Shown here: piece after piece, positions 1 through 64,000 of the stretch
Layout: each line of letters begins with the position of its first letter
How positions within the stretch are numbered: position 1 is the stretch's first letter
Origin: Candidatus Hadarchaeota archaeon
GTDB taxonomy: Archaea; Hadarchaeota; Hadarchaeia; Hadarchaeales; Hadarchaeaceae
Length of the DNA: 64,000 nt
Direction of reading: 5' to 3'
NCBI GenBank assembly: GCA_964514965.1
Contig: CAZETV010000002.1
Coordinates: forward strand, 37,547-101,546
Translations under genes and position numbers: made by a program
The notes under the pieces: model-generated
The model's database searches: none
What the model saw: the letters and a program-made list of their open reading frames with translations, nothing else
What the model was told of the DNA's origin: nothing

Positions 1-114
1 TTTTTTGCTGGGCGGAAATAGGGAACATCATAGTATTGAAAAGAAGAGAGATAGAGGAAAAAATAAGATGCTGAACCTTCATAGGCTTGCCCTCTGGCTC
101 CAGCGTCACCAATT

Positions 115-399
115 TTACTCCTGCTTTCTTGTGTCACCAATCCTCAACGAGGTATAGAAACCGTGCTCCCTCGAGACGCCGAAGTTCACCCACAGGCTTC
201 GTGTTTCGTCGATAGGCACTCGAATCGAGTCTGGGTATGGTTTGCCTTTTGGCCAGTTGATGTACCCGTTGGGGAGGACAAGCGAAACAGTGCCCCCCTT
301 CACAGGGATGTTGGCTGTGTACGGTTCCTTGCCTTCCCGCTTCGCAACGATTCTCAAGGTCGAAATCGTTCGAGTTTCATCTCGGATTTCCTCCATCAT
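115..399 (-). CDS. hypothetical small protein (94 aa)
   Basis: Intact ORF in a compositionally coding-like region. I recognise no motif in it. Confidence 0.3.
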   Translation of the reverse strand: MMEEIRDETRTISTLRIVAKREGKEPYTANIPVKGGTVSLVLPNGYINWPKGKPYPDSIRVPIDETRSLWVNFGVSREHGFYTSLRIGDTRKQE

Positions 400-611
400 C
401 TTCTCACCTCCAGCTCTTGATTGGTGAGGAAACGTGCATACACCTCGTTTTTGCGTGAACCGTTTCCCGCCAAAGCTTTGGATGGGAGTTCTTTATAAAT
501 GGGAAAACATAATTTCGGGAGTAAGAAGTGTTAGATATATTTTAGAATCAATTGGCTGTTTTTCCGTGTCTACTACATGAGCCCAAATCTAAAAAACGAG
601 CTGGGGGGTTC

Positions 612-869
612 CTAAAGTTTTATCTTGCATCTTCCGCAAACTCTGCGGATGTCAATGTAATCTTTCCATAGGCCCTGAGTCATGGCCCCCACATAATGAG
701 CACAAGTGATGCATATTGAGTCACCACAGAATTCGCATCTACCCCATTTTTTCCCAATATCTTCTATCAACAATTTCTTTCCACAACCAGAACAGACAAG
801 ACTCAAAACTGAATGAACATCAGAAAAGGCGATATCAGGTGCACAATTTAAGAATTCAGCCTTCATCAT
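612..869 (-). CDS. Cys-rich zinc-ribbon-like small protein
   Basis: 85 aa with several CxxC pairs (CSGCG, CEFCGDSICITC, CGRC), which suggests a Zn-ribbon. Confidence 0.35.
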   Translation of the reverse strand: MMKAEFLNCAPDIAFSDVHSVLSLVCSGCGKKLLIEDIGKKWGRCEFCGDSICITCAHYVGAMTQGLWKDYIDIRRVCGRCKIKL

Positions 870-959
870 CCCAGGTGTAAATAGTAAAAATGTTTATAAA
901 TAATTTACATAATTTATGTAGTAATAAGAACCAAAAAATATTGTAAGTAGGGGACCATT

Positions 960-1985
960 ATGGAACTAAGGAAGTTGCAACTTGTAGGCCGAGCAAGTTT
1001 TTCAGTCACATTACCTCCAAATTGGGTCAGAGAAGATAAACTAAAGCCGGGTAATCAAGTTACCCTTACTCAAGAAGATGACGGGTCATTAAGGCTCGTC
1101 CCAGGGATTGTACCTGAACGAAAAGAATTCAAGCTCACAATCGATTCCGACCATTGTGAGCAGCGTGGGTTGCTCCAAAGGCTTATCGTCGGAGGCTACA
1201 TCCGGGGCTGCGATTTAATCGAGGTGATATCTAAGAGTATGATCAGACAAGATCAAAAGGCCGAGATCCAAAAAACTGTCGACGGCCTTTTAGGCTTGGG
1301 GATAATGGAAGTGACCGCAAATCAAGTTGTAATCCACTCCCTGATAGACCACTCTAAATTCCCGATTAGGCCACTTTTAAAGAGGTTGTGTGGGCTAGCT
1401 TTCTCGATGCATAAAGATGCCATGCAGGCGCTAAGGGATAAAGATCTACCCTTGGCAACAGACGTAATACATCGGGAAAATGAGGTCGACAAGATATACT
1501 GGTTAGCAATAAGACAACTTGTGGCGGCAACTTATGACAAAAGCCTCCTTCAGAAGGTCGGCTTGGAGGGGGCGCCGGACCCATTTAGTCATCAAGCTGT
1601 AGCGGTTAGATTAGAGGAAATCGCGGATTGCGCCGAAGATATAGCACAGAGTCTGCTAGCTCTTGGGAAAAAGGAGGTAAATGACGTGGAACTACAAGTT
1701 ATAATCAAGCTCAGCGAACTAGCCTACAAAGCATGCCAAAACGCATGTGAGGCATTTTTCAAGGAAAAAATGGCGCTAGCCGATAGTGCGGCGAGGATTG
1801 TTGATAATTTTGAGGATAGAGTGGAGGAACTTGTCAAGGAAGTGCGCACGCGGGTTGATGATATTCATGTTGGAACTTGCCTGATGGCAATAATCAGGAA
1901 CTTATGTACGATAGCCGAATGTGGAAAGAAAATTGCGGAAGTAGCAATCAACAATTTTATTACCATAAGGGATGGGCCGTCATAG
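960..1985 (+). CDS. phosphate uptake regulator-like protein (N-terminal AbrB/SpoVT domain + PhoU repeats)
   Basis: N-terminus LQLVGRASFSVTLPPNWVRE..KLKPGNQV looks like an AbrB swapped-hairpin. The remainder has two helical PhoU-like repeats, an architecture typical of archaeal PhoU homologues. Confidence 0.7.
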   Translation: MELRKLQLVGRASFSVTLPPNWVREDKLKPGNQVTLTQEDDGSLRLVPGIVPERKEFKLTIDSDHCEQRGLLQRLIVGGYIRGCDLIEVISKSMIRQDQKAEIQKTVDGLLGLGIMEVTANQVVIHSLIDHSKFPIRPLLKRLCGLAFSMHKDAMQALRDKDLPLATDVIHRENEVDKIYWLAIRQLVAATYDKSLLQKVGLEGAPDPFSHQAVAVRLEEIADCAEDIAQSLLALGKKEVNDVELQVIIKLSELAYKACQNACEAFFKEKMALADSAARIVDNFEDRVEELVKEVRTRVDDIHVGTCLMAIIRNLCTIAECGKKIAEVAINNFITIRDGPS

Positions 1986-2053
1986 ACTAGCGAAAACGAG
2001 ATTTAAAGAATTAATAAAATAGTACACGAAACAAAGAGGGGTGAGTTATTGGT

Positions 2054-3571
2054 ATGGGTGTAAGCTTGAAGGTTTCTAACATCCAAGAGATTGAGAAATT
2101 TGTTAATGAGTCCGGCAGGCCCTGCTTATTTCCGATAGTTGCAACCATCAAAGGTTGCGCCAATCCCGCGAGGGCCTATTTTAACACTAGAAACAACTGC
2201 CTTTCCTACTTGCTTGAGTCAGCTGAAGGCACAGGCAAGCGGGCAAGGTACAGCTTCATTGGAACTGACCCGCTCCTTACACTGAAGGTAAAGAATAGGC
2301 AGTTGAAGCTTGCAGGAAATACGCAGCTAAAGGAGATGGCCAAGAGGAACATTAGGAAGAAAGGTCAAGACATGGACTCAATCGAAATTGTGAAAAGGGC
2401 TTTTTTGGTGGGCCAGTTATCGGTACCGATGATTAATTACCCACGATTTATCTGTGGACCTGTAGGTTACTTCGCTTACGATGCGATTAGGCGTCTCTTT
2501 GATATTGGGAAAAGGGCGAGCGATGACTCGCGACATCCCGATGCTGAGTTTATGCTCGCTAAAAATACAATCGTGTTTGACCATGTGGAGAAAAAGACGT
2601 TTGTTTGCTCCAACGCTTTAATCTCGGAAAATTCGGACCCGAAGGTGGTGTATGCAGACTCATTAAATGAGATTAAAAATAAATTGAAGCAGCTCAATGA
2701 AGCGAAACAACTTCCACGCTTGCAGACAGATGTAGATTTGAAGACGTATATGACATCAAACATGACTCGGGACGAATTCATAGCTGCCGTTAAGCAAGTC
2801 CAAGAGTATATCGATTCAAGCGATTTGTTGCAACTCGTGCTCTCAAGACGAATGGAAACTAAGTTAAAAGAGGATCCCTACTCGGTATACCTCACCCTCC
2901 AGAAGATAAATCCGTCGCCGTACATGTACTATTTAAACTTTGGACGGCGGAAGATAATCGGTTCCAGTCCCGAAACATTGGTCAAGGTCGAGAAAGGGGA
3001 GGTCATGACTAGACCAATAGGCGGGACTAGGCGTCGGGGACGAAGTTTTAAAGAGGACAGGAAAATCAGGCGAGAGTTATTAAAGGATAGAAAAGAACGC
3101 GAGGAGCACATGATGCTCGTACATCTGGGCCGTGAAGACATAAGCAAAGTCGCAAAAGTGGGTTCAGTGAAAGTCAAAAATTTAATGACAATAGATAAGT
3201 ACAGTTATGTTATGCACATAGTTTCTACCGTAGTCGGAGCGCTAAGGGATGACAAAGACGAGTTTGATGCGCTAAGAGCCAATTTCCCTGCTGGCACGGT
3301 GGTTGGTGACCCGAGATTCAGAGCGATGGAGATTATTGAAAAACTCGAGCCGACGCGTAGGGGGATATACGCTGGTGGAGTTGGCTATTTTGATTACAGG
3401 CACAATATGGACTTCGCAATCGCTATCCGGACTATTGTTGTCGAGAATGGTAAAGCATATGCACAGGTTGGAGCCGGGGTCGTATCTAGATCCGTGCCCG
3501 AGTTGGAATTCTACGAGACTGAAAACAAGGGACGGGCGCTCCTCAAAGCAATAAGTATCGCGAAGGCGTAA
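2054..3571 (+). CDS. trpE: anthranilate synthase component I
   Basis: 505 aa with chorismate-binding enzyme motifs (PYMYYLNF, GSSPETLVKV, TRPIGGTRRRG, YAGGVGYF). It is the first gene of the trp operon. Confidence 0.9.
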   Translation: MGVSLKVSNIQEIEKFVNESGRPCLFPIVATIKGCANPARAYFNTRNNCLSYLLESAEGTGKRARYSFIGTDPLLTLKVKNRQLKLAGNTQLKEMAKRNIRKKGQDMDSIEIVKRAFLVGQLSVPMINYPRFICGPVGYFAYDAIRRLFDIGKRASDDSRHPDAEFMLAKNTIVFDHVEKKTFVCSNALISENSDPKVVYADSLNEIKNKLKQLNEAKQLPRLQTDVDLKTYMTSNMTRDEFIAAVKQVQEYIDSSDLLQLVLSRRMETKLKEDPYSVYLTLQKINPSPYMYYLNFGRRKIIGSSPETLVKVEKGEVMTRPIGGTRRRGRSFKEDRKIRRELLKDRKEREEHMMLVHLGREDISKVAKVGSVKVKNLMTIDKYSYVMHIVSTVVGALRDDKDEFDALRANFPAGTVVGDPRFRAMEIIEKLEPTRRGIYAGGVGYFDYRHNMDFAIAIRTIVVENGKAYAQVGAGVVSRSVPELEFYETENKGRALLKAISIAKA

Positions 3572-3572
3572 A

Positions 3573-4640
3573 GTGGGCGATAAATTGGAGATCATGAAAC
3601 ACGCCATATCTAAAGTGGTAAGCGGAGAAGATTTGACCGAAGCTGAAGCAGAGACGACAATGAAGCGCATTATGTCAGGTGAAGCGACTCAGACACAGAT
3701 AAGCTCATTTCTAACTGCGCTTCGCATGAAGAGTGAAACGATTGAGGAGATTGCAGCGTTCGCTAGGGTTATGCGTGAGTTCGCGGCTCGGATAACCCCC
3801 AAGGTGGACGACATCTTGGTCGATACCTGCGGCACTGGTGGTGATAAAGTTAAAACATTCAACATAAGCACAGCTGCGATGTTTGCCGCTGCGGGAGCAG
3901 GAATTAAAATAGCCAAGCACGGCAACCGCTCGGTGACTAGCAAGGCCGGTAGTGCCGATGTTGTTGAAGCCATGGGGATACCGATAAACCTCCTGCCAGG
4001 CGAGGTACAACGTTGCATCGAGAAGATTGGAGTAGGTTTCATGTTTGCTCCACGATTTCATAGTGCTATGAAGTACGCGATAGGTCCACGCCGGGAGATG
4101 GGCATTCGAACTATTTTTAACCTTCTTGGCCCTCTGACAAACCCTGCGAACGCCCAGGGGCAGGTTGTTGGGGTTTATGATGGGATGCTGACCGAGAAGC
4201 TCGCTCAGGTACTCGCGCGCCTAGGCTGCAAGCGAGCAATGGTTGTTTACGGCTTAGACGGGATAGACGAGATATCTACCTTAGGGGAGACAAAAATTTC
4301 GGAGCTTGAAGACAGCAAAGTGAGTACGTATACAATATCGCCCGAAGAGTTCGGCCTCGCGCGAACTCGCTCTGAAGCCATTGCAGGGAAGGACTTGGCT
4401 GAAAATGCTCGAATGTTGCTTAAGGTACTGCGTGGCGAAAAAGGACCACGGAGAGACATCGTGTTGTTGAACGCAGCAGCCGCTATCGTTGTGGGGAGTA
4501 AGGCTAAAGATTTGCAAGAAGGAATTGCTATCGCTGCAGATGCCATCGATTCCGGTAGTGCTTACGAAAAACTCGTTCAACTCATCGAAGCGACGAACGG
4601 CAACTTGGACAAATTAAAAGCGTTGGAGGCTACGATTTGA
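3573..4640 (+). CDS. trpD: anthranilate phosphoribosyltransferase
   Basis: DTCGTGGDKVKTFNISTAAMFAAAGAGIKIAKHGNRSVTSKAGSADV is the classic TrpD glycine-rich / PRPP region. Confidence 0.9.
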   Translation: MGDKLEIMKHAISKVVSGEDLTEAEAETTMKRIMSGEATQTQISSFLTALRMKSETIEEIAAFARVMREFAARITPKVDDILVDTCGTGGDKVKTFNISTAAMFAAAGAGIKIAKHGNRSVTSKAGSADVVEAMGIPINLLPGEVQRCIEKIGVGFMFAPRFHSAMKYAIGPRREMGIRTIFNLLGPLTNPANAQGQVVGVYDGMLTEKLAQVLARLGCKRAMVVYGLDGIDEISTLGETKISELEDSKVSTYTISPEEFGLARTRSEAIAGKDLAENARMLLKVLRGEKGPRRDIVLLNAAAAIVVGSKAKDLQEGIAIAADAIDSGSAYEKLVQLIEATNGNLDKLKALEATI

Positions 4641-5407
4641 ACATTTTGACGAAAATTGTAGAAGACGCTCGAGTCCGCGTCAAGAAGCAGGCAAAAGCCA
4701 AGCCAATCTCGAAAATGAAAATCGATAGGTCGCCCAAGCGGAGTCTGCGCAAGGCTATCGAAAGCGCACCTAAAGTGCCTTTGATTGGGGAGATAAAACG
4801 AGCTTCACCTTCAATGGGCGATATCAACCTTGACCTTGATGTGTTTGAAGTTTCACGCGCGATGGTTCGGGGAGGAGTCATCGCTATTTCAGTGCTGACG
4901 GAGACAAAATATTTCAAAGGCGACTTAAGCTACCTACTAAAGGTACGTAAAGCTGTCGATGTGCCGGTTCTACGGAAAGATTTCATTGTTGACGAGTACC
5001 AGCTATATCAGTCGGTTGAGCTTGGCGCGGACGCAATCTTGTTGATAGCTGGGGTATTGGGGGAGGACCTCAAACGCTTCATTGATCTAGCGCGCGAGCT
5101 TGGGATGGAAAGTTTCGTTGAGGTTGATGAGGCGGAACAGGTGAAATTTGCGTCTGCCGCTGGCGCTGAACTGATGGGGATAAACAACCGTGACTTAAAA
5201 ACCATGCAAGTAGACATCACCCGCACGGCTAGACTTGCGCCTCTCGTGCCTGATAACGTGGTGCTTGTGAGCGAGAGCGGGATGCACATGCCGAACGATA
5301 TTAAATTTGTGCTCGATGCTGGCGCTGATGCTGTGCTCGTGGGAACTTCTTTAATGAAGTCGGGAAATATTGAACAACAAGCGCGATTGTTCGTGAATGC
5401 GAGGTAA
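4637..5407 (+). CDS. trpC: indole-3-glycerol-phosphate synthase
   Basis: IGEIKRASPSMGDI and the LRKDFIVDEYQ motifs. Its start overlaps the trpD stop (ATGA). Confidence 0.9.
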   Translation: MNILTKIVEDARVRVKKQAKAKPISKMKIDRSPKRSLRKAIESAPKVPLIGEIKRASPSMGDINLDLDVFEVSRAMVRGGVIAISVLTETKYFKGDLSYLLKVRKAVDVPVLRKDFIVDEYQLYQSVELGADAILLIAGVLGEDLKRFIDLARELGMESFVEVDEAEQVKFASAAGAELMGINNRDLKTMQVDITRTARLAPLVPDNVVLVSESGMHMPNDIKFVLDAGADAVLVGTSLMKSGNIEQQARLFVNAR

Positions 5408-5411
5408 ACTC

Positions 5412-6062
5412 ATGGTGAAGGTCAAAATATGTGGTTTCACAAATACCGAGGACTTAAGAATTGCCTGTACGCTGGGCGTGGATATGGTCGGAACAATTGT
5501 CGAAATACCCAAATCGCCCCGAAGAGTGACGGTTGAGAAGGCAAAACAAATCTTAGCTGCAGCACCAAAGGGTGTCGATAGAGTTGCAGTGACCATGCCG
5601 AAAAATCTAGATGAATTTGAGCGAATAGCGCGGGAGTTGAAGCCTGATTACCTTCAGTTCCATTTCACTTTTCCAGCAGACGAGCTCCTCAAACTCCGAA
5701 AACGTTTTGATATAAAATTTATCTCGGTTATCGCGATATCTCAAAAAGTCGAGGGCCATCAGGAGATTATGAGTCGGGCTATTGAGGCAGCTAAGATAGC
5801 CGATTTTTTGTTACTCGATACTAAGGGGCCGAGTGGAGGCGGTACCGGGCTCACTCACGATTGGAGCTTAAGCAGCCGAATTCGTGAGGTTGTAGGTAAA
5901 CCAACGTTTTTGGCAGGAGGACTTAACCCTTCCAATGTTAAAGAAGCGATTAGGTCAGTGCAGCCTTACGGAGTAGACGTTTCCACAGGAGTCGAGTCTA
6001 GTCCGGGCAAAAAAGATGCGAAACTTATGCACGAGTTTATCGTAGTTGCTAAAGAGGCATAA
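5412..6062 (+). CDS. trpF: phosphoribosylanthranilate isomerase
   Basis: [16 protein letters not shown]-terminus. An SD-like GAGGT sits 7 nt upstream of the ATG at 5412. The ORF track starts it at 5397, which would overlap trpC. Confidence 0.85.
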
Positions 6063-6063
6063 A

Positions 6064-7254
6064 ATGAAGTACATAAACAAGTTTCCGGTAAAAGGAAAAT
6101 TTGACGGCTTCGGCGGGCAGTTCGTACCCGAGACGTTGATGCCAGCGTTAGAAGAACTCGAAGCAGCTTACAAAAAATTGAAGGATGATTCAAAATTCAA
6201 ACGCGAACTTGATTATTACTTACGAGAGTATGCGGGGCGCCCGACACCGCTATACTTCGCGAAAAATTTGTCAACTCTGGTCGGGATGAGAGTTTATCTC
6301 AAGCGTGAAGACCTTGCCATGACCGGTGCGCACAAAATCAATAACACGCTAGGTCAAGCTCTCCTCGCAAAATACATCGGCAAAACCCGCGTAATCGCAG
6401 AAACTGGGGCGGGGCAGCACGGGGTCGCTACTGCTACAGCTGCTGCGATGCTCGGGCTAAAATGTGACGTCTATATGGGCACCTTTGACATGGAGCGCCA
6501 AAAGCTCAACGTATTTCGAATGAGGTTGCTTGGGGCAAGAGTAATCCCAGTCAAGAGTGGTTCGTGCACGCTGAAGGACGCCGTAAATGAGGCCCTCCGT
6601 GATTGGACGGCCAATGTCCAAACTACCCATTACCTGTTAGGCTCGGTGGTTGGACCCCACCCGTATCCGATGATTGTGCGAGATTTCCAGCGAGTTATTG
6701 GAAAGGAGGCTAGAGAACAAATCTTGAACGTCGAAAAACGCTTGCCCGATGCTATCGTTGCATGCGTGGGCGGCGGAAGCAACGCGATCGGGATATTCTA
6801 CGATTTTTTTGACGACCCAGTCGAATTTTATGGTATTGAAGCAGGAGGCAAGGGGCTTAAAACTGGCAAGCATGCAGCGTCGCTTTGTAGTGGGTCCGAA
6901 GGCATACTCCACGGATCCCATAGCTTAGTGATGCAGGATAGATTCGGGCAGATTTTACCAACTCACAGCATTTCCGCCGGGCTGGATTACCCGGGGGTTG
7001 GTCCTGAGCACGCGTTCATGAAACTTCAGGGGCGCGTCTATTACGACAGTGTTACAGACGCCGAGGCTATGGACGCGTTTAAATTGCTTTCTGAGACCGA
7101 AGGAATTCTGCCAGCACTTGAGTCGGCGCATGCAATCGCCTACTTGAAAAAGATGACTTCAAAGTTTAGGGGAAAAGTGGTTATAGTTAATTTATCGGGG
7201 CGCGGTGATAAGGATGTAGATACAGCCGCGAAAGAGATGGGGGTCAAATTTTGA
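6064..7254 (+). CDS. trpB: tryptophan synthase beta chain
   Basis: [16 protein letters not shown] and the PLP lysine region ([24 protein letters not shown]). An alternative start at 6046 is possible. Confidence 0.9.
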
Positions 7255-8057
7255 GCCGAATCAGTGCGAAGTTTGAGAAACTTAAGAGCAAAAGTGAAGG
7301 CGCGCTGATCGCATTTGTGACTGCAGGATATCCTAAGCCTGAGCTGACTCCACAAATAGTTCAGACGCTTGCTAGACACGCCGATATCATTGAACTTGGG
7401 ATCCCCTTTTCTGATCCAATCGCAGATGGCCCCACGATTCAAGGGGCGACCGACAGAGCATTGAAAGCTGGCACGACTCCCGAAACTGTGCGTGAGATAA
7501 TCAGTCAAATTCGTCGCACGAGCGAGGTTCCGCTGGTTGTGTTGACTTATTACAACATAGTGTTCAAATGGGGCGTCGATAAGTTTGTGCGGGATTTTAC
7601 AGCCGCGGGGATGGATGGGATTATAATTCCGGACTTACCTGCGGAGGAAGCGAGCGAAGTTCTGGAAGCGGCGAGAAAGTACGGAGCCGATTTGATCTTC
7701 TTGGTCACGCCCACTACAACTCCCGAGCGCCTTAAACACATTTGTGATTTATCGGATGGTTTTCTTTATGTTGTTTCTCTGCTTGGGGTGACTGGTGCCC
7801 GAGAACAACTTTCCGATTTAGTAAAACCATTGATAGCAGATGTTCGAAAAATCTCACGAGTGCCGATTGCTGTTGGATTTGGGATATCAAATCCTGAACA
7901 TGTTAAAGGAGTCATAATGGCCGGGGCAGATGGAGCAATAGTCGGTAGTGCATTCATTAACCTGATCACCAAAAATCTGAAAGACCCACAAAAAATATCA
8001 CTGGAACTCGACCAGTTTGGAAAAATCTTGAAAGCGGCCACACGTTTAGCTCATTGA
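7251..8057 (+). CDS. trpA: tryptophan synthase alpha chain
   Basis: [11 protein letters not shown]...[17 protein letters not shown] motifs. Its TTG start overlaps the trpB stop. Confidence 0.9.
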
Positions 8058-8130
8058 CCTTGGTGAACCCTTGTTTTAAATCTGGAGAATATTTAAATCC
8101 GAAGAGTTGCAAATAGAACCTCTTGACAGC

Positions 8131-9663
8131 ATGAGGTACTTAAAATTGAATGCTAAGCCGCTCGACATGGAAACCGGGCGGAAAATCGTCGTGCTTCACG
8201 AACAGGATGCAGAAGAACTCGGACATCTTGCAGGCGACCGTGTGAAATTGACTAATCCAAAAGCCACATTGATCGCCATAGCCGATTCGACGAAAAGAAT
8301 GGTTCAGCGGGGAGAGATTGGGACTTTCATCGAAATCACTGAGGCCCTCAATCTCAAGCCCGGAGATGTTCTCTCTGTCACGCTTGCCCCCAATCCACAA
8401 TCGGTTGATTTCATTAGAAAAAAAATAGAAGGAGAGCAACTAGCAGCCGAGGAAGTCTACACAGTGGTTGATGATATAGTTGCGGGCAAGCTAAACTCGA
8501 TAGAGACGGCGGCATTCGTCGTTGCAGAGCACATCCGTGGGATGACAACAAATGAAATCGTTGCATTGACGCAGCGAATGATTAGCACTGGCGATAAACT
8601 AGAACTCGACATCACTCCAGTGTTTGATGTTCACAGTATAGGGGGCGTTCCAGGCAACAAGTATGCTTTGATCACCGTCCCGATTGTGGCCGCTGCAGGC
8701 TTGACGGTGCCTAAGACAAGTAGTCGGTCGATAACCAGCGCAGCAGGAACAGCTGATGTGATGAACGTTCTCGCTAACGTGACACTCGATTTAGATGAGA
8801 TAAAACGGATTATCGAACAGATCGGCGCGGTCTTGGTATGGGGCGGCGCGGTTAAGCTGGCCCCGGCAGACGATATTATAATCAATACAGAGCGGATGCT
8901 CGGGCTGGACCCCCGCTGCCAATTGCTCGCTAGCGTGATGTCAAAGAAACTGGCAGCAGGAGTCGACCACATATTAATTGACATTCCGACCGGAGCTGGC
9001 GCAAAGGTTAAAGACGTAAATCAAGCACGAAGCTTGGCACATGATTTTATTGAACTGGGGCGCCGGCTCGATGTCCAAGTTGAGGCAGCGGTAACTTATG
9101 GTGGCCAGCCCGTGGGCTACGCGGTCGGCCCCGCTCTCGAGGCTAAGGAGGCGCTTGAAACCTTACTCGGCAACGGACCAAGTAGCTTGGTAGAAAAAGC
9201 AACGAGTTTGGCAGGAATAATGCTCGAGCTCGGTAGAGCAGCTAGTCCCAGCATGGGGCAACAGATGGCGCTTGATATTTTGAAATCTGGCAAGGCGTAC
9301 AAAAAGATGTGTGAGATTATCGAGGCTCAGGGGGGCAATTCAAAGGTCAAGCCAGAGGAAATTCCGATTGGAGATAAGAAGGAGGTATTGCTCGCCCCTT
9401 CTACAGGATACGTGACACAAATCGATAATAAACGAATAAATGAAGTAGCCCGCGCTGCAGGCGCTCCGCGCAACAGGGGCGCCGGCTTGAGGGTTATCCT
9501 TAAGGAAGGGCGAAGAGTCAATAAGGATGAGCCACTTCTGGAAATTTACGCGGAGCACGAAACGAAGCTTGACGAGGCTTTAGCGATTGCTAAGCGGCGA
9601 CCGCCAATAAAAATAGAGGGTATGTTGTTGGAAAAAATGTCGCACCGCCCCCACATGGAATGA
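8131..9663 (+). CDS. AMP phosphorylase (type III thymidine-phosphorylase family)
   Basis: About 510 aa with an N-terminal extension plus HSIGGVPGNK, IPKTSSRSITSAAGTADV and WGGAVKLAPADD, as in archaeal AMPpase/DeoA. The start is ambiguous (8107 or 8131). Confidence 0.8.
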   Translation: MRYLKLNAKPLDMETGRKIVVLHEQDAEELGHLAGDRVKLTNPKATLIAIADSTKRMVQRGEIGTFIEITEALNLKPGDVLSVTLAPNPQSVDFIRKKIEGEQLAAEEVYTVVDDIVAGKLNSIETAAFVVAEHIRGMTTNEIVALTQRMISTGDKLELDITPVFDVHSIGGVPGNKYALITVPIVAAAGLTVPKTSSRSITSAAGTADVMNVLANVTLDLDEIKRIIEQIGAVLVWGGAVKLAPADDIIINTERMLGLDPRCQLLASVMSKKLAAGVDHILIDIPTGAGAKVKDVNQARSLAHDFIELGRRLDVQVEAAVTYGGQPVGYAVGPALEAKEALETLLGNGPSSLVEKATSLAGIMLELGRAASPSMGQQMALDILKSGKAYKKMCEIIEAQGGNSKVKPEEIPIGDKKEVLLAPSTGYVTQIDNKRINEVARAAGAPRNRGAGLRVILKEGRRVNKDEPLLEIYAEHETKLDEALAIAKRRPPIKIEGMLLEKMSHRPHME

Positions 9664-9739
9664 AATTACACTCTCAACCCGTACACGTTGTCGAAAAATA
9701 TGGGGCAGCGCTTGCAGTTTCATGTGCTTATGTTACCGT

Positions 9740-11380
9740 TTACTCCTCGCCCATCCCCATTTCTCCAGGAGAGGGCCCTCCCGGTGACGGCATCTCTTTC
9801 TTGGATGCAGATATCACATCGTCAATCCGGAGAATCATTATCGCAGCTTCACTTGCCGATTTTATCGCTTGGGTCTTTGTGCGTAGAGGTTCGATAACCC
9901 CCAGTTTCATCATATCCGTTACTTCACCTTTGTAGACTTCAATCCCGAAGGTTTTCCCCTTAGAGCCTTCATGCTTGGCGCGTAACTCCACAAGCATATC
10001 TATGCTATCCAGTCCTGCATTCTCTGCTAAGGTTCGTGGAATTGCTTCTACGGAACTTGCAAATCCATTGACAGCAAGTGCTTCGCGTCCACCAACAGTT
10101 TCCGCGTACTCTCTTAATCGCTTGGCTAATTCAATCTCGGGCGCTCCACCGCCAGTGACACTCTTGCCATCTTCGATTGCTGAAGCGACTACGCTGATTG
10201 CATCGTGTACAGCACGCTCAATCTCGTCGACTACGTGTTCGGTGCCACCGCGCACTAACAGACTTACAGCTTTCGGGTTCTTACAGCCCTCCACGAAGGT
10301 CATCTTGTCATCACCTATCTTCCGTTCCTCGATTAACCCAGCTTTGCCGAGGTCAGTGCTGGTTAGATCCTCGATGGTTGTGACGACTTTGCCTCCCGTG
10401 GCGCGGGCTAATTTCTCCATATCCGATTTTTTGGTCCGCCGGGTTGCGTAAATACCAACCTTCGAGAGGTAGTGCTGTGCAATGTCATCAATTCCTTTCT
10501 GGCATATAACGACGTTCGCGCCACTGGCAACGATTTGATCGACCATCTTTTTAAGCATGCTCTCTTCCTCATCCAAAAACGCGCGGAGCTGGTCAGGCCT
10601 ATTGACTCTGATTTCGGTATCGGTTTCGGTCTTTTTTACTTCAAGAGCACAGTCAAGCAAAGCGATATTGGCATTTTTCACCTGTTTTGGCATCCCCGGA
10701 TGGACGCGCTCCTTATCAAGAATAACCCCTTGGACAAGCTGAGAATCTTCAGTGCTCTCTCCGGGCTTCTTCTCAATACCGATGTAATCTATGTCAATTT
10801 TGTACCTTCCATCCGTTTTGTCCGCTATTTGCTTCACAGCGCTTACAGCGAGGCTGGCGAGTTTCTCTTTCGCGCTCTCCGCTTTCTTCCCGGTCATTGC
10901 GGTCATCGCCATCTGCTTGAGAAGCTCTTCCTTTTCAAAAGTCACCTCATCGGCGAGTTCATTCAATATCTCTTGGGATTTATCAGCGGCCATTCTATAT
11001 CCGGCGGCGATTACCGTTGGGTGGATGGCTTGGTCAAGCAAGCGCTCTGCTTCGCGCAAGAGTTCGCCAGCAATTATCACAGCGGTAGTTGTTCCATCCC
11101 CAACTTCATCGTCCTGCGTTTTCGCCACTTCGACTATCATTTTCGCTGCCGGATGTTCGACTTCCATCTCCTTAAGAATCGTAACACCGTCGTTTGTAAT
11201 AACAACATCACCTAAACTATCAACTAACATTTTATCCATTCCCCGTGGGCCAAGCGTCGTGCGGACCGCTTCAGTTATCACGCGAGCCGCCATAATGTTC
11301 ATGCGCTGGGCATCACGGCCAATCACCCTTCGTGCACCTTCAGGTAGCACGATGACAGGTTTACCTCCTAGTGTACTCAT
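9740..11380 (-). CDS. ths: thermosome subunit (group II chaperonin)
   Basis: 546 aa with [15 protein letters not shown], the ATP-binding motifs and a C-terminal GGM-like tail (GMGMGEE). Confidence 0.95.
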
Positions 11381-11470
11381 TCAATCACCTATTGAATCCT
11401 TGAGATTGCTTTTTACTTATAAATTTAACTCAGCTGTATCCTTATGTAACTTTGCTAGTCGGATACTTGT
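11381..11470. promoter_or_regulatory. divergent intergenic promoter region (TTTATAAG / TTATAAAT TATA-like boxes) between the thermosome and the prepilin peptidase
   Basis: An AT-rich TATA-like element lies about 35 nt upstream of the thermosome ATG on the minus strand. Confidence 0.4.
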
Positions 11471-11528
11471 AATTTGAGATTTGGCACCAAGTTATTATTC
11501 ACTAAACAAAAATGAGTAAGGTGATTGA

Positions 11529-12278
11529 GCGTCCGAACTAGAATTCATACCCGTTGTAATCGTTCTCGCAGCGGTTTGCATAGCCAACTACACGGACCTA
11601 CGGAAGCGAATAATACCCAACCGGCTCACGTTTCCGCTCATAGGAATTGGCATCGTTTTTTACGTGCTACTCGGTATTTGGCGCTGGGACTTCTGGACAG
11701 CTATATCTGGGGCGCTTGGGGCCGCAATAGCATTTGTAATCGGCTACTTGATGTGGCGCATAGGTGGCTGGGCCGGGGGTGATGTAAAGCTCTACACGGC
11801 TTTAGGGGCTCTGCTGCCATTCTATCCTGCACCATATGTCGAAAACGTGCCCTACCCATTCCCCATCACGATATTGTTTAACTCGGTCATCGCCATCTTG
11901 CCGATTCTGCTCGTTTACGCTGCAATCTGTCGCATTCGCGGACGAGGCATGCTCTATGAACAAGTCAAAATCACTGAACTCAAAGAGGGCATGATTCCTG
12001 CCGAGACAATTTACGAGAAAGACGGTAAAGTCAGGCGCGGGAGCTCAAAATTTGGGCTGAAACTAAATTACGATCGCCTTTATACTAACCCTAGGCGGGC
12101 AGCTGGTCTCACGCGTTATCAAGTCGGGGCGCTTAAGCGTCTGGTTCGTGAACGAAAACTGAAGAACTATATAAAACTCAAAAAAGGTATACCATTCGCC
12201 CCCGCACTCGGATTGGGTGTGTTCATCGCTATTTTCTACGGCGATTTATACTGGGGATTGATACGCAGTCTTATTTGA
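11529..12278 (+). CDS. type IV prepilin/preflagellin peptidase (A24 family); N-terminus lacks a canonical start codon in frame
   Basis: The ORF called from GTG at 11664 contains the GGDVKL motif. The in-frame upstream stretch back to the stop at 11526 encodes a TM helix plus the catalytic-Asp motif (NYTDLRKRIIPNRLT) but contains no ATG, GTG or TTG. A TTG at 11525 lies in a different frame. Confidence 0.6.
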   Translation, partial: ASELEFIPVVIVLAAVCIANYTDLRKRIIPNRLTFPLIGIGIVFYVLLGIWRWDFWTAISGALGAAIAFVIGYLMWRIGGWAGGDVKLYTALGALLPFYPAPYVENVPYPFPITILFNSVIAILPILLVYAAICRIRGRGMLYEQVKITELKEGMIPAETIYEKDGKVRRGSSKFGLKLNYDRLYTNPRRAAGLTRYQVGALKRLVRERKLKNYIKLKKGIPFAPALGLGVFIAIFYGDLYWGLIRSLI

Positions 12279-12289
12279 AAAATCATGTT

Positions 12290-12535
12290 CTATTTGGGGC
12301 ACAGCAAAAGATGTCTAACCTCCCCCGATGTCAGGAGAATCCGATCCGACTCGATGAACGCCAGTACCTTGCCCTTAGCCGCAAGCACGCACTCTGCCGC
12401 CGCTAGCAGTGCGGCCAAATCTTGAAATCTCCACACCGAATGCTGCACCAACTGCGCGTTACACTTCAAATAGTGATTCATCTTTCGCCTTGCGTCGCTT
12501 CGACCATCTAGGTCGTAAACAAGCAGATACGCCAT
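12290..12535 (-). CDS. Cas2-like small nuclease-fold protein (orphan)
   Basis: From Met-28 of the called ORF, MAYLLVYDLDGRSDARRKMNHYLKCNAQLVQHSVWRF matches the Cas2 pattern (M..LV.YD., RR.K, G.RVQNSVFEC). There is no cas1 and no array nearby. Confidence 0.45.
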   Translation of the reverse strand: MAYLLVYDLDGRSDARRKMNHYLKCNAQLVQHSVWRFQDLAALLAAAECVLAAKGKVLAFIESDRILLTSGEVRHLLLCPK

Positions 12536-12560
12536 GTCATCACCTGTCCTATTCAGAACG

Positions 12561-12884
12561 CTACGCCACGGGTTTGCCACCTTTGAGCATAACTTCCCTT
12601 CCGTCGTCGCCCTCATCGTAGAGCACCCAAGTAAGCCTAGGTGTCGCTGCAGACATGCGTCTCACCGTTAGAACAATCCGTAGTCTTTCCTCGCGGCTGC
12701 GAACTTGGGTGAATCCCCATCGAGCGTCGCGCGGCTCCATTCCTTCGAGGATATCTGATTTCCGCCACAGCTTTATGCGTTCGTTAAAACTGCGTTGCAT
12801 GTTGAACTCCTCCTTAAGAGCCCGAAGCGCTTGGAGTTCACCGGGGCAAACGGCTTCGAGGGTCTGATAATGAATCAGTTCCAT
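12561..12884 (-). CDS. small protein of uncharacterised paralogous family (paralog A)
   Basis: Starts MELIHYQTLEAV. It shares IKLWR..WGFT.V...R.R..V......TPRLTW...DEG with ORF 30977-31288 and carries the same conserved promoter/5' module. Confidence 0.5.
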   Translation of the reverse strand: MELIHYQTLEAVCPGELQALRALKEEFNMQRSFNERIKLWRKSDILEGMEPRDARWGFTQVRSREERLRIVLTVRRMSAATPRLTWVLYDEGDDGREVMLKGGKPVA

Positions 12885-12935
12885 TTCTCCCGCCGAGGAG
12901 TTGGGTGGGGGTTGTTTATAAAGATGCAAATTTTA
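12850..12935 (-). repeat. copy 1 of conserved promoter + 5'-coding module (TTTATAAACAACCCCCACCCAA..CTCGGCGGGAgAAATGG...)
   Basis: The reverse complement aligns with 30226-30320 and 30935-31030: TATA box, about 22-nt leader, then the first roughly 13 codons. Confidence 0.7.
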
Positions 12936-12992
12936 GCCATGTGCCTTGCCGACAATCGTTTATGGACACGTGGCTATTCTGAAGTGAACGAT

Positions 12993-13256
12993 ATGCCAGA
13001 AATTTACTATGTTTACCTTCTGATGAGCCTGAAGGACGAGAAGTTTTACACGGGGCAGACCACCAACCTCAAAAATCGTCTCGCACAGCACAATCGAGGC
13101 AGGGTGCGTTCGACCAAGGCAAGAAGACCGTTCAAACTCGTCTATTGGGAATCTCTCGAAACGCGCAGCGCCGCAATGAAACGTGAGCGCAAGTTGAAAT
13201 CACTCAAACACGCTTATAAACTGAAGTTGGTCAAAGTGTTCAACGAGGTAAAATAG
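12993..13256 (+). CDS. GIY-YIG domain nuclease-family protein (stand-alone URI domain)
   Basis: EIYYVYLL...YTGQTTNLKNRLAQHN..G, followed by a conserved Arg, Glu and RERKLK. Internal Met at 12993 is the likely start. Confidence 0.7.
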   Translation: MPEIYYVYLLMSLKDEKFYTGQTTNLKNRLAQHNRGRVRSTKARRPFKLVYWESLETRSAAMKRERKLKSLKHAYKLKLVKVFNEVK

Positions 13257-13303
13257 ATCAGATATATTTTTTAAGCGTCAAAATAACCTAATCTGGGATT
13301 TAG

Positions 13304-13807
13304 TTGGGGGAAAGAGCTTTAGGTTGGGGTCTAAAACTGCTTGGAATAGCTCTGTTTGTGGGCCCGTTCCTCGCAGCATTTGCTATTCACAACTGGGACC
13401 TTCAAGCGACCGTGATGCCGAGTCAAGAGGAAATGAATGACTTGGAGGAAACGGTGAGTGGATTATTTGGTGGGGGGTTCTCAGAAAACACATTTACATT
13501 AGAGAATCCAACCTACAGCGGCGGGATGATTCAGATACATGTGAGATTCACATCTCCCCTCAATCTACCAATTAAGATTACAAATATCTCCATTACTGTA
13601 TCAGACCAAGGTCTAGTAGTGGCTCACGTGGAGATGGAGGAGACTGAGGTAGAAATTTCCGCCAATGAACCGGTGAATTTTACACTAATCGGATCGTACA
13701 CGGGAACACCTCTGGTTGATCCACAGTTCACCGACATGGACATAACACTTGAGGCTTACGGCGTAACTTTACAGTTACAAATGGTGCAGGGCGGGGGGGT
13801 CGCCTAG
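13304..13807 (+). CDS. membrane-anchored protein with LEA-2/WHy-like beta domain
   Basis: N-terminal TM helix, then a beta-rich region (TFTLENPTYSGGMIQIHVRFTSPLNLPIKITNISITV). Confidence 0.35.
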   Translation: MGERALGWGLKLLGIALFVGPFLAAFAIHNWDLQATVMPSQEEMNDLEETVSGLFGGGFSENTFTLENPTYSGGMIQIHVRFTSPLNLPIKITNISITVSDQGLVVAHVEMEETEVEISANEPVNFTLIGSYTGTPLVDPQFTDMDITLEAYGVTLQLQMVQGGGVA

Positions 13808-13808
13808 G

Positions 13809-14492
13809 ATGGAAACTATCTTCCCTAAGACTACCCGCGGGCCAAAGAGGCGCTTGGGGTCTATAAACTGGTTTGGTCTGGTCGCTGGCGCGTTGATGCT
13901 GATAATACCGTTTCTGGGTCCGTGGTGGCAAGCCACGGTCGGAACCGGAGCAATGGAAGTCGCTCTCTCTCCATTCGACTACAGTATAAGTTTGTTGGGA
14001 CAGCCAATCTCTTCGACATTGGTAGGATACTTCCTCTTGGCGGCTAAACTCTCGGTCATAATCGGAGGGTTGCTGATGATTGTCGGCTCCGTGGGGGCCA
14101 AGCGATGGTGGGGCCGGCGATTAGTTCGATTCGGGGCGATGAAAGTGTTTTGGATGCTTATTGGGCTCATCGTGTTGCTAGTGTTGGGTGCCTTTCTATT
14201 GAACAGCATCTTGCCCGGTATGCTTTCCGGCATGGCGGGTGGAGCCGGAGGCGTGACGATGCAAATAAATGCGCCCTATATCATCGGGAGCACAATGTCA
14301 ACTGTTCAGATCGGCACCATGGCAACCATAACTGCTCCGATAACTGCCTCCCTCACTTGGGTCTTTTGGTTCGCCGTAGTTGTAGCTGCATTGGGTTTCG
14401 CGGCGCGGATATACCACCGACGGTTTACGGTGCCTAAGAAACTAATGGTAAAGTCAGCGAAAGATGAGGCAACAGAAGTGCCCCTTATATAA
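13809..14492 (+). CDS. polytopic membrane protein
   Basis: About 6 predicted TM helices with Gly-rich loops. Translationally coupled to the upstream ORF. Confidence 0.4.
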   Translation: METIFPKTTRGPKRRLGSINWFGLVAGALMLIIPFLGPWWQATVGTGAMEVALSPFDYSISLLGQPISSTLVGYFLLAAKLSVIIGGLLMIVGSVGAKRWWGRRLVRFGAMKVFWMLIGLIVLLVLGAFLLNSILPGMLSGMAGGAGGVTMQINAPYIIGSTMSTVQIGTMATITAPITASLTWVFWFAVVVAALGFAARIYHRRFTVPKKLMVKSAKDEATEVPLI

Positions 14493-14594
14493 CAAGGAAT
14501 CCGAACAAACAAAAATAAAATCTTTATTTTGAGTGTTATCAGTCCCATCATTTACTCGATATGCAAAAATCTTGTTCATTTTGCATATTTTTGA

Positions 14595-14671
14595 TGGTGC
14601 GGCCGGCGGGATTCGAACCCGCGCTACAGGCTTGGAGGGCCTGAGTCCTAGCCAGGCTGGACCACGACCGC
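14595..14671 (-). tRNA. tRNA, probably Gly (anticodon UCC), CCA encoded
   Basis: The reverse complement folds as a cloverleaf: acceptor GCGGUCG/CGGCCGC, D-arm GUCC/GGAC, anticodon stem CAGGC/GCCUG with loop CCUCCAA, T-arm GCGGG-UUCGAAU-CCCGC, and a 3' CCA. Position 33 is C, which is atypical. Confidence 0.7.
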
Positions 14672-14774
14672 ACAAATTACACCTTCATTCCACACAAATT
14701 AAGCTTTTAAAATTTTATCGGCAATGATGTAGTGGTGCTACATAGTTATATAGCGGCAATACATATTAGATTCG

Positions 14775-15128
14775 ATGCCCATGAAAAACAAAGATAGTGA
14801 GTGGCGAGCCAACTTACACAGAGAGATGAGGCGAGGATTTCTGAGTATGTGGATGCTTTGGACCTTGAAGAAGAAAGGAACCAGAATGTACGGTTATGAA
14901 ATCATCCAAGCTCTTCGGGAGAAATGGGGAGGTAGGTGGGAGCCAAAAGCTGGGACGATATATCCTATTCTACGAAGGCTTGAAAAGAAAGGTTTTGTAA
15001 AGAGCGAGTGGACTACACCCAAGACCAAAGGATTAAGCCGTCGGTACTACAAAATTACCTTGAATGGAGTAAAGGCCGCCGAAGCGATATTTTCTGAGTG
15101 GAAAAAGATGATGGTGGGCTTCAAATAA
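14775..15128 (+). CDS. PadR-family transcriptional regulator
   Basis: YGYEIIQAL...GTIYPILRRLEKKGFV is the PadR wHTH signature. Confidence 0.8.
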   Translation: MPMKNKDSEWRANLHREMRRGFLSMWMLWTLKKKGTRMYGYEIIQALREKWGGRWEPKAGTIYPILRRLEKKGFVKSEWTTPKTKGLSRRYYKITLNGVKAAEAIFSEWKKMMVGFK

Positions 15129-15170
15129 TTTCTCCATGAACTCTTCGGGGTTGATTGAAGAGGTGAGAAA

Positions 15171-16160
15171 ATGAGTTACGCGATAGAAACATACAACTTA
15201 ACACGAAAATTTAACGATATGGTGGCAGTCGACAATGTGAAGCTTCAAATAGAAAAAGGCGAGCTCTTTGGGCTCCTGGGCCCCAACGGAGCGGGCAAGA
15301 CCACACTCATTCACATGCTTTGTACGATCCTGCCCCCAACTGAAGGCACTGCAAAGGTGGCAGGCTTCAATATCCGCGATAAACAAGATTCGGTTCGAAA
15401 ATCAATCGGCATAACCTTTCAGGACCCCTCCCTCGATAACCGTCTCACGGGCAGGGAGAACCTCGACTTTCACGGGCGGATCTATGGGATGGACAAAACC
15501 CAGCGAGATAAGCGAATTGCCGAAGTCCTAAGACTTGTAGGATTAGAGAACCGTGCAAACGCTCTGGCGCAAACCTACTCAAGCGGGATGCGGAGGAGGC
15601 TTGAGATAGCAAGAGGACTCATGCACCGCCCGAAGATAATGTTCTTGGACGAGCCCACTCTTGGACTAGACCCCCAGACGCGCAGAACCATCTGGAACCA
15701 CATCCAGATGCTCAGCAAACAGGAAAAGATCACGATTTTGTTGACGACGCACTACATGGAAGAAGCCGATTACCTCTGCAACCGAGTTGGTATCATCGAT
15801 CACGGACGGATTATAGCGCTTGATAAGCCAGAGAAGCTCAAGGACCAGCTCGAAGGTGATATAGTTTCTCTAGAAGTTTCCCAGCCGAAAAAGTACGTTG
15901 AGATTTTCAAAGGTAGCAAGTACGTGAAGGAAGTAACGATAGTTGGGGACTATTTGCGCCTCACCGTCACTGGCGGCGAGAAGACAATCCCGAAGCTGAT
16001 GGAGATAGTCACAAGACGTGGGGACAAGGTGCGCTCGGTGGGTTTGAGAAGCCCAACACTTGAAGACGTTTTCATCCGCTACACGGGTAGGGGAATCCGC
16101 GAGGAAGAGAGTGGAGTAAAGGAGCGAATGCGCATGCGGATGAGGAGACACATGAGGTGA
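15171..16160 (+). CDS. ABC transporter ATP-binding protein (ABC-2/DrrA-like)
   Basis: GPNGAGKTT Walker A, LSGG-like YSSGMRRRL signature, MFLDEPT Walker B and an H-loop. Ends in an Arg/Met-rich tail. Confidence 0.9.
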   Translation: MSYAIETYNLTRKFNDMVAVDNVKLQIEKGELFGLLGPNGAGKTTLIHMLCTILPPTEGTAKVAGFNIRDKQDSVRKSIGITFQDPSLDNRLTGRENLDFHGRIYGMDKTQRDKRIAEVLRLVGLENRANALAQTYSSGMRRRLEIARGLMHRPKIMFLDEPTLGLDPQTRRTIWNHIQMLSKQEKITILLTTHYMEEADYLCNRVGIIDHGRIIALDKPEKLKDQLEGDIVSLEVSQPKKYVEIFKGSKYVKEVTIVGDYLRLTVTGGEKTIPKLMEIVTRRGDKVRSVGLRSPTLEDVFIRYTGRGIREEESGVKERMRMRMRRHMR

Positions 16161-16164
16161 CCGG

Positions 16165-16923
16165 ATGAGCGCCCAAGCGGTTTACGTGCTCTGGCTTCGC
16201 GACATGAAGTGGTTCCTGCGAGCTAGAGCTAGGATAATATCAACTTTCGTGATGCCATTCTTCTTTCTCACGATATTGGGGGTAGGCTTGGGAGGGATGA
16301 TCCAGATGCCAGGGGGCGAAAGTTTCATCGATTGGCTGGCTCCGGGGATAGTTGGTATGGCAATTCTCTTCAGTGCAACGATGTCAGGCGTTTCGGTTCT
16401 GTGGGACAAGCAGTTCGGGTTCATGAAAGAAATCCTAGTCGCTCCGGTCTCGCGATTATCTATCATGCTCGGCAAGACATTCGGAGGGGCAACGACTTCA
16501 ATCATTCAAGGGTTATTGCTATTTTTCATCGCCGGATTGATCGGGGTAAAGATGCCGGGTGTGGCGGGTTTCCTCCTAGCTTTCCTTTTCATGGTCATTC
16601 TAGCGCTGGGTTTTGTCAGTCTGGGGCTGGCAATCGCGTCTAGGCTAGATGACCCGGTGGCGTTCCCAATCGTGATGAACTTTCTCGTCATGCCACTCTT
16701 TTTCCTCTCGGGGGCTTTTTTCATGATTAACACCGCGCCCGGATGGTTGCAAACCTTTGCGTACTTTAACCCAGTAACCTACGGGGTAGATGGACTGCGG
16801 GGAGCTATCCTCGGGGGTTCTTACTCTCAGTTCCCGCTATGGCTGGACTTCGCTGTTTTGGCAATCTTCTCGTTGCTAATGATCTTATTGGGCGCATATC
16901 TGTTCAAAAAAACGAAAGCATAA
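16165..16923 (+). CDS. ABC-2 type transporter permease
   Basis: Six TM helices, immediately downstream of the ATPase. Confidence 0.8.
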   Translation: MSAQAVYVLWLRDMKWFLRARARIISTFVMPFFFLTILGVGLGGMIQMPGGESFIDWLAPGIVGMAILFSATMSGVSVLWDKQFGFMKEILVAPVSRLSIMLGKTFGGATTSIIQGLLLFFIAGLIGVKMPGVAGFLLAFLFMVILALGFVSLGLAIASRLDDPVAFPIVMNFLVMPLFFLSGAFFMINTAPGWLQTFAYFNPVTYGVDGLRGAILGGSYSQFPLWLDFAVLAIFSLLMILLGAYLFKKTKA

Positions 16924-17192
16924 AAATTTGAAAGCTATGATTCCCGACTAGCGCGCTGCTCGCTCTGACAGTGTTTATCCCGATTATTCTCGAATCTTCA
17001 AGGCTTCTACTTAAGCATGACAACTAAGGCCGAGGCCACTATCGAAAGAACGAAGAGAATGACGAGGATCAGCGCCAAAAGTGTTTTCGTGCTTTCTTTC
17101 ATCTCAGCCACCTTAATTGTCTCACAGTATCGGACTAAATTTATACGCCATGCAGATATTAACACATTTGTAAACGTTCAAAGGGTGAGGTT

Positions 17193-17414
17193 GTGCCCAT
17201 TGAAGGTTATGCGGAGTACAAAAGCAGGGAATTTTGCAAGGATGTGAAGTGCCCAGTCCAGCTTCTGCTTGACACCAGGGAAAAAGGGTCGGAAGAGCAC
17301 GAGAGAATACGCAAGATATGCAAGGCGGGATGTTTGCACACTACCCGTGAGTTTCACTACTGGTTGATTGACAAAGGATATTTAATCGTGAAACCAGAAA
17401 AGAAAGAGGTGTGA
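17193..17414 (+). CDS. small 4-Cys protein (hypothetical)
   Basis: 73 aa with four cysteines. Its stop overlaps the start of the aldolase gene. Confidence 0.3.
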   Translation: MPIEGYAEYKSREFCKDVKCPVQLLLDTREKGSEEHERIRKICKAGCLHTTREFHYWLIDKGYLIVKPEKKEV

Positions 17415-18220
17415 ATATGGATTGGGGAATGAAAAACAGACTTGCTCAACTGATCCAACGTGACGGCAAGGCTCTCTTCTTGCCTATAGATCACGGGTAT
17501 TTTCAAGGCCCCACACGTAAATTAGAAGAACCCGGTAAAACAGTCGGGCCCCTTCTCCCTTACACGGATGCGATCATGCTCACGAGGGGAATACTGCGAT
17601 CTTCAATAGACCCCAATAACACCAAACCGGTTATTCTCAGAGTCTCTGGCGGCACGAGCATGGCTAGAAAAGAGGAACTATCTCACGAGGGGATTACCAC
17701 CTCTGTGAAAGAAGCTATCCGGCTCAACGCCAGCGCGGTGTCCCTATCCATCTTCGTGGGCAGCGAGCATGAGCACGAAACTCTGTTGAATTTATCGAAT
17801 CTCGTCAACGAGTGCGAGGAGTACGGTATTCCAGTAATGGCAGTCACGGCTGTTGGCAAAGAGCTCGAAAAGCGTGAAGCACGATATCTCGCTTTGGCCT
17901 GCAGGATAGCCGCGGAGTTGGGCGCGCGGGTGGTTAAAACGTACTATTGTAAAGAGGGTTTTGAAAAGGTCACAAGAGGTTGCCCCGTCCCGGTGGTCAT
18001 AGCGGGTGGACCAAAAGCAGAGTCCGAGCTTGAAGTATTCGAATTCATTCACGATGGGATTCAGAAGGGTTCCATAGGCGTGAATTTGGGGCGAAACGTT
18101 TGGCAGCACGATTACCCAGTGGCAATGATTCGCGCGATTCGTTCGATAATACATGAAGGCGCCACTCCGAAAGAAGCGCAGAAATTATTCGACGAAATTA
18201 AAAGCGGCAAGAAAAAGTGA
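17411..18220 (+). CDS. DhnA-family class I aldolase (fructose-bisphosphate aldolase / ADH synthase AroA'-like)
   Basis: The Schiff-base lysine region VVKTYY, followed by GCPVPVVIAGGPK and NLGRNVWQH, closely resembles methanogen ADH synthase/FBP aldolase. Confidence 0.75.
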   Translation: MNMDWGMKNRLAQLIQRDGKALFLPIDHGYFQGPTRKLEEPGKTVGPLLPYTDAIMLTRGILRSSIDPNNTKPVILRVSGGTSMARKEELSHEGITTSVKEAIRLNASAVSLSIFVGSEHEHETLLNLSNLVNECEEYGIPVMAVTAVGKELEKREARYLALACRIAAELGARVVKTYYCKEGFEKVTRGCPVPVVIAGGPKAESELEVFEFIHDGIQKGSIGVNLGRNVWQHDYPVAMIRAIRSIIHEGATPKEAQKLFDEIKSGKKK

Positions 18221-18337
18221 CGTGTGCTATAAAGTCGTAATTTTCTCTTGCAAACCTTTACACAATTTTTTTATAACATGAAGTTAAATAATGGATATCA
18301 GCAACCGAGATGGATAAATCGATAGTGAGGTGGTTTT

Positions 18338-18574
18338 ATGAAAAAGTTGGTAAAAGTTTACTCTACATCCACATGCCCTTACTGTGCTATGGCTAAAGCA
18401 TTTTTGAAGGAGAAAAATATTCCTTTTGAAGATGTAGACGTGGGAGCCAATCCTGAAGCGGCAAATGAGATGATTGAAAAATCAGGCCAGATGGGCGTGC
18501 CGGTAATTGAAATTGACGGTAAGATAATAGTTGGATTTAACAAGGAAGCAATTTCTCAGGAATTAGGAATCTAG
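18338..18574 (+). CDS. glutaredoxin-like protein
   Basis: VYSTSTCPYCAMAKAFL has the CPYC active site and a thioredoxin fold. Confidence 0.75.
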   Translation: MKKLVKVYSTSTCPYCAMAKAFLKEKNIPFEDVDVGANPEAANEMIEKSGQMGVPVIEIDGKIIVGFNKEAISQELGI

Positions 18575-19474
18575 GTGTATGATCTAATTATCATCGGAGC
18601 AGGTCCCGCGGGCATAACCGCCAGTGTTTACGCGGCAAGAAAAAGAATGAATTTTTTGGTTATTACTCGTGACATTGGAGGGCAAGCAGCGTTAAGTTAC
18701 GATATAAAAAATTACGTCGGTTATCAGTTTATTACCGGGCCAGCTCTGGCGCAAAAATTTAGAGAACATCTGAAGCAATTCAATGTAGAAGCGAAAGAGG
18801 GAGAAAGTGTAACCTTAATAAATAAAGAAGGCGATATTGTAAAAGTGAAAACGGACAAAGGAGAATATACTGCGAAAACTGGGATTATATCTTCTGGAAG
18901 AGTTCCAAGAAAATTGGTCGTTGAAGGAGAAGAAGAATTTAAAAATAGGGGAGTTACATACTGTGCCACTTGTGACGGCCCTTTATTTGCAGATAAAGAG
19001 GTTGCGGTAATCGGAGGCGGAAATTCCGCTTTAGATGCGGTGCTTCAATTAATCAAAATCGCAAAAAAAATTTATCTTATTAACATCGGGGCAAAATTGC
19101 AGGCTGACCCGATAATGATTGAGAAGGCAAAAAATAGTGAAAAGGTGGCCATTTACAATAGCACGAAAGTGGAAAAGATTAACGGCGACACATTTGTTAA
19201 AGGAATCAAAATATCCAGAGAAGGAAAAGAAGAGAACTTAGCAGTGGAAGGAATATTTATCGAAATCGGCTCAACTCCTTCCTCTGATTTCATGAAGAAT
19301 ATAGAAAAAAATGAGATGGGGGAAATAGTAGTAAATTGTAAATGTGAAACCAGTATTCCTGGGATTTTTGCTGCCGGTGATGTGACGAATGTTTATGCCA
19401 AGCAGATAATAGTAGCATGTGGGGAAGGGGCTAAAGCTGCTCTGGCTAGTTTTGAATACATAAGTAAAAAATAA
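18575..19474 (+). CDS. thioredoxin-disulfide reductase-like FAD oxidoreductase
   Basis: DLIIIGAGPAGITASVYAAR FAD motif, CATCDG redox CxxC, a second GGGNSAL NAD(P) motif and a C-terminal GDV. Confidence 0.8.
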   Translation: MYDLIIIGAGPAGITASVYAARKRMNFLVITRDIGGQAALSYDIKNYVGYQFITGPALAQKFREHLKQFNVEAKEGESVTLINKEGDIVKVKTDKGEYTAKTGIISSGRVPRKLVVEGEEEFKNRGVTYCATCDGPLFADKEVAVIGGGNSALDAVLQLIKIAKKIYLINIGAKLQADPIMIEKAKNSEKVAIYNSTKVEKINGDTFVKGIKISREGKEENLAVEGIFIEIGSTPSSDFMKNIEKNEMGEIVVNCKCETSIPGIFAAGDVTNVYAKQIIVACGEGAKAALASFEYISKK

Positions 19475-19541
19475 GTTTGTTCAAGAACCCACCTGAGTCG
19501 TTTTAGAAAGCATAGTAATAAAACGCGGCGAATAACTAAAA

Positions 19542-20045
19542 ATGGAAGTTATTTTGAAAAAACACATAACTTGGAAATCGCGCACGACTTGGCTGGAGAA
19601 ACTGGAGAAAAAGCAAGAGCCCAAAGTAGTAAAGGTTCCGCCAAAAATGAGAAAAAGATTTGGGTCGGGAACGATGCTTGTCGCAACGCCTCTTCTTGTC
19701 GACGCATTAATTCGGAAAGTTAAAAAAGGAAAACTTGTCACCGTGACCCAAATCATGAAACGATTGGCAAAAGATTTCCATGCTGATTCTACTTGCCCGA
19801 TGACTACTGGAATTTTCATTCGAATCGCAGCCGAAGCAGCAGAAGAGAACCTCCGGAGCGGAAATAAAAAAATAACTCCCTACTGGCGGGTACTCAAGAA
19901 AGAAGGCAGATTGAACGAAAAATTCCCGGGCGGTACAAAAGCACAAGCTGCCCGCCTGAAAAAGGAGGGGCACACGATTCAACTAGGGAAAGATAAAACA
20001 CCAATTAAGGTAAAAGATTTTGAAAAATCCTTACAGAAGCTCTGA
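19542..20045 (+). CDS. possible alkyltransferase-like (MGMT DNA-binding domain, active-site Cys replaced) protein
   Basis: TVTQIMKRLAKDF...ITPYWRVLKKEGRLNEKFPGG..AARLKKEG parallels the MGMT TY..IA...IPCHRVV...G.L.GY..G...K..LL..EG, with Y-W in place of C-H. Confidence 0.4.
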   Translation: MEVILKKHITWKSRTTWLEKLEKKQEPKVVKVPPKMRKRFGSGTMLVATPLLVDALIRKVKKGKLVTVTQIMKRLAKDFHADSTCPMTTGIFIRIAAEAAEENLRSGNKKITPYWRVLKKEGRLNEKFPGGTKAQAARLKKEGHTIQLGKDKTPIKVKDFEKSLQKL

Positions 20046-20118
20046 TTTTTGTAAATTTTCGCAGGGATTGAGTTTGACGGTTGCACATTTCAGCTCGGGA
20101 TACGCACAGACCTTGAAC

Positions 20119-20712
20119 TCAAACCGATTCCATATTTGATATTTTCCATTTGTCCCCAACTTTGGTGAGGTATACGTTTCCGACGTATTCTGCGGTGTTG
20201 TTGTAAGCCTCAGCATTGCTAATGGTATCTTTCTCCCTGCAGTAGAGAGTAGCTTCTGTGTCAGTCTTAGATGTTGTTCTTAGCTCGAGTATTTCGATTT
20301 GATAAGTAAAGTTGGAGTACTCAGATTTTATCTGGTTGTAGCTGGCTTCTTGGATGCTGTTATAATAATCCATAATCTCTCCCGTGCACAATTCCCTCGC
20401 ATTAGCGAAGTCACCTTTCTCTATCGCGGCTGCGTAACTTCGCACAACATCTTCTGGGCCTGATTCGCCGAAGCGAAGGCCCCCCGTCAACGCAAGAACC
20501 GCTATCGCTAAGACGACACCGACGATTGCCACTACCACAACCACTGGCATCGTTCGTGACTTCCCAGTCTGAAGTTTAACTGGGGCTTTAGGCGCCTCAG
20601 CGGGTTTTCTCGCTGGCGCACGAGCCACTTTTGGCAAGGGGGCACCGCAGCTCTCGCAAAATTGAGCGTCATCACTATTTTTTGCCTCGCATTTTTCGCA
20701 ATACTTTGCCAT
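20119..20712 (-). CDS. zinc-ribbon membrane protein
   Basis: N-terminal CEKCEAKNSDDAQFCESCGAPL Zn-ribbon, a Pro/Ala-rich linker, one TM helix and a C-terminal globular domain. Confidence 0.4.
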   Translation of the reverse strand: MAKYCEKCEAKNSDDAQFCESCGAPLPKVARAPARKPAEAPKAPVKLQTGKSRTMPVVVVVAIVGVVLAIAVLALTGGLRFGESGPEDVVRSYAAAIEKGDFANARELCTGEIMDYYNSIQEASYNQIKSEYSNFTYQIEILELRTTSKTDTEATLYCREKDTISNAEAYNNTAEYVGNVYLTKVGDKWKISNMESV

Positions 20713-20716
20713 TTCT

Positions 20717-21508
20717 TCACTTCATTTTTTTTCCGCAGCTGGAACAAAATACCGCGCCGAGCGATACACGTGCGCCACAGTATGGGCAAAATCTCGCTCC
20801 TGCTGGTGCTGAAGCAGCGCCAGTTTTTTTAACCAGCGTGCGCCCAAAGAACGCTTCGCTAACCACATTTCCTTTGATCATGCTCGGGTCTTCCGGGAGT
20901 ACTTTATTGAGCCAGTACAGACAGGATATTGCTATCAAGTCTATCAAAATCATTACCACTGTTCCTGCGTCGCCATTTATGAAAGCGAGAGCAGCGTTAG
21001 AAAGTCCATGAAGAACCATTGCTAGGACTAGGAAGGATAAGAACTCTATCTTCAATGCGTTTGAAAGGAACCCTCCAGCCGCCGTTCTAAGTGAGCTACG
21101 GTCAAAGCTCCGAACTGCGATAACAGCTATTCCTATCCCGACTATTCCAGATAGAACCATGTGCCCAAAAATCGTCCACACTCTCATGAAAACGTTGGCG
21201 CCTTGTATGACGTAGATAACACTTTCCAGAAATCCAAATCCAAGACCGCCCATCGCTCCGAGAATTATCCCTCTACTTTTTCTCTTCAGGACAATTGGGA
21301 ACATCATGGCTAAGTAAATCACTCCGAGCACCTTAGTCGGTTCCTCAACTATCGGTGCAATTATTGTCGAGACTACCCCGGGAGCCGCCCCCGTACCTTT
21401 TGCGAGAAGTGTGTTTAATGGCAGCGCAATGATGAAGGCCATTATTATGCCGCCGAAGATAGCAAAAAGTTCTGGCACCAATGGGCCGAGTTCTCGACCT
21501 TTAGGCAT
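20717..21508 (-). CDS. PrsW-family intramembrane metalloprotease with C-terminal zinc ribbon
   Basis: Polytopic, with EEPTK (EExxK) and an FGHMVLSG-type motif. C-terminus has CPYCGARVSLGAVFCSSCG. Confidence 0.6.
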   Translation of the reverse strand: MPKGRELGPLVPELFAIFGGIIMAFIIALPLNTLLAKGTGAAPGVVSTIIAPIVEEPTKVLGVIYLAMMFPIVLKRKSRGIILGAMGGLGFGFLESVIYVIQGANVFMRVWTIFGHMVLSGIVGIGIAVIAVRSFDRSSLRTAAGGFLSNALKIEFLSFLVLAMVLHGLSNAALAFINGDAGTVVMILIDLIAISCLYWLNKVLPEDPSMIKGNVVSEAFFGRTLVKKTGAASAPAGARFCPYCGARVSLGAVFCSSCGKKMK

Positions 21509-21655
21509 TTTTCACCTCTGGCTATAGTACTTTTTTCGGATTTTTAACTCTTTGGTTGGAGGGTAAAGAACTAAAAATAACAACATTTTTTTCATGATTT
21601 AGTTCAAGTTGAAACTTCAAAAAATCCTTAAGTCAGAAACCCGTTAAAATCGTTC

Positions 21656-22681
21656 ATGCGCGTTGCGATGTACTACGGCAACAAGAATGTGCGTTTAGAA
21701 GAGCTACCAAAACCAAAGATAGCCCCTGGAGAATTGTTATTAAAAGTAATGGCAAGCGGCATCTGTGGCAGCGATGTGCTGGAATGGTATCGCATCAAAA
21801 AAGCTCCCCTGGTGCTGGGTCACGAAGCCACTGGTGAGATAGTTGAAGTCGGGGATGGAGTAAAACGTTACAAAATAGGCGATCGAGTCTTTGTTTCTCA
21901 TCACGTTCCATGCGGCACATGTCGTTACTGCTTGGGTGGCCACCACACCGCCTGTGAAACCTTACACAAAACGAATTATGACCCGGGTGGGTTTGCCGAG
22001 TACATACGTGTGCCAAGCATAAACGTAGAACGCGGTATTTACCTCTTGCCCGAGAATTTATCGTTCGAAGACGGGACTTTTATCGAGCCGTTAGGATGTG
22101 TTGTGCGCGGGCAAAGGTTAGCGCGCATTCAAAAGGGCAATACAGTACTCATCCTTGGAAGTGGTATTTCTGGACTACTCCATCTGCAACTTGCCGGCGC
22201 GCGTGGAGCAGAGCGGATAATTGCGACAGACATAAATGAATATCGTTTGAATGCCGCAAAAAAATTTGGAGCAGATGCTGTGATAAACGCCAAAGACGAT
22301 GTACCCGCAAGGCTGCGCCAACTTAACGAAGGTAGGCTTGCAGATCGAGTGATAGTTTGCGCGGGAGCCAAATCAGCGAGTAAACAAGCATTAGAATGTG
22401 TGAATCGTGGAGGCACTGTTCTATTCTTTGCGGTGCCGGAGCCGGGTGTTGACATTTCTGTTCCGATTACCGACTTCTGGCGTGACGAGGTAACACTAAT
22501 GACTTCATACGGCGCGGGGCCCGGGGATATCAAAGACGCACTGAAACTGATTAGCGAGCATAAGGCGAATATTCACGAGATGATCACCCACCGGTTAAGT
22601 TTGGGTGAAGCGGGTCTGGGCTTCAAGCTTGTCGCCGACGCGGGAGAATCTCTGAAAGTGATCATCGAGCCGCAGAGATGA
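21656..22681 (+). CDS. zinc-dependent alcohol/threonine dehydrogenase family (MDR)
   Basis: GICGSDV..GHEATGEIVEVGDGV catalytic-Zn motif, a structural-Zn Cys cluster (CGTCRYC) and an LGSGISGLL Rossmann. Confidence 0.85.
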   Translation: MRVAMYYGNKNVRLEELPKPKIAPGELLLKVMASGICGSDVLEWYRIKKAPLVLGHEATGEIVEVGDGVKRYKIGDRVFVSHHVPCGTCRYCLGGHHTACETLHKTNYDPGGFAEYIRVPSINVERGIYLLPENLSFEDGTFIEPLGCVVRGQRLARIQKGNTVLILGSGISGLLHLQLAGARGAERIIATDINEYRLNAAKKFGADAVINAKDDVPARLRQLNEGRLADRVIVCAGAKSASKQALECVNRGGTVLFFAVPEPGVDISVPITDFWRDEVTLMTSYGAGPGDIKDALKLISEHKANIHEMITHRLSLGEAGLGFKLVADAGESLKVIIEPQR

Positions 22682-23444
22682 TATCGCCCAAGGACTTGCA
22701 AACATAGCTGAAATCTGCGCTGGGGTCAAGACCGGGCTTGTATTCTAGGCACGTTAGCCCTTTGAATTTCTCCCGAATAATTTTCAGAACTGGGGCAAAG
22801 TTTATGGACCCCTGTCCTAGAGGTCTCGAGTTGGTATCACGTAGCTGAAGTTCTGATATTTTCACGAGGTATTCATTTACAACTCCTACGACATCTTCCC
22901 CATTGCTGTGAATGTGCATGGTATCTGCCATCAGTCGTACGTGCTCCGAACCCACATCTTGAACTAGCCGATAGATTTCAGACACGCTTGGGAGAAAAGT
23001 GGTCCTCTCCCTGCCTAATGGTTCGATGGAGGTCAGGATGTTAAATTCCTCGCTGAGCTTGCCAAAATGTTTGAATAGTTCAACGCATCTTTCCCTCGGA
23101 TTTTCGATTCTCGGTTCTTCGTAGGTGATGGTGGTCACAACATTCTGTGCCCCAACTTTAGAGGCTATTTTTATTGTTTCTTCCACATGGCGTATAGCGA
23201 GTTTCTGATCCTTTTCTTTCGCACTTAGCATTCGTAGGTCATGTAGCAGAAATGCTTGGACAGACATGATGGGAGTTTTAAAATTCGGCAATATTTCTAA
23301 AACACTCTTTAATCGCTTTTCATCAAAACCGTCGTTGACCAATTCCAACCACATTTTACGCGATTCTAATATTCTCAATTTATCTTCTAATGTGTCTCCA
23401 GGAACCACGAATTCAACACATCCCCAAGTCACACGTCTCACCAT
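22662..23444 (-). CDS. sugar phosphate isomerase/epimerase (xylose-isomerase-like TIM barrel)
   Basis: Length and conserved acidic/His residues fit an AP-endo2/TIM barrel. Specific function unknown. Confidence 0.6.
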   Translation of the reverse strand: MVRRVTWGCVEFVVPGDTLEDKLRILESRKMWLELVNDGFDEKRLKSVLEILPNFKTPIMSVQAFLLHDLRMLSAKEKDQKLAIRHVEETIKIASKVGAQNVVTTITYEEPRIENPRERCVELFKHFGKLSEEFNILTSIEPLGRERTTFLPSVSEIYRLVQDVGSEHVRLMADTMHIHSNGEDVVGVVNEYLVKISELQLRDTNSRPLGQGSINFAPVLKIIREKFKGLTCLEYKPGLDPSADFSYVCKSLGDIISAAR

Positions 23445-23520
23445 TACGAATAGTGTGCCTAAGTTATAATTTGGTTAAAATTTATAAGTAGATTGATAAT
23501 TTTCAGGGGGGTAAGTCAAG

Positions 23521-24189
23521 ATGGTTCTTAAAATAAGCAAGGGTCTGGTGGAGCGCTTCCCCGGGCTGCAAGTTTTGGTTGTGCATGTTAACGGGGCAAG
23601 GGTTGAAAAAGAAAAAGTCGAGTTGCAGCAGTTCAAAGAAGAGGTAGTTGAAGAGATGAAGCAGACATACGACCTTGCAACGGTAAAAGATGTTCCAATT
23701 TTCAGGGCGTACAGGGACTTCTTTTGGCGCATCGGCATCGACCCAACGAAAAACAGACCCGCAGCTGAGGCGCTCATCCGAAGAGTTCTGGCCGGAAAGC
23801 CGTTACCCAACATAAACACGCTCGTTGATGCGTATAATTTAGCCTCGATCAAAACATGCATCGCGATAGGCGCATTTGACGCGAGCCGCATCCGTGGGAA
23901 CCTTGCGCTACGGCTGGCGCGCAAGGGTGAGGAATTTACAGGTATAGGTATGGAAAAACCAATGGTGCTTGATGGCAAAGAAGCGGTAGTGTCAGATTCA
24001 GAGAAGTTAATCGCGGTCTACCCATATCGAGATGCCGATGATACAAAGGTGACCTTATTGACGAGAGACGTTCTTCTGCTCATCTGTGGGGCTCCGAGGA
24101 TATATGAAGAGGTACTGAAAAACGCTGGGCGAACCACAGTCGGCTATATAACAAGATTTTGTGGTGGTGAAGGGGGAACTGAAACTTGA
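23521..24189 (+). CDS. B3/4 (tRNA-binding, PheT-like) domain protein
   Basis: Domain pattern resembles the B3/B4 domain. A paralog sits at 55095-55757; their C-termini are RFCGGEGG and KFCGGHVE. Confidence 0.55.
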   Translation: [222 protein letters not shown]

Positions 24190-24932
24190 AGCGAGATTTC
24201 AAGGCGGTGCTATTCGATTTAGATGAAACTCTCACAGATTCGTCCACTGGCTTGGACGCAACACATCGCGCGGTGGCGAAGAGTTTGCACAATTACCTCC
24301 GTCAACACGGGATCGAGGTGAACGAAACCACCCTGCGTTCGAAGCTCAACATATTCGACGACAAAATGAATATCGAAACGAAATACGACAGGGACGAGTG
24401 GTGGCCAGAGCTACTCGCCGAACTCGGGTTGAAGCAAGAGGTGCCCCGCCAGATAGCAGAGGAGATGACGCGACTTTACTGGACCACATATTCCAACGCG
24501 GATACTCCTTACGCAGATGCGGAACCGACTTTGAGTTATCTAAAGCAAAAAGGTTACAAACTGGGCCTCATCACGGACACGGATGGAAAGCCGGGGATTA
24601 AGAGTGAACGAATAAAACATTTCAGTTTCATCGGGCTTTTCGATGTGGTGGTCATTAGTGGTGAAGACACCTCTGAAACGAAGACTAGCCCGGAGCCATT
24701 TTTATTTGCCGCGTCAAAGCTGGGTTTGCCCGCGAGCAAATGCGTTTTTGTCGGAGATAAGCCTTTCACCGACATCAAAGGCGCAAAAGCTGCTGGCATG
24801 TGGACTATTTTAGTGAATCGAAGGGATTGGGGCATAGGCGAGCGAGCAGATTTCATCGTCAATTCTTTGGCTGAAATTCCCCGTATACTAGATGCAAATA
24901 GAAAATTTTATAACAAAAACATGCCACCTTGA
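24186..24932 (+). CDS. HAD-superfamily hydrolase
   Basis: Motif I LFDLDETLTDS, a conserved T/S motif II and motif IV GDKPFTDIKGA. Confidence 0.8.
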   Translation: MKRDFKAVLFDLDETLTDSSTGLDATHRAVAKSLHNYLRQHGIEVNETTLRSKLNIFDDKMNIETKYDRDEWWPELLAELGLKQEVPRQIAEEMTRLYWTTYSNADTPYADAEPTLSYLKQKGYKLGLITDTDGKPGIKSERIKHFSFIGLFDVVVISGEDTSETKTSPEPFLFAASKLGLPASKCVFVGDKPFTDIKGAKAAGMWTILVNRRDWGIGERADFIVNSLAEIPRILDANRKFYNKNMPP

Positions 24933-24935
24933 ATC

Positions 24936-26024
24936 ATGCACAAAAAAATTTTGAGATATCCGACCGAGCCTCTTGAGGTCTGGCCGGAACGAAAAGTCAG
25001 CGAACTAACAAAAGGGATGTTGGAAACAGGATTTCAGGGAAAAAAGTTGGCCGAGACGGTTGAAGTCTGGGCTGGAATGCTTCGGAAGAAAAATGTTGTG
25101 ATCTGGCTCGGTTTGTCGGGAGCTATGGTTCCCGCAGGAATGAGACGGCTTGTATCTTACTTAATCAAGCGGCGCATGGTCGATGCCGTGGTCAGCACCG
25201 GAGCAAATCTCTATCACGATGCCTACGAAGCCAAGGGAAAGAAACACTATGTCGGTACCCACCTGATTGACGATGTGAAGTTAAGGAGATACAAAGTGGA
25301 TAGAATTTACGACATCTTCGCGGACGAAGATGGATTTTACAAGTTCGATAATTGGGTAGAGAAGAGTTTTGCATATGGCTTGAAAGATAACTACCCTTAC
25401 TCCTCCCGTGAACTCATGTTTCTTCTCGGAAAAACCTTGAGTAAAGTTGGTAGAGAAAAGGACTCAATTTTGGTGAGTGCGTATCGTAAGGGGGTCCCAA
25501 TATTTTCCCCGGCCCTGAACGATAGCGCCCTCGGTTTTTCGATAATGTTCGCCAATCGAAGAGGCCGTAGGGTGAAGACGGGGAAGACTGCCCGCTACCT
25601 CCGCAAAAAAATATTGATTGACGCGCTCAAAGATGTAGAGGAGAGCTCCCGCATCACTGAAAAAGCAAAACTAACTGGCGTGGTCTATCTTGGGGGCGGA
25701 ACACCCAAGAATTTCATCCAGCAGACGGCGGTCATAGCCAGCTATCAGACCCGTCATGACCGTAGCCACAACTACGCAATCCAGATAACGACGGACTCTC
25801 CACATTGGGGCGGACTATCGGGTTGCACTTTCGAAGAAGCGCAATCTTGGGGGAAGGTAAATCAGCATGCGGGAAAGGTAATGTGTTTTTCGGACGTGAC
25901 GATCGCCTTGCCGATCATCGTACATGCGCTCAGCGAGAAGTTCAAGCGGTTGACGAGGGAAGTGCCGGTTTTCAATTGGAACAAAGATGGCGTGGACATA
26001 ACTTACGAGAAAATGAGGCTGTAA
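24936..26024 (+). CDS. dys: deoxyhypusine synthase
   Basis: About 360 aa with an NAD-binding Gly-rich segment (VVSTGANLYHD) and DHS family length and pattern. Confidence 0.7.
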   Translation: MHKKILRYPTEPLEVWPERKVSELTKGMLETGFQGKKLAETVEVWAGMLRKKNVVIWLGLSGAMVPAGMRRLVSYLIKRRMVDAVVSTGANLYHDAYEAKGKKHYVGTHLIDDVKLRRYKVDRIYDIFADEDGFYKFDNWVEKSFAYGLKDNYPYSSRELMFLLGKTLSKVGREKDSILVSAYRKGVPIFSPALNDSALGFSIMFANRRGRRVKTGKTARYLRKKILIDALKDVEESSRITEKAKLTGVVYLGGGTPKNFIQQTAVIASYQTRHDRSHNYAIQITTDSPHWGGLSGCTFEEAQSWGKVNQHAGKVMCFSDVTIALPIIVHALSEKFKRLTREVPVFNWNKDGVDITYEKMRL

Positions 26025-26160
26025 CATAAACTGAAAACCATAAGTATTTCTATTTTTACTTATGCTGGATGTCTAAAAGGAATTAGGCTATATTTATGTA
26101 AAAGCCAAAGTAGACCAGAATCTTTAAGAACTACATGGAAACTATTTTTAAATGAAAGTT

Positions 26161-26295
26161 TTATGGCTAAGAAAAAGAAAGGCGTTGCCGAAAAAAGCGG
26201 CGAAGTTGCAGGCAAGGGTATGCAAAAAGGCTGGAGCATTGCTAAAGGTTTTGGGAAAGGGTTAAAGAAAGGCTTAAAGAAAAAGAAAAAATAAA
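26161..26295 (+). CDS. possible small Lys-rich basic peptide (44 aa)
   Basis: ATG ORF MAKKKKGVAEKSGEVAGKGMQKGWSIAKGFGKGLKKGLKKKKK. It falls below the ORF-track cutoff and is opposite an implausible low-complexity antisense ORF. Confidence 0.2.
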
Positions 26296-26353
26296 AACCG
26301 CTCGGCAAGTCAAATAAGCGTCGGGAAGCATTCGCAAATTAGACCTTTTGCCA

Positions 26354-26881
26354 TCAATGGAGCCCATATCCTCCGGTTATCGGGTCCTGAAAAATCGGCA
26401 AGTGAAGCGGATAAAAAGTGAAAATTACGAATAACACGGCTAAAAGAATTAAAGCGACCAGGAAAATTTTACCCCACGTTTTAGGAAATTTTTTTGAAAT
26501 CAACAACTTATAACTCACAAATTGGCCTATTACGACGGCGATGACGAAAGTAAGAATATCAATTGCAAACACACTTTCCCCGAGAATGGCCGTGTAAGAA
26601 TAGAAGAGAACTGCTATGATTGTCGGCATTAAATAGATGCCAACCCCTTTCGCAAATAAAAAGTTCTGATTTGCTTTCAAGGGTCTGTATTCTATAATGG
26701 CGAAAAACAATGCCGGCCAAAAAGCCAGTTTCAGATGCTCCCACACGCTTTCGTTTACAGACGAAAATATCCCGACAACTGCCTGATGGTCTGACAACTC
26801 GAAAGTGAAATGTAGCAAACTCCCTAAGATTATTATAAAAACTATTCCCGCCAACTCATAGACTAAAACAATCCTTTTCAT
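26354..26881 (-). CDS. membrane protein (5 TM), hypothetical
   Basis: Hydrophobic profile only. Confidence 0.4.
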   Translation of the reverse strand: MKRIVLVYELAGIVFIIILGSLLHFTFELSDHQAVVGIFSSVNESVWEHLKLAFWPALFFAIIEYRPLKANQNFLFAKGVGIYLMPTIIAVLFYSYTAILGESVFAIDILTFVIAVVIGQFVSYKLLISKKFPKTWGKIFLVALILLAVLFVIFTFYPLHLPIFQDPITGGYGLH

Positions 26882-27007
26882 GATTAAACTCTCGAAATAT
26901 GCTCCAGATTATTATATGCTTTCCAAGTAATTTAAATTTTGCAATAGAAGCACCGGAGAAAGTTCCCAACAAACAGCTCTTTGGCCGCACCAATTTGGGC
27001 CACGGCT

Positions 27008-27814
27008 TTACCGTCTTCGAAAAGCTGAGAGTATCCAAAAGAACAGTAAAATAGTGAAGAAAGACGACCCCCCGAAAAACACTCCGCCTCCATCGCTCGG
27101 AGCCGACGCCTTGGACTCACCCGCTGCGTGGACGTTTTCATAGTCAATCTCGTACACGGCGAGGTCGGAACGCATCAACTTGGAAGGAGTCCACCCGAGC
27201 GGGTTCGTCCGCCCCGTGGCCTCGGCCCATATCCAGCCGCTCTTGCCATCAAGGCTCCAGTAGGCGTTCGCGCCTGGGTAGTCAGGCAGGTAAACGAGCG
27301 CTGCGGCGTGTTCTGGGGCAAGCACCACGGCCGATTGGAGACCAGCTGCTTTGAACATCACCGCAAGTAGGACAGCATAGTCCTCGCAATCGCCGCGGGA
27401 AGAGCCAGCTGATTCGATGTCCTTGGCCATCTCGTCGGCGTTAATTGCAAAATCATCGTAGCCGAACTGAACCGCGTCAGAGGTGTAGGTCACATTGTCT
27501 CGAGCATAGGTGAAGATTCGCTCTGCAAGCTCGTTTTTATCCGAGTACTCATTTTTAAACCTCTCGCCGACCGCCCATGCAATGTCTGTAAGCTGGAGGT
27601 TCTCTCCTATGCTCTCGAACGCGATTGCCGGACGGAAAGTCGAATCGGTGACTTGAAAGAACCCATTATCCCCCCAGCTCCTGGTCCGGCAGATGTTCCA
27701 GTTGTCATACACCTCCCCGTTTCTCTCGGAGTAGCTCGACGGATTTGCGAAGCAAGAACCTGCTGAGGCAAGCAATGTTAGCATCAGGAGCCCGACCAAT
27801 GCGAGCTTTTTCAT
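27008..27814 (-). CDS. secreted transglutaminase-like cysteine protease-fold protein with C-terminal membrane anchor
   Basis: Signal peptide, then GDCEDYAVLLAVMFKAAG (the transglutaminase-core Cys motif), a Gly-rich linker and a C-terminal TM helix with RRR. Confidence 0.55.
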   Translation of the reverse strand: MKKLALVGLLMLTLLASAGSCFANPSSYSERNGEVYDNWNICRTRSWGDNGFFQVTDSTFRPAIAFESIGENLQLTDIAWAVGERFKNEYSDKNELAERIFTYARDNVTYTSDAVQFGYDDFAINADEMAKDIESAGSSRGDCEDYAVLLAVMFKAAGLQSAVVLAPEHAAALVYLPDYPGANAYWSLDGKSGWIWAEATGRTNPLGWTPSKLMRSDLAVYEIDYENVHAAGESKASAPSDGGGVFFGGSSFFTILLFFWILSAFRRR

Positions 27815-27822
27815 TAGAACAC

Positions 27823-28296
27823 CTAGATGGCGGCTGCGAAAGCGGCGTGGGTGATGAGCCCTAGGAAGACGAAGTAGCCGAGGACGTAGAGCCCGGTCCC
27901 CAAGGAGCTTTCGCGAAGGCGGCTGAAGGGTATCTTGGGAGTCAGCCGGTCGAGAAGGTTGAACATCCCGACGGCGAGGAGCAGGCTAATGGCGAAGGCG
28001 ACGATAATCAACCCGAGCCTCCGCATGATCAAGTCCAAGTCAAACGACCCTCCGGGAAGTGTGGTCACGGCGCCGTGAATCACCAGCCCGATGTAGACGA
28101 GGAAGCCCGAGATGAACATGCCCACCGAGCGCGGGTCCTTCCCCATCAACTCCCGCTCGTGGATTCGCGGGGTCAGGGCATCGAGCACCCGCAGGCCCAG
28201 CCACCCCAGGAAAAAGCATATCAGCGTGAAGAAGACTACCTTGACGACCCAATACGCCACGAGTTCCCAGAATTCCACTCCAACACCAACCTTCAT
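27823..28296 (-). CDS. membrane protein with two DUF350-like repeats
   Basis: Duplicated pattern L.L.DALTP.I.E..L. Confidence 0.4.
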   Translation of the reverse strand: MKVGVGVEFWELVAYWVVKVVFFTLICFFLGWLGLRVLDALTPRIHERELMGKDPRSVGMFISGFLVYIGLVIHGAVTTLPGGSFDLDLIMRRLGLIIVAFAISLLLAVGMFNLLDRLTPKIPFSRLRESSLGTGLYVLGYFVFLGLITHAAFAAAI

Positions 28297-28352
28297 TACG
28301 TGGGAAGCAATAAAAGTGTGCTAGCTGCTCGGGCAACTTTAACCGTCAAGAC

Positions 28353-28607
28353 CTACTCGATAAGTTTTACGCTCTTGAGCTTTGAAACCACTTCGGAGAC
28401 CAAGGGTTTGACGCGCTCTTTCTCGGTCTTGGCCTTTGAGGCAATTTCATCTATGACTTCTTCCTCGCTTTTACCATCACAGAGTTGCCATACGGCAGCG
28501 GCAATCTCGTCGACGCGAAATCCCTGATTTTTCTCATTGACGAGCGCTATTTCACCCTTCTCGGTCCGAACAGCGTTGCCCTTGCGCTTCAACTTTTCTT
28601 TTTCCAT
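28353..28607 (-). CDS. PqqD-family (RRE-like peptide chaperone) protein
   Basis: ...ALVNEKNQGFRVDEIAAAVWQLCDGKSEEEVIDEI... matches the PqqD pattern. Confidence 0.55.
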   Translation of the reverse strand: MEKEKLKRKGNAVRTEKGEIALVNEKNQGFRVDEIAAAVWQLCDGKSEEEVIDEIASKAKTEKERVKPLVSEVVSKLKSVKLIE

Positions 28608-28730
28608 TTTTACCCAACCGTGTGGGAGAAACGTCTAAGCGAACGCTTAAAAACGTTTGGGGTGCTCCGCAACGGCTTTTATCCCCGCTTCTAAAGTCCC
28701 TCGCGATGGTCTAAGAATTCAGGTGCCAAC

Positions 28731-29189
28731 ATGATTGTCCTGTTCTGCGGCCCTCCTGCGTCCGGCAAATCGGCGATAGCTAAGAGGCTCGTGAAGGAGC
28801 TGGAGGACTGGAAGCTTATCGTTTCTGACGAGTTCAAGAGAAAAACCTACAAGCACATGTTTGTTGAAACTGAAAGGTGGACGGGCAGGGTCAGATATCT
28901 AATCTTGGACGGAACTTTCTACATGAAAGAGTGGAGAGACAGAATCAGAGAGATTGCTCAGAAGAGGGAGGAGGAAATTTTCACAGTTTATGTTACCTGT
29001 TCTTTAGAGACTTGCTTGGAAAGAAACAGACTGAGAAAAGAGCAAATAGAGGAAAAGGCCGTCAACATTATTTACAACCAGATCGAGAAACCCGAAAAAT
29101 CAGGTTTATCCCTCGACACGGACGTTTTGAGTGTCGATGAAGCCGTAAGAATGTTGATGATTGCACTATCCCCCTGCCGTGTTTCTTAA
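28731..29189 (+). CDS. P-loop kinase (KTI12/PSTK/AAA_33-like)
   Basis: CGPPASGKSAIAKRL Walker A, DGTFY Walker B-like, 152 aa. Confidence 0.55.
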   Translation: MIVLFCGPPASGKSAIAKRLVKELEDWKLIVSDEFKRKTYKHMFVETERWTGRVRYLILDGTFYMKEWRDRIREIAQKREEEIFTVYVTCSLETCLERNRLRKEQIEEKAVNIIYNQIEKPEKSGLSLDTDVLSVDEAVRMLMIALSPCRVS

Positions 29190-29277
29190 CTTGCGCAACG
29201 GGTTCTCCCCATCTGAATTAGGCAAGAATCGGAGTGTAGATAATGGAGTAACTCAAGCAGGTTTTCCTTTTAGATGA

Positions 29278-29463
29278 TTAACGCCGAAAAAGCTTCAGCT
29301 CCCCCACGGAGGTTTCGAAAGTCCCGCATTTCTGGCATTGCAGCTCAGCCCGTCCCCCCTCTATTCCTACGGTATGCGCAGGCTTACCACAGTAGGGGCA
29401 ACGCACGGGCCCGTGAAGCAGTTTTGAAATTCTCATTGCAACCCGGACAGACTTAGAACTCAT
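29278..29463 (-). CDS. zinc-ribbon protein (CPYCG...CQKCG)
   Basis: 61 aa with two CxxC pairs. Confidence 0.4.
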   Translation of the reverse strand: MSSKSVRVAMRISKLLHGPVRCPYCGKPAHTVGIEGGRAELQCQKCGTFETSVGELKLFRR

Positions 29464-29656
29464 ACTCTACACCTTGAACCAAAAAACACACTGTTGTTAC
29501 AACTTTATAAATGACACGTTTAACACGTTTTTCTTAAAACCTTAATTTCGTCACACTATCAATGCTGGCTATCGTGAAAACCAAAATTAATAAATGTTGC
29601 TCATGGACTTACCGAACAATGGGAAAGCCGAAGATTTTCTTAAGGATAGCCGAACT

Positions 29657-30088
29657 TTACTTCTCCGCCTCTTCCTCAAGCGCCCCCGTATGGAGTGTTT
29701 CCCATTCTACTTTTCCTTGTTCGACCACGCGCTTGAGCTTTCGTTCGACCGGGCTCAGAGCTGCAGTTTTACCGGTCTTGACATCGAGAAATATGATTCT
29801 TCTTGGCTCCCCCTCCTTGTAGCCATCGAACACCAAATAGTCCACAGGCGAACCTATGAACCGCGCATCAGCCGGCTCGTGTTTGAACATCGGCAGCAAG
29901 GGAGCAAGTTGTTCACCAATCCTGCCTTTAAGCACCGCCCGGCTTCGCTCGAGCACCTCTCGCCTGATCCTTTCTTCGAACTCGGCTTTCCATCGTTCGA
30001 ACTGCACAGCCAGCCGCCCTCGGAGATATGTGTAGGCTAAAAAGATGCCGATCAAAAGTCCGATGACGAAAACGACTATCTCGATCAT
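29657..30088 (-). CDS. membrane-anchored PD-(D/E)xK nuclease related to archaeal Holliday-junction resolvase (COG4741-like)
   Basis: N-terminal TM helix, then VDYLVFDG ... IIFLDVKTGK (D...D/E-x-K) and a conserved Glu. Confidence 0.5.
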   Translation of the reverse strand: MIEIVVFVIGLLIGIFLAYTYLRGRLAVQFERWKAEFEERIRREVLERSRAVLKGRIGEQLAPLLPMFKHEPADARFIGSPVDYLVFDGYKEGEPRRIIFLDVKTGKTAALSPVERKLKRVVEQGKVEWETLHTGALEEEAEK

Positions 30089-30225
30089 TTGCTCAACCCT
30101 TCCCCGCTATTGATTCACGCGGAAGTTAATAGAACCTAATGTTTAGAACTAAGACCACATGAATTATTTTACCTAACTCGGCGGCAAGCAAAACAAGTAG
30201 CAAATAAATTGATCCCACCTGCATC

Positions 30226-30320
30226 TTTTTCTCGCTTATAAACAACTCCCACGCAAAGCTTCGGCGGGATGAATGGGGCGAACGCTTTTCCATCGGACGA
30301 AAGAGGCGGTAAAAGCTGAG
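30226..30320 (+). repeat. copy 2 of conserved promoter + 5'-coding module (CTTATAAACAACTCCCACGCAAAGCTTCGGCGGGATGAATGGGGCGAACGCTT...)
   Basis: Aligns with copy 1 (reverse complement) and copy 3. The coding part is fused in frame to an unrelated RHH antitoxin ORF. Confidence 0.7.
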
Positions 30321-30398
30321 CTCACACGCTCAACACTTGCGCAGAGAGGAGACCAAAACACTTTTAATTGGTGTAAACAAAAATGTTTACGTGAAAAA

Positions 30399-30620
30399 AT
30401 GCCCCAAGTCCAGCTGAGGGTACCTGAGGGAACGCTTGAAGAACTCGATAAATGGGTAAAAGAAGGTAGATTCAAAAGCCGCAGCGGCGCGATCAAAACC
30501 ATCATTGCTTTTTACCAAGAGCGGGAACGAGCGCGCAGCTTCTACAAGATGCTAGTAGAGCGGAGCCGAGAGGCCAAGAAAAAACCAGAACTCCTCATTC
30601 CACTAGGGGAATTAGAGTGA
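30399..30620 (+). CDS. ribbon-helix-helix (CopG-like) antitoxin
   Basis: PQVQLRVPEGTLEELDKWV has the RHH beta-strand plus helices and precedes relE by 4 nt. The longer ORF from 30273 adds the repeated MGRTLFHRTKEAV N-terminal remnant. Confidence 0.6.
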   Translation: MPQVQLRVPEGTLEELDKWVKEGRFKSRSGAIKTIIAFYQERERARSFYKMLVERSREAKKKPELLIPLGELE

Positions 30621-30883
30621 GTTTTCAGGTCTTCCTGCATCCCAAGGCGGTGAACTCTCTACAAAAGTTAGACAAGCTAATCAGGGGCGAAATAAAAAAG
30701 AAGTTGAAGGAGCTGGAAAAGCAGCCCAATTCAGGCAAACGGTTGCGATATTCTAATTTTTGGGGTTTAAGGGTGGGAGACTTTAGGGTTATCTACGAAA
30801 TCGATCGTGCCGAAAAAAGAGTGATTGTATTATTCATCGGACACAGGAAAAAAGTTTACGACGATTTTTCAAGGATATTCTGA
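30617..30883 (+). CDS. relE: RelE/ParE-family toxin
   Basis: 88 aa; GDFRVIYEIDRAEKRVIVLFIGHRKKVY is the RelE fold signature. Confidence 0.75.
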   Translation: MSFQVFLHPKAVNSLQKLDKLIRGEIKKKLKELEKQPNSGKRLRYSNFWGLRVGDFRVIYEIDRAEKRVIVLFIGHRKKVYDDFSRIF

Positions 30884-30934
30884 TTGAGCTGCTGCTAGCA
30901 CCATAATCTCCGAAGGATCGCCCCCAACCAATTT

Positions 30935-31030
30935 CCCCCATATAAATAACCCCCACCCAAAGCCTCAGCGGGATGAATGGGGCGGACGCTTCATTATCGA
31001 ACGAAGGAGGCCGTAACAGTCGAGGAGTTC
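30935..31030 (+). repeat. copy 3 of conserved promoter + 5'-coding module (ATATAAATAACCCCCACCCAAAGCCTCAGCGGGATGAATGGGGCGGACGCTT...)
   Basis: Aligns with copies 1 and 2. Confidence 0.7.
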
Positions 31031-31288
31031 AAACAGATACGAGAGATCGCGAACAGGTACAACGCGGGGCACAAATGGGCATACGAAAACATCAAACTCT
31101 GGAGGGAAACGAGCGGCACGCTCTGGGGATTCACAAAAGTCAACGACAGCGCCCGGGATAGAAAATTGGTAATTCAAGCGATAAAGGAGATTTCCAAAAC
31201 GACGCCACGGCTGACCTGGCTGTTCTTCGATGAGGGCTGGCTGGGAAAAGGCGAGTGGGCAAGATTCAAAGGTGGAAAGCAGGTTTAG
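30977..31288 (+). CDS. small protein of uncharacterised paralogous family (paralog B)
   Basis: MGRTLHYRTKEAV...IKLWRETSGTLWGFTKV...TPRLTWLFFDEG, homologous to 12561-12884. Confidence 0.5.
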   Translation: MGRTLHYRTKEAVTVEEFKQIREIANRYNAGHKWAYENIKLWRETSGTLWGFTKVNDSARDRKLVIQAIKEISKTTPRLTWLFFDEGWLGKGEWARFKGGKQV

Positions 31289-31369
31289 TCCACTCAATAT
31301 CTCAATCGCTTTCCATTTGATTTATTTCTCCGCGTGCCAAAAATGAAATGCCCGTGAGTGGCGTGAGGC

Positions 31370-32143
31370 TTGGAATTGACGGTGTTGATTGGCCCCAGCT
31401 TGGAGGACGCGAAGGAACTCCTGGCAGCTGCGATAAGGGACAAGCGGCTCGCCCTGCTCGTCGGCTCCTGCGTGGTCAACTACATCGGGCGGGCCGGCTC
31501 GGTGCTCCCCGAAGGCGAGCGCGTGGTGATGCTCAAGCCGGATGGGGCCCTGCTCGTCCACCAGAAGAAGAAGCGGGAGCCCGTGAACTGGAACCCGCCC
31601 GGCTGCGAGGCGAGCGTGCGTCTAGGCGGGAAGGGCCTGCAACTCATCTCCAAGCGGAAGCGGCCAAAAGAGCAGCTGCTGGTCATCTTCAAGAGCCTAG
31701 AGCTGGCCGCGTCCTTCGAACTCGTCGATCAAGAGGAGCTTTACCTCGTGGGGTCGGAGCGGGACCTAATCACCCTTGTGTTCAACGAGCCGAGCCTGAT
31801 CGAGCCGGGCTTCAAGCCACTTGAGCGGGAGAAGCTCACGAAATACGGCATGGTTGACCTTTACGGCGTCGACCGGGATGGAAATGGTGTGGCGATAGAA
31901 TTCAAGCGTCGGCGGGCCGAACTCGCCAGCGCAAGCCAGCTCAAGCGCTACGTGGATGAGCTGAGCAAAAAACTCGGAAAGCGCGTCCGAGGCATCCTAG
32001 TGGCCCCCTCGATAACCTCGAGCGCCCTGAAGCTACTCAATGAAAATCAGCTGGAATACGTACGAATCAGGAAGCCACCCACCTACACCTTTGAACGGGT
32101 TGTGACCCGGGAGCGGGGGCAGAAGGGAATAAGTGAGTTTTGA
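31370..32143 (+). CDS. nucS: endonuclease NucS/EndoMS (RecB-like, mismatch-specific)
   Basis: 257 aa. The C-terminal GMVDLYGVDRDGNGVAIEFKRRRAE (D...D...E-x-K) and overall length match NucS/DUF91. It is markedly GC-richer than its flanks. Confidence 0.7.
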   Translation: MELTVLIGPSLEDAKELLAAAIRDKRLALLVGSCVVNYIGRAGSVLPEGERVVMLKPDGALLVHQKKKREPVNWNPPGCEASVRLGGKGLQLISKRKRPKEQLLVIFKSLELAASFELVDQEELYLVGSERDLITLVFNEPSLIEPGFKPLEREKLTKYGMVDLYGVDRDGNGVAIEFKRRRAELASASQLKRYVDELSKKLGKRVRGILVAPSITSSALKLLNENQLEYVRIRKPPTYTFERVVTRERGQKGISEF

Positions 32144-32252
32144 GCTTAATGGGCTAAAGTCCGTGATTCAATCCAAGATTGGGCGGCATGTAATTTACAA
32201 ATGTCAATAAGCTAATTAACAAAAAAATGTCAGATTATTCATTGTAGTCAAT

Positions 32253-33302
32253 ATGAAAAGATCATCAAAAAAAGGTCTTCCGCCAGGATCTCTCGTTCAT
32301 GTAGGGGAGAAAAAGGAAGAAAAAGTAAGAATTACAATCATCGACTATGACAAAGCGCAATTTCAAGAGAAGGAAGCAGAAACTGTCGAGGAATGTTTTC
32401 CCTTTAAAGATAAACCGACCGTGACATGGATAAACGTAGATGGCATTCATGAGCCGGAGATTGTGAAAAAGCTCGGTGATTGTTTTGGAATGCATCCTCT
32501 CGTGCTCGAAGACATCCTAAACACCGATCAACGTCCAAAAATGGAGGATTATGGTAACTACATTTACATCGTTTTGAAAATGCTTTATTACGATGAGAAA
32601 AGCAACGAGATGATTACAGAGCAGGTAAGTTTAGTTCTCGGTTCGAATTTTGTCATCTCTTTCCAAGAAAAAAGAGGGGATGTCTTTAACCCGATTAGAG
32701 AGCGAATCAAGAGCGATAAGGGCCGCGTAAGAAAAATGGGGGCCGATTACCTTGCTTATGCTTTGACGGATGCAATTGTTGATAACTATTTTACAATCTT
32801 GGAAAAAATTGGAGAAAAGGTAGAGTCCCTAGAAGAAGAGTTGGTGGCCAAACCAACACCAGAAATACTACAGGCAATCCACAATCTGAAAAGAGATCTG
32901 ATATTCTTACGAAAATCGGTCTGGCCTTTGAGGGAGGTGATTAGCGGCTTGGAAAGAGGAGAATCATCGCTGATTGATGCGTCCACCAAGCTCTACCTCA
33001 GGGATGTTTACGACCACACAATTCAGGTAATTGATACGGTGGAGACTTTGCGAGATATGGTTTCCGGGATGCTTGATATTTACCTCTCGAGCATCAGCAA
33101 TAAAATGAACGAAGTCATGAAAGTACTGACGATTATTGCCACGATATTTATTCCTTTGACTTTCATCGCGGGCATTTATGGAATGAATTTTGCCTTCATG
33201 CCGGAACTTGGGTTACCTTGGGCTTATCCTCTAATTTTGCTCGTGATGGTTGGTGTAGGTATATTAATGTTGATTTATTTTAGGAGAAAAAGGTGGATAT
33301 GA
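32253..33302 (+). CDS. corA: magnesium transporter CorA
   Basis: C-terminal two-TM region with the YGMNF (GMN) motif. Confidence 0.85.
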   Translation: MKRSSKKGLPPGSLVHVGEKKEEKVRITIIDYDKAQFQEKEAETVEECFPFKDKPTVTWINVDGIHEPEIVKKLGDCFGMHPLVLEDILNTDQRPKMEDYGNYIYIVLKMLYYDEKSNEMITEQVSLVLGSNFVISFQEKRGDVFNPIRERIKSDKGRVRKMGADYLAYALTDAIVDNYFTILEKIGEKVESLEEELVAKPTPEILQAIHNLKRDLIFLRKSVWPLREVISGLERGESSLIDASTKLYLRDVYDHTIQVIDTVETLRDMVSGMLDIYLSSISNKMNEVMKVLTIIATIFIPLTFIAGIYGMNFAFMPELGLPWAYPLILLVMVGVGILMLIYFRRKRWI

Positions 33303-33769
33303 TGGTCGATCAAAGGCTCGTGTACACGCTCGTGGTGATAGTGGTCGTGGTTGCCTTTAGGTTAGCGTTGGGCGGGGTATTCAAGCGGAAGCTCCGTGAA
33401 CTCGCGGGGCACGTTTTGTTGGCAAACACTCTTACGGGAATCCTCATAATTGGCTTAGCATTTTACCTCCTCTACTTGTGGGGGGTAATCCAAGCTCTGG
33501 TCGAGATAACTCTCACACTCGGGGTAATCACCGCGGTCCTCCTGTTCACCATAAAGGATATCTGGGTATCCAATCTCTTCGCAGGCATTTCACTAATAGG
33601 CGACAAACTGATCAACATCGGCAGTGAGGTAGAGGTTGGAGGTAAAAAAGGGAAAATAGTGGAGATGACCCTCACGATGACAAAGGTCCGAACCTCCGAT
33701 AACCGTCTCATGATCGTGCCGAACAAGAAGTTTCGCGAGGAAATTGTCTTAATCACCAAACGTCGCTAA
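33293..33769 (+). CDS. small mechanosensitive-channel (MscS-like) protein
   Basis: TM helices followed by the MscS beta-domain pattern (GSEVEVGGKKGKIVEMTLTMTKVRTSDNRLMIVPN). Confidence 0.5.
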   Translation: MDMMVDQRLVYTLVVIVVVVAFRLALGGVFKRKLRELAGHVLLANTLTGILIIGLAFYLLYLWGVIQALVEITLTLGVITAVLLFTIKDIWVSNLFAGISLIGDKLINIGSEVEVGGKKGKIVEMTLTMTKVRTSDNRLMIVPNKKFREEIVLITKRR

Positions 33770-33807
33770 CGGTAATCCAAAGTCAATTCTTGCCTTTTCC
33801 TAAGTCG

Positions 33808-34701
33808 CTACTTCGAGAAGAGAGGTTCGAGCAGGCCCCTGAGAAATATCTCCACCGCCGCGTTCACATTTTGGAAAGTATCGCCAACCATTCGGCGCTG
33901 AAATTCCTTCACGACCGTCAAAAAATCTTCAACCATCTGGCCCGGCAGATACGAGAGCTCGTCCTTTATCCACTCAGTTATCGAAGGTTCCTCCAAGCGC
34001 AGGCCGATGACACACGCGGCATCCTTGAGCCTTCCCGCCAAACACAGCGCCATGTCAGCGGGTTTGCCTACCGCGATCTGCCACGCGGCCAGATCTTCCT
34101 CCGAGGTGGAGAGCATGTGCTTCGAGTAGGCAACTTGATCCTCAACATACCCTTTACCCGACAGCAGCCTCGTGACCTCGAAGTCCTTCACGGCGATGGA
34201 TATGAGGTACAGGAGGTTGAACGAAAATTTTTCCGAGAGCCCGAATCTCTCCGAGGCTTCCGTGAGGGGCTGGGGAATCGAAAATATGTAGTATTCCATC
34301 GAGCCGTGCAGGACCGAATGCCCGACCTCGTGCCTGAGGGTCCCGACCTGAACCAGCCTCGGGAGCTCCCCTATTCTCTCGAGGCACACGGATATCCTGG
34401 ATGTCCCCCTCCATGCATCGTGGCTGGCAAAAAATTTTTCACCGAAATCTTCAGAAACGACCCCCACGGCTGCGCGTTCTCGCGAGTAAAAGCTCTTCAT
34501 GGCGGATGAACTCTCGAACAACAGAAGGTCCAGGATCTCCACTTCATGCGGCATCAACCTCTCATAGCATTCCTCGATCGTGGTTGTGATTTCTGTCGCT
34601 TGCTTCTCGGGAATTTTGCCGAATTTCTGCACAACGAGTTTTACCATGACGACCGATAAGCTCATCGTCGGGAGAAAATAAAAATTCAGGTCAAAACACA
34701 C
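33808..34701 (-). CDS. putative HExxH zinc metallopeptidase
   Basis: HEVGHSVLH motif with a downstream Glu. Confidence 0.45.
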   Translation of the reverse strand: MCFDLNFYFLPTMSLSVVMVKLVVQKFGKIPEKQATEITTTIEECYERLMPHEVEILDLLLFESSSAMKSFYSRERAAVGVVSEDFGEKFFASHDAWRGTSRISVCLERIGELPRLVQVGTLRHEVGHSVLHGSMEYYIFSIPQPLTEASERFGLSEKFSFNLLYLISIAVKDFEVTRLLSGKGYVEDQVAYSKHMLSTSEEDLAAWQIAVGKPADMALCLAGRLKDAACVIGLRLEEPSITEWIKDELSYLPGQMVEDFLTVVKEFQRRMVGDTFQNVNAAVEIFLRGLLEPLFSK

Positions 34702-34719
34702 CGAATCCCCACCTCCTTT

Positions 34720-36108
34720 TTGCCCGATTATAAAGAACCTCCGCGCAACGGCTTGACGGGAAAGATGGAGAAGAGACCGATACAGACAAATTTAGACGAT
34801 TTTTCTGAAGTTTATAAAGTTTATAAATTACTTTCACCGACTTCTCCCTCCCCTAAAATCGCATTTATTAATGATCGTAGAGAATGCAAAATGGGGGTGA
34901 CAGTGCAGCAGGGCATACTGTTAGTGCAACCAGAGTTCCCGATCGCTGGTAAGAGCAGGTGGCATAAATCTTTCCTGCCAATCGGGCTCCTAAAGCTCGC
35001 TTCATACTACCGGAAAAAAGGGCACAATGTGAAGTTGGTCTGTGGTAAAAAGAACCTAAAATTTCGACCTGATAAAGTCATGATAAGCTCGCTATTCACG
35101 TATTGGTCCAAATACGTCTGGGATTGCGTTAAACACTACAAACAGCTCTACCCAAATGCCAAGGTTGTGGTCGGTGGGATTTACGCCTCTCTAATGCCAG
35201 AACACTGCAAAAAGTCAGGGTGCGATGAAGTATTCGTTGGGGTGCACAAAAAAGCAGAGAAATGTGAACCTGCATACGATCTTCTTAAAAATAACTCTCA
35301 CCCCATAGACTATCAAATAATTCACACTTCTCGAGGCTGCGTCAGAAAGTGCAAGTTCTGTGGCGTATGGAAGATTGAGCCCGATTTTGAATACAAAAAA
35401 AGCATAAAAGATGAAATTCGAAGCAACCAACTGGTATTTTACGATAACAACCTTTTGGCAAACCCTTACATCGAGAACATTTTGGAGGAGATAGCACATA
35501 CCAAAGTTAACGGCAGGGTCGTGATCTGCGAGAGCCAATGTGGTTTCGATGGACGAATGCTAACCCCTAAGCTCGCAAGGCTAATCAAGGGGGCACATTT
35601 TCAATATCCCAAAATTGCGTGGGACGGGTCTTATTCAGAGCACAAAAACATCAAAAAACAGCTAGACATGCTTATAGATGCTGGCTATAGCCACAAAGAC
35701 GTTTTCGTGTTCATGATATACAACTGGGACCACGATTTCCGCGAGATGCAGAAAAAAAGATTGAAATGCTGGGGGTGGAAGGTGCAGATTTCTGATTGTC
35801 GATACAGACCATTGGAACAGACTTATGATAATTATGATCCGAGGAGAGTACAGACGAACGATGATTATTTTATACATCCAAAATGGACTGATTCTGAGGT
35901 TAAACAGTTTAGAAAAAACGTGCGTAGGCAAAATATTTGTGTTAGGCTGGGATTTTCATTTCATAGCAAAATCTTAGAGCAGAAAAAGCTCGGCAAAAAC
36001 ACGATAAAAAAATTACGAGACATGACACCAACTAAAGCTAAAAAAATGTTGCCAGATGTTTGGAACCCTGGTGAGATTACATTCCCTAAAATGGACTTAT
36101 GTACGTAG
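34720..36108 (+). CDS. B12-binding-domain radical SAM protein
   Basis: N-terminal Rossmann-like B12-binding region plus TSRGCVRKCKFCGV (Cx3Cx2C). AT-rich codon usage. The true start may be Met-58 (34891). Confidence 0.7.
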   Translation: MPDYKEPPRNGLTGKMEKRPIQTNLDDFSEVYKVYKLLSPTSPSPKIAFINDRRECKMGVTVQQGILLVQPEFPIAGKSRWHKSFLPIGLLKLASYYRKKGHNVKLVCGKKNLKFRPDKVMISSLFTYWSKYVWDCVKHYKQLYPNAKVVVGGIYASLMPEHCKKSGCDEVFVGVHKKAEKCEPAYDLLKNNSHPIDYQIIHTSRGCVRKCKFCGVWKIEPDFEYKKSIKDEIRSNQLVFYDNNLLANPYIENILEEIAHTKVNGRVVICESQCGFDGRMLTPKLARLIKGAHFQYPKIAWDGSYSEHKNIKKQLDMLIDAGYSHKDVFVFMIYNWDHDFREMQKKRLKCWGWKVQISDCRYRPLEQTYDNYDPRRVQTNDDYFIHPKWTDSEVKQFRKNVRRQNICVRLGFSFHSKILEQKKLGKNTIKKLRDMTPTKAKKMLPDVWNPGEITFPKMDLCT

Positions 36109-36109
36109 A

Positions 36110-36574
36110 TCATTTTTTCTTTACTTTCTTTGCTATCCCAATTAATTCCGTCTCTAATCTTTTACTAAAGCTACCTTTCCCACTAAAAACCTGATCTTTT
36201 AGAATTTTTATTCCGCCTGCAGCATATTCCTCGACTATTGAATACACTCTTTTTTTATCCAATAGCACTTCTAAATTACCTGCATCTTTTACAGCTACAG
36301 CGTTAATCAAAGCTTTTTCTGTATCGCTAAGGTATTCTGTCCTGATATATCCCGAGGGGTCCTTGTCTGTTATTTTGTGCTTTATTCCATTTTTGAATCC
36401 AACTACCATCGCTGCCAAAAATAAATGTTTTTTATTCTTGTTTCCAAATGGGCTATCTTTTTCTTCCAGCCTTGAAAAATGTTCTTTATCACTTTTTCTA
36501 ATGTAAATTATTGCTGGATCTTTACTTACCATATTTTCCCACCTGCGCTTTTGAGCCTGTTTTAAGTTCTTCAA
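36110..36574 (-). CDS. hypothetical protein, last gene of the candidate defence operon
   Basis: 154 aa, Lys-rich, no recognisable motif. Overlaps the upstream ATPase fragment by 53 nt. Confidence 0.35.
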   Translation of the reverse strand: MKNLKQAQKRRWENMVSKDPAIIYIRKSDKEHFSRLEEKDSPFGNKNKKHLFLAAMVVGFKNGIKHKITDKDPSGYIRTEYLSDTEKALINAVAVKDAGNLEVLLDKKRVYSIVEEYAAGGIKILKDQVFSGKGSFSKRLETELIGIAKKVKKK

Positions 36575-37121
36575 ATATTATTTTGTATTCTCCAATCAAA
36601 TTATCTGATAACTTTTTTCTGACGAATGGTGTATACTCGGTATCAGTCATTAACAGAATAACTTGCTTGTTTTTTAGATATTTGGGTAAATTTTTGCAAA
36701 TGTTTTCCCTTATTTCTCCAGAGATTCTACCCAGCGGGGTATCCATAACTATTGGGAAATCGAAACCAGAATATGCGCTCAAAGCATTTATGAATGATAA
36801 TGCCAACGCTTCCATTTCACCTCTGCTTAAGCTTCCTAATCCTTCGTGGTCTGATCTATGCGTGACGGAAATTTCATAATCATCGTTTATTTTTACATTT
36901 TTCCATTCATCTTTCTTCCAAATTAAATTGAAAAACGATTCTTTTGTGATTTGGTTAATTTTTTCTCTAGTGTCTTTCATAATGTTTTTTTTCACCTTAG
37001 TAGCCAATTCAACGGCTTCATCACAAAATGACACCACTTTGTTTAGCTCATCAAATTCTTTAGATCTTTCTAGTTCTTTATCCCGTTCTCTTCTGTAGGT
37101 CTCGAACTGACTTTCGGCCAT
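36522..37121 (-). CDS. DndD/SMC-like ABC ATPase, C-terminal half (signature + Walker B)
   Basis: LSRGEMEALALSF signature, FPIVMDTPLGRIS Walker B / D-loop as in DndD-type ATPases, and QVILLMTDTEY. Confidence 0.55.
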   Translation of the reverse strand: MAESQFETYRRERDKELERSKEFDELNKVVSFCDEAVELATKVKKNIMKDTREKINQITKESFFNLIWKKDEWKNVKINDDYEISVTHRSDHEGLGSLSRGEMEALALSFINALSAYSGFDFPIVMDTPLGRISGEIRENICKNLPKYLKNKQVILLMTDTEYTPFVRKKLSDNLIGEYKIIFEELKTGSKAQVGKYGK

Positions 37122-37156
37122 TTTAACTCGTGCCTCACGTTCACCGATATCTTCAC

Positions 37157-38482
37157 TTAATTTCGTGATTTCTGTATCAAGGTTTCCGTATCGTTTCTCC
37201 AGTATTTTAAATTTTTCTTCAATTTTTGAATCGACTTGTTCTTTAATTTTTTGCTTTTATTTTCATAGCCAGTTTCTAGTTTTTTGATTTCTCTTTCAAG
37301 TTTGATCATGCTTGTGTCAAAATTTTTAAGGTTATCGATGGATCGGGCTAAATCGGTTTTTAATTTAATCAAATCCGAACTAATGGCGGATATATCGCTT
37401 ATTTTTTTAAGAAGACTCTCAACTTTTTTTCTACAACTGATATTCTTTTTAGTTATGTCCGTCCCACAGATACAATTACCATCTTTAAGTAATTTTTCTA
37501 AATATTTTGGGTCTATATTTGGCGGTACATTTTCTTGGTCTTGTTCTCGAGTAATCTCTTTAATTGTGGATTCTATAGCAGGATAAGTTAGTAAATGCAG
37601 GGAAGAATCTACAAGAAAATCCGTCAATTCATCTCTCTTATCTTTTATTGTTTTTTCAAGATCTTTCAAATCACGTTCAAGTTCTTCCCTGGTTTCCTGT
37701 AAGTTCCTTATATTTGGCATTGACTTTAATTCTTCGGCTATTTCGTTTTTATCCTTAACTTTCCCATCTTTTATTTTACGGAATTTTTCCAAGTCGGCTT
37801 TATAGTTGTTTAAGGATTTCTCCCAAGTATCAATTTTCTCTTGAGCATCTGCAAGAGCGGGAGTTAACTTTTTTGATTTTCTTACAAATTCGTTTTGTAT
37901 TGCTCCCAAGTGCGATATCGCTTTTTCCAACACTTCCAATTGAGAAAGTTTAAAAATCTCCTTTTTTATCTCCTCACCAGATTTTTCTCTAAAATAACTT
38001 TCTAGCTTTTCACCATCAAAAAGAAAATAGTCTACAATACTCCCTGGTATCAACTGATTAGCAACATAAGTCGGATCAGAAACAAATTTCATGTCGTCTC
38101 CGATTTCTCGTAAAAGTTCAAATTTTTGTTTGTTGGGAATTTCTTTTACTTCGCCATTTTCTTCACAATATTTTGTGCTTCTCACAAAAATCGCTTTATT
38201 TCCTTCATTGTCTGTCATTACAATTTCCACTTTTACTTCACATGCTGATGGACTCTCCTTTAAAGAAATAGTATTGACCGTGGGCAAAGCTAAACTTTTT
38301 TTATTTAGGTGTAACTCCCTGCCATATAAGCACCAAGTAATAGCGTTCATTATGTTTGTTTTCCCTGCCCCGTTTCTACCTTCTAAGACGACTATGTTTT
38401 TTTTGCCGAATGGTGCAGGGAACTCTATTATTTCATTTGCATATTGCCTATAATTAATTAATTTAATTTTTTTAATTAACAT
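37157..38482 (-). CDS. DndD/SMC-like ABC ATPase, N-terminal half (Walker A + coiled coil)
   Basis: IKKIKLINYRQY...VLEGRNGAGKTNIMNAITWCLYG, then a long Lys/Glu-rich coiled coil. It is separated from the C-terminal half by 35 nt and a frame change. Confidence 0.6.
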   Translation of the reverse strand: MLIKKIKLINYRQYANEIIEFPAPFGKKNIVVLEGRNGAGKTNIMNAITWCLYGRELHLNKKSLALPTVNTISLKESPSACEVKVEIVMTDNEGNKAIFVRSTKYCEENGEVKEIPNKQKFELLREIGDDMKFVSDPTYVANQLIPGSIVDYFLFDGEKLESYFREKSGEEIKKEIFKLSQLEVLEKAISHLGAIQNEFVRKSKKLTPALADAQEKIDTWEKSLNNYKADLEKFRKIKDGKVKDKNEIAEELKSMPNIRNLQETREELERDLKDLEKTIKDKRDELTDFLVDSSLHLLTYPAIESTIKEITREQDQENVPPNIDPKYLEKLLKDGNCICGTDITKKNISCRKKVESLLKKISDISAISSDLIKLKTDLARSIDNLKNFDTSMIKLEREIKKLETGYENKSKKLKNKSIQKLKKNLKYWRNDTETLIQKSRN

Positions 38483-38485
38483 GAA

Positions 38486-38656
38486 TTATTTCACCGCCTT
38501 TTTTACAAGATTTTCGTACGTTTCACTATACCACCAACGATCTTCCTCGGAGTGGTCTGTTTCTAACATCAATATTTCTTTCAGAAATTTTTTGGTTTTT
38601 TCACTATAATTGCTTTTTTCAATTTCTTTGATGATTCTTTCGTTTAATATAGCCAT
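38486..38656 (-). CDS. small ORF (56 aa) between helicase and ATPase genes
   Basis: MAILNERIIKEIEKSNYSEKTKKFLKEILMLETDHSEEDRWWYSETYENLVKKAVK. Its stop abuts the ATPase ATG. Not in the ORF track (<60 aa). Confidence 0.3.
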   Translation of the reverse strand: MAILNERIIKEIEKSNYSEKTKKFLKEILMLETDHSEEDRWWYSETYENLVKKAVK

Positions 38657-38664
38657 GTGAACCA

Positions 38665-40761
38665 CTATAGGTTAAATTCTTTCCTTATTTTTTTAACTTT
38701 TTCAAGACACTTCGGGGTGTTGTTAGCATCATATGCGAACTCTTCGTATCTCTTTAGCTCTTTTATCAGTATCTTCCTTTCCAATTCAAAAAAATCTGGT
38801 TCGAAAGAACGTTGCGAAGAGGGCAAAACAATAATGTCGTAGAGTGTGGCCTTGTCCTTTCCCGGAAAACGTCTTAAAAGCCTCCCTCTTCTTTGAATGA
38901 ATTCTCTGGGATTACCCGAGCTCGAGAGCAATATGCCTGTTCTGGCGGGTGGAACATCCACTCCTTCGTCTAAACATTTCATTGCAACTAAAATCTGATA
39001 ATCGCCATCGGCAAATTTTCGGAGCAAAATTTCTCGTTGGGCAACGTTTTCGACCGCTGTAAACTTGTGTTGTAAAATATCTCTGTCGTTTAAAATTCTT
39101 TGAACTCTCTTTATCTGTTTTGGCGAACAATAAACAAAGCAATGTCTGGCACCGCCACCGATCTTGTCTAATATTTTTTCAAAAACAACGTATTTGTTTT
39201 GAGCGTTTTTTACGGTCTCTTGACGTTTTATACATAACAAATTAAAAAGTTCCTTTCTCTCCTGGTTAGACTTGCATGCGTAATATTGTCGAGCAATTTT
39301 CTTAGTTTCAGATTGATAGAGGTAAAACTCTTCGTCAGTCATCTCGACGAAATAGGGTTCATATTCGTATGGTGTGAGATAAGTTTCTCCGGTTTTTGGA
39401 TTTACAGTTGTGATGGCATCTTTTATAGAGAAAACTGATACTATATCTCCGAAATACTCAAAAAGTTTTTTGCTTCCAGGTTCATCAAAATATCTTTTAG
39501 GTGTTGCACTTAACCCCAACCTGAATTCATATCGGTCTAACAAACCTTTTTGTCTCTCTGGTGCCCCGAGGGTATGAACTTCGTCGCCAATTAAAAATAC
39601 TTTTGCGCTAGTTTCATTTATTATTTCAGTAAAATCATTACTAGAAATGGTATTTGGGGTAGTTAAAATTATTATTTTTTCACTAATGTCATTTTCTATG
39701 TCCCGCAAGTAGTCAACCAGTTTATTTTTCCAACCTGGATTGCTACTATCAGCGATTACGATAAGCCAATGAATGTCAAATTTTATTATTTCATTTTCCC
39801 ATTGTTTCAGCAAATGTTTGGTGGGTGAAGTAATGACAATGACAAGCTTTTTTTCTGATTCAGACATTTTCTTCAAACATCCCAACGCAGCAAACGTTTT
39901 CCCAGAACCTGTAGCCATTTCAAAAATCCCTTTCTTACCGTTTTCTAACCAATTAGCGATAGCACTCTCTTGATGAGTCCATAACTTGATTGCTTTTTTT
40001 CTTATCCATTCTTTCTTTATCAACCATTTGTCCAGATTCAAAACTTCAACATTGTCTGGAGCTATTTTAATAAGCTTTTCTTTTACGCCGGTGGGGACAT
40101 CGATAACTTTTGTTCTTCTTGCCTGTCCATTCCAGAATTTTTCAAATTTTTTGATATCTGTATCAAGATATTCTTTTTCAGTTTCTTTCCAACTACAAAA
40201 TACTTTAAACTCTTCTATATGCCTCGTCCATCCATAAGCGCTTTCGTTATCAGAACCGCTAAACGATATTCGGTTCCCTTCTACATCTTCTAATATACCG
40301 ACCTTCTGATGAAACAATCCTTCTTTTTCGATAGATTCTTCATCAAGAGGTAGCCCGTCCTCATCATAAACGATTGCTATTTTAATTTCTAGTTTCTTTT
40401 TGGCAATCATCCACCCCAGTGCGCACACATGGTCTTCCACGAATTTATCTTCTAAATTTTCCAATTCTTCAAGCATCATTTTTTCTATCACTTTCTCAGG
40501 AGTTTCATGAGCTTCTCTAATAACTTCAACATCGGATTTTCGTAGTTTGGCGCTTGTAACTAAATACATGAATCCACCATTGGAAATCAATTTAGAAATT
40601 CCTCTCGCGGCAACAGCAAGAGCGCTTGAAGAGAAAAATCCAGCTAACCTTTTATAAGTTACTGATTGGGATAATGCAAGTATGTAAAAGTCATTTAGAA
40701 TATCGTCAATGTCGGAGTCGTAAGCTTTTTTTAGCTTTATACCCTTCAAGGTCATGTTCAC
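38665..40761 (-). CDS. PLD-family (HKD-like) nuclease domain fused to SF2 ResIII/DEAH-type helicase
   Basis: N-terminus has FHQKVGILED...SFSGSDNES (HxK...GSxN). Then ATGSGKTFAA (motif I), LIGDEVH (motif II) and QRRGRLLRR (motif VI). GGAGG SD lies 8 nt upstream of the ATG. Confidence 0.7.
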   Translation of the reverse strand: MNMTLKGIKLKKAYDSDIDDILNDFYILALSQSVTYKRLAGFFSSSALAVAARGISKLISNGGFMYLVTSAKLRKSDVEVIREAHETPEKVIEKMMLEELENLEDKFVEDHVCALGWMIAKKKLEIKIAIVYDEDGLPLDEESIEKEGLFHQKVGILEDVEGNRISFSGSDNESAYGWTRHIEEFKVFCSWKETEKEYLDTDIKKFEKFWNGQARRTKVIDVPTGVKEKLIKIAPDNVEVLNLDKWLIKKEWIRKKAIKLWTHQESAIANWLENGKKGIFEMATGSGKTFAALGCLKKMSESEKKLVIVITSPTKHLLKQWENEIIKFDIHWLIVIADSSNPGWKNKLVDYLRDIENDISEKIIILTTPNTISSNDFTEIINETSAKVFLIGDEVHTLGAPERQKGLLDRYEFRLGLSATPKRYFDEPGSKKLFEYFGDIVSVFSIKDAITTVNPKTGETYLTPYEYEPYFVEMTDEEFYLYQSETKKIARQYYACKSNQERKELFNLLCIKRQETVKNAQNKYVVFEKILDKIGGGARHCFVYCSPKQIKRVQRILNDRDILQHKFTAVENVAQREILLRKFADGDYQILVAMKCLDEGVDVPPARTGILLSSSGNPREFIQRRGRLLRRFPGKDKATLYDIIVLPSSQRSFEPDFFELERKILIKELKRYEEFAYDANNTPKCLEKVKKIRKEFNL

Positions 40762-40975
40762 GCCTCCAATTAAACTAACGACCCACTTTAATTACTTTTT
40801 TAGTCATTTAACTCTATTTATCTTCCTAATTCCATCCCAAGTAGTCCGCCTCGGTCTCGAAAACTCCTCAAAATTAGGACAAAGCCGACCCCGTTTTCTT
40901 GGCTACCAAGATTAAAAAACCAAATATTGCTATCGGCTGCCCTAGCGGTGCTTCTTCACCGGGTAGATCTCCTAC

Positions 40976-42019
40976 CTAAATCTTCCGCTGGGGAATCAGC
41001 CGAGAGTAAAATTCCCTCGGCCTCAGCTCCTTAAATTCCCCGGTTCGCTGGGCTATGTGCTTCCGGATATCCACGCACAGGTGGCATTTCGAGATGTACC
41101 CGTCTGGAGCCTCCTCGTAATCGAATTCCTCGACGGCGAACCTGTACAGTTCTCCCATCCCCGTCACGAGGGCGCTGAGGATCGGGCGGTCATCCAGCCT
41201 CACCCCCTCGCAGATCGATTCCAGGTCCCTCGCATCTCCGAGCGAAAGCCCCCCGCAGTAGCCGGTGATGTAGTTGAAGTAATTGTCGATGTGGAAGTGC
41301 CAGCCCCTCGTCAGCTCGGCCGCACACGAGTCCCCGAAAAATACCTTCGCCGGGTATTTACGGTACAGGTGCCCGAGCTCGTAGGGCGCCCTTCCCATCG
41401 GGAGCAGTTCCAGCCTCAGCGCGTCTTGGCCCGCAAGCTTGAGGGTTTCTTCGAGTGACAAAGTGCCGCTTACCCCCAGCCCCCTCATCAGCTCGTAGAA
41501 GCCCTCCTGATAGACCAGCACGTTCGACCCGAATACCTCCCTGCTCACCTCGATCGCCGTTGCCGCACGCTTGAGGGGGACGTGCTCCAGGATGAAGGGG
41601 TTGACGCTTATCAGGATCCCGTCCAGCCCGGCATCCCTGAGCTTGGAGAGTTTTTCCTTGCAAACTCGACGGCTGGTGCACCAGAAGCAATTAGTCTCGA
41701 CGAAGGTCGCCGGAATCTCGAGCGCCTCGGCAACCTTGGTGAGCTCGAGTAAGAGGTCGAAGTTCATGAAGGGTTCGCCGCCCGTGAAGTGAAGCCCGTA
41801 GTTTATCCCAACGGTCTTGAAGCCGGGCGGATATTGCACCCGAAACCTTCCTGATAGCTCGGTCAGGACCTTTTCGGCATCTCCCAGATCGATCCAATCT
41901 GCATCCCAGCGCGGGGAGCAAGCATACATGCAGTGCTTGCATTCGCCCGTGCATTTGTACGTGAGGAACAAGCCTCCCGAGAAAGGTTCTTCCACTTTTA
42001 AAATCGTCATACAAATCAC
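40976..42019 (-). CDS. radical SAM protein (additional Cys clusters)
   Basis: YKCTGECKHCMYAC Cx3Cx2C near the N-terminus; further Cys at NCFWC, YCGG and CHLC. GC-rich. Confidence 0.7.
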   Translation of the reverse strand: MICMTILKVEEPFSGGLFLTYKCTGECKHCMYACSPRWDADWIDLGDAEKVLTELSGRFRVQYPPGFKTVGINYGLHFTGGEPFMNFDLLLELTKVAEALEIPATFVETNCFWCTSRRVCKEKLSKLRDAGLDGILISVNPFILEHVPLKRAATAIEVSREVFGSNVLVYQEGFYELMRGLGVSGTLSLEETLKLAGQDALRLELLPMGRAPYELGHLYRKYPAKVFFGDSCAAELTRGWHFHIDNYFNYITGYCGGLSLGDARDLESICEGVRLDDRPILSALVTGMGELYRFAVEEFDYEEAPDGYISKCHLCVDIRKHIAQRTGEFKELRPREFYSRLIPQRKI

Positions 42020-42171
42020 TCCAAGGAGACTCCCGCTTTAGCTGGGGTAGGAATTGAGGTTAAATTTTTTCGTTGGTCTTCGAGCGAGTAGCGTGAAAGT
42101 GCCCGAAAATCAGGCCAGCGAGGAGAGCTGGTCGTATTGCAACCCCTTTAGAAGGTTTTACTTCCGACGCC

Positions 42172-42741
42172 TCACTTGATGTTGACCTTTTCGCCCGGTT
42201 TCTCCTCCTCAAGCCTCCGCAGCGTTACCTCGAGCACCCCGTTCTGATAGCTCGCGTCCACGCTCTTGGGGTCCACCCTCGCCAGAAGCTCGACCTCCTT
42301 GAAGTACTTGCGCTCCTTGGTGTCAACGGAAATGGTCAGCTTGTCCTCTTTCACCCGCAAATCGATGTCCTCCTTGGTGACGCCAGGAATCTCGGCTATC
42401 ACCCGAATGATGTAGGGGGTCGGGACCACTTCGATTATCGGCTCCCTGCGCTCGGTGGGCCTCGGGAGGGGAACGCCCGGCTTGAGGTTGCCGAAGGTTC
42501 GGACCTTTGGCTTGCCGTCGGGCCCTATGGTCATGGAATATCCGTAGACCAGCGGCCCCAGAGTCCTGACCGTAGTGCCGTCCGGAAACTTTCGCTCGCG
42601 GTAAAGCTCCTTGGGCATCCGCTTCGAGAAGTTCTCAAACATCTCCCCGAACGTCCGGTCCATTTCTCGGAAGAAACGCGCGAAAGGGCGGCGTCCAAAC
42701 CATTCCTCAAACTCGTCCCAAAATGCCATCCCTTTTTCCAC
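42172..42741 (-). CDS. Hsp20/alpha-crystallin small heat-shock protein
   Basis: Alpha-crystallin domain (AEIPGVTKEDIDLRVKEDKLTISV...NGVLEVTL). Confidence 0.85.
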   Translation of the reverse strand: MEKGMAFWDEFEEWFGRRPFARFFREMDRTFGEMFENFSKRMPKELYRERKFPDGTTVRTLGPLVYGYSMTIGPDGKPKVRTFGNLKPGVPLPRPTERREPIIEVVPTPYIIRVIAEIPGVTKEDIDLRVKEDKLTISVDTKERKYFKEVELLARVDPKSVDASYQNGVLEVTLRRLEEEKPGEKVNIK

Positions 42742-42827
42742 CTTGATTATAATTTGGAATGATTTGCTAAAAAATTTTTCTCTCAGAATCTCGTGCTCAA
42801 TTTTTAGGTTTGGTGTGAAAGATACAG

Positions 42828-43364
42828 TTGAGAGGCGGATTCGTGCTTGAAGAATGGAACGTGCTGGTGGTCTCCCACGAGGGCGAGGAGCGGCGCTTGC
42901 GCAGGGACTTGCGGGAATTGGGAGAGTTCAAGTTCACGAGATTCAGAAGTCTGCTGCTCGGAAAAGTCGATCTCCATGCGTTTCTCGAAGAGGTTCAAGC
43001 CAAGTCCATCCCTTCGCTGGCGAGGGTCGTCCCTGTCGAGGAGAACTTCCGCGCGCAGCCTGAGGATTTGCTCGAAATCCTGAAAGACAAGGTAAAGAAA
43101 TACTCGGGGCGAATCGGGCAGGGCGAAAGCTTTTGCGTGAGGTTCGAGCGCAGAGGTTTCAAAGGTCGGATTTCGAGTCTGGAGGTCGAGGAAGAAATCG
43201 GAGGGTACTTGCATGACCTGCTCGAGAAGGAAGGGAAAAGCCCCAGAGTCAGCCTAGAAGACCCGGACAAGTTGCTCGTAATCCAATCGGTCGGAACCTC
43301 GTTTGGCATAGGGCTCATAGACCGCGAAAACAGGCAGAGATATCCGATCATTCGGGTGAAGTGA
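42828..43364 (+). CDS. THUMP-domain protein
   Basis: About 170 aa with a conserved SFCVRFERRG core and beta-alpha pattern. Confidence 0.55.
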   Translation: MRGGFVLEEWNVLVVSHEGEERRLRRDLRELGEFKFTRFRSLLLGKVDLHAFLEEVQAKSIPSLARVVPVEENFRAQPEDLLEILKDKVKKYSGRIGQGESFCVRFERRGFKGRISSLEVEEEIGGYLHDLLEKEGKSPRVSLEDPDKLLVIQSVGTSFGIGLIDRENRQRYPIIRVK

Positions 43365-43439
43365 ATGTCTGTTTTTGCTCCCCCTCCAAATCCAAATTTT
43401 AATACCACTAACCTCAAATCGCTAGAATGAGGTGATGGA

Positions 43440-43949
43440 ATGGAAGTTCTCGAAGCCATCCGCACGAGGCGAAGCATTAGAAACTACGAAAGGCGACCGG
43501 TTCCCGAGGAGTCCGTTAGAAAGATCTTGGAGGCTGGCAGGTGGGCACCTTCTGCAGACAACTCCCAGCCTTGGAGTTTCATCGTGCTCAGGGACGAAGG
43601 GGTTCGTAGAGAGGTATCAAGAGCAACCACCTACGGGAGGTTCCTCGCCGACGCTCCGCTTGGCATCGCGGTCGTCATAGACCCGGCAGCGTCTACACAT
43701 CCGGTGGAGGATGGGGCAATCGCAACCCAAAATATGATTCTAGCCGCTCACGCCCTCGGACTTGGTACGTGTTGGATCGGGTCGTACGGGTCCACCCACG
43801 AGAAACGGGTGAAGGAGATACTGGGCATCCCCAAGGATAAACGATTGCTTTCAATAATATCTGTGGGTTTCCCAGCTGAATCCCGAAAATCTACACGTAG
43901 GGAGCTGGGAGAACTGACATTCACCGACAGATATGGGAAAAGTGACTGA
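43440..43949 (+). CDS. nitroreductase-family protein
   Basis: AIRTRRSIRNY...RWAPSADNSQPWSFIV. Confidence 0.8.
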   Translation: MEVLEAIRTRRSIRNYERRPVPEESVRKILEAGRWAPSADNSQPWSFIVLRDEGVRREVSRATTYGRFLADAPLGIAVVIDPAASTHPVEDGAIATQNMILAAHALGLGTCWIGSYGSTHEKRVKEILGIPKDKRLLSIISVGFPAESRKSTRRELGELTFTDRYGKSD

Positions 43950-43959
43950 GGGTTGATGG

Positions 43960-44430
43960 TTGAGGCTTTATTTGGTTCAGCACGCCGAAGCCAAACCTCA
44001 AGCGGATGACCCGGCGCGCCCGCTCTCCGAGAAAGGCCAAGCAGACATCCAGAAGGTGGCGAATTTCATCAAGGCGAAAGGAATCGAGGTATCCAAAATA
44101 TTCCACAGCGGAAAACTCCGGGCCAAGCAAACCGCTGAAGCCCTGGCCGAAAGCATCTCATCAACGGGAGGAGTCGAGCAGGCTGAAGGTCTAGCACCGC
44201 TCGACGACCCGGGCATCTGGGCGAACAGGCTGAAGGAAGAGCTCGAAGATCTGGTGCTCGTTGGCCACCTCCCCTATCTGAGCAAGCTCGCTGGTCTTCT
44301 GCTAGCGGGCGACCCTGAGCGAAAGGTCGTGAAATTTAGGAATGGTGGGGTAGTCTGCTTGGAGCGGGACGAGGACGGGAACTGGTCCGTGGGGTGGGTC
44401 CTGACTCCGGAGCTCTTAGCAACCAAATGA
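43960..44430 (+). CDS. sixA: phosphohistidine phosphatase SixA-like (histidine phosphatase superfamily)
   Basis: LYLVQHAEA (RHG-type catalytic His) ... HSGKLRAKQTAE. Confidence 0.7.
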   Translation: MRLYLVQHAEAKPQADDPARPLSEKGQADIQKVANFIKAKGIEVSKIFHSGKLRAKQTAEALAESISSTGGVEQAEGLAPLDDPGIWANRLKEELEDLVLVGHLPYLSKLAGLLLAGDPERKVVKFRNGGVVCLERDEDGNWSVGWVLTPELLATK

Positions 44431-44510
44431 AAACTGCTCCGAACTTGAACTCCCACAGGCTACTGCTCCAATTTAAATGATATCCCCACCACTTTGTAAC
44501 GGGAAATCTC

Positions 44511-45152
44511 ATGCACGAAAACATCAGGCTCGGAGTGACCCGCCTCCAATCGGCTCTCGACTGCCCCCTCTGCTTCTGGCTCTCTCGGCGTATTGGCTCG
44601 CCTCCCTCCATCTTCGCCGGCATCCCCGCCCAGATTGACTCCGTGATCAAAAATTACATGAAGCAATTCATCGGGAACTCGGATTTGCCTGAGTGGTTCC
44701 CCGTGCGCGGCACCTTCATGGACGCCAGCCAGACCCTGAGAGCAACCGACCCGACCACCTGCATCACCGTGGTGGGAAAGCTCGATGCTTTGGTGAAGAC
44801 GGCAGACGAAGAATATCACATCATCGACTACAAAACTGGCAGGCCCCCCAAGGAGGTTCCAAATTACTACCAAATGCAGCTCGACGGCTACGCCTACCTC
44901 CTCGAGCAAAACGATTTCCGGCCCGTGGTGGGCGGCACGTTGCTTTACTTCACGCCCGAGCATGGGGACCTCTCGGAGGGGCGCTTCCCGTTCAAAATCA
45001 CCGCTGTGCGGGCCGAGGTTGACCCGGGCCGCATCCCGCCCGTTCTCGCGCTGGCCAGGGAAATCCTCGACTTGCAGACCCCGCCGCCCAGAAGCGAGGA
45101 CTGCGAGATGTGCATGTGGCGGGAGCAGGTCGAGCACACTCTATCAGAATGA
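44511..45152 (+). CDS. Cas4-like PD-(D/E)xK nuclease with 4-Cys cluster (stand-alone)
   Basis: N-terminal CPLCFW, core HIIDYKTG (D-x-K-T) and C-terminal DCEMCMW are the DUF83/Cas4 hallmarks. Confidence 0.55.
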   Translation: MHENIRLGVTRLQSALDCPLCFWLSRRIGSPPSIFAGIPAQIDSVIKNYMKQFIGNSDLPEWFPVRGTFMDASQTLRATDPTTCITVVGKLDALVKTADEEYHIIDYKTGRPPKEVPNYYQMQLDGYAYLLEQNDFRPVVGGTLLYFTPEHGDLSEGRFPFKITAVRAEVDPGRIPPVLALAREILDLQTPPPRSEDCEMCMWREQVEHTLSE

Positions 45153-45205
45153 GAACACCCGAACGATTTTTGACTTCTCACGAGATTTTGTTGGCCAAAG
45201 ACAGC

Positions 45206-46060
45206 CTAGAAAGGTGCGAATACGCCCATAAACACGAACCACGCCAAAATTGTTTTTGCGGCTAAACTGAGAATAACGTAAAATCGTTCGCCATAGAGGT
45301 AATCTCTCCAACGTCCGACACCTTTGTACTGTAAGACCATGTTGATCGCGAAGATATTGAACAGAATGAAATAGATGAAAGGGATGAAGTATACGAATGT
45401 TGGAATTTCTCCTCCCACAGAGTTAACAGCAGCAACGAAATAGGCGAAAATCACGACCCATGGAACCCAACCTGAAATCGTCCCCAAGATAAATGGCGAC
45501 CAATTAGTCTTTTTTGTTTTCTGATTGAGAATTTCCATCAAATACCCGAACATTATCATCATCGCGTTTAAGACGAAAATCATGATCAACGACCAAAAAT
45601 CCCAGACACCCACCAACAGTGCAATCAGTAATATCATTATTGAGCTTGAGAAGGCGTACTCGTACCAGCGGTAAGGATTCATCCCTTTTTTCAAATTTTC
45701 ATTGTAACGGTTATTTACCAGATACGAAATCGAAAAGTGCGCTATGGCAGAAATTAGGAGGAAGGAAGCGAGAATCGCCCCCAAATATTCGAAAGTAAAC
45801 AAAATTTGAGGATTCGGTACCACCTCGAATAGGATTGGTTCCGTAGTAATTATTTTTATATCAAGATAGAACGTGTATACATTTCTCGAAAACGTCAGAA
45901 GAAGACCCAACAGCAACATTGCTATCCCCTGAACTAAATGCAAAGAACCTGCGATGGTGTTGAAGCGTTTCAGATAGGTAAAAGTTATAGGTGAGCTGGC
46001 GATTATTTTCTGCCTTTCTTTATAATCCATTGGTGCCCCCATAGTACTAAATATGTCCAA
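45206..46060 (-). CDS. heliorhodopsin (7-TM retinal protein)
   Basis: Seven TM helices with FNTIAGSLHLVQ, NPYRWYEYAFSSSIMILLIA, NAMMIMFGYLME, GWVPWVVIF and QYKGVGRWRDYLYGERFYVILSLAAKTILAW. The Schiff-base Lys sits in the last helix, matching the heliorhodopsin family pattern. Confidence 0.7.
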   Translation of the reverse strand: MDIFSTMGAPMDYKERQKIIASSPITFTYLKRFNTIAGSLHLVQGIAMLLLGLLLTFSRNVYTFYLDIKIITTEPILFEVVPNPQILFTFEYLGAILASFLLISAIAHFSISYLVNNRYNENLKKGMNPYRWYEYAFSSSIMILLIALLVGVWDFWSLIMIFVLNAMMIMFGYLMEILNQKTKKTNWSPFILGTISGWVPWVVIFAYFVAAVNSVGGEIPTFVYFIPFIYFILFNIFAINMVLQYKGVGRWRDYLYGERFYVILSLAAKTILAWFVFMGVFAPF

Positions 46061-46225
46061 AATACTAAATAAATCTTCTTATTTAGAACCAAATAATTTA
46101 AATTGGTGCAAAATACTGCAAAATTATCGCGATAAGTGCCCGATTTAGAGTGATAATTGATTTGATTCTAAACCTAGTGCAAAAACTAGCCATTTACATT
46201 GACCCGCTGTTGAAAAATTAAATAA

Positions 46226-46930
46226 TTACGAAATCAGCGGAATTATCTCGTTTGTCACGTAATCCAGAAATTCATTCAGCTCAGCCCGGCTGAACATCGT
46301 CACCACGCAATCCCGGGTGATACCCACGACCAAGCCACGCTTTTGCAGTTCAAGAACCGTGTACCAAATCTTTCCGTGTTCAAGATAATCGCGGTAGAGC
46401 TTGGTGTCCGCGAGCGCTGATCCTGCGAGCGCTAGTTTCCCTACACTTGGGATATCAACTTCGTCGAACCAGATGAGCTTCGTGGCGCGGGGGTTTGATT
46501 CGTGAAGCTCCTTTAAAGTTTCATGGGTAATCTTTGTCTCAACTATCCCCCCCGTCTTGATGAAAAGAATCTCGCTGAGTTTGTTCGCCACGTAGTTCGT
46601 CAGCAGCTTCTTCACCCCCCTAGCTTTTGAAGGCGCGAGCACGACAAGGAAAGTCCGATCTTTAAATCGCTTGATCCAGAAGGGGGTTTCTTCCGTGACC
46701 GGAGTTTCAACCAGTCCGCGCTTGTAATAACGGCTGAGCACGAAGTCCTTGCTAAAAATTCCCGCCAGCAAGTCGGCCTCTATCTTCAAATCCAAAATTT
46801 CCATCGCCAGTTTGAGCTGCTGCCCCTTTTGCTCGTACGGTACTTCTTCCCGGAAGTCCTTGAGCTTCTGGGCTATCAGCGCCAGCTCGATTGGCTCCTT
46901 GAGCTCGAATATCTTTGCGGCGAGGACCAT
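46226..46930 (-). CDS. hypothetical protein divergent from SMC-like operon
   Basis: 234 aa, no motif recognised. Confidence 0.35.
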   Translation of the reverse strand: MVLAAKIFELKEPIELALIAQKLKDFREEVPYEQKGQQLKLAMEILDLKIEADLLAGIFSKDFVLSRYYKRGLVETPVTEETPFWIKRFKDRTFLVVLAPSKARGVKKLLTNYVANKLSEILFIKTGGIVETKITHETLKELHESNPRATKLIWFDEVDIPSVGKLALAGSALADTKLYRDYLEHGKIWYTVLELQKRGLVVGITRDCVVTMFSRAELNEFLDYVTNEIIPLIS

Positions 46931-47000
46931 ATGTCACCCTAAAGACTTAAACACTGTGAGGGTTTAAAATTGAGGACGTATAAAATTTAAACTGGTACTT

Positions 47001-48914
47001 ATGTCTGCAAGCGCCATAATCCAAGAGATAATTCTAGAAAATTTCATGAGTTACGAATATTCTAGAATCCCATTCAATCCGGGGCTCAACCTAGTTTGCG
47101 GTCCAAACGGCGCTGGAAAGTCATCAATTCTGCTCGCTCTAGCTGTGGCCCTTGGGCAGACCTACACCGAGCGCTCCCGTAAGCTCAGCGACCTCATCCG
47201 CCGGGGTAAGAATCTGGGACGAGTGAGCGTGGTGTTCGACAATTCCCCCCACAATGGAAGGAGGCCCATCCCGAGCGTGAACTCTGATAGTCTAGTCCTT
47301 TCGCGCTATCTGAACCGCGACGGAACCTACTGGCATGAGGCCAATAACCGCACGATAACGAAGGGCGAGGTGCTGCGGCTGCTCGGGCGGCTCTCGATAA
47401 ACCCCGACAACATGCTCATCATCATGCACCAGAACATGATTGATGTGCTCGGGGCGATAGATGCACACGAGCGGCTAAAAATCATCGAGGAAGCGGTCGG
47501 GCTGCGCGAGTACCGGGAGCATATCCTCGAGGCGCGTGAGAAGCTTTCGCACACCTTGAGCGAGGAGGAGTCGATTCGCAGCCTGCTCGAGAAAGCTCAA
47601 GAAACGTTGCGCTACTGGGAGGGCGAGTACGGGAGATTTCAGCGGAAGCAAGAGCTCGGAGAGCGGAAGCAGGAGCTAGAGCTGGAATACGCTTGGGCGA
47701 AATGTATCCGGCAGGAAGAGGCGGTCGGCAACCTTCAATCTAAACTCGACGGGCTAAAGTCAGAGCTGAGTGAGATCGAGGGCGAGCTGGAGCAAAACTC
47801 GAAACGTGGCGGGGAGCTTGAAAAAAAGTTGGGGGAACTTGGGTTTGAACTCGATGCTGCCTATCAAAAGCTCATCACCCAAGAACGGGCACAAGCCGAA
47901 GCGGGGGCACGCGCCAAGCTCATTGAGAGTTTCAACACATCCATACGCTCGGTGGCCGAAGTTGGCTTGAGTGAATTGCTCGCACACCTCGAGGTCGAAC
48001 TGGGGCGGGCGAAAGAAACCCTTAAAGAAGCCGGCGAGCGGGCGAATGAGGTGAAATCTGAACTCGTCAGGGGCAAGGGCGAACTCGAGAAAACCCAAGA
48101 AACTTACGTTAACTCCCGTATCCACACCGCCGTGCTGGGGTTCCGCCGCGAACTCCTAGAACGTGACATCTCAAGCGCTCAGTCCGAACTCAGGCGAGCA
48201 CGCCGCGAGCTGGAACAACTGGAGAATGATGCCCAGCAATTGGGGACGCGGGTCGAGACCGAAAGAAAGCCCCAGGAAGTGCTCGATGAACTCAAACTCA
48301 CCAACATCCAACTAGCCAGCTTAGCTGATGTCTCACCCGATGTCGAGAGGATGTATCTAAACTACAAGGGTACACTCAAGGAACTCGAGGCAAAGGCCGA
48401 GGTAGCTGCAGCCAACCGTAAGCGGGCGCTCGATGAGCTGGAACTCAGAAAGCAGCGCTGGACCGATGAAACAAACAACCTTATACGTCAAGTTAAGGTG
48501 AACTACATCGAAATCCTGAAGCGAGTTAACGCGAGCGGTGATGTGATTCTGACGAACGCTCAAGATATCGACGAAGCAGGGATAGAGCTGTTCGTTGGTT
48601 TCAGGGGGTCCGAACCTCAGGTGCTGAACGCCTACACACAGAGCGGAGGGGAACGAACGACTTCCCTAATGTGTTTTCTGCTGGCGCTGCAGCAACAAAT
48701 TCAATCCCCCATCCGTGCAATCGACGAGTTTGAAGCCCATCTGGACCCACACAATCGGGAGGCAATCCTGCAGGGGATTATAGAGTTCATGAAGGGCGGG
48801 GAGACGCAGTACATCGTGATCACCCCCGGACAGCTTTTCAACGTGAAAGGGATACCAAACGTGATCACCGTTCAAAACATCGCGGGCTCATCTCAGGTGA
48901 AGGTGGCTGCTTGA
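47001..48914 (+). CDS. short SMC-like ATPase (about 640 aa)
   Basis: N-terminal FMSYEYSRIPF..LNLVCGPNGAGKSSILLALAVALG, a long coiled coil, a C-terminal QSGGERTTSLMCFLLALQ signature and IRAIDEFEAHLD Walker B. Confidence 0.7.
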   Translation: MSASAIIQEIILENFMSYEYSRIPFNPGLNLVCGPNGAGKSSILLALAVALGQTYTERSRKLSDLIRRGKNLGRVSVVFDNSPHNGRRPIPSVNSDSLVLSRYLNRDGTYWHEANNRTITKGEVLRLLGRLSINPDNMLIIMHQNMIDVLGAIDAHERLKIIEEAVGLREYREHILEAREKLSHTLSEEESIRSLLEKAQETLRYWEGEYGRFQRKQELGERKQELELEYAWAKCIRQEEAVGNLQSKLDGLKSELSEIEGELEQNSKRGGELEKKLGELGFELDAAYQKLITQERAQAEAGARAKLIESFNTSIRSVAEVGLSELLAHLEVELGRAKETLKEAGERANEVKSELVRGKGELEKTQETYVNSRIHTAVLGFRRELLERDISSAQSELRRARRELEQLENDAQQLGTRVETERKPQEVLDELKLTNIQLASLADVSPDVERMYLNYKGTLKELEAKAEVAAANRKRALDELELRKQRWTDETNNLIRQVKVNYIEILKRVNASGDVILTNAQDIDEAGIELFVGFRGSEPQVLNAYTQSGGERTTSLMCFLLALQQQIQSPIRAIDEFEAHLDPHNREAILQGIIEFMKGGETQYIVITPGQLFNVKGIPNVITVQNIAGSSQVKVAA

Positions 48915-48915
48915 A

Positions 48916-49707
48916 ATGCCGGGCGAACGCAAAGAACTGATGTTACGGATAATCGACCTCTGCGACACTGTGCGAAAGCGAGGAGTCGACCCCTTCGACG
49001 TTGAGGTTCGAGAGTTTTTTGACCGACTGCGGGAACTCCTCCCAAATCTGAAAAAGAATGAGGACCTTTATCTTGACATCCAAGCGGTGCTCGGGCTTGC
49101 CGATGTGGTGTTCCAGCAGGGCGAGTGGATCAAGCACAAGTCGTCGATGCTCTACCTCGATCCCCTGCTGATTATGCTCAAGCTTCATGCCCTCCCGGCG
49201 CGAGAGCTTGCCGATGTCTTCGCGCGTTCATGGCACCCCATTGTGCAGATGGAGACACTCTCGCCCCACGGCATTTCCGAGGCCAAGCAGTACTGGACTA
49301 ATCTACCGAGCCTTGAAGAACGCTGGCGTGGGCTCGACACGACTGAGGTGTTTACTGGGGAGATAGCCCGCCGAGAGCTCGTTCGCATGGGCATCCTTTC
49401 AGAGGAAGACTTCGCGGCGGTGCTTGATCAGACTTGGCGCGAGCTCAAGGAAGCGGTGGGGGAGCGGGGCGAAATCTCTTACTGGGATTTCATCCACAAC
49501 CAGAGCTTCGAGGAAACCGTCAGGCGGGCATGGCTCGTGAGCTTCTTGGTGAGCTATGGCTACGCCACTCTCGAACTCAAGCCCCTTGAGGAGGAAATTT
49601 TGCTGAGACCGTTGCCCAAACCGCGAGAACTCGAACGTGTCACAACCTTCTCTGTCCCTATCGCTATTTCCCGTGACGAGTGGCTCAGGAGGCTAAAGGG
49701 TGGCTGA
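48916..49707 (+). CDS. ScpA/kleisin-like protein
   Basis: Its TGA overlaps the SMC-like stop. The N-terminal helical region (LRIIDLCDTVRKRGVDPFDVEV..FFDRL) resembles ScpA. Confidence 0.45.
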   Translation: MPGERKELMLRIIDLCDTVRKRGVDPFDVEVREFFDRLRELLPNLKKNEDLYLDIQAVLGLADVVFQQGEWIKHKSSMLYLDPLLIMLKLHALPARELADVFARSWHPIVQMETLSPHGISEAKQYWTNLPSLEERWRGLDTTEVFTGEIARRELVRMGILSEEDFAAVLDQTWRELKEAVGERGEISYWDFIHNQSFEETVRRAWLVSFLVSYGYATLELKPLEEEILLRPLPKPRELERVTTFSVPIAISRDEWLRRLKGG

Positions 49708-50311
49708 GGAACCAGATGTCGCCGAGCTACGGGAAAAGCTGGCGCGGGCTGCACAGCTCCTGCTCTACAAGCACCACATGCAACCGGGAGCCAAGGAATG
49801 GGAGCTCAGGCGCACTCTGGGCAGGGACTACGAGCAGATTCTGAAGCTTCTCGACGCCGAATTCGATAAACTGGGGCTAAAAGTAAAGCGAGTGAGCGAG
49901 GGCGAGACCAGCTCGGAATCGGACAGATATTATGTCACGCTCCGAGGGCATCCGAGAGTGACCGAGACCCGAACCTTCGGGTGGCGGATTGATGACATGG
50001 CAATGCTCACCGTCGCGCTCGCCCACATCCTATCAAAACAGGGAAAAGCCCCCCTCAAAGAGGTCGAGCGAATGTTGGAGGAAAAATTCCCGCGCTGGCG
50101 CATCGAGTCGACTTTAGACCGGTTCATCCGGCGGGGCTACCTGTCGGAGGATGATGAAGGGTTGCTCTACGTGGGGTGGCGCGCTCGGGCGGAAATCGAC
50201 CAGCGAACTCTGCTCGGGTTGTTGTTGGGGAAAGAAGAGAAGCCTAACGAAGCTGAGGCCGAGCCGAAAGTCGAAACCAAGAAAGTAGAAGAAACTAAAG
50301 GAGATAGCTAA
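49700..50311 (+). CDS. ScpB/kite-like winged-helix protein
   Basis: Two predicted wH repeats and an acidic C-terminus. Overlaps the ScpA-like stop. Confidence 0.4.
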   Translation: MAEEPDVAELREKLARAAQLLLYKHHMQPGAKEWELRRTLGRDYEQILKLLDAEFDKLGLKVKRVSEGETSSESDRYYVTLRGHPRVTETRTFGWRIDDMAMLTVALAHILSKQGKAPLKEVERMLEEKFPRWRIESTLDRFIRRGYLSEDDEGLLYVGWRARAEIDQRTLLGLLLGKEEKPNEAEAEPKVETKKVEETKGDS

Positions 50312-50356
50312 ATTTTTATCGTTTCAAAACGATTTACTTACAGTAGGAGACAAATT

Positions 50357-50638
50357 ATGAAGCAAAAATGTGAAGATTGGGAAGGCGAAATGCCGCCCGG
50401 ATTGGCTCCGAGGACCGCAGTTACAATTATGGTAGGCATCGGCTGGCTGATATTCCTCATATTATTCTTGGCATTTTACGCAGGAGGATTTAACATCTGG
50501 CAGAACATAGCAATCATGCTCGTGTCAATTCTCGTTGTGTGCGCGATACTCGGTCCGATGTGGGCTTATTGGGGAATTAAAACTGGCCGCGCTGCAGTTC
50601 GGAAGAGGAGAACGAGAAAGAGAAGAGTAAGGAAATAG
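50357..50638 (+). CDS. small membrane protein with poly-basic C-terminus
   Basis: Two or three TM helices, then RKRRTRKRRVRK. Confidence 0.35.
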   Translation: MKQKCEDWEGEMPPGLAPRTAVTIMVGIGWLIFLILFLAFYAGGFNIWQNIAIMLVSILVVCAILGPMWAYWGIKTGRAAVRKRRTRKRRVRK

Positions 50639-50660
50639 CTCCACTTTATCTCGACAACAC

Positions 50661-53537
50661 TTACGCCAACCTGAATCGCCTGAACAAAGCTTCCCGCTCT
50701 TTTCGAAGCAGGAGCTCGAAAAATTTGCTTGACATCTTCTGCTCCTTTGCTAATATCTCCCCCGCGGCCGCTTGTGTGATTCCCTTACCAGCCAATGTTA
50801 CAGCCGCGAGCTTTCCATATTGGCCGATAAGTTTAGCACTCCCCTGCAGTTCTTTCCAAGTCGGACTTTTCCTCCCTCGCTCCAAGAGTTCGATCGCCCG
50901 CCGGACCTCTTCAGCCGGCTTTTCGACCATCCCCAGCATCGTCGACCCACAGCGCGGACACTTCGGTTTTTCATCGAGTTCGTGGAGCTGGAGTTCCTTG
51001 ACATGATCCTTGCATTGAGTGCACGCGAAGGTGCGGGCCTCGCTGAGCAGCCGCGCTTTGGTCGAGGCTATCGCCAGCAGCCTGAGGCGCTCGGGCATCA
51101 TCGGCTCAAGAGCTAGGTAGCGCTTGCGCCACAACGCCAAGTTGGACACGGGGGTTGGCTCTTCCCGCTCCCCCAACGAGACCAGTTCTATTTCACCACT
51201 TCGAATACTTTCGAGCACCTCGAGCGTGCGCTTCAGATCGAGGTCCTTGCGCACGACTTCCTTGAATGTTTCTTCAAATGCTGGCGTTCCTTTGAGGCCG
51301 CGCATTAGCTTATCGAGGGTCACGCTTGTGAGCTCTGCCTCGCGCTCGAGTACGCCCATCCGCCGGGCTATCTGCGCAAGGCGCCACCGGAAGAACCGGC
51401 TCTCCTCGATTATCACGCGGAGGTCCTTCTTGAGGTCCGTGCTGAACCCGCCGCGCAATATCTCGATCACACCTTTTGGCTCGAGTGTCTCCGAGTGGAG
51501 CAGGATCCGGTAGGGGTCAATTGAGGTTGCGGTTGTCTCCCCGAGCTCGGTCGAGGCCTTGTAGGCGAGCAGCCGGGCAAGCGTTCGGTTGACAAGTGTT
51601 CCAAAGCAAGCGTTGACGATACAGAGCTCCTTAACTTTTTCTACAGTTACCCGCCGATCCGTGGGCACGGGCAACACAGCTTTGACCTGCTTGTGGGTGT
51701 CGGAGATGGCGGGTTCCATCGTGTCACGCGAAACGCCGTACCGCCCCGCAAGCTCTCGGACGATTTCATCAAATTCTTTGCCTGCACGTGAAAACTCCTC
51801 AAGTTGGGCCCGGAGCTTGCCGGCCTCCTGCGCGACTGAGTAGGGCACAGGGATTTCTTCGCCTATCCAAGTCGGAATCGCCCCGAGAGGGTCGTTGTCG
51901 GGCTTCACGTAGACTTTGTCCTTGAAGACCTGGAGCACCCGCCAGATCTCACCTCCTATCACAAATTTTACCCCGGGTTCGCCATACTCCGCAACGAAAG
52001 ACTCGTCCAAAATCCCGACTGGCTGGTTACGCTCGTCGTTGATTACGAGGTACTGCCGGACTTCAGGAATCATCGAGAGGTTTCCGAAATAATAGTTGAA
52101 AACCCGTTCCGTCGCTCGCGGGCGTGCAAACTCTTTCCCATCCTCGGAGACCAGCGCTAACCGCTTTTCTAAACTCTGCGCGAACTGGAGCACCTCGAGC
52201 AAGTCCTCCCGCTTGAGGTTCCTGAACGGGTAAGCGCGCCGGAAAATTTCGTAAACATCATCAACGCTTACTCTCCGCTGTACCACCATGATCGAAACCA
52301 GCGCATGGAGAAGCACGTCGAGGGGCTTCTCGGGAACGATAACGGGCTCAAGCTCTTGCCGATGAGACCGGTCGGCTATCACGATTGACTCGAGTGCGTC
52401 TTCCGGGTCTTGAACCATGATTACCCCTTTGGCCACCCCGCCTATCCTGTGGCCGCTCCGCCCGACTCGCTGGAGCAAGCGAGTGGCCTGGCGAGGAGAA
52501 TTGTACTGGATAACTAGGTCTATTCGCCCGATGTCCAACCCTAGCTCCATGCTCGAAGTGCAGACGATCCCTTTGAGCTCACCCTGTTTCAGCCCTCGCT
52601 CGGACCGGAGCCTCGAGAAGCCCGACAGTGACCCATGGTGGACGCTGAGAGGAAAACGAATATCCCAGAGGCGGAAGCGACTCGCCAAGATTTCAGCGGT
52701 TGCGCGTGTGTTGGTGAAGACGAGCGTGGAACCGTGCTCTTCGATTAACTTTCGCATCGTGCGTAAACGGGCAGCAACTGGAGAGTAAGTGTAGAGTTCT
52801 GATGCCAGCCGTTCGTCGCGCTTGGTCGCTGCGGGGTAGAGGATATCCAGTTCCAACTCACGAACGACGCTAACATCTACAACCTCGCATGATCTATCCA
52901 CACCTGCCAGAAATCTGGCGACCTCCTGCGGGGAACCAATTGTGGCGGAAAGCCCGATGAGCTGGAATTCTCCACCTTTGAGCTTGCGCAGCCTTTCGAG
53001 TGTGAGGGCAAGCTGTACCCCGCGCTTGTTGTCAGCCAGCTCGTGGACCTCGTCAATAATCACCCACCGCACGCTTCGCAGGTGCTGACTCAGTCTCCGG
53101 CCCATCAGGAATATCTGAAGGGTCTCAGGAGTGGTGATCAAAACATCTGGTGGGATTAATGCCTGTGCTCGCCGCTCACGCGCCGCCGTGTCCCCGTGAC
53201 GGACTGATATCCGTAGGTCGAGAGCACGACACCACCACTCCAGCCGCTCAAGCATGTCACGGTTGAGGGCCCGAAGTGGAGTGATGTAGATTACCTTTAT
53301 CCCACGTTCGCGCGTCTGTGATACCAAGAGTTGGTGTAGCACCGGTAAGAAAGAGGCTTCCGTCTTTCCCGTACCCGCTGGAGCAATCAGCAGAACATTT
53401 TTGCCTTCAAGGATTTTGGGAATTGCTCTGCTTTGTGGGTGGGTAGGCTCGGTGAATCCCCGCTCGGCCAGCAACTTTCGGATTGGTCTGGCCAGTGAAT
53501 CAAACACGTTGGATTCGTCCGACGTTTTAAACCCCAT
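50661..53537 (-). CDS. lhr: Lhr-like large DEAD/DEAH-box helicase
   Basis: 958 aa. APAGTGKTEASFLP (motif I), DEVH and QRVGRSGH (motif VI), plus a C-terminal DEAD/H-associated region. Confidence 0.85.
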   Translation of the reverse strand: MGFKTSDESNVFDSLARPIRKLLAERGFTEPTHPQSRAIPKILEGKNVLLIAPAGTGKTEASFLPVLHQLLVSQTRERGIKVIYITPLRALNRDMLERLEWWCRALDLRISVRHGDTAARERRAQALIPPDVLITTPETLQIFLMGRRLSQHLRSVRWVIIDEVHELADNKRGVQLALTLERLRKLKGGEFQLIGLSATIGSPQEVARFLAGVDRSCEVVDVSVVRELELDILYPAATKRDERLASELYTYSPVAARLRTMRKLIEEHGSTLVFTNTRATAEILASRFRLWDIRFPLSVHHGSLSGFSRLRSERGLKQGELKGIVCTSSMELGLDIGRIDLVIQYNSPRQATRLLQRVGRSGHRIGGVAKGVIMVQDPEDALESIVIADRSHRQELEPVIVPEKPLDVLLHALVSIMVVQRRVSVDDVYEIFRRAYPFRNLKREDLLEVLQFAQSLEKRLALVSEDGKEFARPRATERVFNYYFGNLSMIPEVRQYLVINDERNQPVGILDESFVAEYGEPGVKFVIGGEIWRVLQVFKDKVYVKPDNDPLGAIPTWIGEEIPVPYSVAQEAGKLRAQLEEFSRAGKEFDEIVRELAGRYGVSRDTMEPAISDTHKQVKAVLPVPTDRRVTVEKVKELCIVNACFGTLVNRTLARLLAYKASTELGETTATSIDPYRILLHSETLEPKGVIEILRGGFSTDLKKDLRVIIEESRFFRWRLAQIARRMGVLEREAELTSVTLDKLMRGLKGTPAFEETFKEVVRKDLDLKRTLEVLESIRSGEIELVSLGEREEPTPVSNLALWRKRYLALEPMMPERLRLLAIASTKARLLSEARTFACTQCKDHVKELQLHELDEKPKCPRCGSTMLGMVEKPAEEVRRAIELLERGRKSPTWKELQGSAKLIGQYGKLAAVTLAGKGITQAAAGEILAKEQKMSSKFFELLLRKEREALFRRFRLA

Positions 53538-53615
53538 GAACTTTTAGTCGGCTTTACTTATCAGTCTTGATTGCCAAATGGTGGTTTCACCCGTATGTGA
53601 ATCGGGTCTTTAAAC

Positions 53616-54050
53616 CTAGCGGTAAGCGGCGCCCAGGTCCAACTTCCGGCGCAGCTCATCGAGTTTCAATTTCAGTTCAATATCTATCTTTCGCTGCTTC
53701 CCCGGGAGGAGACCTCTTAGATGCTCGGTCGACTCCTGATAGCGACCCATGCCCGCCGCGACAATCGCCCGATTCCTGAACTTGGGGTGAGAAGAAATCA
53801 GCCCGAAAGGCATTGGCAACCCTTCCTCCATGAGCTCGCGAATTTCATCGTCCACCTTCCGAGCGGCCACCCGCGCCCCAGCACCGACCATCTCGTAAGG
53901 ACTTTTTAACTCGCCCTTGATCTGCCAGATACCCACATCTGGGCCGTAAAAGAAGAGGTCTCTGTAGCCGTAATCATCACCACCAGTTAAAACCCGCCAC
54001 TTGTTTTGAAGCTTGGGGAACTGCCTGTAGCGCTTGCGCATTTCCTCCAT
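53616..54050 (-). CDS. hypothetical protein
   Basis: ORF track gives 53616-54143. That start would overlap acylphosphatase by 62 nt, so Met-32 or Met-35 is more likely the start. Confidence 0.3.
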   Translation of the reverse strand: MEEMRKRYRQFPKLQNKWRVLTGGDDYGYRDLFFYGPDVGIWQIKGELKSPYEMVGAGARVAARKVDDEIRELMEEGLPMPFGLISSHPKFRNRAIVAAGMGRYQESTEHLRGLLPGKQRKIDIELKLKLDELRRKLDLGAAYR

Positions 54051-54081
54051 AATCTTCGATAGTGAACTAACATCCACGTTA

Positions 54082-54360
54082 TCACCAGTATCGCACCTTG
54101 AAGTCTGAAAACCCGCCACGATAATTTTCCCATTCGACATCAACTTTGCTGACCGTGGCTCCAGAAGGACCGTGATTGCAAAAGTTCAGCACTCGCTCCA
54201 CCGCATCCTTTTCGCCCTCGAACACCGCTTCGACTCGACCATCGTGTGTGTTTCTAACCCAACCGTGAACACCGAGTTGCTGCGCCAATTCTCGAGTGTA
54301 ATATCTGAAAGAAACGCCCTGAACCATTCCAGATATCAGCACGTGGGCCCTCGCTTTCAT
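54082..54360 (-). CDS. acyP: acylphosphatase
   Basis: 92 aa with VQGVSFRYYT and GWVRNTHDGRVE motifs. Confidence 0.8.
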   Translation of the reverse strand: MKARAHVLISGMVQGVSFRYYTRELAQQLGVHGWVRNTHDGRVEAVFEGEKDAVERVLNFCNHGPSGATVSKVDVEWENYRGGFSDFKVRYW

Positions 54361-54447
54361 TAAAATCCCATTTCAATTATGTGCGGCCTAACAAAAAATT
54401 GTTGCTCAAGAGGTAAACTTCATCTGCGCCAATTGATTTTCGATTTC

Positions 54448-55032
54448 CTACCTCGAAACGAACGGATTTCCCTGGACGAAAAACCTCAGCTTCCGCTTTA
54501 GGTCAGCACTCACTCCAATGCGATGCGAATCTCTTATCTTAAATTGTTCGACTCTACCTTCGATTATTGTCAATTCGCTCTTAGAGTTTGTTAAATCTAG
54601 TCCGTGGTGTTCACGTGTTATGCCCATAGCACGCGTCAGCTTCCCTGGTCCCGACATCAATTCAAGTTCATCTGAAATCTGCCTTCGCTGGCGCATAAGT
54701 TCGACACCCTCCAACGGCATTAGCGCGCGAATAAACACTGACCCCGGTACGCCTTCCCGCTCGGTTGTTACGTTAAACAATTCATGTGCATGTATTGAAT
54801 ACACAAACGCCAATCCGCCACGCCACCACATTATCTCGTTTAGCCTTGTACGTTTGCGCGAGGCCCGGGAAGCCAGATCTCTCTTGCCGTAGTACGCTTC
54901 GACCTCGACGATATTGCCGCTCGTGAGACCTTCGCTCGTGCGGTGGATGAATACTTTCCCCAGCAGTTCTCTGGCAACCGTGGAAGTGTCACGCTCGTAG
55001 AAATCTCTCGGGAGAGGATGCATGTTAACCAC
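54448..55032 (-). CDS. mpg: DNA-3-methyladenine glycosylase (AAG/Mpg family)
   Basis: FYERDTSTVARELLGKVF..IVEVEAYYG..DLASRA pattern of the Mpg family. Confidence 0.75.
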   Translation of the reverse strand: MVNMHPLPRDFYERDTSTVARELLGKVFIHRTSEGLTSGNIVEVEAYYGKRDLASRASRKRTRLNEIMWWRGGLAFVYSIHAHELFNVTTEREGVPGSVFIRALMPLEGVELMRQRRQISDELELMSGPGKLTRAMGITREHHGLDLTNSKSELTIIEGRVEQFKIRDSHRIGVSADLKRKLRFFVQGNPFVSR

Positions 55033-55094
55033 CCAGGATTTCTCCAGAATTGTTAAAAATATGTTCGACGTAACTAAAAGATGGAGGTTATGAT

Positions 55095-55757
55095 ATGGAG
55101 CTTGACCCGAAGGTAAAGGAGAGATACCCAGACTTCATCGCGGCTTATGCATTAGTGAGCGGCTTGACTATTGAGCCGGCCACCGAAGGGCTGATCGAGC
55201 GAAAGCGCGAAGTATTCAGCAACCTCAAGGCGAGCTATGGGGCCCAGAACGTGCTGGACCTAGCCGAATTGAAGACATACCGCGCATTTTTCAAAGTGAT
55301 GGGTGCAGACCCTTCGAGCTATCGTCCCGCGCCGGAATATTTGCTCCGCCGAGCGCTCGATGATCGATTTCCTGCTGTCAACAACTTGGTTGACGCTTGT
55401 TTGCTTGCTACGATCGAGCACTTAGTGATGGTAGGGAGCTACGATGCTGACAAGGCAAAAGGGCAAGTTGTGACGACGCTGGCGACAGAGCCCAAGCCCT
55501 TCGAATTAATAAACGGACGAAAAATCAGCGCGAAGCCCGACGAAATCATCCTGCGAGATGATGCGAAGATGCTGGCGGCATACACTCTCGGTGACGCGAA
55601 AGCAGCGATGATCACGCAGAAAACATCAAATGCTTTAATCGTGATCTGGAACGCCCTTGGCATAACACGCGAAAGAGTTGAGGCAGCTCTCAACGCAACC
55701 ACAACCTACGCTCGGAAGTTCTGCGGCGGTCATGTGGAGCGAAGTGAACTGCTTTAG
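55095..55757 (+). CDS. B3/4-domain protein (paralog of 23521-24189)
   Basis: Pattern shared with the other paralog (YRAFFKVMGADPSSYRPAPE vs [20 protein letters not shown]; C-terminal KFCGG). Confidence 0.55.
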   Translation: MELDPKVKERYPDFIAAYALVSGLTIEPATEGLIERKREVFSNLKASYGAQNVLDLAELKTYRAFFKVMGADPSSYRPAPEYLLRRALDDRFPAVNNLVDACLLATIEHLVMVGSYDADKAKGQVVTTLATEPKPFELINGRKISAKPDEIILRDDAKMLAAYTLGDAKAAMITQKTSNALIVIWNALGITRERVEAALNATTTYARKFCGGHVERSELL

Positions 55758-55766
55758 GTTGGCACA

Positions 55767-55976
55767 ATGCACCAGCTGACTTGGCTAGACATTGCGTTTG
55801 TTCTAATAGGAGTTGCCCTTTTGCTGCTTCCCATCTTGGGCAAGTATATTGACCTCTCACAGGTGCCGTCTTGGCTGATTTACATCTATCACAGTAATGG
55901 GTTCTACTTCTTGACTTCGCCATTACTACTCGTGCTCTCGATTGGTGCATTCATCGCCTACATTTTGATGAGGTAA
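55767..55976 (+). CDS. small membrane protein
   Basis: Two hydrophobic helices. Confidence 0.3.
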   Translation: MHQLTWLDIAFVLIGVALLLLPILGKYIDLSQVPSWLIYIYHSNGFYFLTSPLLLVLSIGAFIAYILMR

Positions 55977-56215
55977 AGGACGAATGATTTTAGTTTCCAA
56001 ACGTCGCCATGATATAAGGAGATAACATAACTTCGCAACTCTCGCTTCGCCAGCGGCAGGCGCTCCTCCTCAGCTCAAAAGACGGATGGGCGCCCGGCAA
56101 GGAAATCTTTATTCACTTCACGAACCCTGCTTTTACGCTCTCCACTCAAAACGGGGTCACGACGTTAGAATCACCCAAACGCAAGCTTAAGTTAAAGGAC
56201 GACCCAATCACCATC

Positions 56216-57244
56216 TTGGAAAATTTTCTAGCCCAAGACTACTTCGCCGTTGGTTACTTGAGTTACGAATTTTTTAAGTACCTCGAGCGGGATTTTGTAC
56301 CCAACCCGCGCAAAGATGGCGCCACTTTTCCAGACGCCTGTTTCTTATTTTTCGAAGGTGACGCTGCGCGAGGAAATATCGATGATTGGTGGGGTGAGAA
56401 TGAGAATATAACCAGCTCAAAAAAGACATTCAACCCGCGCCCGAACATGACTAAATCTAATTTCATCCGTATGGTCGAGCAGGCGCGCGACTACATCGGC
56501 AAAGGTGATATCTACCAAGTGAACCTCTCGCAACGCTTTGAGGTGCCGTTTGATATCCCGCCGCAATTGTTCCTCGCCAAGCTTTACAGGGTGCAGCCAG
56601 TCCCGTTCGCATGCTGCATGGACTTTGGGGAGTTCCAGCTTGTGAGCGGGTCCATGGAGCTCTTTCTGAGGAGAAAGGGCAGACAATTGGTGACAAAACC
56701 GATTAAGGGCACCCGAAAACGAGGGGCAACTGCCGATGAAGACAAAGCCCTACGAGAAGAGCTCGCGGCAAGCAAAAAAGAGCGAGCCGAAAACCTCATG
56801 ATTACTGATCTCATGCGTAACGACTTAGGGCGAGTTTGCGAGTACGGCAGCGTAAGAATAAACAATCTCTTCAAGATAGAATCCTATTCAACACTTTACC
56901 AGATGGTATCAGAGATAGAGGGCACCTTACGTGGTGAGATTACAATCAACAACATGATCCAAAATACTTTCCCACCGGGCTCAATAACTGGAGCCCCCAA
57001 GCGTCGAGCTATGGAAATCATCGACGAGCTTGAGCCACATTTGCGGGGCCCTTACTGTGGTGCCATCGGTATTTTCGAGCCTTCCGGCGACTTCACATTG
57101 AGCGTTGCAATCAGAGTGTTCGTTTCATCGCGGGGGAGAGGTACCTTCTGGGTAGGGGGAGGAATCATGTGGGACTCGGTACCCGAACAGGAGTACGAGG
57201 AAACCCTAATCAAAGCAAAAGCGATAATGAAAGCGCTCGCGTGA
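56216..57244 (+). CDS. pabB: chorismate-binding enzyme, aminodeoxychorismate synthase component I-like (N-terminus apparently missing or frameshifted)
   Basis: Catalytic C-terminal domain motifs (PIKGTRKRG, GAPKRRAMEIIDELE, GPYCGAIG). The 60 in-frame codons upstream still look like PabB/TrpE N-terminal sequence but hold no ATG, GTG or TTG. A short ATG ORF at 55984 lies in another frame. Confidence 0.7.
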   Translation: MENFLAQDYFAVGYLSYEFFKYLERDFVPNPRKDGATFPDACFLFFEGDAARGNIDDWWGENENITSSKKTFNPRPNMTKSNFIRMVEQARDYIGKGDIYQVNLSQRFEVPFDIPPQLFLAKLYRVQPVPFACCMDFGEFQLVSGSMELFLRRKGRQLVTKPIKGTRKRGATADEDKALREELAASKKERAENLMITDLMRNDLGRVCEYGSVRINNLFKIESYSTLYQMVSEIEGTLRGEITINNMIQNTFPPGSITGAPKRRAMEIIDELEPHLRGPYCGAIGIFEPSGDFTLSVAIRVFVSSRGRGTFWVGGGIMWDSVPEQEYEETLIKAKAIMKALA

Positions 57245-57253
57245 GGTGGTGAG

Positions 57254-58069
57254 GTGAAGGAATTTATTTTTCTTGACGGGAAACCGTTAAAGCAAAAACT
57301 CCCGCTGCGCTCGTTGTTCTACGGTGAGGGACTCTTCGAAACCTTCAGGTGGCCCGGCTCACCACCCGTTTTCCTAAAAAAACACATCGATCGAATGAAA
57401 CGGGGCTCTGAATTTCTTAAAATACCATTTCCCGCTGAACAAAACATGAAAAATGCTTTGGACGATTCTGTAAACAAATCTGGCGTGAAGGATGCCTATG
57501 TAAAACTTTGTGTCCTTTGCGCTGGCCCCTCGAAATTTTACAAACTGGCGAACGAAGTACAGGTGCTAGTAATGGTTAAGGAATACGCGCCACCGAATAA
57601 ATATGTAAGGGCCCATGTCGTCCCATTCAAGCGAATTTCCTCTTCCCCTCTATCCCGAATCAAGTCTATAAATTACCTTGAGAACATGCTCGCCCGAAGG
57701 GAGGCCGAGCGTAGGGGTTACGGCGAGGCGATATTCCTAAACGAGCGCGGCGAAGTGGCCGAAGGTAGTTCCACGAATATCTTTTGGGTAAAGCGAGGGG
57801 TCCTTTATACCCCTGCTCTTGAGTGTGGGCTCTTGCCCGGCATCACTAGGGAAGCGCTCATCTCGCTAGCCCCAGAACTGGATCTCGAATTAAAGGAAGG
57901 GAAATTCAACTTAAATGAAATCTTCGCGTCCCAGGGCGCGTTTTTCACTAACTCATTGATAGGGATAGCGGCTATCACCGAGATAGACGAGACAGAATTG
58001 ACCGTAGACGGGGCGCTTTTCGGCAGGCTCAGGAACTCCCTCTTTAGGAGACTTGGATGGGCCCCCTAA
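57254..58069 (+). CDS. pabC: class IV aminotransferase (aminodeoxychorismate lyase-like)
   Basis: Fold-type IV pattern (ERRGYGEAIFLNERGEVAEGSSTNIF). Adjacent to pabB. Confidence 0.65.
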   Translation: MKEFIFLDGKPLKQKLPLRSLFYGEGLFETFRWPGSPPVFLKKHIDRMKRGSEFLKIPFPAEQNMKNALDDSVNKSGVKDAYVKLCVLCAGPSKFYKLANEVQVLVMVKEYAPPNKYVRAHVVPFKRISSSPLSRIKSINYLENMLARREAERRGYGEAIFLNERGEVAEGSSTNIFWVKRGVLYTPALECGLLPGITREALISLAPELDLELKEGKFNLNEIFASQGAFFTNSLIGIAAITEIDETELTVDGALFGRLRNSLFRRLGWAP

Positions 58070-58410
58070 CTTTTTTCTTTCAACTTCAAAATTGCCTCGG
58101 CGATGTCGCCACCTGTTTCCTTGAGCACCTGCATTGCGGCCTCTAGCTCGACTCCCGCCTGATCCATCACCAGCTTGATGTCATCTTCGCTCGGCCCTAG
58201 CTCTAGCTTTCGCTCGAACTCCTGCCCGCTCACCTGATAGCTCCGCTGTCCTGCCATCTCGGTGCGCGTCACCTGAGCGTTGGATATCACGATTTCCCGG
58301 TCTGCGAGCTTGATTACGACCTCTTGCACACCCTCAAGCTCATCCATTTTAACTCCCATCTGCCGCATCGCACGCTCCATCTGCCGCCGGTCTATCCGTT
58401 TTGGAAACAC
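58066..58410 (-). CDS. nac: nascent polypeptide-associated complex protein (archaeal NAC alpha)
   Basis: NAC domain plus a C-terminal UBA-like GGDIAEAILKL. Confidence 0.8.
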   Translation of the reverse strand: MFPKRIDRRQMERAMRQMGVKMDELEGVQEVVIKLADREIVISNAQVTRTEMAGQRSYQVSGQEFERKLELGPSEDDIKLVMDQAGVELEAAMQVLKETGGDIAEAILKLKEKS

Positions 58411-58438
58411 TAAACCAACCTCGGCGTTTCAAACGCTG

Positions 58439-58966
58439 CTAACTCAATGCCCTTTGCCCTTTTTTTTCCATCCGTTCATTTATACCACCTAACCCTCTTC
58501 TAACTTCTACTGCTTTACCGACTTTAAACGCTATCATTTCCTCACCAGTTAATAAGGTTTTACCGCTCGCTAGCAGACGGTCCCGTGAATCCACGACTAG
58601 CACCTCCTCGGCAGGCCTTATCTCAGGGTCCGCTGCCACGACGTGTTTTGCGAACACTGTCTTTCCCTGCGCTACAAAAGGTGCCGCATCGTCGCTCACC
58701 ACCACTCGAAGGCTAGGTGGCTTGAGTGTCCGATGCACTAGCTCGGCTCCTTTTCGATTAAGAATGATGAAACCATCGGAGGCGCGAATCGAACACAATG
58801 GCTCGCCGGTCAATAGAACTTGACGAATTCTCCCTCTACTTTTCAACACTTGGACGCTGCTGGGAAAAAGTGCCTGCCCAACCCCACGGCCGAATAAATA
58901 GTCCGCCACCGCGCGTAGTTTAAACAGTTCTTTCCCCGTTGGTTCCTGCAAACGACCACCGTGCAA
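58439..58966 (-). CDS. PUA-domain RNA-binding protein
   Basis: C-terminal PUA-like region (VVDSRDRLLASGKTLLTGEEM..FKVGKAVEVRRG). Confidence 0.5.
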   Translation of the reverse strand: MHGGRLQEPTGKELFKLRAVADYLFGRGVGQALFPSSVQVLKSRGRIRQVLLTGEPLCSIRASDGFIILNRKGAELVHRTLKPPSLRVVVSDDAAPFVAQGKTVFAKHVVAADPEIRPAEEVLVVDSRDRLLASGKTLLTGEEMIAFKVGKAVEVRRGLGGINERMEKKGQRALS

Positions 58967-59097
58967 AATTGACTGCGGCTAGTGAAAAAGTTTTGGGGCG
59001 TTGGATATTCTAAATATGACACGCTATGCTCAGCGCCTTTTTGTTAATGAGGCGATGAGATTTTAAGGATTCACACCTGAGAGAGCTTGGGAGCTCG

Positions 59098-60141
59098 ATG
59101 ATACTTACCTTTGAACAGGAAAAAACCATCATTCGAACATTGCTACAGAAGCTCGGTGTGGACGAAGAGCAATCCAGCGCCACGGCCGAAGTCTTAGCTG
59201 AGGGCGACCTCCGCGGCTTCTCCTCCCACGGCCTTCTCCGCCTGCCCTACATCCTGAGGGCGCTAAAGCGAGGTACGATCATCGCCAATGCAAAGGTCGA
59301 AATCATGCGCGAAACTCCGGCGACCGCGCTCATTAACGGTGGGCACGGGCTGGGCCACTACACCGGGATGCGAGCGATACGCACAGCAATCGAAAAGGCG
59401 AAAAAACAGGGTGTGGCCGCAGTCGGCGTTTATAACTCAAACCATTTCGGCATCGCAGGGTACTACGCTGAGTTAGCGATGCGTGAAGAGTTGATCGCCA
59501 TCGTGACCACAACTACCGACGCACTCGTTCACCCTTGGGGCGGCGTCGAACCCTTGCTTGGAACAAACGCTCTGGCCATCGGCATCCCCTCCAAGCCTCC
59601 CGTTTTGCTCGACATGGCGATGAGCGTCGCGGCACGTGGTAAGCTCGTTAAAGCGATGAAGGAAGGCAAACCCATTTCTGAAAATTGGGCAATCGATTCT
59701 GAAGGACGACCGACGACCGATCCTGAGAAAGGCCTAGAGGGAGCGCTCAGCCCATTTGGAGGGGTCAAGGGCTACGGGTTGGCTTTCATGCTCGAAATAT
59801 TAGCAGGCCCGCTGGTGGGTGCCGCTGCAGGGAAGGAAGTTCACGGCACACTCGAGCCAGTGGAGGGTTTTTCCACCAAAGGAGACCTCATGGTCGTGAT
59901 TGACCCGGCAAAATTCGGATCAATCGATGAATTCAAGGCACGCATTCAAAAGTTTGTGACGCAGCTCAAGGAATCCCGCAAGGCTCCAGGTGTTAAAGAG
60001 ATTTTGGTGCCTGGTGAACCTGAGTTCTGCATCCGAGAGAAGCGACTTCAGGAAGGCATCCCGATAGCCGACGAAGTTTGGACCGAACTTGAGCAGATTG
60101 CAAAGGATTTAGGGGTAAATATAAAACCCCCTAAAAAATAA
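59098..60141 (+). CDS. Ldh_2-family malate/(S)-sulfolactate dehydrogenase
   Basis: GDLRGFSSHGLLRLPYI and the HFGIAGYY motif of the malate/L-lactate dehydrogenase family 2. Confidence 0.75.
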   Translation: MILTFEQEKTIIRTLLQKLGVDEEQSSATAEVLAEGDLRGFSSHGLLRLPYILRALKRGTIIANAKVEIMRETPATALINGGHGLGHYTGMRAIRTAIEKAKKQGVAAVGVYNSNHFGIAGYYAELAMREELIAIVTTTTDALVHPWGGVEPLLGTNALAIGIPSKPPVLLDMAMSVAARGKLVKAMKEGKPISENWAIDSEGRPTTDPEKGLEGALSPFGGVKGYGLAFMLEILAGPLVGAAAGKEVHGTLEPVEGFSTKGDLMVVIDPAKFGSIDEFKARIQKFVTQLKESRKAPGVKEILVPGEPEFCIREKRLQEGIPIADEVWTELEQIAKDLGVNIKPPKK

Positions 60142-60186
60142 CAAACAATTTCAGTAATGTCTACGGAACCAACTCTTCAAACAGAC

Positions 60187-60750
60187 TCAATTTCGTTTCA
60201 AGTAATCGATAAGCTCGCTTGATATCAGCGGCTTGTCCTTGACGAGCGGGAACGCATATGACAAAAATGTTGAATATACCTCGCTTATTTGAATTTCAAG
60301 CCCACGCTGCACGAGCAACTCCTCGAGTCGCTTGCCTTCGAACACCCGCTTGGCCATGTATACCGCGCCGTCTATCGCGAATTGATGCTTTCCTAGATTT
60401 CGTGCGAGAGCCCTAGGCAACGATGCGGTCAGCAATTTTCTGGTCCGCCCGAGCGGAGGCTCCCCGCCCAAGATGCCACCGATGACGATTGCCCGCTTAC
60501 CCCGCATGTCATCGGGTGATAGCTTTTTTCTCGCGCGAGGGTCGAGCACAACCAACTCCTTTTGATTAAAAATTTCCTTTACTCGTCTTCGTTCAACCTG
60601 TGTCATGCGTTTAATCTTTTGGGATTCTTTTATCTTTTTCACGTTTGTTAAGATCAGGTTATTTTTCCCGACGATTCGCGCTGCATTCGAATACTCAATG
60701 GAAATCCATTCGCTCAACTTAGGCTCAAGGTGCTCGATGACGAATAACAT
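60187..60750 (-). CDS. hypothetical protein (possibly SPOUT/Tsr3-like RNA-modification fold)
   Basis: VVLDPRA..LSPDD...AIVIGGILGGEPP, a weak resemblance only. Confidence 0.25.
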   Translation of the reverse strand: MLFVIEHLEPKLSEWISIEYSNAARIVGKNNLILTNVKKIKESQKIKRMTQVERRRVKEIFNQKELVVLDPRARKKLSPDDMRGKRAIVIGGILGGEPPLGRTRKLLTASLPRALARNLGKHQFAIDGAVYMAKRVFEGKRLEELLVQRGLEIQISEVYSTFLSYAFPLVKDKPLISSELIDYLKRN

Positions 60751-60843
60751 TGGCTATCCCAAACAGTTTATTGGCGACGATATAACTAAAATGCTTAAAA
60801 AACAGTGCAACCTTCGCAAAACAGACCCTGCAACGGGTCAACG

Positions 60844-62085
60844 CTAAGTTTTTTTCGTTAGCAGCTCAACAACAGGCATTTTCTCGCCAGAAAGAAAACT
60901 TATGCATGCGCCGCCGCCAGTGCTGATATGTTTTATCCGGTCGGTAACTCCTGCTTCACGCGCAGCTGCCACTATATGTCCTCCGCCGATTATTGTGAAA
61001 GCTTGGGAGTTTGCCATGGCTTTAAGCACTTTGAAAGTTCCCTGTTCGAATCCTTGCTTTTCAAAAATTCCCAGCGGACCATTTATGACGACAGTTTTCG
61101 CCCCCAAGATTACCTTCGAGTACTCCTCGACCGTTTTGCTTCCAATGTCTCCAATAGGTAGGTCTGTCGGGAGCTTATCTACTCCTAGTTCTTTCGGTGT
61201 TTCTTTCTCCTCAACAATTAAGTCAGAAGGAATTTTTATCTTGTCTCCGTGCTGGGAAAGCAAACGCTTAGCCCGCTCTATTTCTTCACCAAAACCTTTA
61301 TCGAGCAAAAATTGTAGGTTCAGCTTACCCAAATCCTTGCCACTTGCCGCAAGAAGGGCATGCCCGACCAAGCCCCCCGTTAACACGAAGTCCGCAATAC
61401 CCTTAGCAAATACATTTTCGATTATGGTGAGTGAATCATCAGCTTTCGCGCCCCCCAACACATAAACGGAGGGGTGCTCAGGAGTCAACGCGCGACCCAG
61501 CCCTTTGAGTTCACGTTCCATAAGCCGCCCAGCAAAGGTCGGCAGCACAGCGCCAAACCCAACCAAAGAAGGCTGGGATCGGTGGGCTGCGCCGAACGCA
61601 TCATTCACGTAGATATCTACAAGTTCAGCGAGCCTTTTAACTAGATGAGTTTTCGCCATCTTCTCGGGAGAACCTTTCAATGTTTCCTCGGCGCAGAATC
61701 TTACGTTCTCAAGCAGCAGTATCTCACCCGATTGCATTTTCTGGATTTCGGACTTGGCCGTTGGCCCGAAAATGTCCGGGATATATTTAACATCTAAACC
61801 GACATCAGCACTCAATTTTTTCGAGTGTTCCTCCAGAGTAGTGAAATCTTCATCGCCAGGCCTCCCTTGGTGGGCGAGAACGACGACTTTTGCTCCTTTT
61901 TCTGCCAGTTCTTTGATGGTAGGAGCACATTCTCTTATCCGCGTGTCGTCTAAGATTTCACCAGTTTTTGGGTCGATGGGTGCGTTTATGTCCACTCGCA
62001 CGAGCACTGTCTTTCCTTTAACTTCAGCCTTATCGAGGGTAGGAAATTCCAAACCTTTCACCCCATACGCCAGCACGGGCGTCAT
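60844..62085 (-). CDS. pgk: phosphoglycerate kinase
   Basis: 413 aa with N- and C-domain PGK motifs (VRVDINAPI..., GGGACISFL). Confidence 0.9.
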   Translation of the reverse strand: MTPVLAYGVKGLEFPTLDKAEVKGKTVLVRVDINAPIDPKTGEILDDTRIRECAPTIKELAEKGAKVVVLAHQGRPGDEDFTTLEEHSKKLSADVGLDVKYIPDIFGPTAKSEIQKMQSGEILLLENVRFCAEETLKGSPEKMAKTHLVKRLAELVDIYVNDAFGAAHRSQPSLVGFGAVLPTFAGRLMERELKGLGRALTPEHPSVYVLGGAKADDSLTIIENVFAKGIADFVLTGGLVGHALLAASGKDLGKLNLQFLLDKGFGEEIERAKRLLSQHGDKIKIPSDLIVEEKETPKELGVDKLPTDLPIGDIGSKTVEEYSKVILGAKTVVINGPLGIFEKQGFEQGTFKVLKAMANSQAFTIIGGGHIVAAAREAGVTDRIKHISTGGGACISFLSGEKMPVVELLTKKT

Positions 62086-62113
62086 GACAAATTATTTCTT
62101 AAAATTGCCCCCA

Positions 62114-63115
<1,002 letters not shown>

Positions 63116-63286
63116 TTAAACCCCTCCTAATTCATTCACCAAAAACGTTATTTAAACTTTTTCGTCACCCCATTCTTAGCTAATAATTAGTTTTCTACAC
63201 GAAAAAACGTATCTTCTCACCCATACATAGGCCAATTGTCTCATTTTTTAGACGCTTAACATTTTTGGTAAGATTTAAAAGCTAGT

Positions 63287-63973
63287 ATGCTCCGTTTGAC
63301 TAGGGATAACTTGGGTAAAAAGACCACTACCGAGATTTTGCTTTTGCTGGCCAAGGAAGGAGCGCATCTAGAAGACCTGAAACTTTCATTGAGCTGGCTT
63401 GCGGACAAACTAGATATTTCAAGACAGACTGCAGCGCGGCGGCTACTTGAGCTTGAGAACCAGGGCCTAATCAAACGAGCGCTAGGGGCCCGCGGTCAGA
63501 ACGTGCGTATAACACCGACAGGCTTGGCAAACTTGCGCTTAATGCATCGAGAACTCGAGGCGATTTTTGGATTGAAACCGCGTTCGTTTAAGTTAACTGG
63601 CCGGATAATCTCGGGTGTGGGCGAAGGCAGCTATTACATGAGTCAGCGAGGCTACCGCGAGCAATTCGAACGCGAACTAGGTTATACTCCCTATCCGGGG
63701 ACGCTCGACATTACTCTTGACGAAGCATCGCTTGATCTCAAGGCGGTGCTCATGCAACTTCCCGGCAAACATGCCGAGAGCTTTAAAACAAATGAACGAA
63801 CTTTTGGTCAAGTGAAATTTTTCCCAGCTAAATTGAGAAATAAGAAAGCTGCCCTGATTTTGCCATTTAGGAGCCATTATACTGACATCATTGAACTCAT
63901 CGCGCCGAAGAAACTGCGTGAGAGCCTGAAGCTTAGGGATGGCGATGTCGTTCAAGTGGAGGTGATAGTCTGA
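63287..63973 (+). CDS. ribK: CTP-dependent riboflavin kinase (archaeal RibK) with N-terminal winged-HTH
   Basis: C-terminal GxGEGSYYMS...YPGTLDI (MJ0056-type) preceded by an HTH domain. Confidence 0.75.
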   Translation: MLRLTRDNLGKKTTTEILLLLAKEGAHLEDLKLSLSWLADKLDISRQTAARRLLELENQGLIKRALGARGQNVRITPTGLANLRLMHRELEAIFGLKPRSFKLTGRIISGVGEGSYYMSQRGYREQFERELGYTPYPGTLDITLDEASLDLKAVLMQLPGKHAESFKTNERTFGQVKFFPAKLRNKKAALILPFRSHYTDIIELIAPKKLRESLKLRDGDVVQVEVIV

Positions 63974-64000
63974 TTATCGACAGCGCTCTCGAAGCACTCC

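Follow-up and report, generated by a model that had tools for sequence, protein, structure and literature searches.

The window, i.e. the whole 64,000-nt stretch of DNA analysed here, carries a small open reading frame whose product resembles Cas2. Stand-alone proteins of the Cas2/VapD type are already known, for example VapD, BPSL1038 (PMC10491678), and Cas2 homologues on mobile elements (PMC3506569), hence an orphan Cas2-like gene would by itself be unremarkable. The question raised by this locus is therefore what the gene does in the setting in which it is found: the protein could serve a CRISPR-Cas locus elsewhere in the genome, it could be the toxin of a two-gene operon formed with the gene directly upstream (upA), or it could act on a short palindromic repeat that surrounds the gene in related genomes.

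The Cas2-like gene (12290..12535, minus strand) encodes 81 aa followed by a stop codon. Its product, MAYLLVYDLDGRSDARRKMNHYLKCNAQLVQHSVWRFQDLAALLAAAECVLAAKGKVLAFIESDRILLTSGEVRHLLLCPK (MAYLLVYDL...LLLCPK), has a ferredoxin fold of the Cas2/VapD type, with Asp8 ending beta-1, and the motif VQHSVWRF. A longer version of this frame, of 108 aa and starting from 12616, was considered and turned out to be an artefact: 29 full-length homologues begin at MAYLL or an equivalent Met, and the longer start was rejected since its extra N-terminal residues are the translated copy of a hairpin repeat located between the two cistrons.

By sequence, the similarity to Cas2 is weak. The protein matches Pfam PF09827 (E=1.2e-3, 19.4 bits) and TIGR01573 (18.2 bits), in both cases over residues 1-36 only and below the curated Cas2 thresholds of 23.8 and 24.5 bits, respectively. 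In PADLOC, five Cas2 models and one Cas2d model match the same N-terminal stretch with E=1e-4 to 3e-2. In the wider family, 14 of 24 members match PF09827 at E<0.01 (the best with E=6.8e-6), and some match the Cas2-like domains PaaX_M and ChrB_N. The profile of this wider family (A3), compared to PDB sequences, has Cas2 as the top match (7kft_B, E=0.002), together with 3exc, 2ivy, and 7cr6. The narrow family profile (A1) produced only spurious coiled-coil matches in the same comparison, so that the wider one was needed to reach Cas2. All Pfam and NCBIfam matches of the protein are to Cas2, and none is to a transposase family. No VapD family was matched in Pfam, NCBIfam, or PADLOC at E<=10, hence the likeness to VapD is structural only.

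The fold gives a clearer picture. The AlphaFold model of the protein (pLDDT 83) contains strands at residues 3-8, 28-31, 34-37, and 56-61 and helices at residues 14-26 and 40-52, and when this predicted model was compared to PDB with Foldseek, matches 1-44 were all Cas2 or VapD (probability ~1, TM 0.41-0.58), with the VapD structures 6zi1, 6zn8, and 3ui3 among the best. Asp8 is present in 28 of the 29 full-length family members, QHSVW, part of the hairpin motif VQHSVW, is nearly invariant, and the family members are strongly basic, with the median net charge of about +9. We conclude that the protein does belong to the Cas2/VapD superfamily, as a divergent member lying outside curated Cas2 proper. 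The Cas2 resemblance of this frame had been proposed from the sequence alone, and it does exceed chance: the structure prediction agrees with it, and the expected matches to Cas2 profiles are there, albeit sub-threshold and confined to the N-terminal half, while the VapD profile match envisaged as the other option did not appear.

No CRISPR array was found in the window, and there is no cas gene among its annotated genes; the annotation was based on public gene calls and Pfam batches, as a PADLOC run on the 69 window proteins was swamped by generic ATPase models. The same holds for about 25 related loci with flanks of up to 10 kb, where we found no cas1, no other cas gene, and no CRISPR array (13 genome loci, 14 metagenome loci, and 2 further loci were checked for cas1 or an array). 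Thus, the orphan status assigned to the gene in the sequence-only reading is retained, and the related loci also offer no nearby full cas locus of the kind that, lying just beyond the window, would make the gene ordinary. The Cas2-like gene is CRISPR-independent and is not a CRISPR Cas2. The same reading had pointed to a stand-alone Cas4-like nuclease at 44511-45152; this frame indeed encodes a stand-alone PD-(D/E)XK nuclease of the Cas4/RecB type (PF12705, E=1.5e-14; PADLOC Cas4 models, E about 1e-8; the Pfam Cas4 model is below its cutoff).

The family of the Cas2-like gene comprises about 35 clusters (56-100% identity) and is nearly confined to Hadesarchaea, usually with one copy per genome. 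A search of 1.84 billion proteins yielded only 26 cluster representatives, and a typical Cas2 was not among them. The distant relatives are proteins of 67-74 aa from other archaea, encoded as solo genes. In the viral contigs searched, we found neither the Cas2-like protein nor hairpin arrays. The window itself is archaeal in its content (thermosome, AMP phosphorylase, the trp operon, archaeal prepilin peptidase), and its relatives are genome bins of Hadesarchaea (Hadarchaeota).

The constant companion of the Cas2-like gene is upA (referred to as paralog A in the sequence-only reading; 12561..12884, minus strand), which encodes a conserved protein of 107 aa starting with MELIHYQ at 12884. This gene lies directly upstream in all 11 of the 11 complete genome loci, in the 2 further loci, and in those metagenome pair loci, 13 in number, whose DNA reaches far enough. 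The distance from the upA stop to the Cas2-like start is 21-41 nt in every complete locus and usually 25-28 nt; in the window, where upA ends at 12561 and the Cas2-like gene starts at 12535, it equals 25 nt, as had been noted. In most loci, GG(T/C)GA is observed before the Cas2-like start, and in the window the Shine-Dalgarno-like GGTGA (12540-12544) with a 4-nt spacer (together 12536..12544, minus strand) precedes the Cas2-like ATG. RNA folding predicts an outer stem in which the last codons at the 3' end of upA pair with the region of the Cas2-like AUG; such pairing is a common mark of translational coupling, and it suggests that translation of the Cas2-like gene may be coupled to that of upA.

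The outer flanks of the pair vary. In one set of loci they are EndoV, a primase-polymerase, and Trm5 or Ldh_2; in the window, GIY-YIG and prepilin peptidase; other neighbours occur in three more loci (L008, L009, and L012). Two of these neighbours were considered as additional members of the unit and rejected. The primase-polymerase (wHTH LigD-type) immediately precedes upA in 12 of about 27 loci, but the upA TATA box directly follows its stop codon, so that co-transcription is not required. The GIY-YIG gene adjoins the pair only in the window, and in the closest relative, L010, it is about 1.2 kb off, with an amidohydrolase gene in between.

The upA family includes 87 or more proteins and has no match in Pfam, NCBIfam, or PADLOC. 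Its AlphaFold model (pLDDT 94.5) is a small alpha+beta fold whose nearest PDB matches are ferredoxin-like and non-significant, and neither the family searches nor the predicted model revealed a DNA-binding or known antitoxin fold. Inheritance of upA is accompanied by local synteny. The gene is also found in the absence of the Cas2-like one, at the syntenic EndoV-upA-Ldh_2 site in two loci (L020 and L021) and also in L022 and L023, in the latter preceding an RHH regulator. A second paralogue is present in the window (30977-31288, 37% identical). As every Cas2-like gene has upA, and upA occurs alone, the dependence is one-sided: the Cas2-like gene depends on upA, and upA does not depend on the Cas2-like gene.

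The promoter and the short leader of upA (12885..12922, minus strand) consist of the TATA box TTTATAAA (12915-12922) and the following AACCCCCACCCAACTCCTCGGCGGGAGAA. The nucleotide sequences of the TATA box and of the 29-nt leader after it are conserved among orthologues, and this promoter begins directly after the stop codon of whichever gene precedes. The window contains two other copies of the upA-type promoter, and a copy is carried by an RHH-ParE pair elsewhere in the window. upA represents a well-conserved family with an unusually conserved promoter. The dN/dS values are 0.06-0.14 for upA vs 0.15-0.27 for intact copies of the Cas2-like gene; both genes are under purifying selection.

By aligning gene boundaries across loci, we found a 16-nt palindromic hairpin repeat, TGTCCTAAATAGGACA, with a common variant TGTCTCAAATAGGACA; a search pattern for the hairpin would be TGTC[CT][CT]AAATAGGAC[AG], with up to 2 mismatches. 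In the relatives of the window, an intercistronic copy starts 0-4 nt past the upA stop and ends right before the Shine-Dalgarno-like motif, where the latter is present. A second copy overlaps the stop codon of the Cas2-like gene, the C-terminal 'CPK*' being encoded by TGT CCT AAA TAG, and up to four further copies follow downstream within about 130 nt, all of them in the sense orientation. Some homologues have longer C-terminal tails (...VSNRT..CPK), and these are translated repeat copies. This placement of the hairpins is fixed across loci in which upA is 52-94% identical.

The two arms of the repeat are not equally conserved. Among 174 copies, the loop and the 3' arm, AAATAGGACA, are almost invariant, with AAAUAGGACA being the invariant part of the hairpin, and the 5' arm is variable. 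The stem pair 5-12 is C-G in 110 of these copies, U.G in 59, and C.A in 4, this wobble bias resting chiefly on one abundant variant and being possibly due to founder inheritance. In one locus (L011), the stem is kept and the centre is different. As RNA, the hairpin unit has a folding energy of -6.3 kcal/mol (z=-4.5). T-rich tracts follow several arrays, and no Rfam family matches the hairpin arrays. The asymmetry of the arms and the wobble bias, together with the sense orientation and the location ahead of T-rich tracts, lead us to favour a function as a sense-strand RNA hairpin, which would fit these sequence features better than a symmetric DNA operator.

To what extent are the repeats tied to the Cas2-like gene? 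In the loci that had been collected solely through similarity of the protein, about 156 kb in all, each copy is located at most about 1.3 kb from the Cas2-like gene and none elsewhere, and about 134 kb of flanks contain no hairpin clusters. The upA loci that lack the Cas2-like gene contain no copies, and this extends to their homologous upA-Ldh_2 and TatD intergenic regions. When metagenome contigs were searched for pairs of hairpin copies 4-34 nt apart, 33 loci were recovered. In 14 of them (42%) the array adjoins the upA/Cas2-like pair; in the other 19, there are 2-8 copies at other intergenic sites, with no Cas2-like gene in the DNA examined. One contig, recovered as L035 and L049, carries the pair plus a separate array. 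Among the 20 gene-less arrays tabulated (these 19 and L055), eight adjoin Ldh_2, LigT, or PUA genes, i.e. genes that flank the module, or its relic in the window, in other genomes. One or two arrays (L041, L055) seem to be unrelated. As for the 67-74 aa distant relatives, they lack the 16-nt repeat; in L016, another palindrome occurs upstream, and no convincing repeat was seen for the rest.

The arrays sit at gene ends and between convergent genes, and the copies are co-oriented within every cluster except one (L012). The gaps between copies range from 2 to 70 nt, and linkers such as ggcatcaattgaaat recur between loci. Since the same linkers are found at different loci, the arrays are mosaics and not CRISPR arrays; the latter would have repeats of 24-48 nt and unique spacers of similar length, whereas here the repeat is 16 nt and the gaps are irregular. 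The number of copies at one site varies among close relatives, being 1, 2, 3, and 5 in L004, L003, L014, and L010, respectively.

In the window, all copies have decayed. The intercistronic copy (12545..12560, minus strand; CGTTCTGAATAGGACA) has 3 mismatches to TGTCCTAAATAGGACA and as RNA still forms a 5-bp stem (-3.3 kcal/mol). The copy over the Cas2-like stop codon (12286..12301, minus strand; TGCCCCAAATAGAACA) also has 3 mismatches and no longer folds, and the third copy, located 3 nt past the preceding one (12267..12282, minus strand; TTTTTCAAATAAGACT), is strongly decayed. A decayed orthologous copy (59006..59021, plus strand; TATTCTAAATATGACA), with three stem-breaking changes, lies 76 nt upstream of Ldh_2 (59098-60141); its flanks match the spacer between the array and Ldh_2 in L027, and in many relatives the module or an array is present at this site. 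Compared to the four decayed copies of the window, the closest relative, L010, has seven near-perfect ones. The Cas2-like proteins of the two differ in 8 residues, 5 of the differences being losses of arginine in the window protein (P about 8e-4 if substitutions are random), and the latter has the second-lowest net charge in the family. This hints at a joint relaxation of the protein and the repeats, and the system may be weakened or decaying in the window genome, though both open reading frames are under purifying selection. As a general rule, charge loss tracking hairpin decay was rejected: one homologue (P0027) has the net charge of -2, and its hairpins are intact.

The explanation that we put forward, tentatively and at somewhat less than an even chance, is that a CRISPR-independent Cas2-like protein is produced from the upA operon and that the hairpins of its own cistron, together with a few other arrays, are its putative targets, probably as RNA. 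The protein, which is probably a basic homodimer as are Cas2 and VapD, would bind or cleave the hairpins, which would hence serve as targets in cis and in trans for autoregulation, processing, or stabilisation. RNA would be the most likely substrate, comprising the mRNA of the protein itself and a few other transcripts. The stem sequestering the Cas2-like start codon would couple its translation to upA, and upA itself would probably be a partner or modulator of the Cas2-like protein. Both the Cas2 protein SSO1404 and VapD are endoribonucleases (PMC3506569, PMC3351183). Several observations speak against hairpins as targets: the co-occurrence of the gene and the repeat could reflect shared ancestry of one clade and not shared function; the similarity to Cas2 is sub-threshold and limited to the N-terminal half; 19 of the 33 arrays are gene-less in the DNA examined; and the distant 67-74 aa relatives have no repeat. 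To our knowledge, no Cas2 or VapD protein recognises a specific hairpin.

Several other explanations have to be weighed against this one. The pair could be a type II toxin-antitoxin module similar to VapXD, with the Cas2-like protein as an RNase toxin, upA as the antitoxin, and the hairpins tuning only their ratio. The small upstream gene, the short gap, the toxin-like second gene, and the translational coupling would fit such an operon, as would VapD among the top structural matches, the constant presence of upA with the Cas2-like gene while upA is also found alone, the variable outer flanks, and the upA-type promoter copy at the RHH-ParE pair in the window. Nevertheless, we consider this reading unlikely. 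It is weakened because upA is better conserved than the putative toxin, as seen from dN/dS, is syntenic, has paralogues of its own, occurs independently, and has neither a DNA-binding or antitoxin fold nor a Pfam, NCBIfam, or PADLOC match, and because the distant 67-74 aa relatives are solo genes; moreover, genomes usually have a single copy and viral contigs have none, and the hairpin arrays at other loci would be left unexplained. Thus, of the VapD/Cas2-type toxin arrangement suggested from the sequence, the tight two-gene unit and the superfamily fold stand, while the toxin-antitoxin part finds little backing. If, on the other hand, the protein were a genuine Cas2 serving a CRISPR-Cas locus elsewhere in the genome, one would expect the Cas2 motif and fold, which are present, and the naming of some homologues in Hadesarchaeal bins as 'CRISPR-associated endonuclease Cas2' in public records would be correct. 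This is very improbable, as the scores are under the curated Cas2 thresholds, the gene is never beside cas1 or an array in about 25 loci and is strictly coupled to upA instead, and no typical Cas2 is among the 26 representatives from 1.84 billion proteins. These labels would wrongly imply CRISPR adaptation in the Hadesarchaeal bins, and the annotation is corrected here.

Two further explanations concern the repeats. The hairpins could be cis elements unrelated to the activity of the protein, such as mRNA 3' stabilisers, pause sites, or recombination-prone repeats of one clade, and the Cas2-like protein would then do something else, e.g. act as a structural partner of upA. The location of arrays at gene ends and between convergent genes, as in bacterial REP/BIME, agrees with this, and so do the many arrays with no Cas2-like gene nearby and the existence of non-catalytic Cas2-like domains (some members match PaaX_M and ChrB_N). 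What makes it rather unlikely in our view is that 42% of arrays adjoin one small gene, that the placement at the Shine-Dalgarno motif and the stop codon has remained fixed while upA diverged to 52-94% identity, and that the homologous intergenic regions of Cas2-less relatives are free of arrays. Alternatively, the locus could be an analogue of REPIN-RAYT acting at the DNA level, with hairpins as non-autonomous repeats propagated or maintained by a single-copy Cas2-like nuclease. The repeats bracket the gene; the arrays are dispersed, and 'spacer' modules such as ggcatcaattgaaat recur between loci; the copy number differs at the same site in close relatives (1, 2, 3, 5); loci without the gene are also without repeats; the window genome, with its altered protein, has all copies decayed; and RAYTs are likewise single-copy and vertically inherited (PMC5581495). 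However, the fold is that of Cas2 and not of an HUH/Y1 transposase, with no transposase family match, the flanking copies are direct and not inverted, and each genome has few clusters, about 134 kb of flanks being free of them. Dispersal could also be explained without transposition, by rearrangement at the arrays, given that 8 of 20 gene-less arrays are beside Ldh_2, LigT, or PUA genes. We regard the REPIN-RAYT analogue as quite improbable.

A bolder reading is that the Cas2-like gene and upA, along with the hairpin arrays and possibly the primase-polymerase, form a novel archaeal system handling palindromic repeats without Cas1, where the generation, maintenance, or processing of such short repeats would fall to the Cas2-superfamily protein. 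We see this as a long shot; if true, the system would be either an archaeal REPIN-RAYT analogue built on the Cas2 fold or a relative of a repeat-binding ancestor from which CRISPR adaptation recruited Cas2. What sets this locus apart is that the Cas2-like gene lies inside the main array of the repeat and that the examined loci without the gene are also without the repeat. In the literature searched, we found no Cas2-like gene embedded in a family-specific hairpin-repeat array, no strict coupling of a Cas2-like gene to upA, and no report of a Cas2-superfamily gene outside CRISPR-Cas tied to its own short palindromic repeat. If the protein recognises the hairpins, this would be a testable clue to the roles of Cas2-like proteins before or outside CRISPR, and bacterial REP-type repeat systems would have a candidate counterpart in archaea.

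The locus can be compared to several known systems. Relative to Cas2 (PF09827, TIGR01573), the C-terminal half of the Cas2-like protein differs (GKVLAFxESDRILL followed by a helix), and the gene follows upA and never adjoins cas1 or a CRISPR array. VapD of VapXD (H. influenzae, H. pylori HP0315) belongs to the same fold class, is likewise encoded second in a small two-gene operon, and is CRISPR-independent. In contrast to VapXD, a VapD-specific sequence match is lacking for the Cas2-like gene, upA shows stronger conservation than its downstream gene and is also found alone, and the pair is associated with hairpin repeat arrays, which VapXD lacks. The nucleases of the BPSL1038 type (PMC10491678) also have a stand-alone Cas2 fold with the catalytic Asp kept and no CRISPR-Cas in the organism or locus, but they are bacterial, have a D(X20)SST motif, and are described with neither an obligate partner gene nor a repeat array.

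In REPIN-RAYT and BIME (PMC3116915, PMC5581495, PMC2817692), a single-copy, mostly vertically inherited gene is also flanked by a dispersed palindromic repeat, and the arrays are likewise mosaics with recurring linkers and variable copy number. The differences are that RAYT is an HUH/Y1 transposase, whereas the protein studied here has a Cas2 fold and the host is archaeal, and that REPs occur in hundreds and in alternating orientation, whereas here there are few clusters per genome, co-oriented in all clusters but that of L012. Finally, in Cas6 with CRISPR repeats and in ToxN with ToxI (type III toxin-antitoxin systems), a small nuclease-type protein is likewise encoded beside a short-repeat array. 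Here the repeat is only 16 nt, its copies are unevenly spaced (2-70 nt), and the linkers recur, hence they are not CRISPR spacers; the hairpins flank and follow the Cas2-like gene and do not precede it, and the protein is unrelated to Cas6 or ToxN. Still, as in those systems, the short-repeat array by the Cas2-like gene could be an RNA substrate or ligand.

The promoter and leader ahead of upA, the partner gene directly upstream of the Cas2-like gene, are found in three copies in the window: ahead of upA itself (12885-12922, minus strand), ahead of a second upA-family gene, paralog B (30932-30976, plus strand), and ahead of an RHH/ParE region (30228-30272, plus strand). All three copies follow the same layout, TTATAAA, then AAC(C/T)CCCAC(C/G)CAA..C.TC.GCGGGA, then ATG, and at the nucleotide level they are much more conserved than the downstream upA paralogues (37% protein identity). 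Every related locus conserves this element ahead of upA as well, possibly as a shared regulatory site.

The third copy, together with the first 13 codons of the upA paralogue (MGRTLFHRTKEAV), precedes the gene of an RHH (CopG) antitoxin, whose true start is probably at about 30399. The whole region from this upA-type start through the antitoxin to a ParE/RelE toxin (30617-30883, plus strand) spans 30273-30883 on the plus strand, and looks like a toxin-antitoxin pair with a captured upA-type promoter. At another locus, L023, an RHH-wHTH gene comes after an upA homologue. Paralog B (103 aa; 30977-31288, plus strand) is followed in the window by neither a Cas2-like gene nor the 16-nt hairpin that brackets the Cas2-like cistron in relatives; the next gene is NucS (31370-32143), and a gene for an archaeal Holliday-junction-resolvase-like nuclease lies nearby (29657-30088, minus strand).

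Elsewhere in the window, in the region 44460-45152, an ORF at 44511-45152 (plus strand) encodes a PD-(D/E)XK Cas4/RecB-like nuclease (PF12705, E=1.5e-14), and the public gene call there, an overlapping minus-strand ORF of 225 aa with no Pfam match, is probably a mis-call. Two clusters could be related to defence or repair: an AAA_23/SMC_N ATPase (441 aa) adjoining a ResIII/SWI2-SNF2 helicase (698 aa) at 37157-40761 (minus strand), and, at 47001-50311 (plus strand), an SMC_N/AAA_23 ATPase (637 aa) with two genes that carry no annotation (263 aa and 203 aa) after it and an Lhr helicase nearby (50661-53537).

Among the related loci, L004 carries an insertion of about 870 nt (9143-9991) between the first hairpin and the Cas2-like gene, with a gene for a 173-aa signal-peptide or membrane protein as its cargo. 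Since the insertion replaces the first ~10 codons of the Cas2-like gene, Asp8 among them, this copy (dN/dS 0.4-0.5) is probably a pseudogene. In L016, a distant 74-aa relative of the Cas2-like protein is encoded by a solo gene adjoining PIN-MazE and HEPN-NT pairs; 45-225 nt upstream of it, at 3777-3957, there are 3-4 copies of a perfect palindrome, TGATACACGTGTATCA, different from the 16-nt hairpin. The bin of MAG CSMAG_2711 contains two Cas2-like loci (L002 and L013), one adjoining Ldh_2 and the other Trm5. Either the module was duplicated or moved to another site, or the bin is mixed.

In 12 of about 27 loci (L002-L007, L011, L025, L040, L042, L047 and L053), a gene for a 359-aa winged-helix and LigD-type primase-polymerase is situated directly upstream of upA, about 45-75 nt from its start codon, and in L012 it is 7 kb away. 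This gene is absent from the window, as well as from the syntenic site in L020 and L021, two upA loci without a Cas2-like gene. As CRISPR-associated primase-polymerases are known, the recurrence of such a gene beside the Cas2-like gene is possibly of interest.

Follow-up and report, generated by a model that had tools for sequence, protein, structure and literature searches.

The repeated module of about 90 nt that occurs at three loci of the window, i.e. the whole stretch of 64,000 nucleotides of Hadarchaeota DNA that was analysed, is probably a composite of a 42-bp putative promoter element, the conserved N-terminus of a paralogous protein family (paraA/paraB), and the remnant of an insertion. 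The element is common to the Hadarchaeota phylum and is not specific to the paraA/paraB family.

Three similar stretches and a 42-bp element

The 40-nt pattern TATAAAYAACYCCCACSCAANNCYTCRGCGGGAKRAATGG has exactly three matches in the 64-kb window, at 12881-12920 on the minus strand and at 30237-30276 and 30941-30980 on the plus strand, against a chance expectation of 0 (100 shuffles), and the repetition described in the initial annotation is therefore non-random. Copies 2 and 3 share 80% identity across 93 nt (30228-30320 versus 30932-31024), and copy 1 resembles both of them at 83–85% over 40–41 nt. In the three-way alignment, the similarity runs from just 5' of the TATA box to about 13–16 codons inside the open reading frames (ORFs).

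The non-coding part of these stretches is a 42-bp element of the form TTTYCCCYT-TATAAA-N-AACCTCCACCCAAAGCCTCGGCGGGA, of which the 27-bp spacer N-AACCTCCACCCAAAGCCTCGGCGGGA is nearly invariant and ends in GGCGGGA. Five copies were identified in the window with a position-weight matrix (PWM) at 42–49 bits, with nothing at 10–42 bits and a null maximum of 16 bits. Copy 1 (12888..12929, minus strand) precedes paraA, the ATG of which lies 3 nt past the element, and copy 3 (30932..30973, plus strand) precedes the intact paraB gene and has an upstream flank that is also found in locus L110; both were matched by the pattern as well as by the PWM. Copy 2 (30228..30269, plus strand) lies beside an Hjc-like gene and appears to be the ancestral paraB promoter, now located upstream of a toxin-antitoxin pair. 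Copies 4 and 5 (cores at 34729-34761, plus strand, and 465-497, minus strand) comprise the non-coding part only, and were absent from the earlier three-locus description. Copy 4 (34720..34761, plus strand; 42.9 bits) precedes a B12-binding radical-SAM gene (34765-36108, matching Pfam PF02310 and PF04055), the ortholog of which in L067 carries the same element variant. Copy 5 (465..506, minus strand; 42.2 bits) precedes a 94-aa ORF (115-399, minus strand; orthologs in L042, L063 and L095), separated from it by a leader of about 65 nt with a GGAGGTGA Shine-Dalgarno sequence.

The non-coding part alone is matched by 93 stretches in metagenome contigs, where roughly 0.1 would be expected by chance. 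Metagenome contigs, window and genome loci taken together contain 114 element sites, about 95 of them distinct, in a sample for which the strict search pattern favours near-identical copies and in which the sites are phylogenetically non-independent, the loci being from related uncultured populations. Conservation also reaches positions left free in the search pattern, with T at -8 and -7 in 99% of sites, and has a sharp 5' boundary at -9, beyond which the flanks are not conserved. Divergent lineages have the same architecture with lineage-specific sequence; a second element copy at other genes was sought in their genomes, within loci of 4–8 kb only, and was not found.

The ORFs downstream of the element fall into 32 clusters and represent at least 20 unrelated protein families, which include pilin-like proteins, a membrane OB-fold protein, MazE/AbrB, RHH, HTH, DUF4258 and ParE-like proteins, an N6/N4 DNA methylase, a LAGLIDADG endonuclease and the B12 radical-SAM enzyme. 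Same-strand tRNA genes are found 73–108 nt downstream of the element in eight loci, and only a few nt downstream in L072. The initial annotation had assigned the promoter to a family of cassettes, in which promoter and N-terminal module were recombined in front of varied nuclease or RNase cargo, possibly as antitoxin or regulator plus nuclease pairs. A promoter common to at least 20 unrelated families and to tRNA genes argues against such specificity, and promoter similarity alone does not define a functional cassette family. The target genes as a whole (tRNAs, pilin-like proteins, toxin-antitoxin modules, a methylase and repair-associated genes) have no obvious common function.

Candidate promoter function of the element

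The element is best read as a putative extended core promoter from which near-leaderless transcripts would arise. The TATAAA motif is found on the coding strand in every case, and both orientation and spacing to the start codon are consistent across sites: the start codon lies 0–7 nt past the element in 78 of 96 distinct sites (81%), most often at 3 nt, which places it about 30–37 bp from the start of the TATA box. A TATA-like box is thus present at a fixed distance and in a consistent orientation upstream of genes, tRNA genes included. At the position of the TFB recognition element (BRE), however, the highly conserved TTTYCCCYT is pyrimidine-rich and not purine-rich as in a typical BRE. In front of ordinary genes of the window there are AT-rich TATA regions and Shine-Dalgarno leaders, and the spacer motif is absent; bacterial-type promoters and terminators were found in the region 30100-32300 at the level of shuffled sequences only.

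If the transcription start site (TSS) lies at the usual archaeal distance from the TATA box, transcription would begin inside GGCGGGA, and with a start codon usually 2–5 nt after this motif the mRNAs would be near-leaderless. Leaders with a Shine-Dalgarno sequence start right after GGCGGGA in L063, in L095 and at 465-506 of the window; since some sites carry the GGAGGTGA sequence downstream of the element, its 3' end should lie at or before the TSS. Both the TSS and the promoter activity are predictions from position alone.

The same arrangement bears on the proposal that the conserved stretch acts as RNA (a 5'-UTR structure, a small RNA or an antisense transcript) and not as DNA, which we consider extremely unlikely. 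Conservation is uniform along the stretch, CCTCC resembles an anti-Shine-Dalgarno sequence, and GGGAG could pair with it. Yet with the TATA box inside the element and the start codon 2–5 nt after it, most of the element should remain untranscribed. Moreover, the element has no Rfam match (above gathering threshold, the window contains a tRNA at 14598-14671 and nothing else), the three copies, each folded as a single sequence, do no better than shuffled sequences (z-scores -0.85, +0.98 and +0.11), and no compensatory changes were noticed on inspection of variant copies. On the basis of the Rfam scan and the shuffle-level folds, an RNA element was rejected.

By inspection of the consensus, the symmetry of the element is limited to a weak outer inverted repeat (TTTYCCC...GGGARAA) and a GCC-NN-GGC core. 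This outer repeat, together with the many near-identical copies with sharp boundaries, would also be expected of a MITE-like mobile or duplicative repeat that carries a promoter and was secondarily used by genes, with recombination between copies giving rise to insertions and deletions. Copies indeed flank two insertion/deletion polymorphisms: at paraB this is the toxin-antitoxin pair, and at paraA a segment of about 1.1 kb. Many of the downstream genes are also accessory or selfish (toxin-antitoxin modules, the methylase, the LAGLIDADG endonuclease). We nevertheless regard a mobile origin as improbable, as no target-site duplications were seen on inspection of the flanks, convincing terminal inverted repeats are lacking, and orientation and start-codon spacing are always the same. 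With the exception of one 3'-degenerate copy, every listed copy precedes an ORF start or a tRNA gene that has the same orientation, and the element also occurs at tRNA genes and other conserved genes. In addition, private variants are common to orthologous copies, and the element is kept at both paraA and paraB despite only 36% protein identity and unalignable flanking DNA; retention of such variants by orthologs, and of the element by both ancient paralogs, points to long residence under purifying selection.

The presence of five window sites at unrelated genes and the conservation in orthologous promoters are as expected of the operator of a transcription-factor regulon. We propose that the invariant spacer would be recognised by a dedicated factor acting in trans, be it a global regulator or a specialised initiation factor. 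Such a candidate factor probably reads the spacer, and would make the element-headed genes one co-controlled expression class. The 27-bp spacer has no clear dyad symmetry, and uniform conservation over such a length is unusual for a transcription-factor site.

A more far-reaching reading is that the element constitutes a second channel of gene expression, in which a specialised factor (a TFB/TBP variant or a new DNA-binding protein) reads the element and fires near-leaderless transcripts, thereby co-controlling tRNAs, pilin-like surface proteins, toxin-antitoxin and defence-type genes, and paraA/paraB, while the copies also act as homology patches for gain and loss of cassettes, and the paraA/paraB proteins are new partners or modulators of nucleases. 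Taken as a whole this is speculative, and we consider it rather unlikely.

The paraA/paraB family and its neighbours

The proteins paraA (12561..12884, minus strand; 107 aa, A-type) and paraB (30977..31288, plus strand; 103 aa, B-type), the full-length products preceded by copies 1 and 3, belong to an uncharacterised ferredoxin-like family. They share 36% identity (E = 6e-20), and orthologs of paraA are present in L010-L021 at 55–94% identity. The alignments indicate that the coding similarity among the three stretches is paralogy, and that paraA and paraB are ancient paralogs. The family has no match to any curated model in Pfam, NCBIfam, PADLOC or PHROG, nor to any solved structure, and no extra domains were identified by Pfam in longer relatives of 200–350 aa. 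Its N-terminus is near-invariant in the family alignment; this corresponds to the conserved first beta-strand of the full-length domain, which is also kept in bacterial relatives, and is not a separable module as had been supposed.

The second of the three stretches has a different history. A remnant of the first 16 paraB codons (MGRTLFHRTKEAVKAE; 30273..30320, plus strand) was identified by alignment, in frame with a ribbon-helix-helix-type (RHH) ORF, and the resulting 115-aa ORF (30273-30620) matches RHH at residues 46–83. The RHH antitoxin itself would start at an internal Met of this ORF (30399..30620, plus strand), with a borderline PF01402 score (19.2 bits versus a cut-off of 20.5), and is 72–96% identical to RHH genes of L071, L032 and L110. 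It overlaps by 4 nt with a gene for a ParE/RelE-superfamily toxin (30617..30883, plus strand; PF05016, 52.2 bits versus a cut-off of 23). The RHH and ParE/RelE genes have the characteristics of a type II toxin-antitoxin pair, and a homologous pair occurs in L071. As originally described, copy 2 retains only a 5' remnant, which continues in frame into an RHH antitoxin coupled to a RelE/ParE toxin.

A palindrome, GTAAACAAAAATGTTTAC, is located just upstream of the RHH start (30372..30389), and recurs at the corresponding site of L071, an independent RHH-ParE locus. It is likely to be the operator of the toxin-antitoxin cassette itself. Both in the window and in L071, the RHH ORF is extended N-terminally through this common palindrome, but the reading frame differs between the two. 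The upstream flank of copy 2 can be aligned with the sequence that separates the Hjc-like gene and paraB in L001, L002 and L092, where the toxin-antitoxin pair is absent; in these loci and in L033 and L036, an Hjc-like gene is followed after about 136 bp by paraB. In the window, L032, L037 and L110, the pair lies between two element copies. Comparison of these loci indicates that an RHH-ParE/RelE insertion, absent from close relatives, cut the ancestral paraB promoter and 16 codons off from the gene. The cassette would have entered 16 codons into paraB in the lineage of the window, so that the old promoter and 16 codons would now precede the toxin-antitoxin pair, with a second promoter copy and an intact paraB downstream. 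A second element copy after the toxin-antitoxin pair, as a sign of a recurrent duplication mechanism, was sought in L071 and not found.

Downstream of paraB, the gene nucS (31370..32143, plus strand) encodes a NucS/EndoMS endonuclease with both NucS_N and NucS_C domains (PF21003, 93 bits, and PF01939, 109.5 bits, both above cut-offs), and has a GC content of 58–62% versus 40–50% in its flanks. NucS adjoins paraB in every B-type locus fetched, sometimes convergently. A conserved T-rich/TATA-like block between the two genes (31309..31331, plus strand) is kept in the window and in L001, L002, L003, L005, L006, L047 and L074, and may be a promoter of nucS itself, a terminator of paraB, or both.

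At the other locus, the start of a gene for an 81-aa Cas2-like protein (12290..12535, minus strand) lies 25 nt past the paraA stop and is preceded by an AGGTGAT Shine-Dalgarno sequence; the two genes form a tight bicistronic pair and would be co-transcribed. The protein remains below the Cas2 thresholds (PF09827, 19.4 versus a cut-off of 23.8; TIGR01573, 18.2 versus 24.5), and the model matches cover residues 1–36 only. Some homologs carry a precomputed PF09827 assignment, and the fold is of the ferredoxin-like beta-alpha-beta-beta-alpha-beta type with a conserved N-terminal Asp. No CRISPR-like repeat family was found in the window, where the neighbours of the Cas2-like gene are paraA and a peptidase A24 gene, and no cas genes were found in the loci from reverse look-ups with the Cas2-like protein. 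Homology between the paraA/paraB and Cas2-like families was ruled out (hhalign probability 0.9%). The segment of about 1.1 kb at paraA that is flanked by element copies was observed as an insertion/deletion polymorphism in L018, L034 and L057.

The association with nucleases speaks in favour of the originally proposed cassettes. The three window copies precede Cas2-like, ParE/RelE and NucS genes; a further paraA/paraB relative adjoins, and stands before, a TatD DNase; divergent upstream genes also encode nucleases or helicases (GIY-YIG, Hjc-like, Lhr, PDDEXK); and the pair of paraA and Cas2-like gene, with paraA first in three out of three reverse look-ups, resembles a two-gene operon of the toxin-antitoxin style. 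The paraA/Cas2-like and paraB/NucS links were found again in many other Hadarchaeota contigs, and the family has not turned out to be a known housekeeping protein devoid of recurring nuclease links. However, both gene pairs represent vertically inherited synteny and not shuffled cargo, and the N-terminus belongs to a domain that is conserved over its full length. Cargo is not constant either, as in several lineages paraA is followed by Ldh_2 instead, with neither the Cas2-like gene nor another nuclease downstream. NucS has its own conserved upstream block with a Shine-Dalgarno sequence and is convergent to paraB in some lineages. Finally, the third supposed cassette is a by-product of the single toxin-antitoxin insertion, copy 2 being a remnant and not a functional N-terminal module, with RHH extensions that cross the palindrome in different frames. 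A shuffled cassette family is therefore doubtful and has, in our view, little chance of being correct, while we infer that paraA or paraB may be functional partners of the neighbouring nucleases.

Significance and relation to known systems

Very little is known about the transcription signals of uncultured archaeal phyla, and the element makes transcription in Hadarchaeota accessible to direct testing: it predicts where transcription starts, defines a set of putatively co-expressed genes, and could be used in heterologous work as a ready-made promoter, either strong or regulated. The paraA/paraB family is uncharacterised; it is consistently found next to the mismatch endonuclease NucS and seems to be an obligatory partner of an orphan Cas2-like protein, which suggests that archaeal DNA repair or the processing of nucleic acids involves accessory factors that are new.

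A literature search for promoter motifs of Hadarchaeota gave nothing relevant. A close parallel is found in SIRV2 and other archaeal viruses, in which early and anti-defence genes have a common regulatory sequence around the promoter core, with a conserved flanking sequence thought to be bound by the repressor Aca8 (PMC11065993). As in these viral early promoters (PMC11065993), a highly similar stretch around a near-identical BRE/TATA core precedes unrelated, mostly small genes. In contrast, the Hadarchaeota element is chromosomal and phylum-wide and not confined to one virus, extends 27 bp past the TATA box to the presumed TSS, has a pyrimidine-rich instead of a purine-rich block at the BRE position, and also occurs at tRNA and conserved cellular genes.

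The element shares with canonical archaeal promoters a TATA box about 24–27 bp upstream of the presumed start and a start codon near the predicted 5' end. Canonical BRE/TATA/initiator promoters with leaderless mRNAs are known from the transcriptomes of Haloferax, Sulfolobus and Pyrobaculum, with the TATA box about 24–27 bp upstream of the start, the start codon at or near the 5' end of the transcript, and little conservation between TATA box and TSS except for a weak A/T-rich proximal element. In Hadarchaeota, on the other hand, nearly every spacer position is conserved and the first-melting region is G+C-rich; the element is also limited to a discrete subset of genes, whereas most window genes have Shine-Dalgarno leaders.

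The toxin-antitoxin pair at copy 2 is in itself an ordinary type II RHH-ParE/RelE system, with a small RHH gene, a 4-nt overlap with the PF05016 toxin gene and an upstream palindrome; what is unusual is that it lies within the 5' part of paraB, that the host promoter is duplicated and that the antitoxin ORF is extended in frame at its N-terminal end. The Cas2-like protein resembles stand-alone Cas2 and VapD in being a small beta-alpha-beta-beta-alpha-beta protein with an N-terminal YDxD-type strand and a nearly invariant Asp 8, but differs from these in its sub-threshold scores with Cas2 models, in the absence of a nearby cas1 gene or CRISPR array, and in the presence of paraA before the gene in all loci looked up. 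To our knowledge, a paraA-type partner has not been described for Cas2 or VapD. NucS/EndoMS, which in Thermococcales is encoded in an operon with radA, is here as elsewhere a conserved mismatch endonuclease among repair genes, with Hjc-like and Lhr genes nearby, but unlike in known neighbourhoods its constant neighbour in Hadarchaeota is the uncharacterised paraB, in either orientation.

The repeated stretch and the proteins behind it

A degenerate 40-nt pattern built from the description in the initial annotation matched the window exactly three times, at 12881-12920(-) before paraA (copy 1), at 30237-30276(+) upstream of an RHH-ParE/RelE pair (copy 2) and at 30941-30980(+) before paraB (copy 3); no match was expected from 100 shuffles. 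According to a repeat finder, copies 2 and 3 form a 93-nt direct repeat of 80% identity, and copy 1 pairs with both at 83-85% over 40-41 nt. In a three-way alignment the likeness sets in a few bases 5' of TATAAA, is highest as far as the start codon and tapers off about 13-16 codons further on. The three approaches thus bear out that the three loci have a non-random element in common. The claimed gene content was also recovered: paraA (12561-12884, minus strand) and paraB (30977-31288, plus strand); a Cas2-like ORF (12290-12535, minus strand) with sub-threshold matches to Cas2 models; NucS (31370-32143) with both Pfam domains, its gene being indeed G+C-rich (58-62%, against 40-50% around it); and an in-frame ORF (30273-30620) whose C-terminal part matches RHH and which overlaps a PF05016 ParE/RelE toxin gene by 4 nt.

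The paraA and paraB proteins are only 36% identical, whereas the 40 nt 5' of their start codons are 85% identical. This points to constraint on the non-coding DNA, as duplication alone is not expected to give such a pattern. The window is from Hadarchaeota; the nearest protein homologs belong to metagenome-assembled genomes of Hadarchaeota or Hadesarchaea, and so does each of the 21 genome loci in which a relative is encoded. The stretch from TATA box to start codon is kept in all 21 loci, and the sequence further upstream is unalignable.

No model for the paraA/paraB family was present in Pfam, NCBIfam, PADLOC or PHROG. An exhaustive profile search yielded 110 representatives, including bacterial proteins of 200-350 residues in which the domain is N-terminal. 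AlphaFold2 predicts a ferredoxin-like beta-alpha-beta-beta-alpha-beta-beta fold (pLDDT 86), for which a structure search returned generic neighbours only. Near-invariant in the family alignment are the N-terminus MGRT[LIV]HY, a WGFTKV motif and a DEG motif. Since this N-terminus lies within a domain conserved over its full length, the "13 codons" proposed as a separate N-terminal module are not separable from it, and represent its first strand. One bacterial relative of 236 residues, on an Edwardsbacteria contig (locus L120, 1529-6732), lies in a co-directional run with ArdC, RadC, DUF87 and a beta-clamp-like gene, a neighbourhood reminiscent of a conjugative element's leading region.

A 42-bp element before many unrelated genes and tRNA genes

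Further copies were sought with a position-weight matrix derived from the upstream regions of the paraA/paraB family. Scores in the window were discrete, with five sites at 42-49 bits, none between 10 and 42, and a shuffled maximum of 16. The two extra copies head a gene for a B12-binding radical-SAM enzyme (34729-34761(+)) and a 94-aa ORF (465-497(-)), and additional copies precede other genes in the loci fetched for comparison (L numbers). A scan of a metagenome collection with the non-coding part only, pattern TATAAANAACHNNCNYNCAAMNSYTYRRCGGGA, matched 93 stretches, where by a rough estimate about 0.1 would be expected by chance. Adding the copies from the window and the genome loci brings the total to 114 sites, of which about 95 are distinct.

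The first ORFs 3' of the element fall into 32 clusters, a handful of which are spurious ORFs over tRNA genes. Apart from paraA/paraB, the real clusters comprise a pilin-like family with a KGQ-type signal, a membrane-anchored OB-fold protein, MazE/AbrB, RHH and HTH proteins, DUF4258, ParE-like and PBECR3 toxins, an N6/N4 DNA methylase, a LAGLIDADG endonuclease, the radical-SAM enzyme and several unannotated families. In eight loci a tRNA gene follows on the same strand 73-108 nt downstream, and in L072 a near-consensus copy lies a few nt from a tRNA. With these clusters and tRNA genes also headed by it, the element is not specific to a paraA/paraB cassette family, as had been proposed. It is a discrete, oriented 42-bp element with fixed spacing to start codons, found before many unrelated genes and tRNAs and conserved throughout the phylum.

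Directly before TATAAA stands the block TTTYCCCYT, in which positions -8 and -7 are T at 99% of the distinct sites. Positions left free by the search pattern are conserved as well, and information content drops to zero beyond -9, which delimits the element as TTTYCCCYT-TATAAA-N-AACCTCCACCCAAAGCCTCGGCGGGA. An ATG, GTG or TTG opening an ORF of at least 40 residues sits 0-7 nt past the final A in 78 of 96 distinct sites, most commonly at 3 nt. In archaeal promoters about 26 bp usually separate the centre of the TATA box from the transcription start site; on this spacing the predicted start falls within GGCGGGA, leaving leaders of about 7 nt. ORFs that begin further off have a canonical GGAGGTGA Shine-Dalgarno sequence 3' of the element (e.g. 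window 465-506(-), and GGCGGGAaaagttGGAGGTGAaaactATG in L063/L095), which is consistent with a start at its 3' end. Upstream of ordinary genes in the window, the TATA region is AT-rich, the leader contains a Shine-Dalgarno sequence, and the motif of the spacer (the part 3' of TATAAA) is missing.

The element showed neither target-site duplications nor convincing terminal repeats. Orthologous copies have private variants in common, for example the radical-SAM promoters of the window and L067, and the promoters of the 94-aa gene in the window and L042. In distant Hadarchaeota lineages, the region upstream of paraA/paraB keeps the same layout in lineage-specific sequence: TATA box, C-rich block, CAAA, and a G-rich block abutting the start codon. 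Taken together, anatomy, private variants and retained layout indicate that the element has long been inherited vertically under purifying selection, rather than having transposed recently. Reading the element as an RNA motif was rejected by the RNA tests that were run.

Two further observations concern genes near element copies. At five element-headed tRNA loci (L056 (1011-1224), L062, L073, L111 and L096) the 75-100-nt leader repeats about 22 nt of the D-arm and anticodon-stem segment of its own tRNA, e.g. GATAAGACACCAGTCCGACGG in both leader and tRNA of L056, and the two copies co-vary from locus to locus; these tRNAs are about 90 nt long and may have an intron or a long variable arm. A Pbe-type defence gene set (36110-40761(-)), related to Dnd/phosphorothioation systems, converges on the radical-SAM gene that the element heads; it comprises PbeA (38665-40761, minus strand), PbeC split into two ORFs, possibly by a frameshift (37157-38482 and 36522-37121, minus strand), and a dnd_assoc_4-like gene (36110-36574, minus strand).

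Gene neighbourhoods and insertions

In every B-type locus fetched, including relatives at 46-50% identity, nucS adjoins paraB, mostly co-directionally and convergently in L008 and L117/L118. Strong conservation from genome to genome marks the spacer between them (31309-31331 in the window, with its orthologous counterparts; TTTTCCATTTGRTTTATTTCTC ... AAAAATGAARTGCCC) and suggests a promoter of nucS itself, or a terminator. Within it are a T-rich/TATA-like block, also conserved, and a sequence of Shine-Dalgarno type, so that nucS is probably transcribed independently of paraB. NucS proteins are 83-97% identical across genomes where paraB is only 70-92% identical.

In 12 loci paraA is followed after about 25 nt by the Cas2-like gene with an AGGTGAT Shine-Dalgarno sequence, and reverse look-ups from divergent Cas2-like proteins found a 107-aa paraA directly upstream in three of three cases, with an element variant in front. 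In other lineages paraA precedes Ldh_2 or TatD, without the Cas2-like gene. Four observations underlie the Cas2-like label: the matches to Cas2 models below threshold, the presence of PF09827 in some homologs, the fold predicted for the protein, and an Asp8 that is conserved. Neither cas1 nor a CRISPR array was found near the gene. No homology was detectable between the paraA/paraB and Cas2-like families. In L020 alone, a 0.87-kb insertion encoding a 173-aa membrane or secreted protein (4552-5073) lies between paraA and the Cas2-like gene.

Genes divergent from paraA or paraB promoters repeatedly encode nucleic-acid enzymes (GIY-YIG, Hjc-like resolvase, Lhr helicase and PDDEXK nuclease; window 12996-13256(+) and 29657-30088(-), L115 946-3867, L124 3261-3875), which could be coincidence or mark a repair neighbourhood. 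A small zinc-ribbon gene, single in the window (29278-29463), occurs as two tandem copies in L001 (819-1382) and L033 (5924-6487).

In the close relatives L001, L002, L033, L036 and L092 about 136 bp separate an Hjc-like gene from paraB, which nucS follows. In the window, L032, L037 and L110 the RHH-ParE/RelE genes lie between two element copies; the ancestral Hjc-paraB spacer can be aligned with the upstream flank of copy 2, and the flank of copy 3 is new. Copy 2 is therefore a 5' remnant, as initially annotated. Its fusion to RHH is unlikely to be a selected protein feature, since the N-terminal extensions in the window and in L071, an independent RHH-ParE locus behind an element copy without a paraB remnant, read a palindrome in different frames. 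This perfect palindrome, GTAAACAAAAATGTTTAC (30372-30389; about 717-734 in L071), lies upstream of the antitoxin start as part of the toxin-antitoxin cassette, is conserved between the two independent loci, and is likely an autoregulatory operator.

A second insertion/deletion flanked by element copies involves a stretch of about 1.1 kb that carries an amidohydrolase-like gene on the reverse strand and is located in L018 (2810-3988), L034 and L057 between a 3'-degenerate copy and the intact paraA promoter. The segment is absent from the window, and the degenerate copy lies beside GIY-YIG, where the window has its paraA promoter. These two cases are suggestive of dispersed copies that may serve as recombination substrates. 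Of the cassette interpretation, the recurring nuclease neighbours and the remnant stand, and a family defined by promoter plus N-terminal module does not; the "cassette family" breaks down into a general class of promoters, ordinary paralogous genes and a single toxin-antitoxin insertion.

A candidate extended core promoter

We propose that the element acts as an extended core promoter, from which initiation in GGCGGGA would yield near-leaderless mRNAs. Its invariant spacer spans the region that must melt at initiation, and the part proximal to the start, GCCTCGGCGGG, is G+C-rich. Most likely, the spacer is conserved because a dedicated factor recognises it, be it a global regulator or a specialised initiation factor. 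Alternatively, conservation could reflect a requirement of open-complex formation, through which these promoters would answer jointly to some physiological signal. No description of a comparable element in Hadarchaeota came up in a literature search. Among described sequences, the element is most like the regulatory sequence that early/anti-defence genes of archaeal viruses share around their promoter core (PMC11065993).

Follow-up and report, generated by a model that had tools for sequence, protein, structure and literature searches.

The 64,000-nucleotide stretch of hadarchaeal DNA analysed here (the window) carries a locus that we take, with a probability of about 0.85, to be a PbeABCD cassette of the 'solitary' (dnd-less) kind, gained by horizontal transfer, in an archaeal chromosome. 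The composition and order of its four genes match PbeABCD, alias the CxC ABC ATPase-DndE system, and the order pbeA, small ORF, pbeC, pbeD recurs in all close relatives as well as in 75 of 80 GTDB loci. The pbeC gene is broken by a 10-nt deletion and the window copy has probably been inactivated recently. A gene for a B12-binding-domain radical SAM protein lies next to pbeD.

Gene content and family assignment

The five minus-strand ORFs listed in an earlier note on this DNA were all found (Table 1). The starts of pbeA and pbeD were corrected from the gene calls in near-identical contigs (ATG 40755 and ATG 36532); the longest ORFs are 38665–40761 for pbeA (GTG 40761, 698 aa) and 36110–36574 for pbeD (TTG 36574, 154 aa). 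Of the overlaps of 4–53 nt claimed for these ORFs, the 53-nt one is a longest-ORF artefact, since the near-identical contigs start pbeD at ATG 36532, and the likely overlap is 11 nt. Between the stop codons of pbeD and the radical SAM gene there is 1 nt.

Table 1. Features of the pbe locus (positions in the window)
Feature	Coordinates	Strand	Description
B12-binding-domain radical SAM gene	34765..36108	+	447 aa in public gene call; convergent with pbeD
pbeD	36110..36532	-	DndE-like tandem ribbon-helix-helix DNA-binding protein, 140 aa (ATG 36532)
pbeC 3' fragment	36522..37121	-	199 aa, internal Met; descending coiled coil, LSRGE signature, Walker B and D-loop (VMDTPLGRIS)
pbeC deletion site, 10 nt	37241..37252	-	MAFFT alignment and three-frame translation
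pbeC 5' fragment	37157..38482	-	441 aa; Walker A GRNGAGKT, ascending coiled coil, CxC zinc-hook motif
pbeB	38486..38665	-	59 aa (GTG 38665) or 56 aa (ATG 38656), strongly charged
pbeA	38665..40755	-	N-terminal HKD (PLD-superfamily) nuclease fused to SF2 (ResIII/XPB-like) helicase; 696 aa, ATG 40755
pbeA upstream non-coding region	40756..40946	-	common to relatives; right edge of the probable transferred cassette

The GC profile bears out the AT-rich island described earlier. The GC content is 0.33–0.37 across 36.0–40.5 kb (the pbe islet) and 0.41–0.46 across the radical SAM gene, compared with 0.55–0.60 on either flank and 0.60 from 41000 onward. Nucleotide similarity with three relatives (L001, L002 and L003) reaches window positions 40890–40946 and ends there. 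In L002 the same cassette adjoins an integrase and an MCM/primase gene and, because of this copy and the low-GC islet, the cassette is considered horizontally mobile; it appears to travel as a unit of ~6.2 kb which includes the radical SAM gene. Other ORFs in the window specify a thermosome, deoxyhypusine synthase, NucS and Lhr, as expected of an archaeal host.

In PbeA one polypeptide chain joins an HKD nuclease domain, at the N-terminus, to an SF2 helicase. The PADLOC PbeA model (PDLC02707) matches the whole product (E-value=2e-231). Further matches are to NCBIfam TIGR04095 (dnd_restrict_1; E-value=1e-128, its 430 bits falling short of the cut-off of 600), to NF042964 (phospholipD_antiphage; residues 14–326, E-value=2e-20) and to the Pfam domains ResIII, DEAD and Helicase_C. 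The PLD HKD and helicase motifs quoted in the earlier note are present, and H149-x-K151-x5-D157...G167-S168-x-N170 as well as GxGKT, DEVH and QRxGR are invariant in 40 PbeA homologues. Pfam PLDc_2 gave no match on the window PbeA, and weak matches in 20 of the 40 family members. Between pbeA and pbeC lies a small, fast-evolving ORF (pbeB), the slot being occupied by an ORF of 56–68 aa in relatives. By tblastn it is seen in close relatives only, its dN/dS is ~0.8 compared with 0.13–0.33 for the neighbouring genes, and it has no family match in Pfam (gathering score), PADLOC or NCBIfam.

The product of pbeC is an ABC ATPase whose coiled coil bears a CxC zinc-hook motif (C-I-C, residues 337–339) at its apex. 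Its two fragments match collinear parts of a single 618-position PADLOC model (PbeC, PDLC02723), the 5' fragment at model positions 3–421 (E-value=2e-72) and the 3' fragment at 466–618 (E-value=1e-42), and Pfam AAA_23 and SMC_N were matched in the former. The CxC columns hold Cys/Cys in 68/68 PbeC-position proteins versus 2/31 DndD-position proteins. DndD HMMs also match both fragments (E-values 1e-21 to 1e-24); identity as the DndD equivalog was rejected, the fragments scoring 75 and 87 bits and the intact L001 PbeC 175 bits with TIGR03185, under its cut-off of 245.85, and the CxC hook being present. Directly after pbeC is encoded PbeD, a tandem ribbon-helix-helix protein of the DndE type. 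Its top structural match is DndE, the sequence-profile match to DndE is marginal (hhalign probability 6%), and NCBIfam dnd_assoc_4 scores 40.8 bits against a cut-off of 74.25. Since the NCBIfam scores for PbeA, PbeD and PbeC/DndD all lie under the curated cut-offs, the locus is a divergent member of these models.

Among the scanned window ORFs (those of at least 250 aa, plus three of 225–248 aa), which extend 36 kb to one side of pbe and 23 kb to the other, there is no DndC (PAPS_reduct), DndA (Aminotran_5), DndB or DNA methyltransferase, as had been stated for the surroundings of the locus. Nor do these ORFs include an adjacent dndCDEA cluster within about 10–20 kb. With no dndC, dndA or methyltransferase among them, the Pbe system is therefore designated 'solitary'.

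NgoAVII/CglI R and H proteins and the R subunits of Type I/III enzymes employ HKD/PLD nuclease chemistry and an SF2 translocase, as does PbeA; in those systems nuclease and helicase are separate proteins, and there is a DNA-recognition domain and a cognate methyltransferase. In PbeA, nuclease and helicase are fused and the partner is an ABC ATPase-DndE pair. It was this resemblance of the PLD plus helicase pairing, together with a gene combination unfamiliar to its author, that led the earlier note to propose an unnamed and uncharacterised defence system, related to NgoAVII/CglI restriction and equipped with a DndD-like partner. The proposal is extremely improbable and is rejected: the match to PbeABCD in composition and by HMM is exact, PbeA has more than 4,400 homologues at E-values of 1e-20 or below, the profiles (PADLOC PbeA and PbeC, both strong, and NCBIfam) place the proteins in a named system, and the exact composition and order have been described (PMC6459918, PMC10853773). 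The domain reading of the note, a PLD/HKD-helicase fusion, a DndD-like ATPase in two ORFs and small ORFs, stands; the novelty of the system does not.

The broken frame of pbeC

The two pbeC ORFs lie 35 nt apart and differ in frame; gap and frame change, both reported previously, are real. The choice between a frameshift and a genuine split, which the earlier note had left to an alignment, falls on a frameshift via a 10-nt deletion when the ORFs are aligned to intact relatives. In L001 (96% nucleotide identity), L002 and L003, pbeC is a single ORF with 10 nt more at the deletion site. A MAFFT alignment with these three shows AAAATTAAAG twice in tandem in the relatives and a single copy in the window, with an A6 run just before it; judged from this alignment, the loss is a slipped-strand deletion of one tandem copy. 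Using tblastn against the intact L001 gene the frame switch falls after residue 414, and from residue 415 the 5' product is out of frame up to a premature stop. Upstream of the 3' fragment the original frame is open to ~37256, and 41 codons, from the deletion to the internal Met, remain open in it. Between the fragments, ~40 residues of the descending coiled coil have lost their reading frame, and PbeC is not specified by the window as a single intact polypeptide of ~650 aa. The 3' fragment has 95% amino acid identity to the C-terminus of the 656-aa L001 protein. Intact pbeC (654–656 aa) occurs in five relatives, and two members of the cluster of >90% identity carry a 656-aa pbeC. The pbe genes show no further lesions and, in pairwise comparisons with relatives, dN/dS is 0.13–0.33 for pbeA, pbeC and pbeD; on these comparisons the remaining genes are intact and appear to be under purifying selection. 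The lesion touches the integrity of the window copy and leaves its family identity unaffected.

An error of assembly or sequencing, or a minority variant of a gene that is truly intact, is suggested by the metagenomic origin of the contig, by the position of the lesion in AT-rich DNA within a short tandem repeat and by the intact pbeC of all relatives. The same deletion is nevertheless present in the Logan assembly of SRR14802574, which is 100% identical over 21,344 nt. The two assemblies (an NCBI contig of 245 kb and a Logan contig of 55.6 kb) were produced by different software, possibly from the same reads, and a loss of 10 nt is atypical for a homopolymer or base-calling error. We regard an artefact as highly unlikely.

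Rad50 heads can form from N and C halves that are expressed separately, and a two-piece PbeC is for that reason physically possible. The system could then still be active, either with a true two-polypeptide ATPase or with frameshifting on the A6 run restoring PbeC. Each fragment is a long ORF, the 3' fragment starts at a Met with every C-terminal ABC motif intact, the sequence past the lesion shows no decay, and Rad50-type heads assembled from separate halves are represented by PDB 1ii8 and 3qkr. The A6 run lies exactly at the junction, where a ribosome slipping by -1, or transcription adding one A, would yield a product lacking just three residues, so that low-level synthesis of full-length PbeC is possible. 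Against this, the same split is absent from the five closest relatives for which pbeC data exist and from all 68 PbeC-position proteins of the GTDB loci, intact relatives have the start Met of the 3' fragment as an ordinary residue inside the protein, and the ~40 coiled-coil residues are missing from both products. The heptamer there is, moreover, out of phase with X XXY YYZ, the canonical pattern of -1 frameshifting. An active split system is consequently considered unlikely. Since the one PbeABCD system tested, that of Haloterrigena jeotgali with its genes expressed in Natrinema, requires all four pbe genes (PMC6459918), the window copy is probably inactive.

The B12-binding radical SAM neighbour

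The protein specified by the convergent gene possesses an N-terminal B12-binding domain (Pfam B12-binding, 36.7 bits; gathering score 32.1) and a CxxxCxxC radical SAM core (Pfam Radical_SAM). The CxxxCxxC cysteines (C150, C154 and C157) and four more are invariant in 36 homologues. The AF2 model (pLDDT 92) has its nearest PDB folds in MgmA, AprD4, TsrM, MtaB and MiaB (Foldseek E-values 3e-12 to 3e-8, TM-scores 0.52–0.64, sequence identity 10–14%). It shares with TsrM and MgmA (class B), and with AprD4, MtaB and MiaB, an N-terminal Rossmann-like domain of the B12-binding type and a radical SAM barrel, and differs from all five in the four additional invariant cysteines. From sequence and model the product is predicted to be of the class B (cobalamin-dependent) type, the fold alone being no proof of this because AprD4, which has the same fold, uses no cobalamin. 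We know of no member of the MgmA, TsrM, AprD4, MtaB or MiaB families that acts on DNA.

The earlier note saw in this gene the boundary of the island; its convergent position is correct, but it is a conserved neighbour of the Pbe clade and not a mere boundary. It adjoins pbe in L001–L005 and L173–L176, occurs in each of the eight closer relatives whose flank is long enough, and abuts pbe in 17 of the 80 GTDB reference-genome loci, often on the same strand at a spacing of 0–10 nt. Among accessory families in these loci it ranks second, after the dnd genes, its 17 loci comparing with 14 for three clustered DNA methyltransferase families combined. It never occurs together with dndC (0/26) and sits in slots held by DNA methyltransferases in sister loci, and its associated PbeA proteins group into coherent clades. 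In L004 and L005, where PbeD is down to 41–53% and the radical SAM protein still at 77–79%, the pairing is kept. We infer that the radical SAM gene, and not dndCDEA, is the likeliest provider of the self-mark in this Pbe clade; it may be a modification partner of a kind not described before. A fuller version of this proposal, that the enzyme is the self-marking partner of the dnd-less PbeABCD clade, a portable module placing on DNA a mark which is neither phosphorothioate nor conventional SAM-methyltransferase base methylation, is put forward as a speculative and somewhat doubtful one.

The gene is called portable because it is also paired with other cassettes. Homologues of 60–76% identity adjoin a GHKL ATPase and a PF28273 protein (L008/L094, L009, L010, L095 and L096), AIPR/AbiU (L007), a SNF2 helicase (L006), and a NurA-like gene with a 570-aa gene (L097). 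These same associations, and the convergent orientation in the window, which precludes co-transcription with pbe, would also fit a gene that is no partner at all: an independent defence or metabolic gene co-residing in defence islets, for example one that makes a small antiviral molecule, like OxsB and the viperins. This is a possibility to be taken seriously, if short of an even chance. It accounts poorly for the tight same-strand spacing in the GTDB loci, the avoidance of dndC, the methyltransferase slots, the coherent PbeA clades and the pairing retained in L004 and L005 despite PbeD divergence; moreover, dnd modification genes are likewise a module common to varied restriction-like cassettes.

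Relation to described systems and significance

PbeABCD of H. jeotgali A29 (PMC6459918), like the window an archaeal example, has the same four genes in the same order. In both, PbeA is a large helicase-containing protein. PbeB has 66 aa in H. jeotgali and 56–59 aa in the window, and PbeD 152 aa as published and 140 aa (ATG) or 154 aa (longest ORF) here; PbeC, an SMC-like ATPase of ~650 aa in PbeABCD, is frameshifted in the window. The adjacent dndCDEA of H. jeotgali is lacking, and the conserved neighbour is instead the radical SAM gene. Protection in H. jeotgali needs the phosphorothioation mark on host DNA, and viral DNA replication is halted without visible DNA degradation (PMC6459918). 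Solitary pbeAC is common, making up 320 of the 553 cases reported by Xiong et al. (2019, Nat Commun, PMC6459918). These authors raised the question of a partner for such systems, whose activity depended on a DNA mark; roughly half of the solitary PbeABCD cases lacked a candidate modifier. Features described for CxC ABC ATPase-DndE systems (Krishnan, Burroughs, Iyer and Aravind, NAR 2020, 2024, PMC10853773), namely an HKD endoDNase-SF2 helicase fusion, a rapidly evolving small protein, a CxC zinc-hook ABC ATPase and a clade-2 DndE in which the loops and the C-terminal helix are long, were all verified in the window. For dnd-less examples, cytosine methylases of the C5 and N4 types and MTaX1 are named as partners; the 2024 paper mentions no radical SAM partner (PMC10853773). 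The DndD-DndE pair of the DndABCDE module is a homologous ATPase plus double-RHH pair; DndD is without the CxC hook of the window PbeC, and DndC, DndA and DndB are absent among the scanned window ORFs.

In an intact system PbeC would act as a Rad50-like coiled-coil ABC ATPase, dimerizing via the CxC zinc hook, and would form a DNA-scanning core with PbeD, the putative double ribbon-helix-helix DNA binder. PbeA would contribute ATP-driven translocation through its SF2 helicase together with the HKD nuclease, and the small, fast-evolving PbeB may be a regulator.

The window pbe locus is an ordinary, probably dead copy of a named system, and the claim of a new defence system is to be dropped for this reason. 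The radical SAM neighbour is its unexpected feature, its most interesting part and the new lead that it offers. If the proposed role is true, no earlier case is known to us of a cobalamin-type radical SAM enzyme that acts on DNA as part of a restriction-modification-like system. Radical SAM marking would also explain part of the 'solitary PbeABCD' puzzle of 2019, and a modifier of this kind would mean new DNA chemistry and a new modular modification gene in archaeal and bacterial immunity.

A solitary PbeABCD operon

The earlier note's domain-level reading is sound: the five co-directional ORFs were found on the minus strand as it described, and the HKD motif of the helicase protein proved real on alignment. 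Its suggestion that this gene combination might be uncharacterised has to be abandoned, because composition, motifs and gene order all match those of PbeABCD, a system that is already named and characterised. PADLOC identified the 698 amino acid protein as PbeA across its whole length (E-value=2e-231), and the 441 and 199 amino acid ORFs correspond, collinearly, to positions 3–421 and 466–618 of its 618-position PbeC model. Two NCBIfam models also matched, both below their curated cut-offs: TIGR04095 (DNA phosphorothioation system restriction enzyme) to PbeA (E-value=1e-128) and TIGR04062 (DNA phosphorothioation-associated protein 4) to PbeD, the product of the last gene (E-value=2e-10). In Haloterrigena jeotgali, pbeABCD specifies a 66 amino acid PbeB, an SMC-like PbeC and a 152 amino acid PbeD (PMC6459918). 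In the later description by Aravind's group, PbeA joins an HKD nuclease to an SF2 helicase, PbeB is small and evolves rapidly, PbeC is an ABC ATPase of the "CxC" zinc-hook type, and PbeD is a cognate of DndE (PMC10853773).

Table. Coordinates of features in the window and in three comparison loci
Feature	Position	Strand	Remarks
Holliday-junction-resolvase-like gene	29657-30088	-	Endonuc_Holl
ParE-family toxin ORF	30617-30883	+	
B12-binding radical SAM gene	34765-36108	+	convergent on pbeD
pbeD	36110-36532	-	
pbeC, C-terminal fragment	36522-37121	-	
pbeC, N-terminal fragment	37157-38482	-	
10-nt loss in pbeC	37241-37252		
pbeB	38486-38665	-	
pbeA	38665-40755	-	
Second radical SAM gene	40976-42019	-	GC-rich; directly upstream of the islet
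Heliorhodopsin gene	45206-46060	-	PF18761, E-value=2e-91
Possible second defence cassette	47001-50311	+	
SMC/ABC-type ATPase of that cassette	47001-48914	+	637 aa
L002, integrase and MCM/primase genes with pbe downstream	97-5131		88%-identical relative
L085, pbe region	457-9468		Methanobrevibacter contig
L176, fused PbeD	9288-10241		SLFN_AlbA_2 fusion

The motifs of PbeA, PbeC and PbeD are intact. Among 40 PbeA homologues HxK(x5)D...GSxN, GxGKT, DEVH and QRxGR are invariant; Pfam PLDc_2 is matched by 20 of them and, even at E≤1, not by the window protein. The C-x-C columns are Cys/Cys in 68/68 proteins at the PbeC position versus 2/31 at the DndD position. PbeB has no match in Pfam or PADLOC, and its gene shows a dN/dS of ~0.8 against 0.13–0.33 for the neighbouring genes. 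The Pfam set, used without PF27807, gave no match to PbeD; profile-profile alignment of PbeD with DndE yielded a marginal signal (hhalign probability 6%, E-value=0.006), and the relationship therefore rests on structure search. A PDB sequence search returned no solved PbeA or PbeC structure, only XPB/Rad25-like helicases and Rad50 heads.

The genes are co-conserved: among 80 bacterial and archaeal loci taken from representative genomes in GTDB, 75 keep the order pbeA, small gap, pbeC, pbeD. More than 4,400 PbeA homologues were found at E≤1e-20, the best in GTDB being 50% identical to the window protein; scans of IMG/VR were uninformative, with few full-length relatives of PbeA or the adjoining radical SAM protein on viral contigs. 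Among the comparison loci, L176 carries an architectural variant in which PbeD is fused to an SLFN_AlbA_2 domain, and in L085 a complete pbe cassette lies between an extra pbeC-pbeD pair, on its upstream side, and three DNA methyltransferase genes.

Dnd and methyltransferase genes are absent nearby: no DndC, DndA, DndB or DNA methyltransferase domain was detected in window ORFs of at least 250 amino acids, three of 225–248 amino acids or the immediate neighbours. In a 2019 survey 320 of 553 pbeAC cases had no dnd genes, and in only 155 of these 320 was a methyltransferase nearby (PMC6459918).

Frameshift in pbeC

Undivided pbeC genes of 654–656 codons occupy the same cassette in L001, L002 and L003 (96, 88 and 78% nucleotide identity, respectively), and two cluster members at >90% identity possess a 656 amino acid PbeC. 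In the alignment the relatives carry two tandem copies of AAAATTAAAG and the window one. This 10-nt loss shifts the reading frame, and the N-terminal fragment closes with 27 codons read out of frame, up to a stop at 37157; from ~37256 the original frame is open, and the start of the 199 amino acid ORF is an internal Met. The ATPase is thus divided in the window as reported, and of the two origins considered for the division, a frameshift or a genuine split, the alignment with the relatives shows the frameshift. The deletion is also present in the Logan assembly of SRR14802574, which is 100% identical to the window across 21,344 nt, and in a 245-kb NCBI contig. No other lesions were found in the pbe genes and substitutions are mostly synonymous, so the lesion is recent.

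Some 40 coiled-coil residues of PbeC are no longer encoded in frame, and the system tested needed each of its four pbe genes (PMC6459918). Recent inactivation is accordingly the most likely state of the window system. A functional two-piece ATPase is a minor alternative, given that the heads of Rad50 can be reassembled from their halves; another is low-level rescue by slippage on an A6 run, the product of which would be short of only three residues. With inactivation as the preferred reading, the window copy is a new, probably defunct, member of PbeABCD.

Genomic setting of the islet

The operon stretch has a GC content of 33–37% and the adjoining radical SAM gene 41–46%, as against 55–60% in the flanks, which bears out the AT-rich island proposed earlier. 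The abutting or overlapping arrangement of the five ORFs also stands; some of the spacings first given do not, since longest-ORF starts are slightly too long when judged by gene calls in near-identical public contigs. From these, pbeA most likely begins at ATG 40755 (696 amino acids) and pbeD at ATG 36532 (140 amino acids), with which the junctions become a 1-nt overlap or 8-nt gap, a 3-nt gap and an 11-nt overlap.

The cassette and its radical SAM gene form one low-GC unit, nucleotide similarity to relatives covering 34.9–40.95 kb. At its edges there are no convincing att-like direct repeats, only short AT-rich repeats of low identity, and no tRNA gene, the sole one lying at 14.6 kb. Otherwise the window has the gene content of an ordinary archaeal chromosome (trp genes, thermosome, deoxyhypusine synthase, NucS, CorA, Hsp20, Lhr helicase, PGK and GAPDH). 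In L002 the cassette lies directly 3' of genes for a tyrosine integrase and an MCM/primase, and therefore on an integrated archaeal element; the window has neither of these genes.

Several neighbours deserve mention. The second radical SAM gene, with weak similarity to the YydG family (E-value=2e-10) and very weak similarity to viperin (E-value=8e-5), is not shared by the relatives that carry pbe; it is apparently a gene of the host. Public gene calls on an identical contig place the ParE-family toxin and Holliday-junction-resolvase-like genes a few kb from the islet, and the same chromosome encodes a heliorhodopsin. What may be a second defence cassette lies ~6 kb from pbeA, in which the ATPase (PADLOC mad3, E-value=2e-29; LmuB, E-value=6e-19) precedes a pair of ORFs, of 263 and 203 amino acids, that overlap each other and have no family match. 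This ATPase was considered as a hidden DndD and rejected, as it matches mad3/LmuB-type models and not DndD or PbeC.

The linked radical SAM gene

A single nucleotide separates the end of the B12-binding radical SAM gene from the stop of pbeD, and the linkage of this gene to pbe is conserved. It adjoins pbe in L001–L003, in L004 and L005, where it is 77–79% identical and PbeD just 41–53%, and in each of the four longer metagenomic contigs (L173–L176) that were sampled with a PbeA 54–59% identical. Accessory families were obtained by clustering all flanking ORFs of the 80 GTDB loci, the radical SAM cluster being built by single linkage. DndC was present in 26 loci, DndA and DndE in 19 each, radical SAM in 17, DndB and a ~950 amino acid HhH-containing protein in 15 each, and DNA methyltransferases (three clustered families together) in 14. 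DndC and radical SAM co-occurred in none; 26 loci had DndC only, 16 radical SAM only, 13 methyltransferase only, one radical SAM plus methyltransferase, and 24 none of the three.

In 16 of the 17 loci the radical SAM gene lies directly next to the operon, the exception being L024 with one gene in between. It is either on the operon's strand, following pbeD or preceding pbeA, or divergent from pbeA. Within the same PbeA clade, sister loci have methyltransferase genes in these slots, for example divergently upstream in L013, L038 and L040 and after pbeD in L085. A neighbour-joining tree of PbeA places the radical SAM-linked cassettes in two coherent clades, that of the window having the gene in 12 of 15 members; the radical SAM proteins of the second are only 24–28% identical to the window protein and have no B12 domain detectable in Pfam. 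One bacterial Pbe clade has, directly upstream of pbeA, a protein of ~850–1300 amino acids with helix-hairpin-helix/RNAP alpha-CTD-like motifs and a weak partial PglW match (L052, L053, L060, L074, L076, L077 and nine more loci from GTDB); six of these also have a radical SAM gene after pbeD.

CxxxCxxC and four further Cys are invariant in the radical SAM family, and the confident structural model (pLDDT 92) has MgmA, AprD4, TsrM, MtaB and MiaB as nearest folds. Close homologues of the window protein are also operonic with other defence-like cassettes, namely a GHKL ATPase plus PF28273 protein (five distinct loci), AIPR/AbiU, an SNF2 helicase, and a NurA-like plus 570 amino acid gene. The first of these (L008/L094, L009, L010, L095 and L096) is a three-gene unit of a GHKL ATPase (HATPase_c_3, 515–554 amino acids), a PF28273 "PP_RS20740" protein (277–336 amino acids) and the radical SAM homologue, the genes overlapping or abutting on one strand in L096 and L010; no PADLOC system matches it, which makes it a candidate undescribed cassette. 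Such varied partners fit a portable modification module, by analogy with the dnd genes, and are also compatible with an independent island-resident gene.

In the system tested, protection by Pbe depended on modification of the host DNA, and replication of viral DNA was blocked with no cleavage visible (Xiong 2019, PMC6459918). A proposal by Aravind (2024) has DNA scanned by PbeC-PbeD, actual cutting by the HKD nuclease, and negative regulation by PbeB (PMC10853773). No radical SAM enzyme is named as a partner of Pbe/CxC systems in the papers searched; Krishnan et al. (2020), the first CxC description, lies outside that scope and may hold a prior mention. What makes the locus interesting is this linkage, so far no more than a lead: the radical SAM enzyme may supply the self-mark for this Pbe clade.
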